Position numbers and translations under genes: made by a program. Shown piece after piece: positions 1-64,000 of a stretch of 64,000 nt of DNA. How positions within the stretch are numbered: the first letter of the stretch is position 1; each line of letters starts with the position of its first letter. Source of the stretch: Hyalangium minutum (GTDB lineage: Bacteria > Myxococcota > Myxococcia > Myxococcales > Myxococcaceae); NCBI RefSeq assembly GCF_000737315.1, contig NZ_JMCB01000003.1, positions 217,394 to 281,393 on the forward strand. Reading direction: 5' to 3'. The notes under the pieces are model-generated. The model did no database searches and was not told where the DNA came from. It saw only the letters and a program-made list of their open reading frames with translations.

Positions 1-1
1 C

Positions 2-3000
2 CTGCCGGGTGCGCTGCTGCTGGAGGGACTGCCCCACACGGTGAGCCTCACCAGTGGGGACGCGCGCAGTGGCACGCTCTCTCCACAGGACTTCCAGCTC
101 GTCCGCTACTACGCGGATGGGGCGCTCCTCGGCACGGTTCGCACGCCGCGCGTCGAGATGCGCAACCTGGAGGAGGATCCCACCGAGCCGCCTGAGTACG
201 TCGCCGTGCCGCTGTGGGAGCTGAGCTATGTGCCGCGCGCGGGCACCGCCGGCACGGTCGTGGCGCTGTACGCCGAGGCTGTGGATGCCCGGGGTGCCAC
301 GGCTCGCGGGGCCACCATCCTGGTTCGGATCGCGCGGGATGGGCCGCCGCTCGTCACCCTCCGGAGTCCCTCGGGGCCTCGGGTGCAAGCCACTGCGGGC
401 CGCCCCGTGCAGCTCACGGGCCTTGTCGAGGACGACACCGTGACGCTCGGGGTGGAGCTCTCCCTGTTGGTGGATGGTGCCCAGGTGAGCAGCACGCGGC
501 TGGTAGGCGAGGGGCTCGGGGGCACCCGCGCGGGCTCCGCGCCCTTCTCGATCTCCTGGACGCCTCCCGTCTCCAGCATCGGCCGGCTCGTGCGGCTGCA
601 GTTCATGGCCCGGGATGTGGGGGACCACGAGAGCCGCGCCTCACTGGAGGCCTCTGTCGTCGCGGATGCGCCTCCTCAGATCTCCCTCCAGACGCCACCG
701 CCCGGCAGCCAGGTGCTCGCGGGCACGACGCAGTTCCTCACGGCCTCGGTGGTGGATGACAGCGCGGGGCCTGTCGAGGTGACCTGGCGCGTGAACGGCG
801 TTCCCGTGGGGGCGTCGCGCTCGCCTCCGTACCGCACCTCCTGGTCCGTCCCCACGTCGGCCGCCGGGAGCACGCTCCAGCTTCAGGCCACCGCGCGGGA
901 CTCCACGGGCAACGAGGCCCAGGCCAGCGGAGAGCTCTTCGTCGTCAGCGACACCACGCGCCCCAGCATCTCCCTCGTGGTGCCGCGCCCGCTGGCGGAG
1001 GTGCCGGAGACACAGGATCTGGTGGTGTCCGTGGCGGGACAGGACGATGCCACCGTCAAGAAGGTGGAGGTGCTGCTGGAAGGGGAGGTGCTGGCCACCG
1101 ACGATGACCCCGGGCCCAACGGAACCCAGCTGGGCTCCTTCCTCACGCACACCCTGGTGCGCTCCGCCCAGCTCATGGGCCGCCAGCAGATCCGGCTGGG
1201 AGCGCGCGCGTATGACGCCTCGGGGAACGTGGGCTCGGCGCCCGAGGTGCTCGTCAAGGTGCTGCCCGATGCGCCGCCCACCGTGCGCTTCGTGCTCCCC
1301 GCGGCCAACACGCGGGCCACCATCGGCACGCCGCTGGAGTTGATCGCCGAGGCCGATGACGATGTGGCCGTCTCTTCCGTGGAGTTCTTCGCGGACGGGA
1401 ACTCTTCGTGCCGCGCCACGCTCCCGCCCTACCGGTGCACGATCACCGTGACGGGACCCGCCCGGACGCTCCACCTGCGGGCCGTGGCCTCGGATGCTGG
1501 AGGGCGCAGCAGCTCCGCGGAGGTGGCCGTCCAGGTCAGCGAGGATCGTGAGCCGCCGCTGGTGGCCTTCCGCTCTCCGTCCGAGGGCAGCTTCACCTTC
1601 GCCGGGCGGAACCTGTCCGTGGAGGTGGCGGCCAGTGACGACGTGGGCGTGCGCGATGTCCGGTTGGAACTGGACGGGCAGACGGTGGGCACCCAGAGCG
1701 GCGGCGTGGTGGATGGGCTCTACCGCCTCTTCCGCTGGCAGGTGCCCATTCCCGCGGGGGCGGCCGGTCACACGCTGGCATTCAAGGCGGTGGCCACGGA
1801 CACCTCGGGCCTCACGCGCGAGCGCTTGCTGGAGGTTCGCGCCCGCAGGGATGAGGCGCCCGCTGTCTCGCTCACCTCTCCGGCCCCCAACAGCTTCTAT
1901 AAGGAGGGAGAGGACGTCCGGCTCGTGGTGACGGTGGCGGATGACGAGGGCGTCATCGGGCTCGTGGGCCTGTCCGGTGGCCGCAGGCAGGGGACGTTGG
2001 CCCAGTCCGGGCCGCTGCTGGATGTCTCCCGGCCTCAGGCGCTTACCGTCCGCGCGCCCTCCATCTTCCGGGGTGAGCCTCCCACCGTGGGCGCCGAGGC
2101 GCGCGACACGGCCGGTCAGTCCGGTGTGGCCACGGTGATGCTGAACGTGGCGAGGGACCTCGAGCCGCCCTCGGCGCTGATGATCTCACCGCTGCCTCCC
2201 GCCACCGGCCACCTCCGGGTGAACGAAGGCGGCGCCTTCTCGCTGCGCGTGGAGGTGGAGGACGACGTGCGCGTGGTGCGCGTCGCGGCGGTGGTGGATG
2301 GGCAAGAGCTGCCCGTCGTGAATGGACGTGAGCCGCTGGGTCCTCAGAACGAGCGCTTCGAGGAGGTGCGTGTCCAGGATCCGGTGATGCCGGGGCAGAT
2401 CATCGTCAGCCGCCGCTACCTGGGCACCTTCGCGGGGACGGCGAGCCTGGCGCAGTACTCGGTGGGGCTCCACACGCTGGCGGCCCGGGCCTATGACGCG
2501 GGCGGGAATGCCACCACCACCCCGGCACTGTCCTTCGAGATCCTCGAGGTGCAGGATCTGGCACCGCCTCGGGTGACCCTGACGCTGGAGGGAGGCCCGG
2601 ATGAGCGCACGTGCGTGGCCGGAGCGCCCATGAAGCTGCGGGTCTCCGCCACGGATGACGTGTCGATCCGGGAGGCTTCGGTCACCTTCGAGGGCCAGCC
2701 CGTGACGATCCGAAACCCTCCGGAGCGCTCGCCTCGGAACTGGCAGGAGGAGATCCCCTTTCAGTTCCCGCCGCTCGGGACGGGCGGCCGCCGGACCGTC
2801 ACCTTCCTGGCCCGCGTCACGGATGGAGCCCAGCACACTGGCGTGGTGAGTCGCACTTGCGAGCTGACGCCAGATGGGCCTCCGCAGATCCTGGTGGTGA
2901 GCCCCACGGCGCGCGCGGCTCTCACGGAGGAAGGCACCGAGCCCGTCCAGGTGGACGTGAGCGATGACGTGGGCGTCCGGCGAGGGCTGAGGGTGCTGTC

Positions 3001-6000
3001 CACCTCGGCGGTGGCCGTGCCGGGCATCGGCAGCTTCGAGGTGACGGCGACCGCGGCGCATGAGGGACTGGGCGTCCCGAGCGCCACGCTGATCCCGGGC
3101 GATGGGCCTGGCTTCTCCGTCGAGGCCCTGGAGGGGCGGCTGCTGATCTCTCCGCCAGGGGAGGGGCAGGGGACGGGCACTACCGCACCGGGCCGTCTGC
3201 GGCTGAACGTGGAGCCTTCTCCCGCGGGGCACGGTGCCTTGGCCCAGGTGCGCTTCCGCTACGTCGTGAAGCCAGGGCACGAGGGCAGCACTGCGCTCCA
3301 GTCGTTCCGCTCCGCATTCCCCGACGGCGTGGGCAGCGTCACGCTCTCCGCGCCTGCCTTCTCCGCGGATCTGTCGTTCCCCTCCCAAGACATCGAGATG
3401 GAGGAGGTGGACATCCAGTTGTCCAAGGCGTCCGCGAACGCCGAGGAACTGGCGGTGACCCGGCTGGGCCTGCGCGGGTGGGGCACGCCGCAGCTCCAGC
3501 TCCGTGCTGAGGCTGCCGGCGAGCGCGTGGCGGTGCAGCGGTGGAACACGGGGGTGGCGCCCTCCCGGCCCGGACAGGTGAAGCGGATCGACGAAGCGGT
3601 GTGGCTGCCTCGGGGGCAGGCGCCGCGGGACTCCCAGCTAACCGTGCTGGCCGAGGATGTGGCCGGGCTCGTGGGCCGCGTGGCGATCCCGATCGTCGCG
3701 CGCACGGACACGGACCCGCCCACGGCCTCCATCGTCTCCCCCGGCAACGGCGCGTCGGTGGTGGAGGACACTGTCTTCGAGGTCCAGGTGAGCGCCCAGG
3801 ACAACGCGCGTCTGGATCAGCTGGAGCTGTGGGTGGATGGGCAGTCGCGCCAGGTGATGCGCGTGGGACCCGGGCCGTCCGGATCGCCTCAGGCGCACCG
3901 GTTCTCACTCTCCCTGCCGCTGCCGGCCTCGGGGTACCCGGCCGCGCTGTCGGTGGTGGCGCGGGATGGGGCGGGCAATGCCACGGCGTCGGACACAGCC
4001 TATGTGCGTGTCATCCCCGATGTGGCGCCGTCGGTGACGTTCCAGTCGTTGACCTCCGCGGTGGAGTCGTTCACCCGCACCGAGCTGGACAGCGGCTACG
4101 TCGTGATGCTGCAGGGCGTCCCCGCCACGCTGGGGATGCTGCTGGAGGATGACGCGGGCCTGGCCTCCATGCGCGTCCAGTTCGGCGATCAAGTGGTGAA
4201 GGAGGAGTCCTTCACGGGCGCGCCGCTGACGGCCGGGCGGCAGGTGACGTTCACTCCGCCCGTGGGCCGGGACGGCGCCCCCGTGGTGCTGCTCGTGTCG
4301 CTCACGGACTCTGCGGGCCATACGCGGCAGACCCGGCTGCTCATCGAGTCCCGGAGGCCCCGGCCTCCCGCGCTGGCGCTGGCCGCGCCTACCCCTGGCG
4401 CTACCATCGCCGAGGGCAGCATTCAGCTCCTCTTCGACGCCGTGGCCGTGGACGACACCGGGGTCGACCATGTGCAGCTGTTCATCAACGGCCAGCCCGC
4501 GCTGATCCTCACCCGGGGAGAGCCCATTGCGTGGAACCTGGATCCGCAGAGCGGGGCGGTGGTCGTCGCCGATCCCGCGCTCCGGCAGGCCGTGGCCTCC
4601 CTGCCCCCCGAGGACCAGGATCTGCAGCGCCTCCGGCACTACCGGGGTCAGGTGAAGCTGCCGCCCGGGTTCGTGGCGCTGGTGCCCGGGCGCACGGACG
4701 CGGCGCTCCAACTGCGCACCATCGCCGCAGATAAGGAGGGGCACGAGACGGTGCTCGATCAGCCGCTCCGCATCGAGGCGGACGTGGCGACCCCGCTCGT
4801 GGAGGTGCTGCGGCCCGTGCTGGGGCGCAACGTGGTGGAGGGCACCTCCGTGCTCGTGGAGGTGTCCGCCCGCGACAACGTGCTGGTGGATCGGGTGGAG
4901 ATCCTCGCGGGGCCTAGCGCCTCCGAGCTGCGCGTGGTGCACACCGCAGGCGGCTTCCCGCCCACGAACGCCGTGCCGGGCTCACCCTTTGATGTGTACG
5001 CGCCCCTGGTGCAGTACGCGTTCACGGTGCCCACGCTGGCGCAGCTCGGCTCCACGGTGCCGGTGCCGTACTTCGTCGCCGCGCGCGCCCGGGACATCAG
5101 TGGCAACTGGACGGCCCCCGCCGACTTCGTCATCCAGCCCATCGAGATCATCCAGGACCAGCCGCCTGGGGTCTCCATCCTCTCGCCCGCGGATGGCACT
5201 CCGGCAGTCGCCAACAGCACGATCACCGTGTCGGTGATGGCCGAGGATGACGTGGCCGTGGGCAACGTGCGCCTGGAGGTGGATGGCACGCCGCTGCCCG
5301 TCACGCTGCACGCGCCGCCTTTCTCCTTCCATGTGCCGGTCCCGGATCGCGCGGGCGAGCTCCGGCTGCGCGCGGTGGCGGTGGACTCGGGAGGCCATCA
5401 GGTGGGCAGCCAGGTGGTGATCCTGCCGCTGCGCGACGATCTGGCGCCCACTGTCGCCGTGGCGCAGCCTCGTCCGGAGGCTCGGCTCACGGAGGGCCGG
5501 GACTTCGCGCTGGTGGTGGCGGCGCAGGACGACGTGGCCATCCGCAGCGTGGAGGTGCTGGTGGAGGGCGGGCTCGCGGGCCCACTGCGCCTGGTGGCCT
5601 CCAACCTGCCGTACTCCTTCCGCGTTCCGTTGCCTCCGGGCTCGGCGGGGAGGACGCTGCGCATCGTCGCTCGGGCCCGGGACTCGGCCGGACACGAGTC
5701 CGTGGCCCCCGAGGTGACGGCCCTGGCGGTGGCGGACACCTCGCGCCCCACGGTGGCGTGGTTGCGCCCTGCCGCGGGCTCGCAGGCCCTGGAGGGCTCG
5801 GTGGTGGAGCTGGAGGTGGACGCGCGAGACGACGTCGCCGTCAACAGCCTGGAGCTGCGCCTCAATGATCAGCCGCTGGCCATCATGCCCACGCCGCCGT
5901 TCCGGATGACGTACCACGTCCCGGCGCAGGGGGGAGGGCAGGCGCTGGTGTTCTCCGCCATCGCTCGGGATCCCTCTGGCAACCAGACCGTGGAGACGCG

Positions 6001-9000
6001 CCGCCTGGAGATCGCGGAGGACGAGCCTCCGTCCGTCTCGGTGATTGCGCCGACGCGGCTCGTGGTGGGCAACCCCGCGCTGCTGCGCGCCCAGGCCAGC
6101 GATGACGTGGCCGTCACCGAGATTGGCTTCCATGTGGGATCGGATCCGGCGGCCTTGAGCGAGGTGGCCCGGCGCTACCAGTTGCCTTACGAGTTCCGCT
6201 ACGCGGCCACCGAGGCCGATGTGGGCAAGGTGCTGACGATCCGGGGCCGAGCCATGGATCTGGCGGGCCATGAAGCGTGGTCCGTCCCCGTGCAGGCGCT
6301 GGTGGTGCCGGACACACCTCCCACCGTGGCGGTTCGGAAGCCCCTGGCGGGCGAGGCGATCTTCGAGGGCCAGCGCCTGCGTCTGGAGGTGGAGGCCACG
6401 GACGTGGAAGGCCCCATCAAGCAGGTGGCCTTCTTCGTGGACGGGCGCAAGGTGCACGTGGCCACCACGCCTGCGGGCATCCCCGGTTCGCCCAACCTCT
6501 TTGCCACGAGCTACAGCCCACCGGTGGGCAGCGGCAACCGGCTGCTGCGGATCACGGCGGTGGCGGTGGACTCGGCCAACCAGGAGACGGAGTCCGCGCC
6601 GGTCGTCGTGGGCACGGTGCGCGACACGGTGCCGCCGGAGACCCAGCTCGTCGATCCCATGGTGTGGGAGCTCGTCACCGAGGCCGAGCCTGTGGAGTGG
6701 ACGGCCGCGGCCCTGGACGAGTCCGCCGTGGTGGGGGTGCGCTTCCTGGTGGATGGGCAGCAGGTGGGGCCACCGTCGACCGTGCCGAGGCCGGGGCCCT
6801 CCAACCGGCCGCTGTATTACGGCACATGGCTGCCTCCCTCGGGTGCCGCGGGACAGACGCGCACGCTCACCGCAGAGGCCACGGATCCGTCCCAGAACGT
6901 GGGCCGTGCCGAGCCTGTCACCGTCGAGCTGGGCATGCGCCCCGAGCCCGCGGTGGAGCTGGTGGTGGAGCCCTACGCGCGGCGGCAGGCCGGGATGGCG
7001 GCGGATGGCGAGGGCCTCGTCATTCATGGGGCTCTGCTGAAGGACGTGCCCCTGCCCCCGCCCAACGACACGGTGAAGCGGGATGAGGGCCGACTGGCAC
7101 TGGCCCGGCTGGACCTGAACGGGCTGGCGCCGCTGGGGACTGTGAAGGTGACGGGCTCTCCGGTGAGCCAGACGTTGCTGGGACGGCTGGCGCTCGTGGC
7201 GATGGGCCCCGTCTTCGATCCTGTGGGCAAGAAGACGATCCCCGCGCAGCTGCAGGTGGTGGATCTGTCCAACACCGCCGTGCCCCGGCTGAGGGGAGTG
7301 GTGGATCTGCCCAGCGACGACGTGCACCAGGTGGTGGCGAGGGACCGGTTGGCCTTCGTGGCCAACGGAACTTCGGGCGTGGCGGTGCTGGAGCTGGGCA
7401 ATCCGGACGCGCCTCAGCGGGCTTTCACCCGTCCCACGGTGGGTCCGGCGCGGGGCGTGGCGGTGACGGACCAGTGGCTGTTGGTGGCCGCAGGCTCCGG
7501 AGGCCTGCGCGTGCTGGACGTGCGCGATCCGTATCTGCGCGAGCTGGGCTTCGTCGCGCTGCCCGGTGAGGCGAACCGGGTAGAAGTCGTGGGCTCGCGC
7601 GCATACGTGGGGTGCTCGAACGCCCAGGCGCCTCTGGCGGTGGTGGATCTCTCCCGTCCCGCGCAGCCCCGGCTGATGTCGCTGCTCTCGCACGCGCCGC
7701 GCCGCCCGGACCTGCTGGCCAGCGAGGTGACGGACGTCGCCGTCTCCGGAGGCGTGGCGCTGGTGACCACCGCGATCACCGATCAGGACGCGGAGCCCGT
7801 GAAGGGGATCCTCTCCGCCTCGACGGTGAAGGCGGATGGGGCCGCCTCCACTTTCGTCCGGGCGAACCTGCCGGGCGCTCGGGATGTGCTCTTCAGCCAG
7901 GGGCGGCCGGTGGCGCTGCTCGGGGACTCGGCGATGGGGGCCTTCACGCTCCCTCGGCTGGCGGTGACGGACGTGTCCCCTGTGGATGGCACGGGGCAGG
8001 TGCCTCCCACGGCTCAGGTGACGGTGACGTTCTCCCGGCTGTTGCAGGGGGCCTCGGTGACGGAGCAGACAGTGTTGCTCCGAGCCCAGGACGCCGTGCT
8101 CGGGCCGGTGGTGCCCGCCACGGTGACGGTGAATGAGACGCGCATCCTCGTGGCACCTCGGGCGCCGCTGCCCACGAACACGGAGATCTTCCTCACGGTG
8201 CTCCCCACCGTCACGGGCGAGGGCGGGGTGACGCTGGGCGAGCGCTTCGTCTCGCGCTTCCGCACGAGCCCAGTGGACGGCCTGCCTCCCCAGGTCGCGG
8301 ATGTGCAGCCGCCCGCGGGCCCAGTGGACGGCGGTACACGCGTGAGGGTGTGGGGCCTCCACTTCGCTCCTGGCGCCCGAGTGCTCTTCTCCGGCCAGGA
8401 GGCCACGCAGGTGCAGGTGGCCGCGGATGGCCGCAGCCTCGATGCCGTCACGCCTCCCAACCTGGAGGGGGCCGTCGTGGTGACGGTGGTGAACCCCAAC
8501 GGGCTGGAGGGCTCGCTGCTCGGCGGCTTCCTCTACCTCCAGATCCTCGACGTGAGCATGGTGGTGCCGGCCACCGGCAGCCTCGCGGGTGGCAATCTCG
8601 TGGAGCTGTCCGGCTCGGGCTTCCAGCGCGGCGCCACCGTGCGCTTCGACGGGGTGCCCGCCACGGACGTGCGCGTGCTCTCGCCGGGCCGCATCTCCCT
8701 GCGCACACCTCCCGGACACTTCGGCACGGTGGATGTGCGGGTGGACAACCCGGATGGCCGGTACGTGGTGAAGCCGGATGCCTTCCTCTACTCGAACCTC
8801 GTCGTCTCCCGGGTGCTGGGGCGCCACATCCCGGATCCTCAATATGACGGCCCCATCCGCCCGGCGGAGAAGCTGCCACAAGGCGTCCCGCGCGCCGTGG
8901 TGATGCAGGGCGGCCTGGCCTGGTTGCTGAGCGACGGCACGGCCGCCCTCCAAGCCCACTCCCCCGAGGAGCTGCTCCAGGACAGCATCCAGGCGGCGGT

Positions 9001-12000
9001 GACGCTGGTGGACGTGAGCGATCCGGACAACGCCGCCGTGCGGAGCGGTGTGTCCATCGCGCCGCCCTACCAGCCGCGCGCGCTCGCGGTACGGGGCACG
9101 ACGGCCTACGTCGCGGCGGATGCCGCGGAACTGCCCTACGTGGATGTGGTGGGGGAGGGTGGGCCCTCGCTGCTGGTGGTGGATGCGTCGGTGCTGCAGG
9201 CCCCGAGGATGGTGACCGCGGTGCCCTTCGAGGGGACCGCTCGCGCGGTGGCGGTGGCGGATGATCTGGCGCTGGTGGCCGCGGGCGCGGGCGGACTGGC
9301 TGTCTTCTCGGTGGCCGATCCGCTGCGGCCGGTGCTCACGGGCTCGATCCAGAGCATGCGGGTGAGGGGCGAGGTTCGCGCGGTGAACGTGGTGGACGTG
9401 GCGGCCTCGGGCCGCTACGCGCTGGTGAGGGCAGGCACGAACGCCGGCACGTTCACGCTGGTGCTGGATCTGGCCACTCCGGGGATCGAGGTGGTGGGCG
9501 AGGCGTCCGATCTCGGGCCGATGGCGCTCCAGGGCCGCCGGGGACTCACGCTCGGCAACGGGCAGATCCGGACGCTCTCGTTCTCGCCGCCCACGTGGCC
9601 TCGGAACCTCGTGGGCATGTCGTCGCTCGTGGGGGGTACTCCCGTCACCGTGGCGGTAGGCCCCCACGTGGGCGCCGCGGGGACAGAGGTGTCTCGGCCC
9701 GGGAACTCTGGCTCGGGCAAGCTGGAGGTCTCCCTGAGCGCGGACCCCTCGCGTCCGCGAGCGGTCGATGCCGTGGATCTCTACCCCGCGGCCCGCTTTG
9801 GAGGGGTCGCCGTGGAGCGGGATGTCGCGGTGATCTCCATCTCCGCCTTGCTGACCAAGAAGGGCGAGGTCGTGGCGGATCCCACGCTGGCCCTGGGCTC
9901 GGATGGTTTGGCGGTGGTGCGGATGCCCTTCCTCATGGGGATGCGCAGCCAGCCCGCGGATGGGGACACCGAGGTGCCGCCCTCCACGCCGCTGCGGCTC
10001 GAGTTCAACCGCGAGGTGGCCGGAGCCTCGCCGCAGACGGTGCGCCTCATTCGCCAGGATGGCTCGGTCAACGGCGTGGTGGAGCCCGCGGAGATCCAGA
10101 CCTTGGGGCGCACGGTGCTGCTGCTGCCCGCCCAGCCGCTCGCGCCCTCGACGACCTACCGAGTGGTGGCCGATCAGCTGACGGATGCGCTCACGCGGGC
10201 GGAGATGGCCGGGCCCTTCTACCTGGAGTTCTCCACCGCCAGCAGCAGCGCGGCCATGCCCGTGTCCATCTCAGGGCTCACGCCGCGCGAGGGCCCCGCG
10301 GCCGGGGGTACGCTGGTGACGGTGACGGGCACGGGCTTCGAGCCGGGGGCCACGGTGCGCTTCGGCGGCGTGCCGGCCACGCAGGTGACGGTGTCCGAGG
10401 ACGGGACGCAGCTCACGGCTCGCACGGCCGCCAACACCGCCGGAGCCGCGACGCTGGAGGTGACCAATCCCTCGGGCAGTGTGGCGCGGCGCCTCGGCGC
10501 CTTCCTCTTTACGCAGCCGCTGTCCGTGCTGGCGGCAGCTCCGGGGCGCGGCCCCGCCTCGGGGGGCACGCGCGTCATCTTGTCGGGCACGGGGTTCTCT
10601 TCGACGGGAACGGTCCAGGTCCGCTTCGGAGGTGTCCCGGCGCTGCGCACGCGCGTGCTCGGGCTGAACCGGCTCGAGGTGTACACGCCGCGCGGCCTGC
10701 GCGGCACGGTCGACATCCAGGTCACCAACCCGGACGGCAGTCAGGCCACGCTGGAGGACGGCTTCATCTTCGATCAGCCGGGTGGGGCCTCGGTGGCGCT
10801 GTCGGATCGGCCGGTGGATGTGGTGGTGATCGGCGACTCCGCGCTCGTGCTCCAACGCGGTGGGTTGTCGGTGGTGGATCTCTCCGGGCTGTACCTCAAG
10901 GGGCCCCTCAAGGACACGCCCATCCCTCCGGATCTGGTGGATGGTCTCGTGGACGTGGATAACGATCGCAAGGACGATCGGCTCGTCTCGTTCCTCCCGA
11001 TCCCGGATGCGCTCTCCCTGGCCTATCCGTCCACCTGGGGGCACCGCCTCTTCGTGGGAACAGGAGGCTGGGATTCCAAGCTGCAGCAGTGGACGGCGGG
11101 CGAGGTGCTCGAGGTGGCCATCGCGGATCTGGCCCACCCGGCGATCTCGGCCAGGACGGCGGCCGTGGAGGGGCCTGTCTTCGGCCTGGATGTGAAGGAC
11201 GAGCGGTTGCTGGCCGCCACGGGACAGAAGGGACTCAGCAGCTTCGATCGCTCATATGCGCCGTTCCTCGTTGGCCAGCTGCCGATGCAGGGCGCGGCCC
11301 AGTCCGTGGCGGGAAGCGCGGGCATGGCGGTGGTGGGCGTGGGGCAGCGAGACGCCACCTCCTTTGCCGTGTCGGCCGGGGCACTGCGGATCGTCTCCAC
11401 CGAGGCCTCGCCTTCGCTCCGGGGCGCGCTGCCGCTCAACATTCAGCGGGCGAGGTGGAAGGGCGACGTGGCCGTCGTGGCTGCTGGCGATGCGGGGCTC
11501 GTGCTGGTGAGCGCCGCGAATCCGGATCAGCCCCAGGTGCTGGCCTCGGTGCTGGTGGGCGGCTTCGCGTGGGATGTGCGGCTGCAGGGCAACCTGGCCT
11601 ATGTGGCGGCGGGGACGGCGGGCGTGGCGGTGGTGGATCTGACGGATCTGCTCCACCCGCGCGTGCTGTACCACGTGACGGGCGCCCGGGGCGGCACGGC
11701 GAAGCTCGTGGAGATGACCGCGGGCGGCCGCCTCGTGAGCATGAGGGATCGCGGTACCCAGGGCTGGTCCGTGGACTTCGGACGCCCCTCGGAGCTGGCG
11801 GTGGTCTCCGCGAGCGTGGCGCCGGACGAGGTGGTGCCGCTCTCGCTGCCCTCGGTGACGGTGACGCTGTCCGCGGGCCTGTTGCACACGTCGGCGCCGG
11901 AGGCCTTCTCATTCACGGCGAATGGCGCTCCGGTGCCTGGGACGCTGGAGGCTGGGACGCCGGAGCTGCCGGTGAGCACGCTGGTGTTCCGGCCTTCGGA

Positions 12001-15000
12001 GCCGCTGCCCTCGGGCGCCGAGCTGCGGCTGGCGCTGGGCACCTCGCTGCGCTCCCTGCTGGGGGATGCGCTGATAGCGCCCTTCGAGGTGCGCTTCTTC
12101 GCCGCGGGAGGCACGGGCGAGCGTCCGCAGCTCCTCCAGGTGGTGCCGCGCGTGGGGCCCTCCGAGGGAGGCACGGAGATCGAGCTGCTGGGCACGGGCT
12201 TCGTCCCAGGCACCACGGTCCGCATCGGTGCCGCGCCCGCGCTCGTGCTGTCGCTGTCCTCCACGCGGATGACGGTCCGCGTGCCTCCCGGAGAGCCTGG
12301 GCTGGCGGACGTGGTGGTGGTGCACCCCTCGGGCGTCACCGCGAGGCGCTCGGGCGGCTACTTCTATTCCGCGCCGCTGTTCGCGAGCGCGTCGATCCCG
12401 CGCTTCCTCAACCCGAAGGGCGGAAGCACCGTGCGAGTGACGGGGCGCGGCTTCCTGCCCACCTGGTCCAGCCCGTTGGGCTCCACGCGCGTGCTGATTC
12501 GCGGGCTGCCCGCGCGCAGCGTCTCCGTGGAGTCCACCACCCAGCTCGTCGCGGTGGCCGGGCCCGGCTCCTTTGGCGACGCGGACGTGGAGCTGGTGGC
12601 GGCGGACGGCCTGCAGCGCGCGAGCTCGCCCTCTCCCGTGGGGTATGGGCTCCCATTCTCGGGGAAGGTGGTGGGTGCCTCGGTGAGGCCCGTGGCGCTG
12701 GCGGGCAACCCCGCGCTGCCGCTGCTGCCGTTCGCGGCGGCGGGCGCTTCGGTGGAAGGCAACACCTTCCCTCAGCCCTATACCGGTCCCATGACGGGCG
12801 GCGGCCTGGTGCCCGAGTCCTTCCGCATGGTGGCCTATGACGTGACTCGCGTGGGCCGGCCCGAGCTGGCGGGCGCCTCGGTGGTGGATCCGCCGGATCA
12901 CGACGTGGACTACCTGATCGGCAGCCTGCCGTATCTGGCCCAGCGGGAGCTGCCCCTGCCAGAAGTGGAGCTGATGCCGGACTCCTTCGACGTGGCGCTG
13001 CGCGGCACCCAGCTCCTGGTGGCCAACGGCGCCAGCGGCCTCGCGGTGATTGACGCGTCCGGGACGACCCTGGAGCAGTGGCCGCTGCTGGGGCGCGGAG
13101 GCATTGGCAGCGTGCTCGGCCAGGAGTACGCCACGCGCCTGCTGGCGACTCCGACGGGAGCCTGGGTGTTCAGCAATCCCCTCGAGGACAACCTCCTGCC
13201 CGAGGAGATCCCCTGTAAGTCCCCCACGGACGAGCACTACCCCGCCGCGGGCAGTGGTGGCCAGCTGCAGCTCTTCGATACCCGCAGTCCGTCGGATCCG
13301 GTCCTCCTGGGGAGCATCGGCTCGGGGAGCGCGCAGGAGCCGTACGGCGCCACGGTGGCGGGAGGACGGCTGCTGGTGGCCATGGGCAACCACGCGGGCG
13401 TCATCTACTGCACCGAGACGCCGTTCCCTCCGCCGCCCTGGGCCTCGCTGACCACGGGCCGCCGCACGCGGTTCCTCGGGCTCGATCCGAGCGACGACTA
13501 CCGGTCCGAGGACGCGCCGATCATCATGATGAAGACCCCGCACGGGGCCTTGGAACTCTATGACTCGGCGGGAGTGGGCGCGCAGCGGCTCGCTCGGAGG
13601 CCGTACCCCTACAGCCTCACGGACGTGGTGGTGGTGCGGGACGTGGCCATCGCCTCGGCGGCCGAGTTCGGACTGATCTTCTTCGACGTGCGGCCGGACA
13701 ACCCGCAGGCGCCGCAGGAACTGCTGCGGCTGCCCTTCGATCAATCGCTCTCCAACACCCCCGGCCACCCCGAGCGCCTGCGGCTGATTGGGGATCTGCT
13801 CTTCGTGGCCGCCTCCTCGGGGAGCGTGTACGTGCTGGACGTGTCGGATCCGCGCCACCCGGAGTTCCTCAGCGGAGGCAACACGGAGTTCGCGTACGAC
13901 GTGCTGCCCGTGGGGGATCGGCTGATGCTGGCGAGCCGCCAGGAGCTCACCGAGCTGTCCATGCCCTTCCTCCTGCCCCTGTCGACGACGCCGGAGCGGG
14001 ATGCGCTGGTGCCGCCGTCCCTGAGCCAGCTCGAGGTCCGCTTCAACCGGCCGCTGGCGCCGGCCACCGTCAACGACATCAGCGTGCAGCTGATCGGGCC
14101 CTCGGGTCCGGTCCCGCTGGAGCTGTCCGTGGTGGCGGAGCACGCGACGCTCACCTACGCCGTGCGCGCCCAGCTCCCGGAAGAGGGGCTGGAGCCTGGC
14201 GCCACCTATGAGGTGCGGATCGCGTCCACGGTTGCGGACCAGCGGGGCGGAGGGATGATCCGGCCCTTCCGCACCGCCTTCCGCACGGGCGCCGCGGGCA
14301 GCCACGCGCCTCGGATCGATGCGGTGCAGCCCTCGGCGGTCTCCATGGCGGGAGGGCAGCAGGTGGTGATCCAGGGCTCGGGCCTGAGCGGCGTGGCGTC
14401 GGTGCGGATCGGTGGAGCCACCGCCAGCTTCACGGCAGCGGGGGATACGGAGCTGCACGTCACCGTGCCTCCGTCCACGCGCCCTGGGCCAGCGGACGTG
14501 CGTATAGAGGATGCGGGGGGCCCCTGGTCCCTGTTGCCGCACGGCGTCCTGTACCTGTCGCCGCTCGCGAGCGCTCACGCCTCGCTGGTGCCCGACCACG
14601 GGCCCGTGGAGGGCGGTACCGAGGTGAAGGTGTCGTTCAGCGGGGCCTCTCCGGTGGCTCCGGGCACTCGCGTCTTCATTGGAGATCGCGAGGGCGTGAA
14701 CGTGGACGTGGTGAGCCTGTCCACCCTGCGCTTCACCACGCCGCGTCCAGATGGGCCCGGCCTGGTGCCCGTGAAGCTGGAGCGTCCGGGCGAGGTGTCG
14801 GAGACGGTGGGGTACTTCTCCTATGATCTGCCCACGGGCACCACGGTGGATCTGCCCGGCTTCCCGCCGCGCGAGACGTCCGAGGTGGTGCTCTCGGGGG
14901 ATCTGCTGTTCGCGGGAGTGCCCACCGCCGGGTACGAGGGGCTCGAGCTCTTCAACATCCGCGTGCCCGAGCACCCGGTCCGTCTGGGAGGCCTGCGCAC

Positions 15001-18000
15001 GGAGGGCGCGGTGCGAGGCCTGGACGCGCGAGGAGCGCTGGCCCTGCTGGCCACGGATGCGTTCGGCCTGGTGGCGGTGGATGTGCAGGATACCGCCCGG
15101 CCCTTCACCGTCGGCCGGGGCGCCACTGCGGGGCTCGCCACGGGGATCCGGCTGGAGGGCAACGTGGCCCACGTCTCGGTGACCCAGATGGATGGGGGCG
15201 CCGGGTATGTGCAGACGTTCGATGTCTCGCAGCCCTCGCTGCCGCTGCTGAGCACCACTCCGCTCACGGAAGATGCGCTGGCGCTGGATCACGCTCCGGG
15301 GCGCTTCTACGCGCTGACCTCCAATGTGCGCACCGGGCAGCCGGATGGGCTGCGCCTCACGGTCTACACCCGCCAGGGCCAGCGCCTGGGCGGCGTGGTG
15401 GTGGATGCCACGCCGCGCTCCTACGCGGAGCTGGTGCGCAGCCGGCTCACTGTGCGCGGAGGCCGGGCCTACGTCACCCTGGGCTCTCGGCTTTACGTCT
15501 TCGACATGAGCGACGAGACCGCGCCGCAGGTGCTCCAGTCCACGGAACTGGGCGCTCCGGCGCGCGGGCTCACCTGGGCGGGCGGCTCGCTGCTGGTCTC
15601 CACCACGGGGAGCTCCACGCTGGTGACGGTGCCACCGACGGATCTGCTGGTCGTGGGCACCTCGCCCGTGAATGGCGCGCTGGCTTCTCCGCTCACCTCC
15701 ATCCGCGTGGACATGAGCCTGCCCGTGCGCGAGGACACGGTGACGGCGGGGACCTTCGAGGTGGTGCAGGTGGGCTCGGCAGGCCCCGTGCCCGTGCCCG
15801 GCCATCGGGAAGTGGTGTTCGCCACGCGGGGCTCCTCGCTCGTCTTCACGCCGGAGGACCCGCTCGAGCCCGGCGCTCAGATTGAGGTGAAGGTGGAGGG
15901 GGTGCTGGGCTTTGACACCCGGCCGCTGGCGCACCCTGCGTCCTTCGCTTTCACGGTGGCGGGGGAAGATGCGCTGCAGCCCTGGGTGGAGCGGCTCGAA
16001 CCCGCCTCGGGGCTCTTCACGGACTTCACCGCCACCACGGTGCGGGGCGCGGGCTTCCGCCAGGGCGTCACCGTGCGGATCGCCGGGCAGAACGCCACGG
16101 TGGTCTCCGTGCAGGAGGATCAGCTGGGGATCGTCGTCCCGCCGTCGCTCACGTCGGCAGGGCCGGCCTCGGTGGAGGTCATCGATCCGAGCGGCCTGTC
16201 CGCGGTGCGCCTGGGCGGCTTCCTCTACCGCGAGCCGCTGCGGCTGGCGCTGCTCTCGCCGGATCGCGCGCCGCAGCAGGGCGGAGTGGCCGTGGAGCTG
16301 CGAGGCACGGGCTTCATGCCCGGCCTGGTGGTGCGCTTTGGTGGCACCGGCTCCTTCCAGGTGGACGTGCCGTCCATGGAGCGGGCGGTGGCCGTGGCGC
16401 CTCCGCACGCGCAGGGGTTGGTGGATGTGGAGGCGGTGCTGGGCAGCCAGAGCGCCGTCAAGGCGCGCTCCTTTCTCTATGGCACGGGCGCGGTGTCTCG
16501 CCTGCCCACGCCCCCGGTGCGGGACGTGCGGGTGGAGGGCACGGTGGCCTATGTGGCGCTGGGCGGCGAGACGGAGATCGTCGGGCTCGACGCCGAGGGC
16601 CACCTCATCACCCTCGAGCAGCGGCGGAAGACGGACTCCGGTGGGCTCATGGTGGCCGATCTCAGCGAGCCCACGGTGGCGCGCGAGATCCGGCGAGTGA
16701 ACGTGTCCGCGCAGGGGGGCGTGCGCCGCATGGCCAGGGCGGGCAACACCCTGTACCTGGCGGCGGGCTCCGCGGGGGTGGTGGCCGTGGACGTGAGCCA
16801 GCCCGCCAACGCGTCGGAGACCCTGAGGCTGTCCGTCCAGGGCGAGGCCGTGGACGTGGTGACGGCCGGCAGCCTGATCTTCGTGGCGGATGGGAGCGGC
16901 GTGCGGGTGTTCCGCACGGGTGAGACGGAGCAGCCCATGCTGGTGGCCCAGCGAGCGCTGCCGGGGGGCGCGAGCGCGCTGGCGTTGTATGGCGGGCTGT
17001 TGCTGGTCTCGAACGCGAGCGCAACGGACGCACGGCTCTATGTGCTGGACGCGCGGCGCGGGGATCTGGCTCCGCTGGCCCAGGAGGCGCATCTGCCGCT
17101 GTCGGCTCCGGCGCGGCACATCGCGGTCGAGGGCACGCGGGCCTTTGTCTCGCTGGGGCGCGCGGGGCAGGTGGCCATCGTCGAGCTGGCCGATCCCACG
17201 GCGCCCGCTCCCGCGGGCACGCTGGTGCTGAAGGACGAGCTGCACCAGGGGTGGACCTCCGCCGAGCAGACGCTGGTGGCCGGAGACGTGGTCTGGGTGG
17301 CGGGCGGAGGCGGCAAGGTGCAGCGCTTCGCGGCGCTGGTGGGGCAGCAGCCCCAGTGGCTGGAGACGGCTTCCGTGCTCGGAGACGCGAAGGCGCTGGC
17401 GCGCTCGGGCCGCTACCTCATGGCGGGCACGCTGCTGCTGGACGTGAACGGACGCCCGGTGGAGATGCCGCTGGCGGACACCCGGGATGCGGCGGGGACC
17501 CTGACGGGCGGGCTCGTCTCTGTGGCGCTGGATCACCTGGAGCTGAGGGGGACGGTGCCGGTGGCGGGCGCGGTGGTGCAGGTGGGCGTGGTGCCCGAGG
17601 TTCTGCTCTCCGCGCTGCCGGACATGGCCACGGCGGGGGCAGTGCGGCTGGAGGGCACGGATGGCGTCGAGGTGCGCGTGGCGCGCCAGGGCCGGGCGGA
17701 CACGGAGGGAGGGCGGCTCGCGCTGATCCCGCAGTCGCCGCTGGCGGTGGGGACGGACTACGTGCTGCGCGTGGGCGGCACACTGGCGGATCTCGCGGGC
17801 CGGCCGCTCGGAACGGACGTGGGCGTGCGCTTCCGCACCGGCCCGATCGCATCTCCCGAGCAGCCGGTGATCACGGCGATGTCGCCTGTCACGGGCCTGG
17901 AGGCGGGCGGGGACACGGCCGTCCTCACGGGAGAGGGCTTCATGCCCGGCTGCCAGGTGTGGGTGGGGGACACGCTGGCCTCGGGGGTGACGGTGTCCTC

Positions 18001-21000
18001 GGATGGGGGCCGGATCACGCTCATCGTCCCGCCGGGGCCTGCGGGCGCGGCGGCGGTGCGGGTGCGCAACCCCAATGGACTCGAGGCGCTGCAGCTGGGG
18101 CTGTACCGCTACCTCGTGGCCCCCGAGCTGACGCAGGTGTCGCCGGCCCAGGCGCCCTTCAACAGCCGGCAGCGGGTGGTGCTGACGGGCAAGGGCTTCG
18201 CGGCGACCACGCAGGTGACGTTCGGCGGCAGGCCAGCGCTGCACCCGGTGATGGACTCGCAGGGCCGGATCTCGGTGGAGGTGCCGGACGATGTGACGGG
18301 CGTGGTGGAGGTGGCGGTGGCCACGCCGATGCCGGGAGGGGCGCTGGTCGCCCGGAGGCCGGACGGCTTCACCTATACGCTCAAGCCGCTGGGGGGCGTG
18401 GGCGGCAACACGGAGGCCCTGGCGGTGGCGGGGCGGGTGCTGCTGGCCGCGCGGGCGGGACGGCTCGTGGCGTTCGATCTCACGCGCCCCGGCGATCTGC
18501 CGGAGGTAGCCAATGTCCCCGGTGTGACGAGTGCGGGGGGCCTGGTGGTCTCGGGTGACGAAGCTTGGCTCGCGGGCCAGGGCGAGGTCGTGCGGTATGC
18601 CCTGGAGGGCTGCGGCGCGGGCCTCCCGGTGAGCTGCCCGCTCCAGGTGGTGGAGCGCATTCCGCTGGTGGCCTCGGGCGTGGCCAGCGTGGCGGCGGGG
18701 CAGGGGAGTGCATACGTGACGGTGGCGGGCGGCAGCGACGTGGTGCTGCTGGGCCGGGTGGACGGGGCCACGCGCGTGGTGGCCCAGGTGAACGTGGGGC
18801 CGGGCGTGGTGCGAGGCGTGGCCATGGCAGGCCCGGTGCTCGCGGTGCTGGTGCAGGGCTCGCAGTCGAGCCGGCTGGAGCTGCGCGACGTGGCGGATGG
18901 GTCGCTCACGCTGGTGGGTGAGGTGCCCGGGTTGTACTGGACCGTGAACCGGCTGGCCGCGGAGGGCACGCGCGTGGCGGTGGCCTCTGGAGCGGGCGTG
19001 CGCCTCTATGAGACGGCCGAGCCGGCCGTGCCCGTCGAGCTGGGCCGGTTTGAAGGCCAGGGCAGCGCGTACACCGTGGCGCTGTCGGGCCCGTGGGCGC
19101 TGGCCTCGGGAGACTTCGGGCTGGCGTGGCTGGACACGACGCAGGGGCTGAAGCGGCGCACCTCGGGCTCGACATATGGGTGGGCCGGGAACGTGGCCGT
19201 GGGGGCAGGGGTGGCGGTGGCGGCCTCGGCCTATGAGCTGAGAGCCTTCGAGCTGCCGTACCCCACGGTCACCGGCCAGGAGCCTTCGCCGGGAGGCGCA
19301 CTGCCCAGGGAAGCGGCCGTGTCGGTGACGCTGGCGGATCGTCTGCCGCCCTCGGTGGTGCAGGGCACTGCGATGGAGCTGGTGGGCCCCGCGGGAGCCA
19401 TCTCCGGCACGCGCACGGTGCAGGGCTCGGCGGTGCTGTTCCGGCCCTCGGCGGTGCTCACTCCCGGGGAGCGGGTGCAGGCGCGCGTCACGCTGGGCGC
19501 CACGCCCTATGTGGGCGGCACGGTCCTCGGGCCGTGGACGTGGTCCATCCTCCCGAGCGCGGAGGCTCCCTCCCTTCGAGTGGATGCGCTGGTGCCGGAC
19601 CATGGAGACGTGTCGGGTGGCTACCCGGTGGTGCTGGCGGGCGCGGGCTTCGACGCGCAGACGCAGGTGTGGTTCGGCACGCGTGCGGCCACGGTGGTGC
19701 CGCCGGTGTCCACGGACGCGATCCATGTGCTGGCGCCGGCCTCTCCGGTGCCGGGCCCGGTCCGCGTCCGCGTGAGCCCGGGGGTGGCGGGGACGCCGGT
19801 GGATGTGCCCGGAGGCTTCGTCTACCTGGCGCCGCTGGCGATCTCGCGGGTGACACCTCCCCGGGTGGACCTGGGCGGAGGCGCGGTGACAGTGGAGGGC
19901 ACGGGCTTCAACCGGAGCCTCACCGCGCGGCTGGGCGGGCTCGTGGCGCCGGTGAGTGACTTCACGCCCACGAGCTTCAAGCTGAGCGTTCCGGCCGGTC
20001 CTTCCGGGTGGCTCGCGCTCGAGGTGGCGCAGGCGGGCACGCCTCCGGTGACGCTGGCTCAGGCCGTGCTGCGCGCCGACGGCGTCGCGCCCACCGTCAC
20101 CGCGTGGGAGCCGCTGGACACGGTGGGCACTGGGCAGGTGCCGCTCAACTCCATCTTCACGGTGCGCTTCAACGAGCCCATTGATCCCGCCACAGCCACC
20201 CACGTGCGGCTCGTGCGCCAGGGCGGCACGGTGCCAGAGTCCGGGACCCACACCGTCGCGCCGGATGGGCTGAGCGTTACGTTCACACCGGCGGCGGCGC
20301 TGCCCTCCACCACGGCGTTCACGCTCTCGGCGGCGGGGGTGGCGGATCTGTTCGGCAACGCGATCGCGAACACTGCCGCGGCCCGGAAGGACTTCCGCTC
20401 TCGCGACGTGGTTCCGCCCAACGTATACGTGCGGTTGGAGAGCAGCACCGAGCCCCTCGCGCCAGGGACTCTGCTCGCGGCGGAGGTGTCCTGGAGCTTC
20501 CGGGTGGTGGCCTCGGATGACAGCGGCCAGGTGAGCCTCCGCCAGCTCTGGGTGGACGGAGCGGCCGTGAGCGTGGATTGGGACGGGAAGGCCACCTACC
20601 GCTGGCCCGCGATCATGAGCTCGAGGCCCTCGACGCTGAAGGTGCGCGCCGAGGACAGCGCGGGAAACGGTACCGAGTCCGAGGTGACGGTGCAGGTGGT
20701 GGAGGACATGCCGCCCACGGTGGCGATCACCCAGCCCTCCACGCCAGTGGTGCAGGTGGAGCAGGGCGTGTCGCTCACCGTGGCGCTGGCCGCGAGCGAC
20801 AACCATGGTGTCTCGGCGGTGGAGCTGCGGCTGGACGGGGTGCCGATCAAGCGCGCGAGCAGCCTGACGGGCACGAACGCCACGCTCTCCCATGTGCTGT
20901 ACCTGCCCACGCAGGGCACCTACCAGCTCACGGCGCTCGCGATGGATGATCGGGGCCAGCTCACCAGCTCCGAGAGCGTGAGCGTGCAGGTGCTCCCGGA

Positions 21001-24000
21001 CACGACGCCGCCGCAGTTGGCGTGGGTGTTGCCCATGGCAGGGACCAAGCTCATCGGCGGCGGGCGCTACCCGTTGCAGGTGTCCGCCACGGACCTGAAC
21101 GGAGTGGCCGAGGTGTCGTTCCGCATCGATGGCCAGCTCGTGGCGACGCGGACGGCCCCGCCCTGGTCGATGGACTGGGACGCGCCAGCGGTGACGTCCG
21201 CGGGGACCCGCCTGCTCGAGGCTCGCGCGCGAGATGCGCAGGGCAACGAGGCCGGAGCCAGCCAGACGGTGACGGTGGCGCCGCCCTCGACTTCACGGCC
21301 CACGATCGTGCTCGATGGGTTTTCTACTTCTTACGGCTACCCCGAAGGGACGGCGGTCACGGTCCGAGCGCGTGTGACGTCGGAGATCCCGCTCCAGAGC
21401 GTGCGCCTGTCGCTGGGAGCGGAGACGGTGACGCTCACCCAACCGCCCTGGCAGCTCACGTTCGTGGCACCGCGAGTTCCGCCGCCCTCGCAACTGGTGA
21501 GGCTCCGCGGCACCGCGGTGGATCTCCTGGGGCGCGAGAGCTTCCCTGTGGAGTACGACGTCACCGTCCAGGACGACGGGCGGCAGCCCGTGCTCGCGCT
21601 GGACATGAACCCGCAGGGCCCTTCGCTGCTGGGCGGTTCCACGCTCCAGGTGGGGGGCCTGGATGGCGGCGTCCTGACAGGCACGGTGGTCCGCGTGAGC
21701 GAGGTGCTCCAGCCCGCCGAGACGGACGGGGGCTACACCCTGCCCTTCGAGCCAGAGGCGGCGCCTGTGCGCGTGTCCGCGCGAATGGATGCGTGGGACG
21801 GCGGCATGGTGACGCTGGAGCGGCAGGGCACGCTGACGGCCTTTGCCAACGGTGCCACGGTCTCGGTCGCGGCCGCGGACGAGCCCGTGCTGGATCTGGC
21901 CACCTCCGGGCCATGGGAGTGGGTGGCCCGCGATCAGAGCGGTGGGCACACGCGCCTCGAGCTCCGGGATGCGGCCACTCAGGCCCTCACGGCCGAGCGC
22001 TCGCTGGACGGGACCGCGGTGGCCGTGGCCTTTGAGCGGGGCCGGGCCGTGGTGGCGCTGCGCACCGGAGGGCGCGGCCGGGTCGACATGATGTCCGTGC
22101 CTGCCCTGGAGACGGTCGGCTCGTTCTCCGTGCGCAGAATCCCCCGCGCACTGGAGACCACTTCCTTCGGTCTGGCGATCGGGACGGACGAGGGCCTCGA
22201 GCTGTGGAGCAGCGGGGGCATGCTCGCCTCGCGACTGCCCCTCGGGGACGTGCTCGGGGTGTCCGCCGAGGGTGATCGCCTCGCGGTGCTGACGAACAGC
22301 ACCTTGTATGAAGTGGATGCGAGCGTGCCGCATGCTCCGGCGCTCGTGGCCTCCGTGCCTGTGGCAGGAGCCACAGGGGTGGTGGCGCTCGCGGATGCCC
22401 GCAGGTGCGTGGTGGGAGCCACGGCGCGGTGCTTCCGCGTGGAGGGAACCGCCTTGACGCTCCAGGGTGAAGCGCGGCTGCCGGACACGGCGATCGCCGC
22501 CGACGGTCCGGGGCCGTGGCTCCTGGCGGGCACGGCCAGCGGTCTGTCCGTGGTGGATGCGCGGGGAGCTCCCTCGATGGCGGGGTACTACCCGGCACTG
22601 GCGGGGCGGGTGGCTGCAGGGGACGGCCGCATCGTCGCGGCGGCGCCGGGCCGCAGCTCCCTCCTGAAGCTGCGGCGGAGCGTGGGAGCGCCCACGGTTC
22701 ACCTGGAGCTTCCTCCCTCGGCGGCTCCTGGCGCGCGGGTGCCCGTGGTGGCCAGCGTGGAGGGGCTCTCGGACCCTCGGGATGGCTACACGGCGGAGCT
22801 GCGTGTGCGCGGCACGGCTGTCCAGGTGCTCAAGGGGCGGCTGCCGCAGTCCGTGGATCTGCCGCGTGACGGCACGGCGGCGCAGGTGGCCCTGCGGGTG
22901 GTGGATCTCGCGGGCCATGAGGCGCTCGCGCAAGGAACCGTGGCGCTCGTGGATGATGGGGCGGGCCCGGCGCTGGCGGCGCTGCAGGCGCGGGCGGAGG
23001 TGCCCTCGGGCGCCTTCTTCTCGCTGGCGGCGGTCCCGGCGGATCCCGCGCGGGTGGCCTCTGTCGAGTACTCCGTGGACAGCACGGTGCTGGGACGCGC
23101 GGATGCTCCGGCGCTGGCTTGGCGGCTGCGGGCTCCCACGGTGTCCACGGACACGGCCTTCACGGTGAGCGCGGTGGCATTGGACGCGCAGGGCCGCCGG
23201 GGCGCGCCGGTGCAGGCCTCGGTCTGGGTGCGGGCAGGAACGGGGGCGGCACTGCCCACGGTGTCCCTGGCGCGCGTGGGCACCGGGTCGATCCAGGAAG
23301 GCACGGAGGTGAGGGTCCGGGCCACGCTCACGCCGTCGGTCCCCGTGGCCGAGGTGCGCTTCAAGATGGACGGAGAGGAGCAGCAACGCCTGATGCTTCC
23401 CCCGTATGAGGCGGTGCTGCGGATGCCGGTGGGAACGGGCTCGCGCGGCGTCACAGTGGAGGCGGTGGCGGTGGATGACCAGGGCCGCGAGTCGGCCGCC
23501 GCGCTCCTACCGCTCACGGTGGTGGATGACCTGACGCCTCCGGTGGTGGCCCTCGAGGTGGATCCCTCGGGAGAGGTGCTGACAGCTGGGAGCCGTGTGC
23601 GAGCCACCGCGATCGCGTCCGATGGAGGAGCGCTCGAGTCCTGGTCCGTCCGGGCGCTGTTGGCGAACGTGGAACTGGCCAGCGGAGGTGGCCGGCTGGA
23701 CTTCACCGTGCCCGCGAGCACTCCGGCCGGGACCTTGGTGGAGATCGTCGCCACGGCGCGGGATGTGGCGGGCAACGTGGCGACGAGCCGGGTGACGAAG
23801 ACGGTGCTGGCCCCCGTCCTGCCCGACGGCGGCGTCGTGGTTGCCGGGGACTTCGTGGGAGCGGACCGCCTGACCCTGCGCGGGGACTTCGTCTATGCGA
23901 CGACCCCGAGAGGACTGGCCGTGGGGCGGGTGCGGTGGGGAGAGACGCCCACGATCGAGCCGGTGAGCTTCCTCGCCACGGACGTCGCGCCTTCCTCGTT

Positions 24001-27000
24001 GGCGGTCCAGGGCCCGTGGGCGGTGCTGGTGCTGCCAGGGAGAGGGCTGTCGATCGTCAACATCGCGGATCCGGCGCAGCCCCGGGTGCGCGGCACGCTC
24101 GCGGGCACCTTCACCAAGGCCCTGGCAGGGGATGGGCTCTATGTGCAGGGGAACTCCCTTTTCGAACTCGATCTGGAGGTGCCCTCCACTCCCGTGCTGA
24201 GGAACATGGCGGTATCGGCAACGGCGGTGGACGGCACGGCCGACGGGGTCGTCTTCAACTCCTACTCCTACCTCATGGTCCGCGCGCGGCTGACCAGCGG
24301 CCTCAGTGGCTACCTGTCGCTCCTGTGGCCCGTGGGAGTGCCTCAGACGGCTCGCTGGAACGATGGGAAGCTGCTGGTCGGGACGGATCGCTCTCTCGCC
24401 GTGCTCGTCCGCAGTGGGGACAGCCTCGGCGTGGCCCAGGAGGTACCGCTGCCCGCGGGGGTTCGCGCCATGGCCGTGGCGGATGGCCGGGTCTGGCTCG
24501 CCTGCACGGACGGCAAGCTGAGATGGGTGGACGTCCGCAACCCCACGGCTGCCCAGGTCATCGCCCAGGAGGCGCTCCCGGCCCGTGCGCTCGAGGTCTC
24601 CGGAGGGTTGATGCTCGCCACGACGGCGCAGGGGATCTTCGTGCGCCGGCTTCCGAACCTGGGCGCGGCGGGCAGTGCTCTGAGTACCCCGGTGGGAGGT
24701 CTGACCCTGGATGACGCGCCTCGGGCGGTGACGTCGTTCCGGCGGGGCGTATTGGTGGCGGCAGGGCTCGCCGGCGTGCAGCGGATCGTCCTGGACGATC
24801 CTTCCCACCCCAGCCGCGTCTCCCAGTCCGTGGCGGGGTTGGCCCTGAAGCAAGTCGAGCGCACGGGCGAGCAGGTCTTCACCCTGAATGGCACGACGCT
24901 CTCGATCCACGTGGAGCAGTGGGATGGAAGCCTGGTGAGGGATGGCGGTGCCTCGGATCGGCTGGCGGCGCTCGGCAGCGTGGAGCGCTTCGCCGTCTCG
25001 CCGAGGAGGCTGTGGGCGGTGTCGGGAGGCACGGTGTCCTCGATGGGGCTGCCCTCGGTGGATCAGAAGGTGTCCCTGCTGCTGGGCTCCGCCACGCTGG
25101 ACGTGGCGGGAGACGAGACGCGTGCCGTGGTGGCCCTGGGCCGCGCGGGCGCGGCGGTGGTGCTGGTAGATGGCGCGGGGACGCTGAGGCTGGGCGCGAT
25201 GATTCCGGAGGTCCACACGGACGCGGTGGCGGTGGACGGCGACCTCGCGCTGCTGGGAGGCCCCTCGGGCTTGGCGGTGGTGGATCTCAGCGCTGCGAGC
25301 GGGCCCGTGCGCCGGGCCTCGCTGCCCACGGCGGGAGCGGTGCGCCGTGTGAGGCTGGAGGGGCGGCTGGCCCTGGTGAGCGAGGGCTCGGCGGGAGTCG
25401 AGCTGTGGAATGTCTCCCAGCCCGCCGCGCCGGTGCTCCTGGGCAAGCTGTCCACGCCGCGCGCCGAGGACGCGGTGGTGGCCGCGGGGCACATCGTCGT
25501 CGCGGACAGTGTGGCGGGCGTAAAGGTCTTCTCCCTCCCCGCGGCTGGGGTGAACCCGGTGGTTCGGGTGGTGCCGGACGCGTCCAGCGTGGAGGCGGGG
25601 TCCTGGCTGGAGGTCTCGGCGCGGGTGTCGGGCGTGCAGGTGGATACGGCCGAGCTGCTCGTGGAGGGGCAGGTGCTCAGCCGGATGGACGAGCGGGCGG
25701 CGGTGGGCCGCTACCTCGTGCCAAAGCAAGCGGTGGTCGGCCGAGAGCTGGCGGTGCAGGTCCGGGCGCGCACCGCCTCCGGAGCCGAGACACTGTCGGC
25801 TCCGGTCTTCGTGAGGGTGTCAGCGCCCACGAACCTGCCGGAGATCGTCCTCTACCCGAACTCGCCCAACTCCGGCTGGTCGTACTACTCCGCGAGCAGC
25901 ATCTCCGTGTCCGCGGTCTACGGGGGGGCCCTGGCCCCCGTCTCGGCGCGGGTCCGCTGGGCGGGACAGGACCTGGGAGCGCTGACGGTCATGGACACCT
26001 CCATCCATGGGGAGCTGCGCATGCCGGTGGTGGGAGCGGACACGACGGGGACGCTGGAGTTCGTGCTCGTCGATGCGGCGGGGCGGATCAAGACGGCCTC
26101 CGTCCCGTCCATCAGGGTGCTGGCTCCCCAGGATCCGCTCCCCCAATCCGTCTACGGGCTGCCCTCCCGCCTGTACTCGGCGCCCTATGACAACGCCTTC
26201 ACGGCTCAGGCCTACTGCTACACTTGGTGCAACGTGCGCGTGGAGCGCAATGGCGTCACCATCGCGAGCACCCTGAGTACCTCCCCGTACACCGGGTGGC
26301 GAAGCCTGCCAGTCTCGCTGGTGCTTCCGGGAGAGACCACTGGAACGCAGCAGACGCTGACGATCGTGGCCGAGGACTCGGCAGGCCGTCAGGTCCGGCA
26401 GGAGCAGCGCTACACCGTGCTCCGGGATGATCTGGTCCCGTCGGTGTCCCTCTACGCGCCGTACTCCGCTTCCGAGGGCGCGACTGTCTCCGTCTCCGCC
26501 TACGCCTCGTTCCCACCGGGGCATCAGATCCGGTCGCTGCGGTTGTTGGCCAATGGGGTCGAGATCGCCTCCGTGGTGGGCCCCACGCTATCGGGCGTGC
26601 CCTATACGTTCCCCAGTGTCAGCGTCACCTCGACCGTCCGCTTCGAGGCGATTGCCACCGATCACCTGGGGCGCGAGGGACGCGCGGAGCAACTCGCCCA
26701 GGTTCTTCCAGACGCGCCGCCCAGCGCATCTATGTATGCGTCCCCAACGCCTGTGCAGGGCTACCCGATCTACGCGTGCATCAATGCCGCGGATGACGTG
26801 AGGCTCACGGCCGTGACCTTCAAGGCGGGAGAGGAGACGTTGTGGAGCTGCACGAGCGGCTGCTCGGCCTACTTCTCCACGTCCTTCTCCAAGTGCGTCC
26901 AGAGCGCGTCTCGCTACACAGGGAGCGAGATCGTCCTGAGCGCGGAGCTCACCGACAGCGTCGGCCATACTGTCACGGAGACGCGGCCCTACGCGGTGGC

Positions 27001-29857
27001 GCAGAACCAGCCGCCGACGGTGACGCTAACGTCCAAGAGCTATCTGGTGGCCGGACAGGGGGGGACCCCTGTGTACGCGAGTGCCTATGATGAGGCCCAC
27101 ATGCAGTCGCTCAAGGTGCGGGTGGGCGACACCCTGATCGCGCAGAGCACCTCCTCCTACTATGCCCAGAGTGGTCTCTCCTGGAGCGGTTCCTACACGC
27201 CCAGCTCTCCGGAGTCGTTCGTTCTCGAGGCGGTGGCGGAGGATGGGGCGGGCCTACAGACCGTCCTGCGCAAGCAGGTGCCTGTCTTGCCCGCGGGGTC
27301 GGGGCAGAGCTGTGAGAAGCCCGTCCCGATCGGCATGGACCTCACGCTGAGGCCGCCTCAGGTGCAGCTGCAGAGCACGTTCTACTCGCGGTGTGGGACC
27401 TTCTATACGGGCTCGTGGCACACCCTGCCGTTCGACGGGCCCGTCGAGGAGATCTCCTTGAGGGCCTATTCCGACTCTTGGTACTGGCCAACCCTCATCG
27501 TGAAGGACGGCTGTGACGCCTCGGCGGCGCAGTTCTGTCCATATTCCTCGTCGTCTTCCGATGTCTCCACGCGCGCCACCTCGCTCTCCTCCCAGGCGCG
27601 TGTCTTCCTCTCTCAGGTCACAGGGGACGTTTATGTCTCCTTCGCCCGGCTGGGCATGGGCGCCCGGTGCATCCCGGGCTCTACCTCCGTGGTCTGCTCC
27701 AACAGCGTCTGCCGTGAGCAGAGCAGTGGTGAGTACCGATGCGCTCCCGAGGCCTGCAGGGATGGCCTGGACAATGACGGCGATGGGCGCGTGGACTTCC
27801 CAGCGGAGCCGGGCTGCACGTCCGCGACGGACGACGACGAGACAGACCCCGTGCCGCTCCCCACCTGCGCCAACGGGGTGGACGAGGATGAGGATGGGGC
27901 CATGGACTGGCCGGCGGAGACGGACTGCCCCTCTGCCTCCAGCAACGGGGAGCACCCGACCTCCTGCCAGGTGACGCCGCTGACCCTGCTGGGCTCCCGC
28001 ATGCGGATCGACTTCTCTCAGGCCTCGAATCTGGACGATCTGGTGTGCAGCACCTCCGGCTCGGGGCCAGACCAGGTCGTGAGGGTGGAGGTGCCAGGCC
28101 AGGCCTCGCTCTCTGGATCGCTGATGGAGCCGTACGGGTACCCAAAGACGCTGGCGCTCCGAAAGAGCTGCACGGACGGAGGAGCGTTCCTCGCCTGTGC
28201 TCCGGCGGAGTGGCAATCGGTTTGGGATGATGGACGTTGGGTATCTCAGTCTGTGGCCATGACGAGCGCGGAGGTGGGGCCCGGCTCCTACCTGTTCGTG
28301 GCGGACTCCTCGCTGCCCACCGGGTACGGCGCACCCTTGTTCCAGGTCCAAGGGCAACTCGCGGCGGACCAGCCCTGTGATCCGGCGCAGCCCTGGTTCG
28401 CCTGTCAGCAGGGACAGCGCTGCCTACCCTCGGTGGACGGTTACCAGTGCCAGGACGCCGCATGCGCCAGCGCGCAGGACGAAGATAGCGATGGGTGGAG
28501 CGGCTATCCCCAGGATCCGGGCTGTACGTCGCCGGATGATCAGGACGAGTCGGACCCCGAGACTGCACCTGCCTGCTCCAACGGTGCGGACGACGACGGC
28601 GACGGGCGTACGGACTGGCCAGCCGATCCGGGCTGCAGCTCCGCCTCGGGGAACACCGAGTCGGGAGATGGCGAGCGGTGCGAGGCACCTGCGGAAGTGA
28701 CTGCATCCACCACGGTGGTGGACTTCTCGGAGGCGGCCTCGGACGAGACGCTGCTCTGTGATGCCCGGCCTGTCGGCGACAAGGTGTTGAGCGTCCGGAT
28801 GCCAGGGGCTGGCACCATGGTGCTCACTTCCAGCCCGGAGATCTCAGCGCTGGCGCTTCGTCCGGCCTGCGCGGAGGAGCATGCGGACGTGAGATGCCTC
28901 TCGACCTTGACGGCGCCCTTGTACACCAAGGTGCCGTTGGAGGCAGGGGCCTATTCGATCGTGCTCAAGGGGACAGGGACCGCGACGCTTCGAGTCTCGG
29001 GCTTCTTGAATCACGGCGCTGGCTGCGATCCCGCGATGCCTTGGTTCAAGTGCGTGGCTCCGGCGTCCTGTACCATGGGCCCCACGGGCGCCACCTGCGT
29101 CGCTCCGGTGTGCTCGAACGGGCTGGATGACGATGGCGATGGCAAAGTGGATTTCCCGTCGGATCCAGGGTGCAGCTCGATGTGGGATATGGATGAGTCG
29201 GATCCTCCGGCGACTCCCGCCTGCCGTGACGGTGTGGACAACGATGGAGACGGGCTCACGGACTGGCCCGTCGATCCAGGCTGCGAGATCCGGGACGATC
29301 TGGATGAGGCCGATCTCTCCACGCCTCCTCAATGCTCCAACGGTGTGGACGACGACGGTGACGGCCTGATCGACTACGGCTCCGATCCGGAGTGCTCCAG
29401 TGCGGGCTCGGACAGCGAGGGTCTCTTCCAGGGCGTGCTGGCACAGCACCTGTCCTCGCAGACGTCCGGCTATTTGCCCTTCACCGCCACCAGCCGGCTC
29501 CCGCTGATGACCTGCTTCGAGTCCAACCGGGAGCTCAAGAAGGTCTTCCAGTTCGTGGCGCCCAATACGGGGCGGTACATCATTCCTCCCAGCTGGCCCT
29601 CGGGCAGAGTGCGGTTCTCCGTCGACGTGGTCGGGCCCGACCGGGGACAGATCATCTGTGCCAACGACTCCGCGCAGCTGTCGCTAAGACAGGGGGACGA
29701 GATCATCGTCACTGTCGGAGGGGATGACACCTATGGTGGGAATGGCACCGGCGGGGTGATGCAGATCCACTTCATGTACTCTGAACCGCAGCAGATCGTC
29801 TCCCCATGGCTCCCACCCCCTGAGCTCGATTGGCAGTGGACGGGCGTCATCCCATGA
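2..29857 (+). CDS. Giant modular surface/adhesin-like protein, 5'-truncated by the window edge (more than 9,938 aa in window). It has tandem bacterial Ig-like domains, seven beta-propeller(LVIVD-like)+Ig+2xIPT/TIG supermodules, and a Cys/Asp-rich Ca-binding-like C-terminus.
   Basis: A single uninterrupted frame runs from position 2 to TGA at 29855-29857 and stays open upstream of the first in-frame GTG at 41. Repeated ~100-aa units have the pattern D.PP.V.L.P...DDVAV..VEF.VDG...PY...W, which is Ig/Big-like. Fourteen IPT/TIG-like motifs (G.GF.PGA.V.FGG.PA) occur in seven pairs. LVIVD-like repeats are present (LRVLDVRDP..., LAVVDLSRPAQP...). The C-terminus has CxNGxDDDGDGxxDxPxDPGC repeats. All antisense ORFs there are compositionally junk. 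Confidence 0.85.
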   Translation: MPGALLLEGLPHTVSLTSGDARSGTLSPQDFQLVRYYADGALLGTVRTPRVEMRNLEEDPTEPPEYVAVPLWELSYVPRAGTAGTVVALYAEAVDARGATARGATILVRIARDGPPLVTLRSPSGPRVQATAGRPVQLTGLVEDDTVTLGVELSLLVDGAQVSSTRLVGEGLGGTRAGSAPFSISWTPPVSSIGRLVRLQFMARDVGDHESRASLEASVVADAPPQISLQTPPPGSQVLAGTTQFLTASVVDDSAGPVEVTWRVNGVPVGASRSPPYRTSWSVPTSAAGSTLQLQATARDSTGNEAQASGELFVVSDTTRPSISLVVPRPLAEVPETQDLVVSVAGQDDATVKKVEVLLEGEVLATDDDPGPNGTQLGSFLTHTLVRSAQLMGRQQIRLGARAYDASGNVGSAPEVLVKVLPDAPPTVRFVLPAANTRATIGTPLELIAEADDDVAVSSVEFFADGNSSCRATLPPYRCTITVTGPARTLHLRAVASDAGGRSSSAEVAVQVSEDREPPLVAFRSPSEGSFTFAGRNLSVEVAASDDVGVRDVRLELDGQTVGTQSGGVVDGLYRLFRWQVPIPAGAAGHTLAFKAVATDTSGLTRERLLEVRARRDEAPAVSLTSPAPNSFYKEGEDVRLVVTVADDEGVIGLVGLSGGRRQGTLAQSGPLLDVSRPQALTVRAPSIFRGEPPTVGAEARDTAGQSGVATVMLNVARDLEPPSALMISPLPPATGHLRVNEGGAFSLRVEVEDDVRVVRVAAVVDGQELPVVNGREPLGPQNERFEEVRVQDPVMPGQIIVSRRYLGTFAGTASLAQYSVGLHTLAARAYDAGGNATTTPALSFEILEVQDLAPPRVTLTLEGGPDERTCVAGAPMKLRVSATDDVSIREASVTFEGQPVTIRNPPERSPRNWQEEIPFQFPPLGTGGRRTVTFLARVTDGAQHTGVVSRTCELTPDGPPQILVVSPTARAALTEEGTEPVQVDVSDDVGVRRGLRVLSTSAVAVPGIGSFEVTATAAHEGLGVPSATLIPGDGPGFSVEALEGRLLISPPGEGQGTGTTAPGRLRLNVEPSPAGHGALAQVRFRYVVKPGHEGSTALQSFRSAFPDGVGSVTLSAPAFSADLSFPSQDIEMEEVDIQLSKASANAEELAVTRLGLRGWGTPQLQLRAEAAGERVAVQRWNTGVAPSRPGQVKRIDEAVWLPRGQAPRDSQLTVLAEDVAGLVGRVAIPIVARTDTDPPTASIVSPGNGASVVEDTVFEVQVSAQDNARLDQLELWVDGQSRQVMRVGPGPSGSPQAHRFSLSLPLPASGYPAALSVVARDGAGNATASDTAYVRVIPDVAPSVTFQSLTSAVESFTRTELDSGYVVMLQGVPATLGMLLEDDAGLASMRVQFGDQVVKEESFTGAPLTAGRQVTFTPPVGRDGAPVVLLVSLTDSAGHTRQTRLLIESRRPRPPALALAAPTPGATIAEGSIQLLFDAVAVDDTGVDHVQLFINGQPALILTRGEPIAWNLDPQSGAVVVADPALRQAVASLPPEDQDLQRLRHYRGQVKLPPGFVALVPGRTDAALQLRTIAADKEGHETVLDQPLRIEADVATPLVEVLRPVLGRNVVEGTSVLVEVSARDNVLVDRVEILAGPSASELRVVHTAGGFPPTNAVPGSPFDVYAPLVQYAFTVPTLAQLGSTVPVPYFVAARARDISGNWTAPADFVIQPIEIIQDQPPGVSILSPADGTPAVANSTITVSVMAEDDVAVGNVRLEVDGTPLPVTLHAPPFSFHVPVPDRAGELRLRAVAVDSGGHQVGSQVVILPLRDDLAPTVAVAQPRPEARLTEGRDFALVVAAQDDVAIRSVEVLVEGGLAGPLRLVASNLPYSFRVPLPPGSAGRTLRIVARARDSAGHESVAPEVTALAVADTSRPTVAWLRPAAGSQALEGSVVELEVDARDDVAVNSLELRLNDQPLAIMPTPPFRMTYHVPAQGGGQALVFSAIARDPSGNQTVETRRLEIAEDEPPSVSVIAPTRLVVGNPALLRAQASDDVAVTEIGFHVGSDPAALSEVARRYQLPYEFRYAATEADVGKVLTIRGRAMDLAGHEAWSVPVQALVVPDTPPTVAVRKPLAGEAIFEGQRLRLEVEATDVEGPIKQVAFFVDGRKVHVATTPAGIPGSPNLFATSYSPPVGSGNRLLRITAVAVDSANQETESAPVVVGTVRDTVPPETQLVDPMVWELVTEAEPVEWTAAALDESAVVGVRFLVDGQQVGPPSTVPRPGPSNRPLYYGTWLPPSGAAGQTRTLTAEATDPSQNVGRAEPVTVELGMRPEPAVELVVEPYARRQAGMAADGEGLVIHGALLKDVPLPPPNDTVKRDEGRLALARLDLNGLAPLGTVKVTGSPVSQTLLGRLALVAMGPVFDPVGKKTIPAQLQVVDLSNTAVPRLRGVVDLPSDDVHQVVARDRLAFVANGTSGVAVLELGNPDAPQRAFTRPTVGPARGVAVTDQWLLVAAGSGGLRVLDVRDPYLRELGFVALPGEANRVEVVGSRAYVGCSNAQAPLAVVDLSRPAQPRLMSLLSHAPRRPDLLASEVTDVAVSGGVALVTTAITDQDAEPVKGILSASTVKADGAASTFVRANLPGARDVLFSQGRPVALLGDSAMGAFTLPRLAVTDVSPVDGTGQVPPTAQVTVTFSRLLQGASVTEQTVLLRAQDAVLGPVVPATVTVNETRILVAPRAPLPTNTEIFLTVLPTVTGEGGVTLGERFVSRFRTSPVDGLPPQVADVQPPAGPVDGGTRVRVWGLHFAPGARVLFSGQEATQVQVAADGRSLDAVTPPNLEGAVVVTVVNPNGLEGSLLGGFLYLQILDVSMVVPATGSLAGGNLVELSGSGFQRGATVRFDGVPATDVRVLSPGRISLRTPPGHFGTVDVRVDNPDGRYVVKPDAFLYSNLVVSRVLGRHIPDPQYDGPIRPAEKLPQGVPRAVVMQGGLAWLLSDGTAALQAHSPEELLQDSIQAAVTLVDVSDPDNAAVRSGVSIAPPYQPRALAVRGTTAYVAADAAELPYVDVVGEGGPSLLVVDASVLQAPRMVTAVPFEGTARAVAVADDLALVAAGAGGLAVFSVADPLRPVLTGSIQSMRVRGEVRAVNVVDVAASGRYALVRAGTNAGTFTLVLDLATPGIEVVGEASDLGPMALQGRRGLTLGNGQIRTLSFSPPTWPRNLVGMSSLVGGTPVTVAVGPHVGAAGTEVSRPGNSGSGKLEVSLSADPSRPRAVDAVDLYPAARFGGVAVERDVAVISISALLTKKGEVVADPTLALGSDGLAVVRMPFLMGMRSQPADGDTEVPPSTPLRLEFNREVAGASPQTVRLIRQDGSVNGVVEPAEIQTLGRTVLLLPAQPLAPSTTYRVVADQLTDALTRAEMAGPFYLEFSTASSSAAMPVSISGLTPREGPAAGGTLVTVTGTGFEPGATVRFGGVPATQVTVSEDGTQLTARTAANTAGAATLEVTNPSGSVARRLGAFLFTQPLSVLAAAPGRGPASGGTRVILSGTGFSSTGTVQVRFGGVPALRTRVLGLNRLEVYTPRGLRGTVDIQVTNPDGSQATLEDGFIFDQPGGASVALSDRPVDVVVIGDSALVLQRGGLSVVDLSGLYLKGPLKDTPIPPDLVDGLVDVDNDRKDDRLVSFLPIPDALSLAYPSTWGHRLFVGTGGWDSKLQQWTAGEVLEVAIADLAHPAISARTAAVEGPVFGLDVKDERLLAATGQKGLSSFDRSYAPFLVGQLPMQGAAQSVAGSAGMAVVGVGQRDATSFAVSAGALRIVSTEASPSLRGALPLNIQRARWKGDVAVVAAGDAGLVLVSAANPDQPQVLASVLVGGFAWDVRLQGNLAYVAAGTAGVAVVDLTDLLHPRVLYHVTGARGGTAKLVEMTAGGRLVSMRDRGTQGWSVDFGRPSELAVVSASVAPDEVVPLSLPSVTVTLSAGLLHTSAPEAFSFTANGAPVPGTLEAGTPELPVSTLVFRPSEPLPSGAELRLALGTSLRSLLGDALIAPFEVRFFAAGGTGERPQLLQVVPRVGPSEGGTEIELLGTGFVPGTTVRIGAAPALVLSLSSTRMTVRVPPGEPGLADVVVVHPSGVTARRSGGYFYSAPLFASASIPRFLNPKGGSTVRVTGRGFLPTWSSPLGSTRVLIRGLPARSVSVESTTQLVAVAGPGSFGDADVELVAADGLQRASSPSPVGYGLPFSGKVVGASVRPVALAGNPALPLLPFAAAGASVEGNTFPQPYTGPMTGGGLVPESFRMVAYDVTRVGRPELAGASVVDPPDHDVDYLIGSLPYLAQRELPLPEVELMPDSFDVALRGTQLLVANGASGLAVIDASGTTLEQWPLLGRGGIGSVLGQEYATRLLATPTGAWVFSNPLEDNLLPEEIPCKSPTDEHYPAAGSGGQLQLFDTRSPSDPVLLGSIGSGSAQEPYGATVAGGRLLVAMGNHAGVIYCTETPFPPPPWASLTTGRRTRFLGLDPSDDYRSEDAPIIMMKTPHGALELYDSAGVGAQRLARRPYPYSLTDVVVVRDVAIASAAEFGLIFFDVRPDNPQAPQELLRLPFDQSLSNTPGHPERLRLIGDLLFVAASSGSVYVLDVSDPRHPEFLSGGNTEFAYDVLPVGDRLMLASRQELTELSMPFLLPLSTTPERDALVPPSLSQLEVRFNRPLAPATVNDISVQLIGPSGPVPLELSVVAEHATLTYAVRAQLPEEGLEPGATYEVRIASTVADQRGGGMIRPFRTAFRTGAAGSHAPRIDAVQPSAVSMAGGQQVVIQGSGLSGVASVRIGGATASFTAAGDTELHVTVPPSTRPGPADVRIEDAGGPWSLLPHGVLYLSPLASAHASLVPDHGPVEGGTEVKVSFSGASPVAPGTRVFIGDREGVNVDVVSLSTLRFTTPRPDGPGLVPVKLERPGEVSETVGYFSYDLPTGTTVDLPGFPPRETSEVVLSGDLLFAGVPTAGYEGLELFNIRVPEHPVRLGGLRTEGAVRGLDARGALALLATDAFGLVAVDVQDTARPFTVGRGATAGLATGIRLEGNVAHVSVTQMDGGAGYVQTFDVSQPSLPLLSTTPLTEDALALDHAPGRFYALTSNVRTGQPDGLRLTVYTRQGQRLGGVVVDATPRSYAELVRSRLTVRGGRAYVTLGSRLYVFDMSDETAPQVLQSTELGAPARGLTWAGGSLLVSTTGSSTLVTVPPTDLLVVGTSPVNGALASPLTSIRVDMSLPVREDTVTAGTFEVVQVGSAGPVPVPGHREVVFATRGSSLVFTPEDPLEPGAQIEVKVEGVLGFDTRPLAHPASFAFTVAGEDALQPWVERLEPASGLFTDFTATTVRGAGFRQGVTVRIAGQNATVVSVQEDQLGIVVPPSLTSAGPASVEVIDPSGLSAVRLGGFLYREPLRLALLSPDRAPQQGGVAVELRGTGFMPGLVVRFGGTGSFQVDVPSMERAVAVAPPHAQGLVDVEAVLGSQSAVKARSFLYGTGAVSRLPTPPVRDVRVEGTVAYVALGGETEIVGLDAEGHLITLEQRRKTDSGGLMVADLSEPTVAREIRRVNVSAQGGVRRMARAGNTLYLAAGSAGVVAVDVSQPANASETLRLSVQGEAVDVVTAGSLIFVADGSGVRVFRTGETEQPMLVAQRALPGGASALALYGGLLLVSNASATDARLYVLDARRGDLAPLAQEAHLPLSAPARHIAVEGTRAFVSLGRAGQVAIVELADPTAPAPAGTLVLKDELHQGWTSAEQTLVAGDVVWVAGGGGKVQRFAALVGQQPQWLETASVLGDAKALARSGRYLMAGTLLLDVNGRPVEMPLADTRDAAGTLTGGLVSVALDHLELRGTVPVAGAVVQVGVVPEVLLSALPDMATAGAVRLEGTDGVEVRVARQGRADTEGGRLALIPQSPLAVGTDYVLRVGGTLADLAGRPLGTDVGVRFRTGPIASPEQPVITAMSPVTGLEAGGDTAVLTGEGFMPGCQVWVGDTLASGVTVSSDGGRITLIVPPGPAGAAAVRVRNPNGLEALQLGLYRYLVAPELTQVSPAQAPFNSRQRVVLTGKGFAATTQVTFGGRPALHPVMDSQGRISVEVPDDVTGVVEVAVATPMPGGALVARRPDGFTYTLKPLGGVGGNTEALAVAGRVLLAARAGRLVAFDLTRPGDLPEVANVPGVTSAGGLVVSGDEAWLAGQGEVVRYALEGCGAGLPVSCPLQVVERIPLVASGVASVAAGQGSAYVTVAGGSDVVLLGRVDGATRVVAQVNVGPGVVRGVAMAGPVLAVLVQGSQSSRLELRDVADGSLTLVGEVPGLYWTVNRLAAEGTRVAVASGAGVRLYETAEPAVPVELGRFEGQGSAYTVALSGPWALASGDFGLAWLDTTQGLKRRTSGSTYGWAGNVAVGAGVAVAASAYELRAFELPYPTVTGQEPSPGGALPREAAVSVTLADRLPPSVVQGTAMELVGPAGAISGTRTVQGSAVLFRPSAVLTPGERVQARVTLGATPYVGGTVLGPWTWSILPSAEAPSLRVDALVPDHGDVSGGYPVVLAGAGFDAQTQVWFGTRAATVVPPVSTDAIHVLAPASPVPGPVRVRVSPGVAGTPVDVPGGFVYLAPLAISRVTPPRVDLGGGAVTVEGTGFNRSLTARLGGLVAPVSDFTPTSFKLSVPAGPSGWLALEVAQAGTPPVTLAQAVLRADGVAPTVTAWEPLDTVGTGQVPLNSIFTVRFNEPIDPATATHVRLVRQGGTVPESGTHTVAPDGLSVTFTPAAALPSTTAFTLSAAGVADLFGNAIANTAAARKDFRSRDVVPPNVYVRLESSTEPLAPGTLLAAEVSWSFRVVASDDSGQVSLRQLWVDGAAVSVDWDGKATYRWPAIMSSRPSTLKVRAEDSAGNGTESEVTVQVVEDMPPTVAITQPSTPVVQVEQGVSLTVALAASDNHGVSAVELRLDGVPIKRASSLTGTNATLSHVLYLPTQGTYQLTALAMDDRGQLTSSESVSVQVLPDTTPPQLAWVLPMAGTKLIGGGRYPLQVSATDLNGVAEVSFRIDGQLVATRTAPPWSMDWDAPAVTSAGTRLLEARARDAQGNEAGASQTVTVAPPSTSRPTIVLDGFSTSYGYPEGTAVTVRARVTSEIPLQSVRLSLGAETVTLTQPPWQLTFVAPRVPPPSQLVRLRGTAVDLLGRESFPVEYDVTVQDDGRQPVLALDMNPQGPSLLGGSTLQVGGLDGGVLTGTVVRVSEVLQPAETDGGYTLPFEPEAAPVRVSARMDAWDGGMVTLERQGTLTAFANGATVSVAAADEPVLDLATSGPWEWVARDQSGGHTRLELRDAATQALTAERSLDGTAVAVAFERGRAVVALRTGGRGRVDMMSVPALETVGSFSVRRIPRALETTSFGLAIGTDEGLELWSSGGMLASRLPLGDVLGVSAEGDRLAVLTNSTLYEVDASVPHAPALVASVPVAGATGVVALADARRCVVGATARCFRVEGTALTLQGEARLPDTAIAADGPGPWLLAGTASGLSVVDARGAPSMAGYYPALAGRVAAGDGRIVAAAPGRSSLLKLRRSVGAPTVHLELPPSAAPGARVPVVASVEGLSDPRDGYTAELRVRGTAVQVLKGRLPQSVDLPRDGTAAQVALRVVDLAGHEALAQGTVALVDDGAGPALAALQARAEVPSGAFFSLAAVPADPARVASVEYSVDSTVLGRADAPALAWRLRAPTVSTDTAFTVSAVALDAQGRRGAPVQASVWVRAGTGAALPTVSLARVGTGSIQEGTEVRVRATLTPSVPVAEVRFKMDGEEQQRLMLPPYEAVLRMPVGTGSRGVTVEAVAVDDQGRESAAALLPLTVVDDLTPPVVALEVDPSGEVLTAGSRVRATAIASDGGALESWSVRALLANVELASGGGRLDFTVPASTPAGTLVEIVATARDVAGNVATSRVTKTVLAPVLPDGGVVVAGDFVGADRLTLRGDFVYATTPRGLAVGRVRWGETPTIEPVSFLATDVAPSSLAVQGPWAVLVLPGRGLSIVNIADPAQPRVRGTLAGTFTKALAGDGLYVQGNSLFELDLEVPSTPVLRNMAVSATAVDGTADGVVFNSYSYLMVRARLTSGLSGYLSLLWPVGVPQTARWNDGKLLVGTDRSLAVLVRSGDSLGVAQEVPLPAGVRAMAVADGRVWLACTDGKLRWVDVRNPTAAQVIAQEALPARALEVSGGLMLATTAQGIFVRRLPNLGAAGSALSTPVGGLTLDDAPRAVTSFRRGVLVAAGLAGVQRIVLDDPSHPSRVSQSVAGLALKQVERTGEQVFTLNGTTLSIHVEQWDGSLVRDGGASDRLAALGSVERFAVSPRRLWAVSGGTVSSMGLPSVDQKVSLLLGSATLDVAGDETRAVVALGRAGAAVVLVDGAGTLRLGAMIPEVHTDAVAVDGDLALLGGPSGLAVVDLSAASGPVRRASLPTAGAVRRVRLEGRLALVSEGSAGVELWNVSQPAAPVLLGKLSTPRAEDAVVAAGHIVVADSVAGVKVFSLPAAGVNPVVRVVPDASSVEAGSWLEVSARVSGVQVDTAELLVEGQVLSRMDERAAVGRYLVPKQAVVGRELAVQVRARTASGAETLSAPVFVRVSAPTNLPEIVLYPNSPNSGWSYYSASSISVSAVYGGALAPVSARVRWAGQDLGALTVMDTSIHGELRMPVVGADTTGTLEFVLVDAAGRIKTASVPSIRVLAPQDPLPQSVYGLPSRLYSAPYDNAFTAQAYCYTWCNVRVERNGVTIASTLSTSPYTGWRSLPVSLVLPGETTGTQQTLTIVAEDSAGRQVRQEQRYTVLRDDLVPSVSLYAPYSASEGATVSVSAYASFPPGHQIRSLRLLANGVEIASVVGPTLSGVPYTFPSVSVTSTVRFEAIATDHLGREGRAEQLAQVLPDAPPSASMYASPTPVQGYPIYACINAADDVRLTAVTFKAGEETLWSCTSGCSAYFSTSFSKCVQSASRYTGSEIVLSAELTDSVGHTVTETRPYAVAQNQPPTVTLTSKSYLVAGQGGTPVYASAYDEAHMQSLKVRVGDTLIAQSTSSYYAQSGLSWSGSYTPSSPESFVLEAVAEDGAGLQTVLRKQVPVLPAGSGQSCEKPVPIGMDLTLRPPQVQLQSTFYSRCGTFYTGSWHTLPFDGPVEEISLRAYSDSWYWPTLIVKDGCDASAAQFCPYSSSSSDVSTRATSLSSQARVFLSQVTGDVYVSFARLGMGARCIPGSTSVVCSNSVCREQSSGEYRCAPEACRDGLDNDGDGRVDFPAEPGCTSATDDDETDPVPLPTCANGVDEDEDGAMDWPAETDCPSASSNGEHPTSCQVTPLTLLGSRMRIDFSQASNLDDLVCSTSGSGPDQVVRVEVPGQASLSGSLMEPYGYPKTLALRKSCTDGGAFLACAPAEWQSVWDDGRWVSQSVAMTSAEVGPGSYLFVADSSLPTGYGAPLFQVQGQLAADQPCDPAQPWFACQQGQRCLPSVDGYQCQDAACASAQDEDSDGWSGYPQDPGCTSPDDQDESDPETAPACSNGADDDGDGRTDWPADPGCSSASGNTESGDGERCEAPAEVTASTTVVDFSEAASDETLLCDARPVGDKVLSVRMPGAGTMVLTSSPEISALALRPACAEEHADVRCLSTLTAPLYTKVPLEAGAYSIVLKGTGTATLRVSGFLNHGAGCDPAMPWFKCVAPASCTMGPTGATCVAPVCSNGLDDDGDGKVDFPSDPGCSSMWDMDESDPPATPACRDGVDNDGDGLTDWPVDPGCEIRDDLDEADLSTPPQCSNGVDDDGDGLIDYGSDPECSSAGSDSEGLFQGVLAQHLSSQTSGYLPFTATSRLPLMTCFESNRELKKVFQFVAPNTGRYIIPPSWPSGRVRFSVDVVGPDRGQIICANDSAQLSLRQGDEIIVTVGGDDTYGGNGTGGVMQIHFMYSEPQQIVSPWLPPPELDWQWTGVIP

Positions 29858-30723
29858 GGCCCTCAAGCGGAATAGGCAGCTGGCTCGTGTTGGCCCTCGC
29901 GGTGCTGTCCGGGTGCGATGACTCGCGAACGGTGGCGAAGGTGGGGCGCACGGGCCTGACGGTGGAGGACGTGACGCAGCTGCGCGCCGCGCAGAGCCCG
30001 AGCGTCCGCGCCGCGCCGGAGCAGACGCTGGAGGTGCTGGTGGATCGCGCCCTGCTGGCCGAGGAGGCCCGGCGCCAGAAACTGCACGAGCAGCCCACGG
30101 TGAAGGCCCAGCTCGCGGCCGCCGAGCGGGAGCTCCTGGCGCATGCGGTGCTGGAGCGGGCGGTGGCTCCCAGCGTGACGGACGAGGCGCTGCGCGCGCG
30201 CTACGAGGCCGCGCGCTCCCGGCTGGAGCGCCGCGAGGTGCACGTGGCCCAGATCTTCGCGCGGATGCCCGAGGGCTCTGATGAGAAGACTCGGCGCCAG
30301 GCGCAGGTGCGCATCAACCAAGCCTATGCCCGGCTCGCGGGCGGAGAGCCTTTCGAGACCGTGGCGCGCGAGCTGTCCGAGGACTTGGTGAGCGCGCCCC
30401 AAGGAGGAGAGCTCGGCGTGGTTCGGGAGGGAGGAGTGGATCCAGCGTTCTTCGCCCAGGCCGTGGCGCTGGCCGCAGGCGCTTGGTCCAAGCCGTTCAT
30501 CACGCCCTTCGGCTGGCACGTGGTGAAGGCGCTTGAGGCGTCGAAGACGGTGGTGCCCTCCTTTGATGAGGCGAGAGGTGTGCTGGAGTCCGAGGCGCGC
30601 CAGGAGGCCCAGGCGAAGCTGATGGAGCGGCTGCGTCAGGAGATCTCGGTCCGTCGCTACCCGGAGCGGCTCAAGCTGGCAGAGGAGAAGAGCAAGCCCC
30701 AGGGCGAGGGGGAGGCGAGATGA
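29854..30723 (+). CDS. Peptidyl-prolyl cis-trans isomerase, parvulin (PpiC) type. It is a PrsA/SurA-like foldase lipoprotein.
   Basis: The ATG at 29854 overlaps the TGA of the giant gene (ATGA). The N-terminus MRPSSGIGSWLVLALAVLSGCDD is a signal peptide with an LSGC lipobox. The C-terminal parvulin signature is PFITPFGWHVVKALE. A SurA-like N-terminal chaperone region rich in A/E/R helices is present. Confidence 0.85.
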   Translation: MRPSSGIGSWLVLALAVLSGCDDSRTVAKVGRTGLTVEDVTQLRAAQSPSVRAAPEQTLEVLVDRALLAEEARRQKLHEQPTVKAQLAAAERELLAHAVLERAVAPSVTDEALRARYEAARSRLERREVHVAQIFARMPEGSDEKTRRQAQVRINQAYARLAGGEPFETVARELSEDLVSAPQGGELGVVREGGVDPAFFAQAVALAAGAWSKPFITPFGWHVVKALEASKTVVPSFDEARGVLESEARQEAQAKLMERLRQEISVRRYPERLKLAEEKSKPQGEGEAR

Positions 30724-33700
30724 TCCGCCGCGCTCCGCGATGGCTGTGGCTCGTGCTGGGGCTGGTGACACTGGCCACGGCGTGCGACCGGCGCTCCAGC
30801 GAGGAGCCCGCGTCCGCCGCGCCGCCCGCGCAGGCTGCTCAACAGGCACAGGCGCTGTCCGGAAGCACGTGCGACAGCGTGGCTCCCACCGGCATGGCGC
30901 CGGGGTGGAAGGTGGCGCCGATCCAGGCTGCGGGCCAGAACGTCGCGAGCACGATCTTCCCGGCGTCCGTCGGTGAGCGGGCGATCCTGATCCTGCAGGA
31001 GTCGGCGGAGGCGCTGAATCAGGAGTTCAAGACGGAGGCCTCCCTCAACGGTGTGGACTGGGTGGCCATCTCCCGGCAGAGGCCGCTGGCGGCGCGGGTG
31101 GTGCAGCTGAGTGCCTCGAACCGGCTGGAGCTGGAGACGAACGGAGGCGTGGCACGGACGTCCGTGGCGGCGCTGTCGCCGCTGCCGTGCGCGGCGGTGG
31201 AGGCACGCGTGACGCACGCGGGAGGCTCGGCCGCCACCGTGGAGACGCGCACCTTCACATGGCCCATGGGAGCAGGCCCGGCCCTGCTGGTGGTGGAGTC
31301 GGGCAGTGCGTCGCAGGTGACGGGGCGGGTGGTGCTGGGCAGCCTGACGGTGCAGGTGCCGGCCGCAGGCCAGCTCCCCGTGGTGGAGGTGGTGTCGCCG
31401 CAGGCGAGCAACACGCTGCGAGTCGAGGTGGGAGGCAGCGCGGGCGCGTGGGTCCGGGCAGTGGTGGTGGAGCCGGACATGTTGCCGCCCATCGTGAGCA
31501 TGGGGCAGCCCGCGGAGGGCGCGCAGCTGAACGCCTCGCCGGTGGAGGTCCAGGGCACCGCGGGAGCCGGGGCGGTGGCCGTGAAGGTGGGGGCGGTGGA
31601 CGCGGTGCTGTCGCAAGGCCAGTACACGGCGCAGGTGCCGCTGGTGGAGGGGCCCAACGCGCTGGTGGCCGAGGTGAGAGACCAGTGCGGCAACGTGGCG
31701 CGAGTGTGCCGGCCGGTGGTGCTGACGACGGCGCCGCCCACCGTTGTTATCGAGGGAGTTACTGACGGCCAGGTCTCGCGCGAGCCACTGCACCCCACGT
31801 GGACGGTGACGAGCAGCGGCCCGGTCACGGTGGAGGCGACGCTGGATGGCGCGCCCTTCGTCGGCGGCACGGCTGTAACGGCCGAGGGCTCGCACGAGCT
31901 GCGGGTCATGGTGCGGGACGCGGCGGGCCGGGAGGCGCAGGCGCAGGTGGGCTTCGCGATCGACACCACACCGCCGCGACTCACGCTGACAGGAGTGGAA
32001 GAGGGGGAGCGGCGCAATACTCCGGCGGTGCTCGGCTTCACGGTGGAGGAGGAGCACCCGGGCTCGGTGGAGGCCACCCTGGATGGGGCTCCCATGGCCT
32101 CGGGGGACACGGTCTCGGCGGAGGGCGCGCATGTGTGGACGGTGGCGGCCACGGACGCGGCGGGCAACCGGTCCGAGGTGCAGCGCCACTTCGTGGTGGA
32201 TGTGACGGCTCCCACGCTGGAGGTGCTCTCACCCGCGCCGGGCAGCTTCACCCAGGCGGGCTCCGTCGAGGTGGTGGTGGCGGCGGCGGATGACGGGCCG
32301 GTGGCGGGCGTGTGGCTGGGGAACGCGGAGCTGACGCTCGGCACGGACGGGAAGTACCGGAGCCTGGTGGTGTTGGAGGAGGGCAGCAACCTGCTGGTGC
32401 TGGTGGCTCGGGATGCGGCGGGCAACAGCGCGCAGAGCTCGCTGGCCGTGACGCGGGACTCCACGCCGCCCCAGCTCACCCTCACCACCCCGGCCGAGGG
32501 CGCGAAGGTGGCGGGGGACTCGGTGCAGGTGGAGGGACAGGCGCAGGACACCACGCCGCTCACGGTGCGCGTGGCGGGGATGACCGCGGCGGTCGCGGCG
32601 GATGGTCACTTCCAGCTCTCGGTGGCCGTGGCGCAGGGCCCTGTCTCCCTGGAGGTGGTGGCCACGGATGCGGCGGGGAACACCGCGCGTCTGGTGCGCG
32701 GCATCCGCGTCAACACCACGCCCCCGAGGTTGGATCTGACGGCACCGGCCTCGGGCACGGTCACCGAGGAGTCCTCCATCGAGGTGTCCGGCTTCGCGAG
32801 GGCGGCGGATCGCACGGACACGGTGCGGGTAGAGGTGGCGGGAACCGAGCACGGTGTGAGGGCGGATGGCAGCTTCTCGGTGCAGGTGCCGCTGGAGGTG
32901 GGCCTGAACACCGTGTCCGTCACGGCGGTGGATGGCTATGGCCTGCGCACCCCGCGCACCGTGCGGGTGGAGCGCCAGGGGCCTCAGGGGCCCGGTCCTG
33001 GAGATGGAGGCTCGGGAGACGGTTCGGGAGGCGGCACGGACGGAGGCTCGGGGGAAGACACCCCGGATGCAGGCAGCGGAGCGCCGGATGCGGGCTCGCC
33101 CGGTCCCGTGCCGGATGGCGGCATCCCGAGCGAGCCTCCGGTGCTGGTGCTGGCCTCGCCCCAGGAGAACAGCCTCTGGGGTGTGGAGCGGGTGTCGGTG
33201 CTGGGCCGTGTGGAGGGCGGAGACCTGCCGCTGCAGGTGACGGTGGATGGACTGCCAGCCGCGGTGACGGGGCGCCAGTTCTCCGCATCGGTGGCGCTGC
33301 CTGAAGGCTCCTCGATGCTGCACGTGCGCGCCGTGGACGCGCTGGGCCGGATCGCCGAGGTGCGGCGGCAGGTGAGGGTGGATCAGACACCGCCCTTCTT
33401 GGAAGTGACGCGGCCGGAGCAGCCGTCGACGACCGTGAGCGAATCCCCATACCTGGTGGAGGGCCTCGCGGGAGACGCGTACCTCGCGGGCGTCACGGTG
33501 AACGGGGCGCCGGTGATGGTGCTGGCCGGGCACTTCTCGTCCTCGGTGGCCCTGGTCGCGGGAGACAACACCGTGGAGGTGGAGGCGGTGGATCTCGCGG
33601 GTAACCGCTCGCGCGCCGTCCGGACCTTGCGGGTGGAAGCGCTGCCGCCTCAGCTGACCGTGCTGGAGCCGGTCGATGGCTCGGAGGCCACCGAGCCGGT

Positions 33701-36700
33701 GGTGAGGGTGACGGTGAAGGTCGAGTCCTCCGCGCCGCTCGACGAGGTGCGCATCGGCACGGGCATCGCGGCGAACCTGGGCTCGGGCCAGTACACGGCC
33801 CAGGTGCCGCTGGCGCTGGGAGAGAACGTCATCCCCGTGAGCGCGCGGGACACGCTGGGGATGACGGGCTCGGCCACCGTGCGCGTGCGCTACCGCGATC
33901 CGAGCACTGAGCCGTTGACCGTGACGGGGGTGGATCCCTCGGATCAGGCCACGGAGCTGGAGCCGGACACGCTGGTGAACGTGGCCTTCAACAAGGCCGT
34001 GAAGCCTGCGTCGGTGCGGGCGGGCTTCACGGTGAGCGTGGAAGGGCAGCCGCTGGCGGGCGGCTGGTCCGTCGCGCACGGAGCACAGATCGTCTCCTTC
34101 ATTGCGCGCGATCCGCTGCCGGAGGGCGCCACGCTGCAGGTACGGGTAGCGGGCGTGGAGCCGGTGCAGGGGCCGGGGATGCAGGGCGAGTTCCGCAGCA
34201 TGTTCACGGTGCGCCGTCCACTGACCCGGCTGCGCGGCCAGGTGGTGGACGCGCGGCGCGAGCCCGTGTCCGGCGTACGGGTGGAGGTGGAGGGCCAGGG
34301 CCTCTTCACGCGCACGGGAGCGGACGGCAACTGGGCCCTCTTTGGGGTGCAGCCGGGGCAGGTGGTGCTGCGCTACGAGGGAGGCGCCTCCTCGGAAGGG
34401 CAGGTCTTCCCCACGGTCCGCCGGCGGTTCGCCGTGGAGGCCGAGCGGGACAATGAGGAGTCCACCGTGGTGCTGACGCCCGTGGACGCCGAGTCCGCGG
34501 AGCCGGTGGATACCTCCCTGCCGCTGCACCTCACCTTTGGGGGGAGGCATGGGGCGCTGGAGGTGGACATCCCCGCGGGGGGGCTCATTCTCGAAGGAGG
34601 ATCGACGCGCGGCCTGGTGACGCTCACGCAGCTGCCGCTCCACTCGCTCCCGGTGCCCACGGAAGGCGCCTTGCGCCCGGTGGTGGTGTGGCAGCTCCAG
34701 CCCGCCGGGACGCGCCTGGTGCGGCCGGTGGTGCTCCGCCTGCCCAATCGGCTGAGTGCGCCGCCCGGCAGCCGGGCCGCGCTGTTCACGTATGATCCCG
34801 AGGCGCACCGGCTGCACATCGCGGGGCTGGCCACGCTCAGCGCGGATGGCACACAGCTCGTGTCGGACGGTGTGCTCGAGGCCGGCTCGCTGGAGTACTT
34901 CGGCTACCTGCCGCTGCCCGAGGAGTCCTCCGTCGCGCGGGCCGGGGCCGTCTCTCCCCGTGTGGCGAACCTGGGCCCGCTGCCCCGGCCACCGTCTGAC
35001 GGGCTCATCCGCCCGCTGACCCAGGGCTTCGGGCTGGATCCTGGCAGCGCGCTCGCCATCTGGGACTCCTACCAGCCCTTCATCGCTCCCGCCGCCGTCA
35101 TGGGGACGGTCCGAGGGCCTCGCGAGCAGGCGGTGGCCCTCGATCTCTCCTCGCCGAGCCTGGGCGAGTCGCGGCGGGTGGCGTTGGATTCGCAGCTGCG
35201 CTACCGGATGCCGCTCTCGGTTCAGGCCCGCTCGCTCTATCCCCTCTCGAGCAGTGGCCGGGATTCGCTCGTGCTGGCCCTCGAGGGCGTGGGCCCCGAG
35301 GGACAACGGCTGGGGCCGCCCAGCGGGGGCTCCTGGCGGCAGGAGAGCCCCCAGGGGCAGCGCGCGGAGCTGTCCACGCAGGTCGAACTCTCGCTCGGGA
35401 CCAGCTCGCTCTGGGCCACGGGCACCACGGCGCGCGGACGCAACGTACTCCGGCTGAACGCCGAGCTGTCCCTGGCGGATGGAGGCGTACCGGATGGGGG
35501 CGCGACCTCGGGATTGCTGCGCGTCCAGCGGGGGGATGGAGGCTCGGCAGGAGGGGAGGACAGTGAGGGACTGGTCCGCTTCGCGGGCATGCCTGTCCGG
35601 GTGACCGATGGCTGGCACGAAGGAGGGTCGATCTCCGGCCCGGCGGGCCGGTATGCCGCCTCGATCATCATGCTCCAGTCCTCCTGGATCCCTCCCGCGT
35701 CGGTCCTGGCCTGTGTTCGCCTGCCCATCGGATGGAACGTCCAGAGCTGGGTGGCGTGGGATGGCCGTGTCCGCACGCGCAAGGCCCCCTCCACCGCGGA
35801 GGAGTGCTCGGGCCCCTGGGAAGTCCTGGCCTGGCCTTCGCCCATCATCCCCGACATCGACGTGCTCGTGGATGTGCGGTGGTTGCACGGCAACATCACG
35901 TTCGTGGATCGGCAGGGCGAGCCGCTCCCGCCGCCGTGCAGCGACTTGGTGGTGCGCCAGGGCACCGAGGTGACCGGGCTGTCGCAAGACGCCGTGCGGA
36001 GCACGGAGGTTCACTTCTTCCGGGAGGATAATCTCTCCACCCCCATCGTCAGCTACGCCGTCGCGGATCCCGAGCAGTGTGACTCGTATCCGGGGGCCCC
36101 GCATGGCCGCTATGCCAAGGTCCGCTACGGTCCCTCCACCCTGAGCCGCGTGGCCTCGCGCCGCGACAGCCAGCGGTTGCTCCCGGGGGACCGGCTGGTG
36201 GTGTTCGCCGTCAACCATGCCACGGGCTATTCGGGCATGGAGGTCGTCACCGTTCCCTCCGTCAACCAATCCTCTCGCGCCGAGGATGGGAGCTGCCCGG
36301 CGGATGACGCCGCGGGCGGCCCGATGGCCGTGCAAGATGGGAGTCGCACGGTCTCCGTCTCTCGCTGCACGCTGCAGGATCTCGGCATCGAGGCGGATCT
36401 CAAGCTGTACCCGCCGGAGATCGACGTGCGTGTGGAGCGCCAGTCTCGGGCCGAGGGATCTTCCCAGGAGGCCCTGGAGCCCAGCCTTGTCCGCCATAAG
36501 GGCGCGGCCACGACGCGGGACAACTTCGTGAGCGTTGCCACGCACTGGCGCGTCCGGCGCCAGCCCGCGCGCTCGTGGGATCCGGGGGTGTTGCCTCCCG
36601 TGAATTCTTCCTGCGAGGGCGGGAGCCAGGCGGCTGGAAGCACCTGTGCGCCCCAGATCCTCCTGGACGAGGGCCCGCGAGGCACATGGGCGGAGCACTA

Positions 36701-39700
36701 CTGCGGGGAACTTCCCGAGCCGCGGACCCCCGAGCAGCAGGCCCTCTGCCTGAAGGATGACCGCGAGCTGGCGGAGGTTCCGGTGGGGGTACCGCCCCTG
36801 GCTGGGCGCGTGGTGCGCATCACTGGCTCGGCGGTGGAGGAGCCAGCGGTGGCGAGCTTCCACGTGGCCCCGGGCCGCTCCACGACGACCGTGCAGACAG
36901 CGCTGCGGCGAGTGGAGCGGGACGGGCGCGAGGTGGTGCTCAACAACCTGACGCGTGCCTACTACTACGTGCAGGTGGTGGGGCACCCCGTGCTCCCGCG
37001 GGATCGCAACAGCGATGGCACGCTGGATCCCTCGGAGGAGAACGCGCCGCCGCCCGACTTCGAGGATGATGAGGACGCCCCGGGGATTCCCGAGGGAGTC
37101 GTCACGCTGAAGAGCGTCTACCGGAGCGTGGAGCCCGAGGGGCGCATCGAGCGCTACGATCGAGCGCTCGAGCACGAGTTCCGGGTGATGGAAGTGGGCT
37201 CCTCCCGGGTCACGGCACGGACGGAGCGGGGCGAGGAGCGCCCGCTGCCCCAGCCGGGGCAGCCTCCGTCGTCTGCGGCCGCCAGCCCGGAGGACGTGGC
37301 CTATCAGTTCCTGCTCAATCTGCTGGAGCCAGAAGATCCGGGGCGGACGGGGCCGCCGAGCAGCCAGTACGTGCTGCGGCTGGGCACGGACTCCTTCGGC
37401 ATCGAGTGCCCCATCGAGCTGAACGCCTCGGCGGGCACGCTGCGTGGCACGTGCGAGGGCGAGTACCTGCCGGAGGTGCTGAGCGCGGGGGATGTGCTCT
37501 ACCTCGAGGTGTACTTGCGCGGTAACGCGGAGAACGTGCTGTACCGCTTCAACTTCGACGGTCTGTCCATGCGGGAGGACTACCTGGGGGCCTCCAGCCG
37601 GTTCACCGCCCACCGCGCGGTGGAGCAGCAGAATGGCAAGCCCGTGGAGGATCGGCCGATCTCCCGGCTGAACGAGGCGCACTTCTTCCTCTCGCCTCAC
37701 GAGCTCAGCTCAGGACGGATCCGGCTCTGCACCAACGCGGAGTGCTCGGGCGACGGGGCGGTCATCAAGGACGCCACCGTCTTGTGGACGGCGGCGGGCT
37801 CCTACGCGGTGAGCGAGCAGGCGACGGGCAGTGCTCCGGGGCGGCTGGTCCAGGAGGTCACGTCAGGCGCAGGGAACGCGCGCCACCTTCGGCTGGGACT
37901 GCCTGCCTCGGTGACGGCGATGCCGGGGATCGCGGCGGCGGGCGCGGGGATCTTCCTGGTCAAGGACAGCGAGTCTCCGCCACGAGCGCGGCAGGTGGAG
38001 CGCCTGGGAACGCCGAAGGGACGCTTCCAGGGGCTGAACGCGCAGGCGCCGGGCCAGGAGGCCGTGGCGGGCATCAATGTGGCGGATCTGCACCTGGCCC
38101 TGACGCACACGGACTTCGCGGTGCCGCAGCTCGCGGGAGAGGTCTCCTTCTCCAGGACCTATGCCAACCAGAACGATCTGCCCTCGCCCATGGGCGTGGG
38201 CTGGAGGCACGAGCTGGACGGCTTCGTGCTCGAGGAGAGCCTCGGCCGCTATGTCGTGAACCTGGGTGGGCAGGCCTGGGGCTTCATCCGGTGCACCACC
38301 GTGGATGAGGAAGCGCAGACCGCCAGCGGGTGCATGACGGACAAGACCCACGGCATGTCGCTGAAGGTTGACAGCGAGGGCGTCCAGCTCACCACGGAGC
38401 AGGGGAGTGTGTACCGGTTCAACCGGCCGGCGGTGAAGCGGGACCAGGAGGGCCGGCGCAAGTGGCTGCTGACCAAGTTCCACGATGGCCATGGCCGAGG
38501 CGAGCAGGACGGGTGGACGCACCTCACCTATGCCGAGGGCACCAACCGGCTCACGCAAGCGAAGCGCACGCCTGGGGAGCTGTCGCTGGAGCTCAAGTAC
38601 TGCGAGGACTTCTCCCGCGAGGACTGCGATGGCGTGGCGCCGGACGCGCCTGGCAACCTCAAGTTCCTGGCGCGCAGCGAGGGCTTCAAGCTGCTGAAGG
38701 GCGTGGTTCTCAAGAACAGCCAGGGCCAGGAGCTGCACATCGTGCGCTTCAAGCACGACCGGTGGGGCAACCTGCTGGAGGCCGAGCGCACCACGGATCC
38801 GCCCACGCAGAAGTGGAAGTACACCTACGCGCCCATTGCCGATGACGTGCCGTCCATGATGGCCTGGCGTGCCATCAATGAGCTGTCCGAGGCTCGCCTC
38901 GAGGTGGCTGGTCATCCCCAGTGGGTCGCCACCTACGGGCGCGGCGGCGCCGAGTGCTATGCGCACCTCGAGGCCTTCGAGTGTGTGAGCTCGGTGACGC
39001 AGACAGGCTTCATGGGCAACGTCCTTCAGGTGCAGGGCGAGGCGGGCCATCGCCAGCTCAAGCTCCCCACGGGGAACTCCGCGGAGGTGTCACTCAATGA
39101 GTATGGGAACGTCACCTCCTCGGCGTCGGAGGGGCAGGCGGCGCGGCGGCTGACGTGGCCCAGCTCCCAGCGCGGGGGCGAGGTGCGGCTGGAGAAGTCA
39201 GTCTCTCCGAGCGGCCGGACCCTGCGCTATGGCACGGATCACCAGCTGCGCCTGGACGAGGTGAAGCTGGAGGGGAGCTCGGACGTGGTGGGGCTCGAAG
39301 CGGGGGCGCTCGTCTCCGTGTTGGCACGCGATGCCCGGGGCTTGCCTACCTCGGGGAAGCTGTCCACGGCCAATGGTCCGGCCGAGTGGTCCATGCCCCG
39401 CTCTCAGTCGGGGGACGTGCTGGGCCTCTCACTGGGGGGCACGCAGCTCTTCTCGCGGGTCACGGACGAGGAGGGCCGGATCACCTCGGAGCGGGATGCG
39501 CTGGGCAATACGACCACGTTCACGTTTGGCGCGTTGGGGTTGCCTGTCAGGATCCAGGTGTCCTCGGACTCCGCGACGTCGGGGCTCGTCCGCTACACGC
39601 TGGTGCTGGAGTACGACGCCTATGGGCGTCTGATCCGCCGCTTCAATGAGACGACGGGCGAAGCGGAGTCCTGGCGTTACGACGGCCAGGGCAACATGCT

Positions 39701-42700
39701 CGAGCACACGCTCACGGGGGAGCCGTCCGAACGGTGGACGTACACCTATACGTACGGCGATCAGCGGCTCACCGTGGTGGAGCGCCTGGAAGGCACGGCC
39801 TACACCCGCACCGCCCTCTTCGAGCAGGGGCTGCTGAAGAGCGAGCAGCTCAGCTACGGCACGGGCAACGCGTCACGTGCCTATGAGTACGAGGGCGGGC
39901 GGCTCAAGAAGAAGACAGACGAGCTGTCAGTCACCTGGGAATACACCTACGACAGCGCGGGCCGGCTGAAGGTGGTGAAAGCGAATGGCCGGACCGTGGA
40001 GTCCTACGGGCTGGATGAGGACGGCATCCTCATCTCCACCACGGACCGCGAAGGGCACACCACCCAGATCGGCAACGACTCGCTGGGGAGACCCGTCTCG
40101 TGGACCTATGAGGATGGGTACAAGGAGGAGGTGCGGCGGGATGCCCAGGGCGCCATCGTCTGGGAGAAGAAAATGTCTCCCGGCGCGGACAGAGCCCACG
40201 TCTTCGCTCAAGAGGTGGACGCGCTCGGACAGGTTCTGAGCCGCCGGAGCGCGGAAAATGGGAGCGGAGTGGAGATCGTCTCCACCTATGACGCCGCGGG
40301 GAGAGTGCGGACGCGAGAGGATCGGGGCAGGGGCCTGAACGAGTCCTTCGAGTATGGTGACGTGCTCGGAAGGCTGACGCGCTATCAGCGGACCGTGGCG
40401 TCCGCCGCGGGGAGCCAGAACTGGATCGAGACCCGTCAATACGTGGATGAAGGGGGCCGCACGGAGCTCCGCATCCTGCGCCAGATCGACACGGGTTTAG
40501 GGCCGCGGCAAGAGAACCAGGTCCTGGTGCTGGATGCGCTGGGGCGGGTGCTGAAGGACCAGCGTCTGGGTGCGGGGGTCTTCGAGTACACCTACGACGC
40601 GCGAGGCAACGTGCTGGAGCGTCGGCACTCCGTGCTGGGAACCACGTCGTATACCTACGACGGGTTGGGGAACCTGCTGTCGATGACGGAGCCGGGGGGC
40701 GTCACCACCACGTACACGGTGGATGCGGCAGGCCGGGTGCTCACGCAGGAGGGGCCTCACGATCAGGAGCGGTGGACGTTCACCTACGATCTGTTCGACC
40801 GGCCGCTGACGCAGGTGCTGGCGCAGGCCGGGAGCTCGCCGCAGGCTGCGTGGAGCTTCGAGTATCCGGGGAATGGGATCGTCATTGAGACGGATCCTCT
40901 GAGTATCGCGACGACCCGGCGTTTCAACTCGCGCGAGCTGCTGCTCTCGGAGGAGCGAGGGAGCCAGACGGCGGAGTACGCCTACGATGGAACGTGGCCT
41001 CGCCTGCACCTCATCTCCCATGAAGGTTCGGAGCGGAAGCTGACGCGGAGCTTCGATGACCTCGGGCGGCCGCTCCAGCAGGTGGAGTTCTGGAAACAGG
41101 GGGACCACTCCTATACGTACAGCACGACCACGGCTTGGACGGGCAGGCGCGGGACTCGCCAGGAGCGGTGGGAGGCCACGGACGCGAGCGTCCGGACGCT
41201 CACGGCGACGATCCGGGTGGACGGGCTGGGGAACCTCATCGAGCAGGAGCAGGGGGGCCTGACGGACGCTTGGGCCTACGATGCGGCCGGACTGTTGGCA
41301 CGTGAGGCACTGGCGGGGCGTCCGGAAAAGCGCTTCTTCTACGAGCAGGATCGGCTCGTCCGGATGGAGAACGGCTCGGAGACGACGCTGTACGAGTATG
41401 ACGCCGCGGGCCGGCAGTGGAAGGAGACGGATCCTTCGGGGCGCGAGCGCACGCGGGTCTACAACGCACAGGGCCTGGTGGCGAGCGAGCGCTTCGGAGC
41501 AGGGGAGACGCTGGAGTCCGCGTACACTTACGATCGAGGCGGGGGCCTCCGGACGCTGACGCGTGGCGGGGCACAGTGGAACTTCACGCATGGGCCTCGG
41601 GGGGAACTCCAGGCCGTCGAACTTCCGGGCGGGCTGGGGACCTTCACCTATCAATACGATGCCTTGCTGCAGCTCAAGGGGGTGACGCCTCCAGAGGGCG
41701 GGGGAGCAGCGGCACAGACCTTCGCGTATGACAACTGGGGCCGGCAGCTGCGCCGGACCCGAGGCTCCAGCGTCTGGTCCACGGCCTGGCAGGGCGGGTT
41801 GAGCACCACGAGCGACCCGAATGGCGACGTGGTGGAGCAGCTCTACGACGGCCGCGGCCGCGTCGTGCGTGAGCGCTTCGCTCCCGGGAACAGCAGCCGG
41901 CCCTTCCATGATCTGACAGCGGTGACGTACGCCTATGACGGGCTCGACCAGCTGCTGTTGGCGCAGGAGAGCCGCATCTCGGGAGCGGTCTCCAATGTGT
42001 ATGACTATGACGGGCGGAGCCGGCTGATCTCGATGCGGCGCGGCAGCGAGGAGATCTCATACACATACACGGAGAGCGGGCAGAAGCGGACGGTCACGTC
42101 TCCGTCCGGCACGTTGCGCTACGAATACGACGCGCAGGATCGGGTGCGGCGCATCGAGAGCAGCCAGGGGCCGGTGGTGGCGGTGGGCTGGGAGCCGGGA
42201 GGTCTGCTCTCGGAGGTCAGTGGCAACGGGGTGGTGGAGCGGTACGCGTATTGGGGCCATGGGCTCATCCGCTCCATCGCTTCGCAGTGGGACGGCCCCT
42301 CGGCGGGCACGCTGCGGTACGAGTACGGCTACGATGTGCGCGGCAACCGCCTGGAAGAGCGCTACACGGCACCGGGGGCCACGGCGTTCGAGGTGACGCA
42401 ATTCGGGTACGACGCGGCGGACCGGCTGACCGGGGTGCGCTACCCCACAGGCGAGGCCGAACTCTACCTCCTGGCAGCTGACGGCTCGCGCCTGGAGGAG
42501 AAGCACCTGCAGGGGTACTCAGGGGGACTGACTCCCCAGGCGCTGGCCAACGCCACGAATGCCACCCAGCACTGGCGGTACGCGTATGACACCGCGGGAG
42601 GGCTGCAACGCATTGATGACGTGTTGACGGGGGGCGTGGAAGCCCAGGTCACCACGGACGCGGGAGGCCGCGTCGTCGCGGAGATGCGAGGTGGCACCAC

Positions 42701-44768
42701 GCGGCAGTATGGCTGGGACGCAGGAGGGCGGCTCGCTTCGACCAAGCGGATCACCGCGCAGGAGACGGTCGAAGCCTCATATGCGTATGGCTTTGACGGA
42801 CTGCGGCGGACTCGGACCGTGAACGGAGTGAGCACCCGGTATGTGTGGGGTGCGAACGAAGAGCTGCTCGAAGAAGGGCCGGCTGTGGGAAGTCGGCTGT
42901 TGTATGCCCAGGCAGGCTTCGGAGCGGTGGCGGCGGGAGGAGAGCGGCTGCTGCGGGATGCGCTGGGCAGTGTCGTGGGGCGCGTGGGTCCGTCCACGGA
43001 GCTGTCTCGCTATGGCGCGTGGGGCGCACTCCGGCAGGGAGCGCCGCCCCAGGGCATGGAACCGTCCCTGGCCTACGCGGGGCAATCTCTCGACAGCGAA
43101 ACAGGGCTGAGCTACGCGCAGCAGCGTTGGTACAGCTCGGAGACCGGGCGTTTCCTCTCGGAGGATCCCCTGGGAGCGGCGGCGTACCTCTCGACCCCGA
43201 CCGAGCTGAACCCCTGGCTCTATGCGAGGTCCAATCCCCTGACGTACCTGGATCCCTCGGGTTTGTGGTCCTGGTCTCAGGCTGGAGTGGGGCTGGCCAG
43301 AGCTGGCAGGAAAGCCTGGCATGAAACGGCCAATGCTTTCTCGTGGGCCGCTCGTCCTCTGAACGGCGCGTTCGGAGTGTCCTCGGGACACTACGACAAG
43401 AAGGGACGATGGAGGCTTCGGGATACAGGCACCTTCAAAGAGGAGGCGAAGAAGCAGCTCAAGCAGATCAAGGAGGTCGCGGAGTACGTGAAGGACCACC
43501 CGGTGGAGACGGTGACTGGGCTGGTGGTGGAGCCGGCGAAGGCGATCGGTACCGGGATTGCGGCCTGTGTCGTCGGCGCGACGACGCAGGGCGTGGTGGG
43601 CGACGAGGCGAGCCGTGACTGTGGCGAGATGCTCCCGAAGGCGATCGGATCGGTAGCGGGCACTTTCTCCGGGGCAGGCGCGGCGATCCGGACCGCAGGA
43701 CGCGTCCGGCGTGCCGCGGCAGATATGCGTACGGCCATGAGGAGGAGCGTCTCGGCCGCTGATGACATGGCCAGGACGAGGCTGGGCCCGCAGCGCGGAT
43801 GGCCTGACGAGGCCCCGAAGCCCGCGAGGGCCGGCGCCAATGACTGCGCGGGTGGGGTCTGCCAACGCCCAGGACAATGCTTCGTGGCGGGCACTCCCGT
43901 CCTGACCCAGGAAGGTCTCAAGCCCATTGAGCAGATTGTCGAAGGGGAACTGGTCTGGTCACGTAACGAGGAGACGGGCCAATCGGATTGGCGGCCCGTG
44001 GTGCGGACGTTCGTGACGCCGGACCAGCCAGTGCTGAGACTGGAGCTGACGGACGAGGCCGGTCAGCGCACCGTGCTGGGAGTGACTGGGGAGCACCCGT
44101 TCTGGGTGAAAGACCTGGGATGGGTGGGAGCGTCGTCGCTGCTCCCCGGTCAGCAGGTGGCCAGCGCGCACGGAGGATGGCTCAAGGTGGGGGCCGCGAC
44201 GTGGGAGCAGGCGCGCGCCACCGTCTTCAACTTCGAAGTGGAGGAATTCCACACCTACTTCGTGGGCGACGTCGGCGCGTGGGTCCACAACAGCTGTCAG
44301 CAGCCATGGTTGTTCGCGGCGGGACAGGGGGATGTGTACACGCTCCTGGAGAAATTCAGGAAGACTCACACGTTAGGGAAAGCGGAGACCTTTGCGCTGG
44401 CAATGCTGGAGAGTGGTGAGCGTGCATTTGGAATCAACTCGGGTTTGTTCAAGGGCAGGGATTCCCGGATTCATGGCTTTGAAATGTTGAGGGAGCACGG
44501 GTTGCTGAAGAAAGCCACCATATACAGTCAGGAGCCCTTCCTGCTGCACGCAGAGGCTCTGGCGGTCATTCGTCTGTGGGAGCGGCTGCAGGGCAAAGAC
44601 CTTTCACTGATTCGGCTGTACGTCGACAACCCAACCTGCAAGCTGTGTCTGAGCGGCCTTCCCAGACTGCAAGTGGCGCTTGGGATCAAACGCTTGGAGA
44701 TTTATGGCCCGGGAACCATTCACATCAGCAAGCCGTCTCTCCACCCCATTGACCTTCTCAAGAATTGA
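30720..44768 (+). CDS. RHS/YD-repeat polymorphic toxin lipoprotein (4,682 aa). Layout: signal/lipobox, Ig-like domains, carboxypeptidase-regulatory-like plug, about 1,200 aa of unknown function, YD-repeat shell, RHS core (DPSGL), glycine-zipper linker, Hint domain, C-terminal deaminase-like toxin.
   Basis: The ATG at 30720 overlaps the PPIase TGA (ATGA) and is preceded by GGGGGAGG. The N-terminus MIRRAPRWLWLVLGLVTLATACD is a lipoprotein signal. Many YD repeats are present (YTYDARGNVLER, YEYDAAGRQW, YAYDGLDQL...). The RHS-associated core reads RWYSSETGRFLSEDPLG...NPWLYARSNPLTYLDPSGL. It ends at TGA 44766-44768. Confidence 0.9.
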   Translation: MIRRAPRWLWLVLGLVTLATACDRRSSEEPASAAPPAQAAQQAQALSGSTCDSVAPTGMAPGWKVAPIQAAGQNVASTIFPASVGERAILILQESAEALNQEFKTEASLNGVDWVAISRQRPLAARVVQLSASNRLELETNGGVARTSVAALSPLPCAAVEARVTHAGGSAATVETRTFTWPMGAGPALLVVESGSASQVTGRVVLGSLTVQVPAAGQLPVVEVVSPQASNTLRVEVGGSAGAWVRAVVVEPDMLPPIVSMGQPAEGAQLNASPVEVQGTAGAGAVAVKVGAVDAVLSQGQYTAQVPLVEGPNALVAEVRDQCGNVARVCRPVVLTTAPPTVVIEGVTDGQVSREPLHPTWTVTSSGPVTVEATLDGAPFVGGTAVTAEGSHELRVMVRDAAGREAQAQVGFAIDTTPPRLTLTGVEEGERRNTPAVLGFTVEEEHPGSVEATLDGAPMASGDTVSAEGAHVWTVAATDAAGNRSEVQRHFVVDVTAPTLEVLSPAPGSFTQAGSVEVVVAAADDGPVAGVWLGNAELTLGTDGKYRSLVVLEEGSNLLVLVARDAAGNSAQSSLAVTRDSTPPQLTLTTPAEGAKVAGDSVQVEGQAQDTTPLTVRVAGMTAAVAADGHFQLSVAVAQGPVSLEVVATDAAGNTARLVRGIRVNTTPPRLDLTAPASGTVTEESSIEVSGFARAADRTDTVRVEVAGTEHGVRADGSFSVQVPLEVGLNTVSVTAVDGYGLRTPRTVRVERQGPQGPGPGDGGSGDGSGGGTDGGSGEDTPDAGSGAPDAGSPGPVPDGGIPSEPPVLVLASPQENSLWGVERVSVLGRVEGGDLPLQVTVDGLPAAVTGRQFSASVALPEGSSMLHVRAVDALGRIAEVRRQVRVDQTPPFLEVTRPEQPSTTVSESPYLVEGLAGDAYLAGVTVNGAPVMVLAGHFSSSVALVAGDNTVEVEAVDLAGNRSRAVRTLRVEALPPQLTVLEPVDGSEATEPVVRVTVKVESSAPLDEVRIGTGIAANLGSGQYTAQVPLALGENVIPVSARDTLGMTGSATVRVRYRDPSTEPLTVTGVDPSDQATELEPDTLVNVAFNKAVKPASVRAGFTVSVEGQPLAGGWSVAHGAQIVSFIARDPLPEGATLQVRVAGVEPVQGPGMQGEFRSMFTVRRPLTRLRGQVVDARREPVSGVRVEVEGQGLFTRTGADGNWALFGVQPGQVVLRYEGGASSEGQVFPTVRRRFAVEAERDNEESTVVLTPVDAESAEPVDTSLPLHLTFGGRHGALEVDIPAGGLILEGGSTRGLVTLTQLPLHSLPVPTEGALRPVVVWQLQPAGTRLVRPVVLRLPNRLSAPPGSRAALFTYDPEAHRLHIAGLATLSADGTQLVSDGVLEAGSLEYFGYLPLPEESSVARAGAVSPRVANLGPLPRPPSDGLIRPLTQGFGLDPGSALAIWDSYQPFIAPAAVMGTVRGPREQAVALDLSSPSLGESRRVALDSQLRYRMPLSVQARSLYPLSSSGRDSLVLALEGVGPEGQRLGPPSGGSWRQESPQGQRAELSTQVELSLGTSSLWATGTTARGRNVLRLNAELSLADGGVPDGGATSGLLRVQRGDGGSAGGEDSEGLVRFAGMPVRVTDGWHEGGSISGPAGRYAASIIMLQSSWIPPASVLACVRLPIGWNVQSWVAWDGRVRTRKAPSTAEECSGPWEVLAWPSPIIPDIDVLVDVRWLHGNITFVDRQGEPLPPPCSDLVVRQGTEVTGLSQDAVRSTEVHFFREDNLSTPIVSYAVADPEQCDSYPGAPHGRYAKVRYGPSTLSRVASRRDSQRLLPGDRLVVFAVNHATGYSGMEVVTVPSVNQSSRAEDGSCPADDAAGGPMAVQDGSRTVSVSRCTLQDLGIEADLKLYPPEIDVRVERQSRAEGSSQEALEPSLVRHKGAATTRDNFVSVATHWRVRRQPARSWDPGVLPPVNSSCEGGSQAAGSTCAPQILLDEGPRGTWAEHYCGELPEPRTPEQQALCLKDDRELAEVPVGVPPLAGRVVRITGSAVEEPAVASFHVAPGRSTTTVQTALRRVERDGREVVLNNLTRAYYYVQVVGHPVLPRDRNSDGTLDPSEENAPPPDFEDDEDAPGIPEGVVTLKSVYRSVEPEGRIERYDRALEHEFRVMEVGSSRVTARTERGEERPLPQPGQPPSSAAASPEDVAYQFLLNLLEPEDPGRTGPPSSQYVLRLGTDSFGIECPIELNASAGTLRGTCEGEYLPEVLSAGDVLYLEVYLRGNAENVLYRFNFDGLSMREDYLGASSRFTAHRAVEQQNGKPVEDRPISRLNEAHFFLSPHELSSGRIRLCTNAECSGDGAVIKDATVLWTAAGSYAVSEQATGSAPGRLVQEVTSGAGNARHLRLGLPASVTAMPGIAAAGAGIFLVKDSESPPRARQVERLGTPKGRFQGLNAQAPGQEAVAGINVADLHLALTHTDFAVPQLAGEVSFSRTYANQNDLPSPMGVGWRHELDGFVLEESLGRYVVNLGGQAWGFIRCTTVDEEAQTASGCMTDKTHGMSLKVDSEGVQLTTEQGSVYRFNRPAVKRDQEGRRKWLLTKFHDGHGRGEQDGWTHLTYAEGTNRLTQAKRTPGELSLELKYCEDFSREDCDGVAPDAPGNLKFLARSEGFKLLKGVVLKNSQGQELHIVRFKHDRWGNLLEAERTTDPPTQKWKYTYAPIADDVPSMMAWRAINELSEARLEVAGHPQWVATYGRGGAECYAHLEAFECVSSVTQTGFMGNVLQVQGEAGHRQLKLPTGNSAEVSLNEYGNVTSSASEGQAARRLTWPSSQRGGEVRLEKSVSPSGRTLRYGTDHQLRLDEVKLEGSSDVVGLEAGALVSVLARDARGLPTSGKLSTANGPAEWSMPRSQSGDVLGLSLGGTQLFSRVTDEEGRITSERDALGNTTTFTFGALGLPVRIQVSSDSATSGLVRYTLVLEYDAYGRLIRRFNETTGEAESWRYDGQGNMLEHTLTGEPSERWTYTYTYGDQRLTVVERLEGTAYTRTALFEQGLLKSEQLSYGTGNASRAYEYEGGRLKKKTDELSVTWEYTYDSAGRLKVVKANGRTVESYGLDEDGILISTTDREGHTTQIGNDSLGRPVSWTYEDGYKEEVRRDAQGAIVWEKKMSPGADRAHVFAQEVDALGQVLSRRSAENGSGVEIVSTYDAAGRVRTREDRGRGLNESFEYGDVLGRLTRYQRTVASAAGSQNWIETRQYVDEGGRTELRILRQIDTGLGPRQENQVLVLDALGRVLKDQRLGAGVFEYTYDARGNVLERRHSVLGTTSYTYDGLGNLLSMTEPGGVTTTYTVDAAGRVLTQEGPHDQERWTFTYDLFDRPLTQVLAQAGSSPQAAWSFEYPGNGIVIETDPLSIATTRRFNSRELLLSEERGSQTAEYAYDGTWPRLHLISHEGSERKLTRSFDDLGRPLQQVEFWKQGDHSYTYSTTTAWTGRRGTRQERWEATDASVRTLTATIRVDGLGNLIEQEQGGLTDAWAYDAAGLLAREALAGRPEKRFFYEQDRLVRMENGSETTLYEYDAAGRQWKETDPSGRERTRVYNAQGLVASERFGAGETLESAYTYDRGGGLRTLTRGGAQWNFTHGPRGELQAVELPGGLGTFTYQYDALLQLKGVTPPEGGGAAAQTFAYDNWGRQLRRTRGSSVWSTAWQGGLSTTSDPNGDVVEQLYDGRGRVVRERFAPGNSSRPFHDLTAVTYAYDGLDQLLLAQESRISGAVSNVYDYDGRSRLISMRRGSEEISYTYTESGQKRTVTSPSGTLRYEYDAQDRVRRIESSQGPVVAVGWEPGGLLSEVSGNGVVERYAYWGHGLIRSIASQWDGPSAGTLRYEYGYDVRGNRLEERYTAPGATAFEVTQFGYDAADRLTGVRYPTGEAELYLLAADGSRLEEKHLQGYSGGLTPQALANATNATQHWRYAYDTAGGLQRIDDVLTGGVEAQVTTDAGGRVVAEMRGGTTRQYGWDAGGRLASTKRITAQETVEASYAYGFDGLRRTRTVNGVSTRYVWGANEELLEEGPAVGSRLLYAQAGFGAVAAGGERLLRDALGSVVGRVGPSTELSRYGAWGALRQGAPPQGMEPSLAYAGQSLDSETGLSYAQQRWYSSETGRFLSEDPLGAAAYLSTPTELNPWLYARSNPLTYLDPSGLWSWSQAGVGLARAGRKAWHETANAFSWAARPLNGAFGVSSGHYDKKGRWRLRDTGTFKEEAKKQLKQIKEVAEYVKDHPVETVTGLVVEPAKAIGTGIAACVVGATTQGVVGDEASRDCGEMLPKAIGSVAGTFSGAGAAIRTAGRVRRAAADMRTAMRRSVSAADDMARTRLGPQRGWPDEAPKPARAGANDCAGGVCQRPGQCFVAGTPVLTQEGLKPIEQIVEGELVWSRNEETGQSDWRPVVRTFVTPDQPVLRLELTDEAGQRTVLGVTGEHPFWVKDLGWVGASSLLPGQQVASAHGGWLKVGAATWEQARATVFNFEVEEFHTYFVGDVGAWVHNSCQQPWLFAAGQGDVYTLLEKFRKTHTLGKAETFALAMLESGERAFGINSGLFKGRDSRIHGFEMLREHGLLKKATIYSQEPFLLHAEALAVIRLWERLQGKDLSLIRLYVDNPTCKLCLSGLPRLQVALGIKRLEIYGPGTIHISKPSLHPIDLLKN
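43878..44297 (+). other. Hint (Hedgehog/intein-like, pre-toxin HINT) domain inside the RHS protein.
   Basis: It starts CFVAGTPVLTQEGLKPIEQIV and ends VGDVGAWVHNSC. This is the canonical Cys-1 ... His-Asn-(Cys/Ser) intein/Hint boundary arrangement, about 140 aa long. Confidence 0.7.
44298..44765 (+). other. C-terminal toxin domain of the RHS protein; candidate nucleic-acid deaminase (CDA fold).
   Basis: LLHAEALAV (HAE at 44547-44555) is followed about 27 aa later by NPTCKLC (PCxxC at 44631-44648). This is the zinc-binding H[AC]E ... PCxxC signature of the cytidine/nucleotide deaminase superfamily. It sits at the extreme C-terminus after RHS core and Hint, the typical toxin position. Confidence 0.6.
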
Positions 44769-44780
44769 CCCGGCATATAG

Positions 44781-46247
44781 CTATTGCGCCTGCGGATTCT
44801 GAGTCGTGGGCGGGCGCGCTCGTTCCCAAGCAGGGTCGTAGCACTCCTCCTGCCACTGGTAGGTATCGTCGCTGCATGGCGGTCTCTTGTCGGCCACGCG
44901 CACCCAGCAGCCGCCATGAATGATTTTCTCCCAGTCTCGCTTGCACGGGGGGCGGCGCTGGCCCGGGAGCGGTTGCTTGGGCATGTCCAGGGAGATGGAT
45001 CTGGCCTCAGAGGGAATCGATTGAACTTCCATCCGAGTGGTGAGCGCATCGTCTCCCAATCCGCGGGTACCGGCATCTGGCTCCATGCCCGCATCCAGCG
45101 CTTCAGCACGCGCCGTCTCAGACGGCTTTGCGCTCCACTCGGGAGCCATCCAGCAGGGCCCCACCACCGCCAGAGACATCGTGAGCAGCGCGAGGAGATT
45201 CCTCCAAGGGACGGGCCGAACTTGCTGCCTCGCCTGGAGAGTTCCTGCTTTGTGCTCAGTAGCTTTGGCTGGGGCCGTCTTCGCATCGACGGGCCTCGCG
45301 GGCCCGGCTTGAGTCTGTACCGCAGGCTTCACTGAAGCCCAGAGAGGAACATCCGCTGCGGAACCTAGATGCTCCGCCGAGGTTTCCGCTGCTTGTGCCA
45401 ACTCACTTGCCGTCCCGCGAGCCTCAGGCTCCGCCGCGAGCAGCCGCTCCACCAGCGCCGAGAGCTCAGGCACCACTCGGGGGTTGAGTTCATGCGTGCA
45501 TTGGCGTCGCGCAACTCCACCCTGGATTTGTTTCTTGAGGTCTTCAGGCTCCGTGCCAGGAGGGGGATAGATCCGAGTCAATAACCGGTACAGCGTCACG
45601 CCCAGCGCATAGAGATCGTCCGCCGGGGTGGCGTGGTAGCGCGCTCCCGGCGTGCTCCAGTGTTGCCACTCGAAGCGTAGCGCCTCGGGGCTGCGGTACT
45701 CAGGCGTGTTGGGAGGCAGCACCCGATGGGTGAGTGGGGGAGCGCCCTTCCACGTGCCCGAACCAAAATCCGTGAGCACCGCCCGGCCCTCGGGCTCCAC
45801 AAGAATGTTGTCGCCCTTCAGGTCGCGGTGCAGGCATTCCCCGCGGTGCAACACCTCCAACCCCCATGCCAGCTGGGCCACCACCCGGAGCACTTCGCGG
45901 CTGGTGGGAGTGTGCATCCGCGCCCACTCGTACAGCCGCTGGCCCCGGATCCACTCCATCACCACATAGGGATGCCGGACTCCAGGCTCGGCCTCCCACC
46001 AACCTTGGTCGATGAGTCGAGGCACGGCCGGGTGGCGGGTGCGTCTGAGCAACTCCACCTCCCGTTCGAAGCGCGGGTCATGAGGGAACACCGCCATCTT
46101 CAGTGCCACGGGCGGGGAGCCCGGGTCGTCGGCGCGCCGGGCGCGGAACACGGCGCCGTAGCTGCCCCGGCCGGCATAGCCCTCGATGCGCCAGGGGCCG
46201 ACCAGATCTCCGATGTTCAGCGAGTCAGGTGTCCTCGTGCCCGTCAT
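44781..46247 (-). CDS. Membrane-anchored Ser/Thr protein kinase (Hanks type) with a C-terminal Cys-rich extracytoplasmic domain.
   Basis: Kinase motifs are present: GRGSYGAVF...ALK (gly-loop and VAIK-like), HRDLKGDNILV (catalytic loop), DFGSG, PEYRSPE (APE-like). A TM helix LLALLTMSLAVVGPCW is followed by a 5-Cys tail. Confidence 0.9.
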   Translation of the reverse strand: MTGTRTPDSLNIGDLVGPWRIEGYAGRGSYGAVFRARRADDPGSPPVALKMAVFPHDPRFEREVELLRRTRHPAVPRLIDQGWWEAEPGVRHPYVVMEWIRGQRLYEWARMHTPTSREVLRVVAQLAWGLEVLHRGECLHRDLKGDNILVEPEGRAVLTDFGSGTWKGAPPLTHRVLPPNTPEYRSPEALRFEWQHWSTPGARYHATPADDLYALGVTLYRLLTRIYPPPGTEPEDLKKQIQGGVARRQCTHELNPRVVPELSALVERLLAAEPEARGTASELAQAAETSAEHLGSAADVPLWASVKPAVQTQAGPARPVDAKTAPAKATEHKAGTLQARQQVRPVPWRNLLALLTMSLAVVGPCWMAPEWSAKPSETARAEALDAGMEPDAGTRGLGDDALTTRMEVQSIPSEARSISLDMPKQPLPGQRRPPCKRDWEKIIHGGCWVRVADKRPPCSDDTYQWQEECYDPAWERARPPTTQNPQAQ

Positions 46248-46302
46248 GGCACCGGAGACTACCCAAGGGGTCGCTCGCCGTCATGCCGCTCTTTCAGGTA
46301 GG

Positions 46303-47517
46303 ATGGCGGCGATGGAGAATCTCCCGAGAGAGACGGAGCGTCTCCGGCCGTGGACGGTTCACAGGCGTCTCGCTCTGGCAACCGCTTGGCTCGGGAGTTG
46401 CTTGAGGCCGGGCGGTATGACGGGACTGCACGACCGATTCTTCCGCTACCTCTTCAACCACACCGCGCGCACCGAGGCTTTGCTGCGGCACAACCTGCCC
46501 GCGTTCCTCATGGCCGAGGTGGATTGGCCGTCGCTGCGGCGAGAGTCCGGCACGCTGGTCGACGGCGAGCGCGAGACTCGCAAGGACCTGCTCTTCTCCG
46601 CCCGCTGTCTCCAGTCCGCACCGGAGGAGCCTCCGCACTTCTTTCTCATCGAGCATCAATCCTCGGTGGACCCGTGGATGGCACTGCGGATGCACGACTA
46701 CGCTTGGCGTCTCATCCAGCACTGGCGAGAGCAGCACCCCCAGAGCCGATGGATTCCCGAGGTGACGCCCCTGGTGGTGTACCCCCGGCAAGGTCGGACG
46801 TGGTCAGCGCCCCTGCGGCTGGGTGACCACTATCTGGTGCGAGCGCGCGCGGACAAAGAGGGGCTGCCTTGGATTTTGCGTTCTGGGTACTGGATGGACG
46901 CCGTCTCGAACGAGCAGGAGGCACGGGCTCACGGGGGACCACCGCTGGTTTCTCTGGGATTGCTGGTGCTCAGCTTCGCGGGTACGCGGCAATTGGCGAG
47001 GAGGTTGCCGCACTGGTGCGATCTGTTTGCCCAGGTGTACGCGACAGATGGTCCCCAAACGCTCTATCGCATGGTGCGCTATGTGCACCATCTGGGGGAC
47101 GAGGAGGCCGTTGCGGCAATTCGGCGCGTGCTACATTCCATTATGGAGTCCACAAGGGCGGAGGCGTTCATGCGAACCATGGCAGAGGTGCTCAAAGAGC
47201 GGGGACGCCGCGAGGGGTGGATCGAGGGGAAGGCAGAAGGGAAGGCCGAGGGGAAGGCCGAGGGGAAGGCCGAGGGGAAGGCCGAGGGGAAGGCCGAGGG
47301 GAAGGCCGAGGGGAAGGCCGAGGGGCTCGCCGAGGGAGAGGCCAAGGGCTTGGTCAAGGCTCTCCTCCGCTTGTTAGCGGCACGAGGCCTACGTGTCGAT
47401 GAGGCCTCCCAGGAGCGCATCCAGAATTGCGGCGATGTCGCCACACTGGAGCGCTGGCTCGACCGGGCTCTGAACGCTACGCGGCTCACCGACGTCCTGG
47501 ACGGCCCCGCGCAGTAA
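46303..47517 (+). CDS. Rpn-family (YhgA-like, Transposase_31) PD-(D/E)XK recombination-promoting nuclease/putative transposase with a C-terminal DUF4351-like domain and an internal (EGKA)n repeat.
   Basis: FFLIEHQSSVDPWMALRMHDYAWRLIQHW matches the hallmark LIEHQS...MAFRLL.Y motif of E. coli RpnA-E/YhgA. The N-terminal H-D-x-x-F-(R/K) motif HDRFFRYLF is present. The C-terminus LVKALLRLLAARGLRVDEASQERIQNCGDVATLERWL is DUF4351-like. The start was chosen at the first ATG (46303, MAAMENL) that does not overlap the divergent kinase start. Confidence 0.85.
   Translation: MAAMENLPRETERLRPWTVHRRLALATAWLGSCLRPGGMTGLHDRFFRYLFNHTARTEALLRHNLPAFLMAEVDWPSLRRESGTLVDGERETRKDLLFSARCLQSAPEEPPHFFLIEHQSSVDPWMALRMHDYAWRLIQHWREQHPQSRWIPEVTPLVVYPRQGRTWSAPLRLGDHYLVRARADKEGLPWILRSGYWMDAVSNEQEARAHGGPPLVSLGLLVLSFAGTRQLARRLPHWCDLFAQVYATDGPQTLYRMVRYVHHLGDEEAVAAIRRVLHSIMESTRAEAFMRTMAEVLKERGRREGWIEGKAEGKAEGKAEGKAEGKAEGKAEGKAEGKAEGLAEGEAKGLVKALLRLLAARGLRVDEASQERIQNCGDVATLERWLDRALNATRLTDVLDGPAQ
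47224..47343 (+). repeat. In-frame 12-nt tandem repeat GAGGGGAAGGCC: 8 near-perfect copies plus 2 degenerate copies, encoding (EGKA)8-EGLA-EGEA inside the Rpn-like gene.
   Basis: Read directly: gaggggaaggca gaagggaaggcc (gaggggaaggcc)x6 gaggggctcgcc gagggagaggcc. Confidence 0.9.
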
Positions 47518-47522
47518 TCGCG

Positions 47523-48770
47523 TCAGAACAGCGCGTGCTCCGCGAGGAGCACCGCCAGCCCCACGATGAAGCTCAACAGCGTCACTGGCACGCCCACGCG
47601 CAGGTAGTCCAGGAAGGACATCTTCACCTTGTCGCGCGCGGCCTCGAAGACGATCAGGTTCGCCACGCTGCCAATCAACGTCAGGTTGCCCGCCAGCGTG
47701 GAGCACAGCGCCAGCACGTGCCAGCCCAGCTCCGGGTCCTGCAGCGTCGGAACCCACGTGCGCGCCAGCATCACGAACGGCACGTTGCTGAACAGGTTCG
47801 ACGCCACCAGCGTCAGCGCCGCGAACCCCAGCGTCTCCCGCCACGGTGGCCCCGCCATCAACGGCGCGAACAGCGCCCGCAGCTCCTCCGTCCAGCCGTA
47901 CTTGTTCACCCCGTACACCACGATGAACAGGCTGGCGAAGAACACCAGCAGCACGAAGTCCACTCGCTCCATGATGGCCCGAGGCTCTCGGCGCGCCATG
48001 GCCATCACCACCGCCGCTCCCGTCAGCGCGCTCCAGCTCATGGAGAAGCCCGCGAAGAAGGCCACCACCACCGCCGCCATCACCGCCACCGTCAGCACCA
48101 TCAGCGGTCGATCCACCGGAGGCGGCTGCGGCTGCGGCTCGAAGCGCTTCGTGGGCAGCTCCTTGCGGAACAGGTACAGCAGCATTGCGATGACAATCCC
48201 CGTGGACAGGATCGCCGGCAGCGCCATGTACGCGGCGAAGCTCGCGTAGGACAGCTTCGAGGCCCCCTGAATCAGCATGTTCTGCGGGTTGCCCGTGAAC
48301 GTGGCCACCGAGCCGCTGTTGGAGCCCATGCACACCGCCAGCAGGTACGGCACGGGCGGCAGGCGCGCGTCCTCCACCACCACCAGCACCAGCGGCGTCA
48401 GCATCAGGCACACGGTGTCATTCACCAGGAACGCGGACAGGAGCGCGCTGATCCCCGTCACCGCCGCCAGCAGCAGCCGGGGCGTGTGCGCCAGCCGCAC
48501 CGTGTGGGCCCCCGCCGTCCGGAAGAACGCCGCCTGCGCCAGGTACGCCGCCAGCAGCATCATCCCCAGCAGCAGGACGATCGTGTCCAGATCCACCGCG
48601 TGCCGCGAGACGTCCTCGCTGTGGTTGAAGACCTCGGCGGGGGTGACGACGCCCAGGACCACCATGAGCACGGCACCCAGCAGGGCGCCGCCCGGCCGAT
48701 CCAGCTTCAGGAACGGGAGGCGCGCCCCGGCAATGAACACATACGTCAGCAAGAAGATGGCGAGGGCCAC
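47523..48770 (-). CDS. ArsB/NhaD-superfamily anion permease (YbiR/P-protein-like transporter), 415 aa, polytopic.
   Basis: It has 10+ hydrophobic helices. GNPQNMLI and SNLFSNVP motifs are typical of the ArsB/NhaD/CitMHS permease superfamily. It uses a GTG start (an in-frame TAG lies 10 codons upstream). Confidence 0.75.
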   Translation of the reverse strand: MALAIFLLTYVFIAGARLPFLKLDRPGGALLGAVLMVVLGVVTPAEVFNHSEDVSRHAVDLDTIVLLLGMMLLAAYLAQAAFFRTAGAHTVRLAHTPRLLLAAVTGISALLSAFLVNDTVCLMLTPLVLVVVEDARLPPVPYLLAVCMGSNSGSVATFTGNPQNMLIQGASKLSYASFAAYMALPAILSTGIVIAMLLYLFRKELPTKRFEPQPQPPPVDRPLMVLTVAVMAAVVVAFFAGFSMSWSALTGAAVVMAMARREPRAIMERVDFVLLVFFASLFIVVYGVNKYGWTEELRALFAPLMAGPPWRETLGFAALTLVASNLFSNVPFVMLARTWVPTLQDPELGWHVLALCSTLAGNLTLIGSVANLIVFEAARDKVKMSFLDYLRVGVPVTLLSFIVGLAVLLAEHALF

Positions 48771-48838
48771 GAAGCGCGGACAGTACCCCAGGTGCTTCTG
48801 CTACGCTGCAATCCTCACGCATCGCCTCAAGGGACATC

Positions 48839-49915
48839 ATGACCGGCACCAGCCGGCCCGAAGAGGGGCCGGTGCAGCTCGACGGCAGCGAAGGGGAGGG
48901 GGGAGGGCAGATCCTCCGCTCGGCGCTCGCCCTGTCGCTCATCACCGGCCGCCCGTTCCACCTCACCCGCCTGCGTGAGCGCAGGGATCCCCCCGGCCTG
49001 CGCCCTCAGCACCTGGCCTGCGTGCGAGGCGCCGAGGCCCTCAGCTCCAGCACCAGCGTGGGCGCCGTCCTGGGCGGCTCAGAGCTGTCCTTCACCCCCG
49101 GCCCCGTGCGTCCCGGCGACTACGTACTGGAGGTGGGCACTGCAGGCAGCACCCCGTTGCTCTTCCAGTGCCTCTTCTTCCCATTGGCCCTGGCCGGAGG
49201 CGGGAGCCTCACCCTGCGCGGCGGCACGCACCTGCCGCACAGCCCCAGCTACCACTACCTCGCCAACGTCTGGCTGCCGGTGATGCACGCCTATGGGTTC
49301 CCGGCCGCGCTCCGGCTGACGCACGCCGGCTTCTACCCAGAGGGTGGCGGAGAGTTTCAAGGAGAGATCTCGGCTCCGGCCGAGCCGCCCCGGCTCGTGG
49401 ATCTGCCCACGCGCGGCATGCTGCAGGACATCACCGTCAGCACCTTCGTGGGGGGCCTGCCGTTCACCATCGCCGATCGCCAGTCCCGTGCCGCCGAGGC
49501 CGCCTTGCGTGAGCGGGGGCTCTACAGCCTCGTGCAGAACCGGGCCTTGCCCGTGGCGGGCTCTGCCGGAACCGTCACTTTCATCCTGGCGCAGTTCGAG
49601 AACACCTTCGCGGGCTTCACCGCCATCGGTGAGCGCGGACGGCCCGCAGAGGAAGTGGGGCGCGAGGCCGCTGACGCCGTGGCCCGCTTCATGGAATCCG
49701 CCGGCGCCATCGACGAGCACCTGGGGGATCAGATCCTGCTCCCGGCGGCGCTGCTGGCCTCGGGGCGGCTGGGCCCGGCCTCACCGGGAACCACGCGCTT
49801 CACGGCCGCGAAGGTCACCGAGCACCTGACGACGCACGCACGGGTCCTCGAGCGCTTCCTGCCAGTCAAAGTGACGGTGGAGCCGGGCGGTACGGTGGAG
49901 GTCCGCCCGGCTTGA
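48839..49915 (+). CDS. rtcA: RNA 3'-terminal phosphate cyclase.
   Basis: LDGSEGEGGGQILRSALALSLITGRPFHLTRLRERRDPPGLRPQHLACVRGAEAL matches the RtcA N-terminal signature (GS.GEGGGQILR...R..PGL..QH). The 358-aa length fits. Confidence 0.9.
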   Translation: MTGTSRPEEGPVQLDGSEGEGGGQILRSALALSLITGRPFHLTRLRERRDPPGLRPQHLACVRGAEALSSSTSVGAVLGGSELSFTPGPVRPGDYVLEVGTAGSTPLLFQCLFFPLALAGGGSLTLRGGTHLPHSPSYHYLANVWLPVMHAYGFPAALRLTHAGFYPEGGGEFQGEISAPAEPPRLVDLPTRGMLQDITVSTFVGGLPFTIADRQSRAAEAALRERGLYSLVQNRALPVAGSAGTVTFILAQFENTFAGFTAIGERGRPAEEVGREAADAVARFMESAGAIDEHLGDQILLPAALLASGRLGPASPGTTRFTAAKVTEHLTTHARVLERFLPVKVTVEPGGTVEVRPA

Positions 49916-49963
49916 CACGGAAACGGTGTCTTGCAGCTTCAGGCCCGGGTAGCCGGGTGAGGC

Positions 49964-50311
49964 TCAGGACTCTTCTTCGCCCTCGGCCGCCGCAGCCGCC
50001 GAAGTACCGAAGGAGTTCGAGTCCGCGATCTCCTTCGTCGTGTTGCGGTAGGCCCGGAGCGCGAACGGCGTGGCTGCCAGGAACACGAGCCCGGCCAGGC
50101 CGATGGCGGCCCAGGGCACCGGGGTCTCCTTGATCTGGATGTCCTTGCTATAGGCGTTCATGTTGCCCCCGAGCTGCTGAGCCTTGAGGGCGGACTTCTC
50201 CTCATCGGACATCTCGGAGGGGGGCTGGAACTCCTGCACGGGGCGGCCAGCCAGCACGGCGCTACCCGAGAGCAGGGCGGACAGGAGGACGAGTCGCGAG
50301 AGCGTACGCAT
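49964..50311 (-). CDS. Small hypothetical secreted/membrane protein (signal peptide plus C-terminal TM helix).
   Basis: MRTLSRLVLLSALLSGSAVLAGRP is a signal peptide. A later hydrophobic helix reads WAAIGLAGLVFLAATPFAL. The start is set at the second Met (signal-peptide geometry). It could begin at 50329. Confidence 0.45.
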   Translation of the reverse strand: MRTLSRLVLLSALLSGSAVLAGRPVQEFQPPSEMSDEEKSALKAQQLGGNMNAYSKDIQIKETPVPWAAIGLAGLVFLAATPFALRAYRNTTKEIADSNSFGTSAAAAAEGEEES

Positions 50312-50428
50312 GGAATCCCATCCTATCACGGGTCGGGCCCTCCATCGCCAGAGGGGACCATCGCCGCCCGTACAGCTCCATGAAAGCAGGCTTGCGTCCG
50401 TCCCAGCCGTCCATTAGGCGCGGAGCGA

Positions 50429-52144
50429 ATGCGCCTGCTCTTCGTTGGCCTCGCGAACCTGCTGCTGGGGGTGTGGACCCTGCTTGGGCTGCCCTTCCGC
50501 CTGCTTGCCTCCCGGAACCGTCCCACCTACGTCCGCTTCCGGCTCTCCGGGGAGCTGCCCTACCGTCAGCCGCGCAAGGCCCGGCGGTTTTTCTCCGGCT
50601 CGAAGCCCGAGCCCGCCACCGTCACCTCCCTGGTGGCCTTCGGTGAGTCGCTCAAACTGCTGGCCCAGGATCCTCACGTGAAGGGCATCCTCCTGGAGAT
50701 CGAGGGGCTGGAGCTCGGCTCGGCGAAGAAGGACGCGGTGGTGAAGCTGCTCACGGACTTCCGGGCGGCGGGCAAGCGGGTGGTGGGGTGGGCCGTGAGC
50801 GTGGACAACCTGGGCTACCAGATCCTCTGCGCGGCGGACGAGGTGCTGCTGGCCCCCGCCGGGAGGCTCGAGCTGGTGGGCTATGCCGCGGAGGCCACGG
50901 CGATCGGAGAGGGGCTCGCGCGCGTGGGCATCCAGGCGCACTTCGTCCGCCGGGGTGACTACAAGACGGCCCCCGAGCTCTTCACCCATGCCCATGTCTC
51001 GGACATCCAGCGCCAGACCATCGAGGGCTTCCTGGACGAGCGCTATGCCGATCTCATCGACTCGATAGCCCGGGGGCGCAAGCGCACGCCCGAGGAGGTC
51101 CGAGCAATCATCGACGTCGGCCCCTACAGCGCCCAGCGCGCGCTGGCGGCGGGACTGGTGGACGGGCTGTGCAGCGAGGCAGATCTCCCCGCCCGGCTGG
51201 ACGAGCGCAGGCGCGAGGAGAAGGACTCGGACGATGCCGAGGAGCCGATCGAGCCAATGGCGTCCTGGCTGGGCGCGCGGCCGTTCCCTCCGATGAAGTG
51301 GCGGCCAGTGAAGCGGCGGCCGAAGCTCGGGCTGGTGGTGATCTCGGGGATCATCGCCCCGGGCAAGGGCTCCAGCGGCGAGCTGGGGCCGAAGATTGCG
51401 GGCTCCGAGGCGGTGGTGAAGGCCCTGCGTGCGGCCAGCCGGGACAAGCGGGCCAAGGCGGTGGTGCTCTACATCGACAGCCCGGGGGGCTCGGCGCTGG
51501 CCTCGGAGTTGATCCTCGAGGCCGTGCAGCGGGTGGCGCGCAAGAAGCCGGTGATCGCCTACGTGGATCAAGTCTGCGCCAGCGGCGGGTACATGGCGGC
51601 GCTCGGGGCCAAGGAGATCTGGTCGGCGCCGCACGCGATCGTCGGCTCCATTGGCGTCTTCGCTGGGAAGTTCGAGGCCTCGGGGCTCATGGATCGCCTG
51701 GGCATTCGCCGGACACTGATCTCCCGAGGCGAGAACGCCGGGATCTTCTCCACCTCGCGAGGCTTCACCCCGCACGAGCGCGCCGCGCTGGAGGCGGAGG
51801 TGGAGGAGACGTACCAGGCCTTCCTCGCCCACGTGGCCAAGGCCCGCGGGAAGACGAAGGAGGAGATCCACACTCGCGCCGAGGGCCGCGTGTACTCGGG
51901 CACGCGCGCGCTGGCAGCGGGGCTGGTGGACCGCGCGGGAAGCTTCGAGGAGGTGTGCCGCCATGCGCTCGACCTGGCGAAGGTACCTCCCGGCAAGTTC
52001 GACGTGGGGCTGTACGCCACGCCCGATAGAGGGCTCTCCCTGCTGCAGATCCTCCTGAGCCTGTCTGGCGCTCACCTCTATGCACTGTGCCCCTCCGCCT
52101 GGTCTCTCATGGGAGGGAAGGCAGGCAGGCGATTCGAGGGGTAG
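50429..52144 (+). CDS. sppA: Signal peptide peptidase SppA (protease IV), 67K type.
   Basis: Two ClpP/crotonase-like halves are present. The catalytic region reads YIDSPGGSALASELILEAV...KPVIAYVDQVCASGGYMAALGAKEIWSAPHAIVGSIGVFAG. It has an N-terminal TM helix. Confidence 0.9.
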   Translation: MRLLFVGLANLLLGVWTLLGLPFRLLASRNRPTYVRFRLSGELPYRQPRKARRFFSGSKPEPATVTSLVAFGESLKLLAQDPHVKGILLEIEGLELGSAKKDAVVKLLTDFRAAGKRVVGWAVSVDNLGYQILCAADEVLLAPAGRLELVGYAAEATAIGEGLARVGIQAHFVRRGDYKTAPELFTHAHVSDIQRQTIEGFLDERYADLIDSIARGRKRTPEEVRAIIDVGPYSAQRALAAGLVDGLCSEADLPARLDERRREEKDSDDAEEPIEPMASWLGARPFPPMKWRPVKRRPKLGLVVISGIIAPGKGSSGELGPKIAGSEAVVKALRAASRDKRAKAVVLYIDSPGGSALASELILEAVQRVARKKPVIAYVDQVCASGGYMAALGAKEIWSAPHAIVGSIGVFAGKFEASGLMDRLGIRRTLISRGENAGIFSTSRGFTPHERAALEAEVEETYQAFLAHVAKARGKTKEEIHTRAEGRVYSGTRALAAGLVDRAGSFEEVCRHALDLAKVPPGKFDVGLYATPDRGLSLLQILLSLSGAHLYALCPSAWSLMGGKAGRRFEG

Positions 52145-52146
52145 GG

Positions 52147-52172
52147 GGGGCCCGCCCAGACATACGGGCCCC
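52147..52172 (+). terminator. GC-rich hairpin immediately after the sppA stop (7-bp stem GGGGCCC/GGGCCCC, 12-nt loop), with no U-tract.
   Basis: ggggccc gcccagacatac gggcccc starts 3 nt after TAG 52142-52144. It may be a factor-dependent or non-canonical terminator. Weak call. Confidence 0.25.
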
Positions 52173-52253
52173 TGATCGACGCGCTGCGCAAAAGGATACG
52201 TTCACTTTCAGGCAATTCCGCTATCCTCCCGGTAGGAGGGCCCCCGCCAGACC

Positions 52254-53414
52254 ATGAACGTCGTCTTCATCTCGCCGCACTTTCCCCCTCACTTCGTGCA
52301 CTTCGTCAGCGCGCTTCGCGAGCGCGGCATCCACGTGTTGGGGATCGGGGACGCTCCGTATGACACCTTGCAGCAAGAGCTGCGCACCGTGTTGACGGAG
52401 TACTACTTCACGCCCCGGCTCAGTGACGCAGAGGCGATGTTGCGCGCGGTCGGCTACTTCACCTGGCGCTACGGCCGCATTCACCGCATCGACTCGCTCA
52501 ACGAGACGTGGCTGGAGGTCGAGGCCTACCTGCGTGAGGACTTTCACGTGCCAGGCCTGCTGCCCTCGGAGGTGCGCCAGCTGCGCTCGAAGCTGGGCAT
52601 GCACGATCTCTTCAAGGCAGCCGGTATTCCGCACCCGGACGCGATCGCCGCCCAGGACGCCGCCACCGTGAAGGCCTTTGGCCAGAAGGTGGGCTATCCG
52701 CTCGTGCTCAAGCCGGACGTGGGCGTGGGCGCCGCCGACACCTTCACCGTGAAGAGTGACGCGGACGTGGACGCGGCGTTCTCCAAGCCGCTGCAGGGCT
52801 ACGCGGCGCAGAAGTTCGTGAAGGGCACCATCGTCACCTACGACGGCATGGTGGATGGGAACGGCAAGATCGTCTGCTCGTTCAGCCACGAGTACAGCAC
52901 CGGCATCATGGAGTCGGTGCTCGAGCAGCGCGACATCTCCATCTGGAGCCAGCGTGAGCTGCCGCCAGCGCTCGAGGAGATGGGCCGCAAGACGCTCGAC
53001 GCGCTCGGGCTTCGAGAGCGCTGGTTCCACCTGGAGTTCTTCCGTCTGGAGGATGGGAGCTACGCCGCACTGGAGGCCAACCTGCGTCCGCCAGGGGCCT
53101 TCTTGATGGACATGATGAACTACGCCTGCGACATCGACGTGTACCGGCTGTGGGCGCGGATGATCTCCGGCGAGACCGTGAGCGACTTTCAGTACAGCCG
53201 CAAGTACCACGTGTGTCACACGTCCCGCCGGGCGGGACGTACGTACAAATATCCGCACGCGGAGGTGGTGTCCCGGCTGGGCGGCGCATTGATCGATCAC
53301 CGCGAGCTGCCGGGGGTCTTCCACAGCGCGCTGGGCACCGAGATGTACCTGTCTCGGCACCAGGAGCTGGACGCCATGCGCGAGGCCGTCCAGTTCATCC
53401 AGGCGCGGCCCTGA
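52254..53414 (+). CDS. ATP-grasp domain enzyme (carboxylate-amine ligase-like), 386 aa.
   Basis: The fold layout is VVFISPHFPPHFVHF...IHVLGIGD (pre-ATP-grasp), then a central region PLVLKPDVGVGAADTFTV, then C-terminal WFHLEFFRLEDGSYAALEANLRPPG, typical of ATP-grasp_4-like proteins. Confidence 0.7.
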   Translation: MNVVFISPHFPPHFVHFVSALRERGIHVLGIGDAPYDTLQQELRTVLTEYYFTPRLSDAEAMLRAVGYFTWRYGRIHRIDSLNETWLEVEAYLREDFHVPGLLPSEVRQLRSKLGMHDLFKAAGIPHPDAIAAQDAATVKAFGQKVGYPLVLKPDVGVGAADTFTVKSDADVDAAFSKPLQGYAAQKFVKGTIVTYDGMVDGNGKIVCSFSHEYSTGIMESVLEQRDISIWSQRELPPALEEMGRKTLDALGLRERWFHLEFFRLEDGSYAALEANLRPPGAFLMDMMNYACDIDVYRLWARMISGETVSDFQYSRKYHVCHTSRRAGRTYKYPHAEVVSRLGGALIDHRELPGVFHSALGTEMYLSRHQELDAMREAVQFIQARP

Positions 53415-53438
53415 GCCGCGGGGCACGGTGCTGGCGGC

Positions 53439-54212
53439 TCAGCTCAGCAGCCAGCGCAGCGCCATGGGGAGGCGGCGCTGCCAGTCCAGCTCGTGGTGGT
53501 GGCCGTGGGGCTCCAACACGAGCGCCAGCTCGTGATCGGCGTACCCCAGGTTCTTGAGGTGGAAGTAGAAGTCCCGAGTGGCCTGTCCATAGAACATGGG
53601 CCAGCCCACGGGATCGATGTTCTCGTCCGTGCCCGCGTCCAGGTAGATGCGCGTCCAGCGCCGGGTATGGGACGTCCAGTGCTCGAAGAGCCGGCCGTAG
53701 CTCCACATCACGGAAGGCGACATGCCGCCGACGCGGCCGAACAGCTCCGGGTACCTCCACCCCAGGTAGAGCGAGATGAGGCCGCCCATGGACGAGCCCA
53801 TGACGCCAGTCCACTCGGGGCTCTGGCGCGTGGGCCAGTGGTGGTCCACGAAGGGCTTGAGGGTGTCTACGAAGAAGCGGACGTAGGGCTCCCCGCGAGC
53901 GGAGATGCGGCTGCGGGGCTCGTCCCACGGGGAGTACTCGGAGAGGCGATGGGGGGTGGAGTCGACGGCGACGATGATCCACGGCTCGGAGTGGCGCTGG
54001 TGCACCAGGGAGTCGAGCACGTGGTTGGCGCACCAAGTGTCGTAGATGGCCGACTCGTGGTGGGCGAAGACGTTCTGCCCATCGTGCATGTAGAGCACGG
54101 GATAGCGGTGGCCCGCTGAGGGGTCATACCCCTCGGGAGTGCAGATGCGCAGAGTGCGCGAGAAGCCTTCCTGAGGGGAGTAGAAGTCGCGGATGATCTG
54201 GATGGAACTCAT
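53439..54212 (-). CDS. Esterase family alpha/beta hydrolase (esterase D / enterochelin-esterase-like, PF00756-type).
   Basis: YPVLYMHDGQNVF, the nucleophile-elbow motif VMGSSMGGLISL, and the C-terminal HGHHHELDWQRRLPMALRWL are present. The start is set at MSSIQ (54212). An upstream Met at 54263 is possible. Confidence 0.8.
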   Translation of the reverse strand: MSSIQIIRDFYSPQEGFSRTLRICTPEGYDPSAGHRYPVLYMHDGQNVFAHHESAIYDTWCANHVLDSLVHQRHSEPWIIVAVDSTPHRLSEYSPWDEPRSRISARGEPYVRFFVDTLKPFVDHHWPTRQSPEWTGVMGSSMGGLISLYLGWRYPELFGRVGGMSPSVMWSYGRLFEHWTSHTRRWTRIYLDAGTDENIDPVGWPMFYGQATRDFYFHLKNLGYADHELALVLEPHGHHHELDWQRRLPMALRWLLS

Positions 54213-54241
54213 GAGGGGGAACCCGGCGGCCCGCACGATAG

Positions 54242-55342
54242 ATGGGGGCTTTGCTCTATCCAATGGCTAAGCTTGCCCCCATGTCCTGTGTGCACTGTGG
54301 CCAACCTCTGCCGGAGGCAGAGAGTCGCACCTGCCCCCACTGTGGGAAGCCCGTGGAGCGCTCGGAGGCTCGGCTGCCACCCGAGGTAGCGAAGGCGGCC
54401 GCCACCGCCGCGGACGCGGCCCGGCGCGCGGCGGGACATACGGGGCAGGCGGTGCAGTCCGTGCTGGAGGATCCGCGCCTGAGGGAGCGCCTCCCGGGGC
54501 GATCCTTGGCGCTGCTGGGAGCGGGGTTGGTGGCGCTGGCGGTGCTGTTGTCCGTGCTGCCGTTCTTTGGGGGGATTGGGGTGGGGTGGTCGCTGGTGAT
54601 GCTCGCGGGGAGCCTGCTCATCGGAGCGCGCGAGCTTCATGCGGCGGGGCGCACGCTTCCGGACCCGGTGGTGCAGGCGGCGCGGTGGGCCGAGCACCCG
54701 CTGTTCCTCCCGGCCTTCACGGTGCTGACGTTCGTGCACGCGATCCTGACGCTGGGCTTCGGGATCGTGCCGTTGCTGTGGCTGCTGGCGGCGGTGGTGC
54801 TGGGCTACGACCAGCGGCGGACGCTGGCTTCGTACGTAGCGGAGCAGGGCGCTCCGGCGCCCGCGGAGCGGAAGCTGGCTCGCTGGGTGCTGGGGGGCAC
54901 GCTGCTGTGCGTGGTGGCGCTGTTCTTCTCGTGGGGATACGGAGGCGGTGGCTTTTTCTCGGGAGGCATCCAGCAGGTCCACGAGCGAGACATCATCATG
55001 GACGGCTTTGGCCGGGAGCATGTGGATCGGTTCTCGTACCGCTACAACCCGATGATGAACTGGGTACCCGCGTACGCGGCGTCGGGCCGGGGTCGTCCGC
55101 TGGTGTCCGGAGTGCTGCTCGGGCTGGGTGGGTTGGTGGTGCTGACGCGGGGGCGCCGGGTTCGGTCAGCAGTGCCACCGTGGGTGCTGCCCGTGCTCGC
55201 GGGCGTCGTCACGCTCTGGGGGCTTTCTGGGCTGGCCTCCGCTCTGGGACCGTGGCTCTTCCTGGCGGGGGCGATCCTGGTCGACATCGCCGTGGTGAGA
55301 GACTTTCAGCAGCAGCGCCCGCGCTCAGGTTCGGGGAGCTAG
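54242..55342 (+). CDS. Hypothetical polytopic membrane protein with an N-terminal zinc-ribbon (CxxC...CxxC).
   Basis: MSCVHCGQPLPEAESRTCPHCGKPV is followed by at least 8 hydrophobic helices. The start is ambiguous among 54242, 54263 and 54281. Confidence 0.55.
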   Translation: MGALLYPMAKLAPMSCVHCGQPLPEAESRTCPHCGKPVERSEARLPPEVAKAAATAADAARRAAGHTGQAVQSVLEDPRLRERLPGRSLALLGAGLVALAVLLSVLPFFGGIGVGWSLVMLAGSLLIGARELHAAGRTLPDPVVQAARWAEHPLFLPAFTVLTFVHAILTLGFGIVPLLWLLAAVVLGYDQRRTLASYVAEQGAPAPAERKLARWVLGGTLLCVVALFFSWGYGGGGFFSGGIQQVHERDIIMDGFGREHVDRFSYRYNPMMNWVPAYAASGRGRPLVSGVLLGLGGLVVLTRGRRVRSAVPPWVLPVLAGVVTLWGLSGLASALGPWLFLAGAILVDIAVVRDFQQQRPRSGSGS

Positions 55343-55365
55343 GCTCCCCGGTCTTCCGGGGAGGC

Positions 55366-56862
55366 TCAGAGCACTTCGGAGAGACACGTGCTCTGCAGCG
55401 GCACGGACCAGAGCTGCCCGGCCTGCGTGTCGTCGTAGGCGCCGAAGTAAACGCGCTCCCCGACGCGCATGAACGAGCGAGGGTAGGCGCTCTCCCCGCC
55501 AGGACCGATGTCCCGCAGCCGCTGCGTGCCGGCGGCCGTCCCGTCACTCACCCAGGGCTCGATGCCAGTGGCCGGCTCGTAGGCGCTGAAGAAGACGAGC
55601 CCGCTGCCAAGAGCGTAGATCGGTGAGGAGTACTCATCCGAGAGGCTCAGCGGTCGCCGCAGGAGCTTCGTCCCGCCCTGTGTCCCATCTGTCACCCACA
55701 GCTGGGTGTCGCGGGGCGCCGGGCCCGTGCTGCCGATTCCGATGGAGAAGAAGATCTTCCCCTCCGTGCGAGAGACGTCCTGCAAGAATGGGATCGCGTC
55801 GGGCTGACCCGCGTAGGGGTTGGGCACGGTCGCAATGTACTCGCGGCTCGAGGCGACGCCCGTGCGCAGCCGGTACACCCGCATCCACTGCAAATCCGTG
55901 TCTGAGAGCGTGAGGTACACGTACTCTCCGAGCGAGCCCAAGAGCCGGGCGGTGGGGTTGGGGCCGAAGGTGTACAGGCGCAGGGTGCCGCCCGATGTTC
56001 CGTCCGTCTGCCAGACCTCGGTGTTGTTCCCATCGAGCACGGTGAAGAAGGCCCTTCGGCCCTCGTTGCGCATGTCGAGCACGTTCACCTGTCCACTGTC
56101 GATGAGTTGGAGAAGGCCCGTGCCTGCCGCCGTACCATCCGTCTTCCACAACTCGGTGCCCCGGGTAGGGTGGGTGACGATGAAGAGTGCGGCGGTGTCC
56201 AGCCGGATATTCTTCCAGCTCACGGACGAGCCCGCCCCCAGATCCACTAGGCGCTGAGTGCCTGCGGCGGTGCCATCGGACCGCCACAGCTCCGACCTTT
56301 CCGCCTGGGTGGCCGAGCCGGGAACGAGCCGGGCGAAGACGAGCGTGCTGCCCACGCGAGAGAGAGGTCTCAGGTTCGAACCTTCGGAGCCAGGAGTGAT
56401 CTCCCTCACGAGCCTCGTCCCGCCGGGCGTGCCGTCCGTCGCCCACAGCTCGCTGCCCGTGGCGGCCTCAGTGGCCAGGAAGAAGAGCGTGTCTTCTGCA
56501 GGGGTTAGCTCGCCCACCCGAGCGAAGGTCCAGGGAGGCAGGGCTGCGAAGCCCTTCACCTCGGTGGTGGTGGCGCCGGTGCCAGCGCTCTTCCACAGCG
56601 CCGTGCGGCCATCCTCGAAGTTCAGGGCGAAGTAGAGCTGGCCCCGAAACTCCACCAAGCTCTCCGGCATCGCCGCATACCGGGGAATGTTCTCGGAGGG
56701 TGGGAGAACGGTCTTCACACGCTGGGCTTCACCGGCGGGAGCGCACGACCCGGCGGCTGTCTCGGCTGCCTGGCCCTCGTCCCACGCGCCCTCGTCTGGC
56801 AGCGCTCCACCACACCCGATCGCCAACCCACACATCACCAGTCCTGCACGCCACGCCTGCAT
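55366..56862 (-). CDS. ELWxxDGT-repeat lipoprotein (predicted beta-propeller).
   Basis: About 8 repeats of ELW(K/A/R)(S/T)DGT..GT.LV are present (ELWATDGTPGGTRLV, ELWRSDGTAAGTQRLV, ELWKTDGTAAGTGLL, EVWQTDGTSGGTLRL, QLWVTDGTQGGTKLL, EPWVSDGTAAGTQRL). MQAWRAGLVMCGLAIGCGG is a signal peptide with a lipobox. GGAGAG lies 8 nt upstream of the ATG at 56862. Confidence 0.8.
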   Translation of the reverse strand: MQAWRAGLVMCGLAIGCGGALPDEGAWDEGQAAETAAGSCAPAGEAQRVKTVLPPSENIPRYAAMPESLVEFRGQLYFALNFEDGRTALWKSAGTGATTTEVKGFAALPPWTFARVGELTPAEDTLFFLATEAATGSELWATDGTPGGTRLVREITPGSEGSNLRPLSRVGSTLVFARLVPGSATQAERSELWRSDGTAAGTQRLVDLGAGSSVSWKNIRLDTAALFIVTHPTRGTELWKTDGTAAGTGLLQLIDSGQVNVLDMRNEGRRAFFTVLDGNNTEVWQTDGTSGGTLRLYTFGPNPTARLLGSLGEYVYLTLSDTDLQWMRVYRLRTGVASSREYIATVPNPYAGQPDAIPFLQDVSRTEGKIFFSIGIGSTGPAPRDTQLWVTDGTQGGTKLLRRPLSLSDEYSSPIYALGSGLVFFSAYEPATGIEPWVSDGTAAGTQRLRDIGPGGESAYPRSFMRVGERVYFGAYDDTQAGQLWSVPLQSTCLSEVL

Positions 56863-57024
56863 GTCCGCTCTCTCCTCTTGGGGGTGGCGCCAAGGTTTGA
56901 AGCGAACCGGAATATGTCCAGTGTCCGCGCCAAGACGGGTTAAACGCCTGACCCTGGCCCGAGCGAGCACTCCACCGTTCTTGCCTCCCTCCTGCCACAC
57001 GCCCGGTGCTACGCTGCCGCACGC

Positions 57025-57631
57025 CATGAAGCCCTCTTGCCGCCTGCTCCTGCTCCTGGCCCTCACCGCCGGTTGCGCCACGACGCCCCAGGGGCCCTCG
57101 GCCGCTGCGGAGTCCTATGCCAAGGCGCTCGAGGAGAACCGGCTCACGGACGCCTATGCCCTCACCACCGGGCTGGCCGAGGGTGAGAAGGGCTTCCAGG
57201 AGCGCTATGCGGACGCCGCCGCGCGCCAGGAGCGGGCCGCCTCCGTGCGTGCCGTGGTGGGCCAGCTCGAGGCGCGGGCGCCGAACCTGATCGTCGAGCG
57301 CCGGGAGAACGCCTGGCGCGTGGTGGAGACGCGGCCGGCAGACGAGGCCAAGGCGGTGCTGACGCGCTTTCTCAACGCGGTGGATGCGCGGGACTGGGAG
57401 AAGGCCTGGAGCCTGCTGAGCGCGCCGCTGCGCTCCCGCTACACGCCAGACCGGTTCCGCGACGACTTCGAGCGCGAGCCCCTGGCCAGGGAGCGTGTGC
57501 GCAAGGCCCGGCTGGCACTCAAAGGCGCCATGAAGGTAACGAACGCGGAGGCCTCCATTGCCTTGGGGGCGGATCGGGCGGTGCGGCTGGTGATGGAGGA
57601 CGGCGAGTACCGGGTGGCCGCCATCGAGTGA
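57025..57631 (+). CDS. Hypothetical lipoprotein (about 202 aa).
   Basis: MKPSCRLLLLLALTAGCATTPQ is a lipoprotein signal peptide. It is divergent from the ELWxxDGT gene (163-bp intergenic region). No recognisable catalytic motif. Confidence 0.55.
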
Positions 57632-57637
57632 GCTTCA

Positions 57638-57699
57638 TTAACGGGAGCGTGCAGGCGGGCGGAGGGACGGAGCGTGCAGGCGGGGCCGGGGCCCGTTAA
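57638..57699 (+). promoter_or_regulatory. Composite repeat element between the lipoprotein gene and apbC/mrp: an 8-bp inverted repeat TTAACGGG...CCCGTTAA flanking two copies of the 16-nt direct repeat GGAGCGTGCAGGCGGG.
   Basis: Read directly. TTAACGGG is at 57638-57645. The direct repeats are at 57644-57659 and 57669-57684. CCCGTTAA is at 57692-57699. It starts 7 nt after the stop at 57631. A TTGACA hexamer at 57706-57711 follows, but no matching -10 is seen. Confidence 0.3.
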
Positions 57700-57789
57700 A
57701 CGTCGTTGACAGCCCGGGGGGGGCTGGCCATCCTCCGCGCCCTTCCGGGCTCGCAACCGCCCGATTTCCAAAAGGTTTCAGGTGTTTCG

Positions 57790-58881
57790 ATGAGCGTTTC
57801 CGAGCGCGACATCCTCGCGGCGATGTCCAAGGTGATGGATCCCGAGCTTCACGTGGATCTGGTGAAGGCGGGCATGGTGAAGGACATCCGTCTCAACGGC
57901 GATGCGGTGAAGCTGAAGATCGAGCTGACCACGCCGGCCTGTCCAATGAAGGGGAAGATCCAGGCGGACGCCGAGGCAGCGCTCAAGGCCGTGCCGGGGC
58001 TGAAGTCCTTCGACATCGAGTGGGGAGCGCAGGTGCGGGCCACGGGTGGCGCGGGGCCGGGCCAGCAGGGCCAGGCGCTGCTGCCGGGTGTGAAGAACAT
58101 CGTCCTGGTGGGCGCGGGCAAGGGCGGTGTGGGCAAGAGCACGGTGGCGGTGAACCTGGCCGTGAGCCTGGCCAAGCACGGGGCGAAGGTGGGCCTGCTG
58201 GACGCGGACTTCTACGGCCCATCCATCCCGCTGATGACCGGGATTACCGAGCGCCCGGTGAGCCCGGACGGCAAGACGCTCAACCCGATGATCAAGCACG
58301 GGCTGAAGGTCATGTCGATCGGCTTCCTGGTGGAGTCGGATCAGGCGCTCATCTGGCGTGGGCCCATGCTGCACGGGGCGCTGATGCAGCTGGTGCGCGA
58401 CGTGAACTGGGGCGAGCTGGACTACCTCATCCTGGATCTGCCGCCGGGCACGGGCGACGTGGCGCTCTCGCTGTCGCAGAGCGTGCGCGCGGCGGGCGCG
58501 GTGTTGGTGACGACGCCGCAGGACGTGGCGCTGGCGGACGTGGTGCGCGCCAAGCAGATGTTCGACAAGGTCCACATTCCGGTGCTGGGGATCGTAGAGA
58601 ACATGAGCCAGTTCGTGTGCCCGAACTGCTCGCACACGACGCACATCTTCAACAAGGGCGGCGGCCGCAAGGCGGCGGAGATGTTCAACATCTCCTTCTT
58701 GGGCGAGGTGCCTCTGGATCTGAAGGTGCGCGAGTCGGGTGATGCGGGAGTGCCGGTGGTGGCGGGCGCCCCGGAGAGCCTGGAGGCGAAGGCGTTCATG
58801 GAGATCGCCCGCAACGTGGCCGGCCGGGTGTCCGCGGAGAGCGCGCGGGCCATCCGTCTGCCGGTGATGCAGGCGCGCTGA
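57790..58881 (+). CDS. apbC: Mrp/ApbC/NBP35-family Fe-S cluster carrier ATPase with an N-terminal DUF59 (MIP18-like) domain.
   Basis: ILAAMSKVMDPELHVDLVKAGMV is DUF59-like. The Walker A/deviant P-loop GKGGVGKST and the DADFYGPSIP motif are present. The CPNC motif (FVCPNCSH) is characteristic of Mrp/ApbC. Confidence 0.9.
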   Translation: MSVSERDILAAMSKVMDPELHVDLVKAGMVKDIRLNGDAVKLKIELTTPACPMKGKIQADAEAALKAVPGLKSFDIEWGAQVRATGGAGPGQQGQALLPGVKNIVLVGAGKGGVGKSTVAVNLAVSLAKHGAKVGLLDADFYGPSIPLMTGITERPVSPDGKTLNPMIKHGLKVMSIGFLVESDQALIWRGPMLHGALMQLVRDVNWGELDYLILDLPPGTGDVALSLSQSVRAAGAVLVTTPQDVALADVVRAKQMFDKVHIPVLGIVENMSQFVCPNCSHTTHIFNKGGGRKAAEMFNISFLGEVPLDLKVRESGDAGVPVVAGAPESLEAKAFMEIARNVAGRVSAESARAIRLPVMQAR

Positions 58882-58905
58882 GTCCCGAAGTCCCGGAGGT
58901 CCCTC

Positions 58906-59385
58906 ATGGCTGGTGACAGCAACGACTTTCCGCCGGATCCGCTCGATGACGACTACCAGCAGCCGCACTCGGGCCGCGAGGGGCGTGCGGGCTTTGTGCC
59001 CGACTTCGTGCGCAAGGTGGCGGTGGCGGGGCTAGGCGCCATCTTCATGACGGAGGAGGGCATCCGGAACCTGGCGGGACAGCTCAAGCTGCCCAAGGAG
59101 ATGCTCGGCTTCGTGCTCTCCCAGGCGGAGAAGACGAAGGACGAGGTCGGCCGGGTGCTGGCGGAGGAGGTGCGCCGCTTCCTACAGTCGGAGAAGCTGC
59201 GCGAGGAGTTCGTGAAGCTGATGTCGGGGATGACCTTGGATGTGCGGGCGCAGATCCGCCTGGTGCCCGCCGACGAGGACAAGAAGGAGGCCTCGTCCGA
59301 GGAGGGCTCGGGTGTCCCCACGACGCCCAAGGTGACCGTCTCCGAGGTGAACGCGCGCCGCGGCAAGCGGGCGAAGAAGGAGTGA
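58906..59385 (+). CDS. Hypothetical protein, helical and K/E-rich; possibly a phasin-like (PHA granule-associated) protein.
   Basis: It is 159 aa with predicted amphipathic helices (LKLPKEMLGFVLSQAEKTKDEVGRVLAEEVRRFLQSEKLREEFVKLM). It sits immediately upstream of a 3-hydroxybutyryl-CoA dehydrogenase cluster. The phasin assignment is speculative. Confidence 0.45.
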   Translation: MAGDSNDFPPDPLDDDYQQPHSGREGRAGFVPDFVRKVAVAGLGAIFMTEEGIRNLAGQLKLPKEMLGFVLSQAEKTKDEVGRVLAEEVRRFLQSEKLREEFVKLMSGMTLDVRAQIRLVPADEDKKEASSEEGSGVPTTPKVTVSEVNARRGKRAKKE

Positions 59386-59789
59386 CGTTGGAGTCTGAAG
59401 CACGGCCCAGCTGGCGGAACCGCCCCTTGATGAAGCGCCTGCCGTTGCTGGTGATGGCGGCGCTGGGCGTGTGGCTCTGGCAGACGATGGGCACGCCGGA
59501 GCGCGAGCTGGTCTGGCAACTGGACGGCTCGGGCTGGGCGGCGGTACGGGCGCTGGACCTCCAGGTGACGGCGCCGGACGGGAAGATCCTCAAGCGGGAG
59601 GAGCGGTTCTTTACCGGAGCGCCTCCGCACGAGGTGACGCTGAAGGTGGCGCTGCCGGAGGGCACCTACCGCGCGCTCATCTTCGTGAAAGAGGAGAACC
59701 GCCCCACGCGGCCCCCACTGGTGGAATCCCTGACGATTGGCTCGGAGCAGTATGTGCTCCGGACGCTGAGACTGCCGGCGATCCGTTGA
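59382..59789 (+). CDS. Hypothetical protein with an N-terminal membrane anchor/signal (135 aa).
   Basis: A GTG start overlaps the upstream stop (GTGA). MKRLPLLVMAALGVWLWQ is a hydrophobic N-terminus. Good GC3. No motifs recognised. Confidence 0.4.
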   Translation: MTLESEARPSWRNRPLMKRLPLLVMAALGVWLWQTMGTPERELVWQLDGSGWAAVRALDLQVTAPDGKILKREERFFTGAPPHEVTLKVALPEGTYRALIFVKEENRPTRPPLVESLTIGSEQYVLRTLRLPAIR

Positions 59790-59851
59790 CCGGCTGGGAG
59801 GCGGGGGCTATAGCGCCCGCACTTTCACTCTCGGCTGGAGCAGGAGACGCC

Positions 59852-60700
59852 ATGGCAACGGAGCACATCGTCGTCGTCGGGGCAGGGCAGATGGGAGCGG
59901 GCATCGCGCAGGTCTCGCTGCTGGCGGGGCTGCGCGTCACGCTGGTGGACGTCTCGAAGGAGGGGCTCGCCAAGGGCGCGGACCGCATTCGGGCTGGCCT
60001 GGCGAAGCTGGTGGAGAAGGGCAAGCTGGACGACGCCAAGCGCAAGGCCGCCGAGGCGAACCTGGCCACGGCCACCAGCGCCGCCGAGGTGAAGGACGTG
60101 GACTTCGCCGTCGAGGCGGTGACGGAGAACGAGGACCTCAAGCGCCGCATCTTCCAGGAGCTGGACGGGGTGGTGAAGCCCGGGGGCGTGCTGGCGACGA
60201 ACACCTCGTCCATTCCGATCACGCGCATCGCGGCGGGGACGAAGCGGCCCGAGGCGGTGATCGGGATGCACTTCATGAACCCGGTGCCAGTGATGCAGCT
60301 GGTGGAGCTGATCCGGGGCGCGGCGACGTCGGACGAGACGTACCAGAAGACAAAGGCGCTGGCGGAGAAGATGGGGAAGACGACGGTGGTGTCCAAGGAC
60401 ATGCCGGGCTTCATCGTCAACCGCATCCTGATTCCGATGCTGAACGAGGCGTGCTTCGCGCTGATGGAGGGGCTGGGGACGGCGGAGGACATCGACACGG
60501 CGATGAAGCTGGGGACGAACCAGCCCATGGGCCCGCTGCAGCTGGCGGACTTCATCGGCCTGGACACGTGCCTCTACATCGCCGAGGTGCTCCACAAGGG
60601 CCTGGGCGACAGCAAGTACCGCCCGTGCCCGCTGCTGCGTCAGTACGTGGACGCCGGTTGGTACGGCAAGAAGAGCGGCCGCGGCTTCTACAAGTACTAG
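59852..60700 (+). CDS. hbd: 3-hydroxybutyryl-CoA (3-hydroxyacyl-CoA) dehydrogenase, NAD-dependent.
   Basis: The Rossmann motif IVVVGAGQMGAGIAQV, the NTSS motif, and the C-terminal 3HCDH domain (PMGPLQLADFIGLDTC) are present. The ATG at 59852 has GGAGAC upstream. The longer ORF from 59471 is rejected. Confidence 0.9.
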   Translation: MATEHIVVVGAGQMGAGIAQVSLLAGLRVTLVDVSKEGLAKGADRIRAGLAKLVEKGKLDDAKRKAAEANLATATSAAEVKDVDFAVEAVTENEDLKRRIFQELDGVVKPGGVLATNTSSIPITRIAAGTKRPEAVIGMHFMNPVPVMQLVELIRGAATSDETYQKTKALAEKMGKTTVVSKDMPGFIVNRILIPMLNEACFALMEGLGTAEDIDTAMKLGTNQPMGPLQLADFIGLDTCLYIAEVLHKGLGDSKYRPCPLLRQYVDAGWYGKKSGRGFYKY

Positions 60701-60723
60701 AGCACCGAGCCGTCTCGGATCCT

Positions 60724-61356
60724 TTAGGGCACGGGGCGCACGGGAAGCGGAGCCGTCTTCAAGTTCGCCAGATCGAGGACGAACTCGAGCTTCTCGAGCT
60801 GCTGCCCCCAGCCGATCTGCACCGTCACCTTGACGCTTCCCTTCTTCGGGAGGGGAGCGCCCCAGAGCACGGTGCGCATGACCGAGGCTTTGCCAGTGGA
60901 CACCCCGAATGCGTCCTCAAGGGTCCTGCCATCGGTGGCAAGGACGTCCTTCGGATCGAAGAGCTCGGTGCCTGGCTCGAAGCGCTTCTTGAGGAGCGTC
61001 TCGGTCATCGCCTGGTAGCTCTGACCATCGATGGTGAAATCTCGCAGCTCGGCTAGGGAGAAGAGCCCCGTGGCCGAGGGCTGCCGGACGAAGAGAAACT
61101 CGAACCCGAGCCCGTCGGGTGCTTCCTGCCTCGCGGCGGTCTGAGCGTCGAGCTTCCAGGCCCGTAGCAACAGGGCCCGCGAGTGCGCGCCTTTCTTCTC
61201 CGTCACGACGGCCGGGGGCTTGGCCTTCTTGGCGGCGCCTTGGCTTGGAGGGGCGCTGGCGCTGGCCGTCTGCAAGGGAGCGGTGACCCCCAGGAACAGG
61301 GAGAACGTCAGCAGGGCGATGGAACGGGTGTGACGGGCGGGATCCAACACGCTCAT
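60724..61356 (-). CDS. Hypothetical secreted protein (210 aa) with an N-terminal signal peptide.
   Basis: IALLTFSLFLGVTAPLQTASASA is a signal peptide. No motif recognised. It is convergent with hbd. Confidence 0.5.
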   Translation of the reverse strand: MSVLDPARHTRSIALLTFSLFLGVTAPLQTASASAPPSQGAAKKAKPPAVVTEKKGAHSRALLLRAWKLDAQTAARQEAPDGLGFEFLFVRQPSATGLFSLAELRDFTIDGQSYQAMTETLLKKRFEPGTELFDPKDVLATDGRTLEDAFGVSTGKASVMRTVLWGAPLPKKGSVKVTVQIGWGQQLEKLEFVLDLANLKTAPLPVRPVP

Positions 61357-61438
61357 GGAGGCCTCTGGGAATATGCCTTGGAGGGGACTCGGGGAATGGT
61401 ATGGATAACCGCGTCTCGACGGAACACGAGGACCTCAC

Positions 61439-62215
61439 ATGGCCTACGAGAACATCAAGCTGGAGACGCAGGGCCCCATCAGCACGCTCACGATCGACCG
61501 GCCCAAGGCGCTCAACGCGCTCAACAGCAAGACCCTTCAGGAGATCGAGTCCGCGCTGCAGTCCCTGGGCCCGGACACCCGCGTGCTCATCGTCACCGGA
61601 GGCGGGGAGAAGGCCTTCGTCGCCGGCGCGGACATCTCGGAGATGTCCTCGATCAGCGCGGCACAGGCTCGTGAGTTCGCCGCCCTCGGCCACCGCGTGT
61701 TCCTGGCGCTGGAGTCTCTGCCGTTCCCCACCATCGCTGCGGTGAACGGCTTTGCCCTGGGCGGCGGCTGCGAGCTGGCCCTGGCGTGCGACCTCATCTA
61801 CGCCTCGGAGAAGGCCAAGATGGGCCTGCCGGAGGTCTCCCTCGGCGTTATCCCCGGCTTCGGCGGGACGCAGCGGCTCGCGCGGCTCGTGGGGAAGATG
61901 CGCGCCAAGGAGCTCATCTTCTCGGGTAGCCATGTGACGGCGGCGCAGGCCAAGGAATACGGCATGGTGCTGGATGTGCTGCCTCCGGAGAAGCTCATGG
62001 AGCATTGCCAGGGGGTGGCCGCGAAGATCCTCAAGAACGGCCCGCTGGCCATCTCGCAGGCCAAGCGCGTCATCGAGTTCGGCGCGGACCAAGACCTGCG
62101 CGCTGCCAACGAGCTGGAGCGCCAGGGCTTCGCCGTCCTCTTCGGCTCGGAGGACCAGCGCGAGGGCATGAAGGCCTTCCTGGAGAAGCGCCCCGCCTCC
62201 TTCATGGGCAAGTAG
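61439..62215 (+). CDS. crt: Enoyl-CoA hydratase (crotonase family).
   Basis: ISTLTIDRPKALNAL, VLIVTGGGEKAFVAGADI and the catalytic-Glu context GGGCELALACDLIYASEKAKMGLPEVSLGVIPGFGGTQRL are crotonase-fold signatures. Confidence 0.9.
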   Translation: MAYENIKLETQGPISTLTIDRPKALNALNSKTLQEIESALQSLGPDTRVLIVTGGGEKAFVAGADISEMSSISAAQAREFAALGHRVFLALESLPFPTIAAVNGFALGGGCELALACDLIYASEKAKMGLPEVSLGVIPGFGGTQRLARLVGKMRAKELIFSGSHVTAAQAKEYGMVLDVLPPEKLMEHCQGVAAKILKNGPLAISQAKRVIEFGADQDLRAANELERQGFAVLFGSEDQREGMKAFLEKRPASFMGK

Positions 62216-62242
62216 GCATCTGCCCACAGCACCGGGAAGCCG

Positions 62243-62254
62243 TCCGACCGGTCG
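62243..62254 (+). promoter_or_regulatory. Perfect 12-bp palindrome CCGACCGGTCGG in the crt-acd intergenic region; candidate operator.
   Basis: Read directly. It is its own reverse complement. It lies 112 nt upstream of the acd ATG. Confidence 0.25.
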
Positions 62255-62365
62255 GTTTCTCATGGGCGCGGCAACCTGGACTCGGGGGAGCCCGCTGACG
62301 AGCGGTATTCCCCAGCGCCGCGCCTCATTATAAGGAGTCCGAGCCCCATCCCCTTCAGGAGTGCC

Positions 62366-63508
62366 ATGAACTTCGAGCTGACCGACATCCAGCGTGACAT
62401 CCAGCGGATGTGCCGAGAGTTCGCCGCCAAAGAGCTCATCCCCAACGCCCGTAAGTGGGACGAGACCCACGCGTGGCCCACCGAGGCCGTGAAGAAGCTG
62501 GCGGAGCTGGCGCTGCTGGGCGTCGCGGTGCCGGAGCAGTACGGCGGCGCCGGGCTGGACAACGTCTGCTACGCCATCGCCATGGAGGAGATCAGCCGCG
62601 GCTGCGCCTCCACCGGCGTCATCATGAGCGTGAACAACTCGCTGTACTGCGATCCGGTGATGAAGTTCGGCACCGAGGCGCAGAAGCAGGAGTTCCTCGT
62701 CCCGTTCGCGCGCGGCGAGAAGCTCGGCTGCTTCGGCCTCACCGAGCCCGAGGCTGGCAGCGACGCGGCCGCCCAGAAGACCACCGCCGTCCGCCGGGGT
62801 GACGAGTACGTCATCAACGGCTCGAAGAACTGGATCACGGTGGGCCCGAAGGCGGACGCCATCGTCCTGTTCACGATGACGAACAAGGAAGCGGGCAACA
62901 AGGGCATCACCGCGTTCCTGGTTCCGACGAACACGCCGGGCTTCATCCGCGCCGAGCCGGACAAGAAGATGGGCATCAGTGCAGCGCACTCGTGCTCCAT
63001 GTTCTTCGAGGACATGCGCGTACCGGCCAAGAACATCCTCGGCAAGGAGGGGGATGGCTTCAAGGTGGCCATGAGCACGCTGGACGGCGGGCGCATCGGC
63101 ATCGCGGCGCAGGCGCTGGGCATCGCGCGGGCGGCCTTCGAGGAGGCGGTGCGGTACTCGGGGGAGCGCAAGACGTTCGGCAAGCCCATCCGCGATCACC
63201 AGGCCATCCAGTTCATGCTGGCGGACATGGCCACGGAGATCGACGCGGCGCGGCTGCTGGTGTGGCAGGCGGCGCTGCTCAAGGACAAGGGCGTGCGCCA
63301 CAGCGTGGAGAGCGCCATGGCGAAGCTGTACGCCAGCGAGATGGCCAGCCGCGTGGCGAACAAGGCCCTGCAGGTCCATGGCGGCATGGGCTACAGCAAG
63401 GAGATGGACGCCGAGCGCCACGTGCGCGACGCCCGCATCACTGAGATCTACGAGGGGACGAGCGAGATCCAGCGCATCGTCATCTCGGCCAACCTGCTGA
63501 AGGACTAG
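62366..63508 (+). CDS. Acyl-CoA dehydrogenase (short/butyryl-CoA dehydrogenase-like), 380 aa.
   Basis: GCFGLTEPEAGSDAA is the ACAD signature. A C-terminal YEGTSEIQ motif is present. AGGAGT lies 9 nt upstream of the ATG. Confidence 0.9.
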   Translation: MNFELTDIQRDIQRMCREFAAKELIPNARKWDETHAWPTEAVKKLAELALLGVAVPEQYGGAGLDNVCYAIAMEEISRGCASTGVIMSVNNSLYCDPVMKFGTEAQKQEFLVPFARGEKLGCFGLTEPEAGSDAAAQKTTAVRRGDEYVINGSKNWITVGPKADAIVLFTMTNKEAGNKGITAFLVPTNTPGFIRAEPDKKMGISAAHSCSMFFEDMRVPAKNILGKEGDGFKVAMSTLDGGRIGIAAQALGIARAAFEEAVRYSGERKTFGKPIRDHQAIQFMLADMATEIDAARLLVWQAALLKDKGVRHSVESAMAKLYASEMASRVANKALQVHGGMGYSKEMDAERHVRDARITEIYEGTSEIQRIVISANLLKD

Positions 63509-63515
63509 CGCGCCG

Positions 63516-64000
63516 TGAACCTCGAGCTGACCGAGACCCAGACGCTGATCCGCGACACCGCACGCAAGTTCGCCAAGGAGAAGGTGGCTCCGCAGGCGCG
63601 CAAGCTGGATCGCGAGGAGATCTTCCCCACGGCCACCTTCAAGGAGCTGGCCGAGCTGGGGCTGATGGGCGTGAACCTCCCCACGCGCTACGGCGGCGCC
63701 GAGGCCGGCGTGGTGGCCTACGCGCTGGCGATGATGGAGATCGCCGCGGCGGACGCGTCCACCTCGGTGGCCATGTCGGTGACGAACATGTGCGCGGAGC
63801 TGATCTACATGTTCGGCACGGACGCGCAGCGCGAGAAGTTCGTCACGAAGCTGACCTCGGGCGAGGCGGTGGTGGGCTCGTTCGCGCTGTCCGAGCCGCA
63901 TGCGGGCTCGGATCCGGGGGCGATGAACACCTCGGCGGTGCGCAAGGGCGACACGTGGGTGCTCAACGGCAGCAAGCAGTGGATCACCTCGGGCGCGCAC
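63516..64000 (+). CDS. Second acyl-CoA dehydrogenase, 3'-truncated by the window end.
   Basis: A GTG start 8 nt after the previous stop. GSFALSEPHAGSDPGAM is the ACAD signature. The frame is open to the window end. Confidence 0.85.

Follow-up and report, generated by a model that had tools for sequence, protein, structure and literature searches.

A giant RHS toxin of Hyalangium minutum with a divergent deaminase tip and no linked immunity gene

The systems closest to the one described here are B. subtilis WapA and the Myxococcus xanthus kin-discrimination toxins Rhs4 and Rhs5, which are marked by very large size, an N-terminal signal peptide followed by Ig-like repeats, a shell of the RHS/YD type, and a polymorphic toxin at the C-terminus whose sequence is hypervariable between strains. 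The class of large Sec-dependent surface Rhs/YD toxins is covered in a 2023 review (PMC10433427). As for the toxin domain, the MafB19 clade (Pfam PF14437) combines a C-terminal-hairpin deaminase fold with HxE and CxxC zinc motifs and an association with RHS and HINT domains. Iyer et al. 2011 (PMC3239186) gave SUFU/SUKH proteins as the partners of this clade, and described Imm1 (Pfam PF14430) as adopting an alpha+beta fold and bearing a C-terminal Trp that is conserved, and as tied to deaminase toxins. In interbacterial deaminase toxin-immunity pairs such as DddA/DddI, the toxin is a deaminase-fold C-terminal domain of a polymorphic effector, as it is here; DddA differs from the H. minutum toxin in its T6SS delivery and in the immunity gene next to it. 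Zhang et al. 2012 (PMC3482391, section 46) read an excess of toxins over immunity proteins as an armoury for competition between species.

We analyzed a 64-kb stretch of Hyalangium minutum DNA, referred to as the window, which contains a giant RHS gene (Table 1). Its product, in a size class of about 4000-4700 aa, has all of the properties listed above for WapA, Rhs4, and Rhs5. Pfam finds Glucodextran_B and Big_13/Big_7 Ig-like domains in the first 1000 aa and an RHS_repeat match (E 1.3e-17) in 41700-43800, and Pfam scans of the protein detected neither of the T6SS markers PAAR or VgrG. Given its predicted signal peptide, the protein would be exported by Sec and lipidated, and it is probably a lipoprotein. 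The codon-position GC of the gene (0.70/0.52/0.86) is typical for host genes, and orthologues at two other loci, L032 and L033, encode 4714 and 4497 aa. Unlike the WapA/Rhs4/Rhs5 class, the H. minutum protein has a pretoxin-HINT domain ahead of its toxin and no linked immunity gene. The gene also differs from that class in its translational coupling to a PPIase gene and in its position after an Ig-repeat ORF with a length of at least 9938 aa.

Table 1. Features of the RHS toxin locus, in window coordinates
Feature	Position	Strand	Basis
Giant RHS/YD-shell polymorphic toxin gene, 4682 aa, single intact ORF	30720..44768	+	ORF and Pfam
Predicted signal peptide with lipobox, MIRRAPRWLWLVLGLVTLATAC	30720..30785	+	read from translation
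Variable cassette, differing between alleles: end of the core, linker, HINT, toxin, and 10 nt	43134..44778	+	blastn vs L032 and L033
End-of-RHS-core motif YLDPSGL (PxxxxDPxGL type)	43245..43265	+	motif search
Pretoxin HINT domain (CFVAGTPV ... WVHNSC)	43878..44297	+	PF07591 PT-HINT, E 1.9e-24, and motif search
Divergent MafB19-like deaminase toxin domain, 156 aa	44298..44765	+	homologues, residues, predicted structure
TGA stop of RHS toxin gene	44766..44768	+	sequence and ORF reading
Spacer between convergent stops, cccggcatatag, 12 nt; slot for immunity gene in relatives	44769..44780	.	sequence
Ser/Thr protein kinase gene, 488 aa, TM segment and Cys-rich C-terminal tail	44781..46247	-	Pfam Pkinase, orthologues
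Non-genic antisense ORF of 183 aa	44784..45335	+	orthologue stops, composition, Pfam
Rpn/YhgA-like (Transposase_31, PD-(D/E)XK) gene, conserved flank of variable region	46320..47517	+	PF04754, E 1.7e-22

The toxin domain has 62 relatives among 1.84 billion representative proteins (best E 2.2e-25). Its own MafB19-deam score of 20.6 bits lies below the Pfam gathering score of 27, which is reached by 8 of the 9 homologues scanned. The domain keeps all 11 of the invariant residues of the family, including H86, E88, C116, and C119 (the catalytic HAE...CxxC), and the ORF extends to the family's natural C-terminus; together, these features fit continued selection on the toxin. When the AlphaFold2 model (pLDDT 83.8) was searched against the PDB with Foldseek, the top matches were all deaminases, DddA (6u08, 8e5d) being a distant one only (TM about 0.4, 11-13% identity). 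Thus, the deaminase assignment made in an earlier note on this DNA is borne out by homologues that pass Pfam, by intact catalytic residues, and by a model that matches deaminase folds only. With the MafB19 clade the domain shares the fold, motifs, and associations given above, as well as an Asn after strand 2, a Val ending strand 3, and a Gly before strand 4. It differs from that clade in remaining below the Pfam threshold and in having Asn in place of the basic residue of +xxCxxC. At this position (113, codon 44628-44630), 51 of 53 relatives with the motif have Arg and two have Lys, and the change turns YVDR into YVDN beside the Zn-binding CxxC. It is unique and is absent from the earlier note, and it suggests that the toxin may be attenuated. 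The GC content of the toxin domain is 55% and its GC3 is 0.70, as compared with 67% and 0.87 in the rest of the RHS gene.

The toxin stop lies 12 nt from the convergent stop of the kinase ORF (CTA on the plus strand, that is, TAG, at 44781-44783), and both the coordinates and the two gene calls of the earlier note hold. Both flanking ORFs are intact at the junction, which is clean and free of ambiguous bases; the sequence there contains no remnant of an immunity gene, and no terminator-like or promoter-like sites were found within 44300-45300. Besides a Pkinase match (E 2.5e-31), the kinase shows 100% identity to a Ser/Thr kinase of Hyalangium minutum; its full-length orthologues reach 87, 81, and 78% identity, and the Cys-rich tail is conserved. 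Substitutions fall mostly at third codon positions (48/86, 58/101, and 59/116), a pattern that fits a coding gene. The kinase also adjoins CitMHS in L034, a locus without an RHS gene, and it is an ancestral neighbour outside the toxin system. The plus-strand ORF that begins just past the spacer runs antisense to the kinase, in register with it, and 16% of its residues are Arg. Its frame is broken by 3 and 4 stops in L032 and L033, respectively, and a Pfam scan gave no match, in agreement with its earlier dismissal as an antisense artefact.

In L032 and L033, which come from two sister genomes, the giant RHS gene (79-80% nucleotide identity) again converges on the same kinase (85-90%), but each locus has a different toxin tail, and a small co-directional ORF lies between that tail and the stop of the kinase. 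In the slot occupied by the spacer in H. minutum, L032 has a 167-aa Imm38/DUF2247 ORF plus 73 nt, and L033 a 122-aa ORF plus 56 nt. Using blastn, we found that L032 aligns to 36000-43133 at 79.7% and to 44779-47264 at 90.1% with no alignment between, and that the pattern for L033 is alike. Because the two loci share the RHS gene and the kinase but differ in the tail, the intervening segment is delimited as a variable cassette. For the RHS genes of L032 and L033, nucleotide homology breaks off at 43133 and 43168, respectively, a short distance upstream of YLDPSGL. Nucleotide homology to L001 ends at 44290, and that to the Archangium loci L002 and L003 at 44291 and 44296, which marks a second recombination boundary by the end of the HINT domain. 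The recombination boundaries thus lie at about 43133, 44290-44296, and 44779. The cassettes of all relatives have 46-57% GC. The Rpn/YhgA-like gene shows 70-76% nucleotide and 67-75% amino acid identity to the gene at the flank of L001's RHS cassette; L032 also has this gene, and L034 lacks it.

Six contexts of homologous toxins could be retrieved (L001, L024, L025, L026, L027, and L036), and in every one the next gene is a co-directional ORF of about 117-155 aa that overlaps the toxin stop or begins no more than 46 nt from it. These partners are mutually homologous, with W42, G45, G47, and W137 invariant, and like Imm1 they are small and have a conserved C-terminal Trp. Two of five matched Pfam Imm1 weakly (E about 1e-3); none of them reached significance in Pfam or carries a precomputed Pfam domain. 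They are in effect an unannotated sister family of Imm1 with no such gene in the window. Unlike the SUFU/SUKH partners of the MafB19 clade, the partner of this deaminase subfamily is Imm1-like, and it is missing here. Profiles of the family found nothing in a six-frame translation of the whole window (best E 3.6 and 2.3), whereas positive controls gave E 1e-34 to 1e-68. The earlier observation that the toxin has no adjoining immunity gene therefore stands, and it extends to the cognate family in all six frames. The comparison with homologous loci that the earlier note had proposed is decisive: a small downstream gene is found after homologous toxins and at the orthologous loci and is missing here. 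A profile search of 5.8 billion proteins, a collection that includes H. minutum proteins, recovered 18 Imm1-like members, none tied to H. minutum; as this search is limited by its word index, it is only weak evidence against a copy elsewhere in the genome. Other genomes hold an orphan Imm1-like gene within an array with Imm11 and ankyrin genes (L028) and a solitary Imm1-like copy (L031).

Several explanations could account for the missing gene. Loss of a roughly 0.5-kb immunity gene through collapse of the assembly is very improbable. The genome is a draft, with the identical kinase on a 1.23-Mb contig, and low-GC inserts can suffer from poor coverage; however, the junction is clean, no collapse-prone repeat is present, and the region sits midway in a very long contig. 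A decaying allele is unlikely, though a serious contender: the Arg/Lys-to-Asn change would have cut the activity of the toxin, leaving it attenuated or dead, and the immunity gene, then dispensable, would have been deleted, so that the tail is a relic. Iyer et al. 2011 (PMC3239186) name '+xxCxxC in Hel-3' as one of the MafB19 clade's signatures, and the toxin with its unique Asn may therefore be less than fully active and its immunity protein unneeded. The low Pfam score and the 18 Imm1-like members, none attributable to H. minutum, point the same way. Yet the invariant and catalytic residues and the C-terminus are intact, and for a neutral toxin a deletion ending no more than 10 nt past the stop would be an unlikely coincidence. 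Moreover, the low score may reflect divergence alone.

It is rather improbable that immunity is simply unneeded because the toxin never reaches the sibling cytoplasm, being exported unfolded by Sec, kept inside the RHS shell, and taken up only by those non-kin or prey cells with the right receptor or translocation route. The predicted signal peptide with its lipobox implies that the protein leaves the cytoplasm unfolded, and toxins outnumber immunity proteins in deltaproteobacteria and actinobacteria (Zhang et al. 2012, PMC3482391). However, the same scaffold retains a co-directional ORF after the toxin in two sister genomes, one of them Imm38/DUF2247, which argues that the RHS delivery platform alone does not make immunity dispensable, and homologous deaminases keep their partner in every context retrieved. 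In addition, the 2023 review states that myxobacterial Rhs, OME, and T6SS toxins target fellow myxobacteria and that no effect on other species has been reported (PMC10433427). The sister-genome ORFs thus weaken two options of the earlier note, sequestration in an RHS cocoon and a non-self or prey target, although the latter is already a published hypothesis for deltaproteobacteria (PMC3482391). Its remaining option, immunity encoded elsewhere in the genome, appears to be the most likely of the three.

We therefore favor, tentatively and at a little under even chances, an exchange or deletion that left the deaminase toxin without its linked immunity gene, with protection coming from an unlinked copy. 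The variable tip of a conserved giant Sec-exported toxin would have been rebuilt by cassette exchange to comprise the RHS core end, a linker, the pretoxin-HINT domain, and a horizontally acquired low-GC MafB19-like deaminase. Either the toxin was acquired without the Imm1-like gene, of roughly 140 aa, usual beside this subfamily or that gene was deleted afterwards, which would have brought the toxin stop near the kinase stop. The RHS protein would be displayed on the cell surface with its tail enclosed by the shell, and the deaminase may be released into a contacted cell once the chain is cut at the DPxGL motif and by HINT, where the H86/E88/C116/C119 zinc site would deaminate bases in nucleic acid. 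Self-protection would most likely be provided in trans by an orphan Imm1-like gene elsewhere in the genome, an arrangement supported by the Imm1-like orphans and poly-immunity arrays of other genomes. The missing linked immunity gene is real and traceable, yet it is precedented, as myxobacteria have already been documented to carry more toxins than immunity genes.

The RHS ORF (4682 aa, 30720..44768 on the plus strand) ends in a TGA codon at 44766-44768 and converges on a 488-aa kinase ORF (44781..46247 on the minus strand) whose stop codon occupies 44781-44783. The two stops are separated by 12 nt with the sequence cccggcatatag; when the coordinates were re-derived, the geometry described in the earlier note proved to be correct as stated. 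An adjacent co-directional immunity gene, which is one of the defining features of a polymorphic toxin locus, is absent here. The earlier note had also set aside the plus-strand ORF at 44784-45335 as an antisense artefact, and we reach the same view: its product is 16% Arg, it runs antisense to the kinase and in register with its codons, and in L032 and L033, two orthologous loci that carry the same RHS and kinase genes, 3-4 stops interrupt the corresponding frame. Two minus-strand ORFs that overlap the 3' end of the toxin (44720-45286 and 44758-44946) were rejected on the basis of codon-position GC that is not gene-like. No terminator-like or promoter-like sites were seen in a search of 44300-45300.

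The RHS protein has an RHS/YD shell, and its conserved core end is followed by a variable toxin. Between these lies a pretoxin HINT domain with both the N-terminal Cys motif CFVAGT and the C-terminal VHNSC. The features of the protein are collected in the table, together with the segments of the window that were compared with L032. By analogy, the protein may be likened to WapA, M. xanthus Rhs4/5 and other Rhs toxins of the large, Sec-dependent surface class.

Features of the RHS protein, and nucleotide identity of segments of the window to the orthologous locus L032
Feature	Position	Strand	Basis
Predicted signal-peptide-like segment with lipobox LATAC	N-terminus of RHS protein	+	From translation
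Glucodextran_B and Ig-like domains	After signal-peptide-like segment	+	Pfam
RHS repeats	After Ig-like domains	+	PF05593 RHS_repeat 1.3e-17; orthologues match TEN_YD-shell
YDxxG motifs (n=15)	39612-43392	+	Motif search
Core-end motif YLDPSGL (PxxxxDPxGL type), then linker	43245-43265	+	Motif search
Pretoxin HINT	43878-44297	+	PF07591 E 1.9e-24; 86.9 bits vs cut-off 27.7
Putative deaminase toxin domain, 156 aa, with HAE and PTCKLC	44298-44765	+	C-terminal end of RHS protein
Window vs L032	36000-43133		79.7% nt identity
Window vs L032	43134-44778		No nt homology
Window vs L032	44779-47264		90.1% nt identity
Window vs L032	47295-53042		95.9% nt identity

Directly upstream of the RHS gene is a giant plus-strand ORF (41-29857) of at least 9938 aa with Big_7, TIG/IPT, Big_5 and LVIVD repeats, in which a search for a C-terminal toxin domain detected none. 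It is among the largest bacterial ORFs, and its true start may fall outside the window. A gene for a PPIC-type peptidyl-prolyl isomerase (29830-30723, plus strand; Rotamase 1.3e-18) shares 28 nt with the end of this Ig-repeat ORF, and at its other end overlaps the RHS start codon by ATGA (4 nt). This arrangement suggests that the Ig-repeat ORF, the isomerase and the RHS gene may be translationally coupled as one operon of three genes that includes a folding chaperone of its own.

The C-terminal tail of the RHS protein scores 20.6 bits against the Pfam family MafB19-deam (PF14437), which is under the gathering score of 27. When 1.84 billion representative proteins were searched exhaustively, 62 relatives of the tail were recovered; they differ greatly in length, and in nearly all of them the matching region is C-terminal. 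The gathering score was reached by 8 of the 9 relatives that were scanned (29.8-49.7 bits), indicating that the tail, while itself below the threshold, belongs to PF14437 by transitive homology. All 11 residues that are invariant in a 15-sequence alignment are kept in the tail (R23, T33, A35, G47, N49, H86, E88, D112, C116, C119 and G131, in domain numbering), and the Zn-site motifs HxE (H86-A-E88) and CxxC (C116-K-L-C119) occupy invariant columns and stand at helix starts in an AlphaFold2 model (pLDDT 83.8, pTM 0.81). Foldseek comparison of this model with the PDB returned only deaminase-fold proteins (DYW, cytidine deaminases, DddA, blasticidin-S deaminase and TadA), at modest scores (E 2e-3 to 0.1, TM 0.4-0.53). 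Likewise, a profile search against PDB sequences gave weak matches to dCMP and cytidine deaminases. With the single tail domain as the query, the search of PDB sequences gave a spurious match only; a word-indexed protein search with the toxin domain gave no match, and tblastn of the toxin against plasmids found nothing.

As signatures of the MafB19 clade, Iyer et al. 2011 (PMC3239186) describe an Asn after strand 2, the HxE motif, a Val ending strand 3, a Gly before strand 4, and the motif '+xxCxxC'. N49, V111 and G131 of the tail are conserved and placed as described. Only '+xxCxxC' departs from the description: its basic position is Asn in the tail (N113, codon AAC at 44628-44630); among the 53 relatives that have the motif, this position is Arg in 51 and Lys in 2, and Asn is unique to the window tail. 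The identification of the tail as a deaminase in the earlier note is thus supported by relatives, invariant residues, fold and clade signatures, despite the sub-threshold Pfam score. We regard the tail as a predicted divergent member of the MafB19 deaminase clade lying behind a HINT domain, a combination that had already been listed by Iyer et al. 2011 (PMC3239186).

The loci L032 and L033, whose kinases are the 87% and 81% orthologues, also carry this giant RHS gene, of 4714 and 4497 aa respectively, in convergent orientation to the kinase. Homology of the window to both breaks at 43133-43168, and the pattern of nucleotide homology seen with L032 is the same with L033. This gap in homology defines an allele-specific cassette at 43134-44778, which ends 10 nt past the toxin stop codon. 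The L032 cassette holds a different toxin, and the stop of that toxin is overlapped by a downstream 167-aa ORF matching DUF2247 (E 3.7e-15), the family named Imm38 by Zhang et al. 2012 (PMC3482391). The L033 cassette holds another toxin and then a 122-aa ORF. In both, the kinase stop follows after 56-73 nt, and a co-directional post-toxin ORF is present in both of the orthologous loci.

Loci with less similar alleles place the boundary of the toxin itself. L001, a locus from a Myxococcaceae MAG that carries a homologous toxin, is 74% identical to the window at the nucleotide level through the RHS end, the linker and HINT (40004-44290), and is alike again in an Rpn/YhgA-like gene (46320-47516, 70-76%). 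The Archangium loci L002 and L003 have only the HINT module in common with the window, with homology ending at 44291 and 44296. The toxin domain is just 46% identical in amino acid sequence to that of L001, and has a GC of 55%, compared with 67% for the linker and HINT; the cassettes of all relatives have 46-57% GC. The boundaries at the HINT end, the divergence of the toxin and the drop in GC together indicate that the deaminase was swapped in right behind HINT.

The gene downstream encodes a Ser/Thr kinase (Pkinase E 2.5e-31) that is 100% identical to a Hyalangium minutum protein and has full-length orthologues at 87, 81 and 78% identity. The kinase is conserved in its Cys-rich C-terminal tail, and most substitutions are at third codon positions. 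At the locus of the 78% orthologue (L034), the kinase adjoins the same CitMHS, RtcA and S49 peptidase genes and there is no RHS gene, indicating that the kinase is an ancestral neighbour outside the toxin system. Since it holds the same place in the RHS-less locus, we rejected the idea that the kinase or its C-terminal domain might serve as an immunity protein, whether fused or alternative.

The stretch at 44781-47517, which contains the kinase and the Rpn-like gene, has a third-position GC of 0.74-0.78, compared with 0.87-0.95 in neighbouring core genes, and is 85-90% identical to sister genomes, compared with 96% for core genes past 47295. This stretch beside the RHS tip is a faster-evolving or more recently exchanged segment. 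The Rpn/YhgA-like gene, a PD-(D/E)XK 'recombination-promoting nuclease/transposase' gene at 46320-47517 on the plus strand, flanks the variable RHS tail here, in L032 and in the distant L001 (6926-8057; 70-76% nt), and is absent from L034. We speculate that it could take part in cassette exchange. L001 also has a 141-aa ORF (5292-5717, minus strand) between its immunity gene and a Bmp lipoprotein gene; this ORF resembles a C-terminal fragment of a transposase, has no Pfam match, and is possibly the relic of a mobile element beside the cassette.

A co-directional ORF of ~117-155 aa follows the homologous toxin in all 6 of the contexts that were retrievable (L001, L024, L025, L026, L027 and L036), either overlapping the toxin stop or beginning at most 46 nt from it; a metagenome scan with a narrower toxin alignment yielded a single locus. 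Comparison with homologous loci had been put forward in the earlier note as a check for an immunity gene lost here, and its outcome is clear: the post-toxin ORF is present in 6/6 toxin contexts and in 2/2 orthologous loci, and none is found in the window. The partner ORFs of the homologous toxins are mutually homologous, with W42, G45, G47 and W137 invariant, and 2 of 5 give a weak match to Pfam Imm1 (E ~1e-3). A profile search added 18 further members of 121-197 aa, none of which has a Pfam annotation. Judging from this conservation, the partner is a real, conserved and unannotated Imm1-like family that appears to be paired with the deaminase subfamily.

No member of this family was found among the 1028 six-frame segments of the window by hmmsearch --max with two alignment profiles, A1 and A4 (best E 3.6 and 2.3), for which positive controls gave values of 1e-34 to 1e-68. 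Likewise, tblastn of the single L001 immunity ORF against the window produced chance matches only (best E 0.13). Other small ORFs in the window were rejected as immunity genes, being housekeeping genes or syntenic core genes that match no immunity family; a 121-aa ORF at 49964-50329 was rejected because it is also present in the RHS-less L034. Away from toxins, Imm1-like members occur as a solitary copy in L031 and, in L028, in an array alongside Imm11 and ankyrin genes. The L028 array (1012-6339; MAG GCA_037025765.1) is a poly-immunity array with all genes co-directional, comprising an Imm11 gene, several unannotated small ORFs, the Imm1-like member and ankyrin-repeat proteins.

The window allele is real and has no linked immunity gene, while its sister alleles and the homologous toxins keep one; that an assembly artefact accounts for the absence is highly improbable. 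The explanation that we consider best as a whole, and favour only tentatively as falling a little short of probable, is that the producer would be protected by an unlinked orphan immunity gene following cassette exchange. Acquisition of immunity first and of the toxin afterwards is an evolutionarily viable order, and the existence of orphan Imm1-like copies in other genomes and the preservation of the toxin ORF to its natural end both argue for unlinked immunity. A point against it is that a word-index-limited search tied no member of the family (0/18) to H. minutum.

The unique Asn in the signature motif would fit instead with a toxin that has been attenuated, which we judge to be somewhat unlikely. 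Immunity might also be unneeded if siblings were not the targets; this matches a hypothesis published for deltaproteobacteria (Zhang et al. 2012, PMC3482391), and is weakened by the observation that the same RHS scaffold keeps post-toxin ORFs in sister genomes and by a 2023 review (PMC10433427) in which no published case of a myxobacterial Rhs toxin acting against another species was found, such that we consider it unlikely. It is improbable that the tail is fully active with no immunity gene anywhere in H. minutum and that the giant Sec-exported RHS protein delivers it exclusively to prey or non-kin cells, for instance via a receptor or import route absent from the producer.

The general view is that a polymorphic toxin is viable only if its immunity gene is linked. 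At this locus, a toxin allele that is intact either never had its immunity gene or has lost it, and sister alleles that retain theirs allow the event to be dated. In deltaproteobacteria, toxins that lack a matching immunity gene have been documented at the level of genome counts (Zhang et al. 2012, PMC3482391). Given that toxin excess is already documented there, the general pattern is not new, and what is described here is a well-resolved case at one locus, with a single unusual feature that can be tested.

If the tail were active and no immunity existed anywhere, it would be the first myxobacterial Rhs toxin dedicated to inter-species killing or predation, and a polymorphic toxin made self-safe by targeting and not by immunity. 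Uncharacterised MafB19-type deaminases are mined as base-editing and sequencing enzymes, and inhibitors are needed for cloning them; for this reason, the definition of the Imm1-like partner family is of practical use. The locus offers a concrete system for how social bacteria tolerate an unguarded toxin, the candidate answers being an orphan immunity gene that acts in trans, a single signature-motif substitution that attenuates the toxin, and target restriction.
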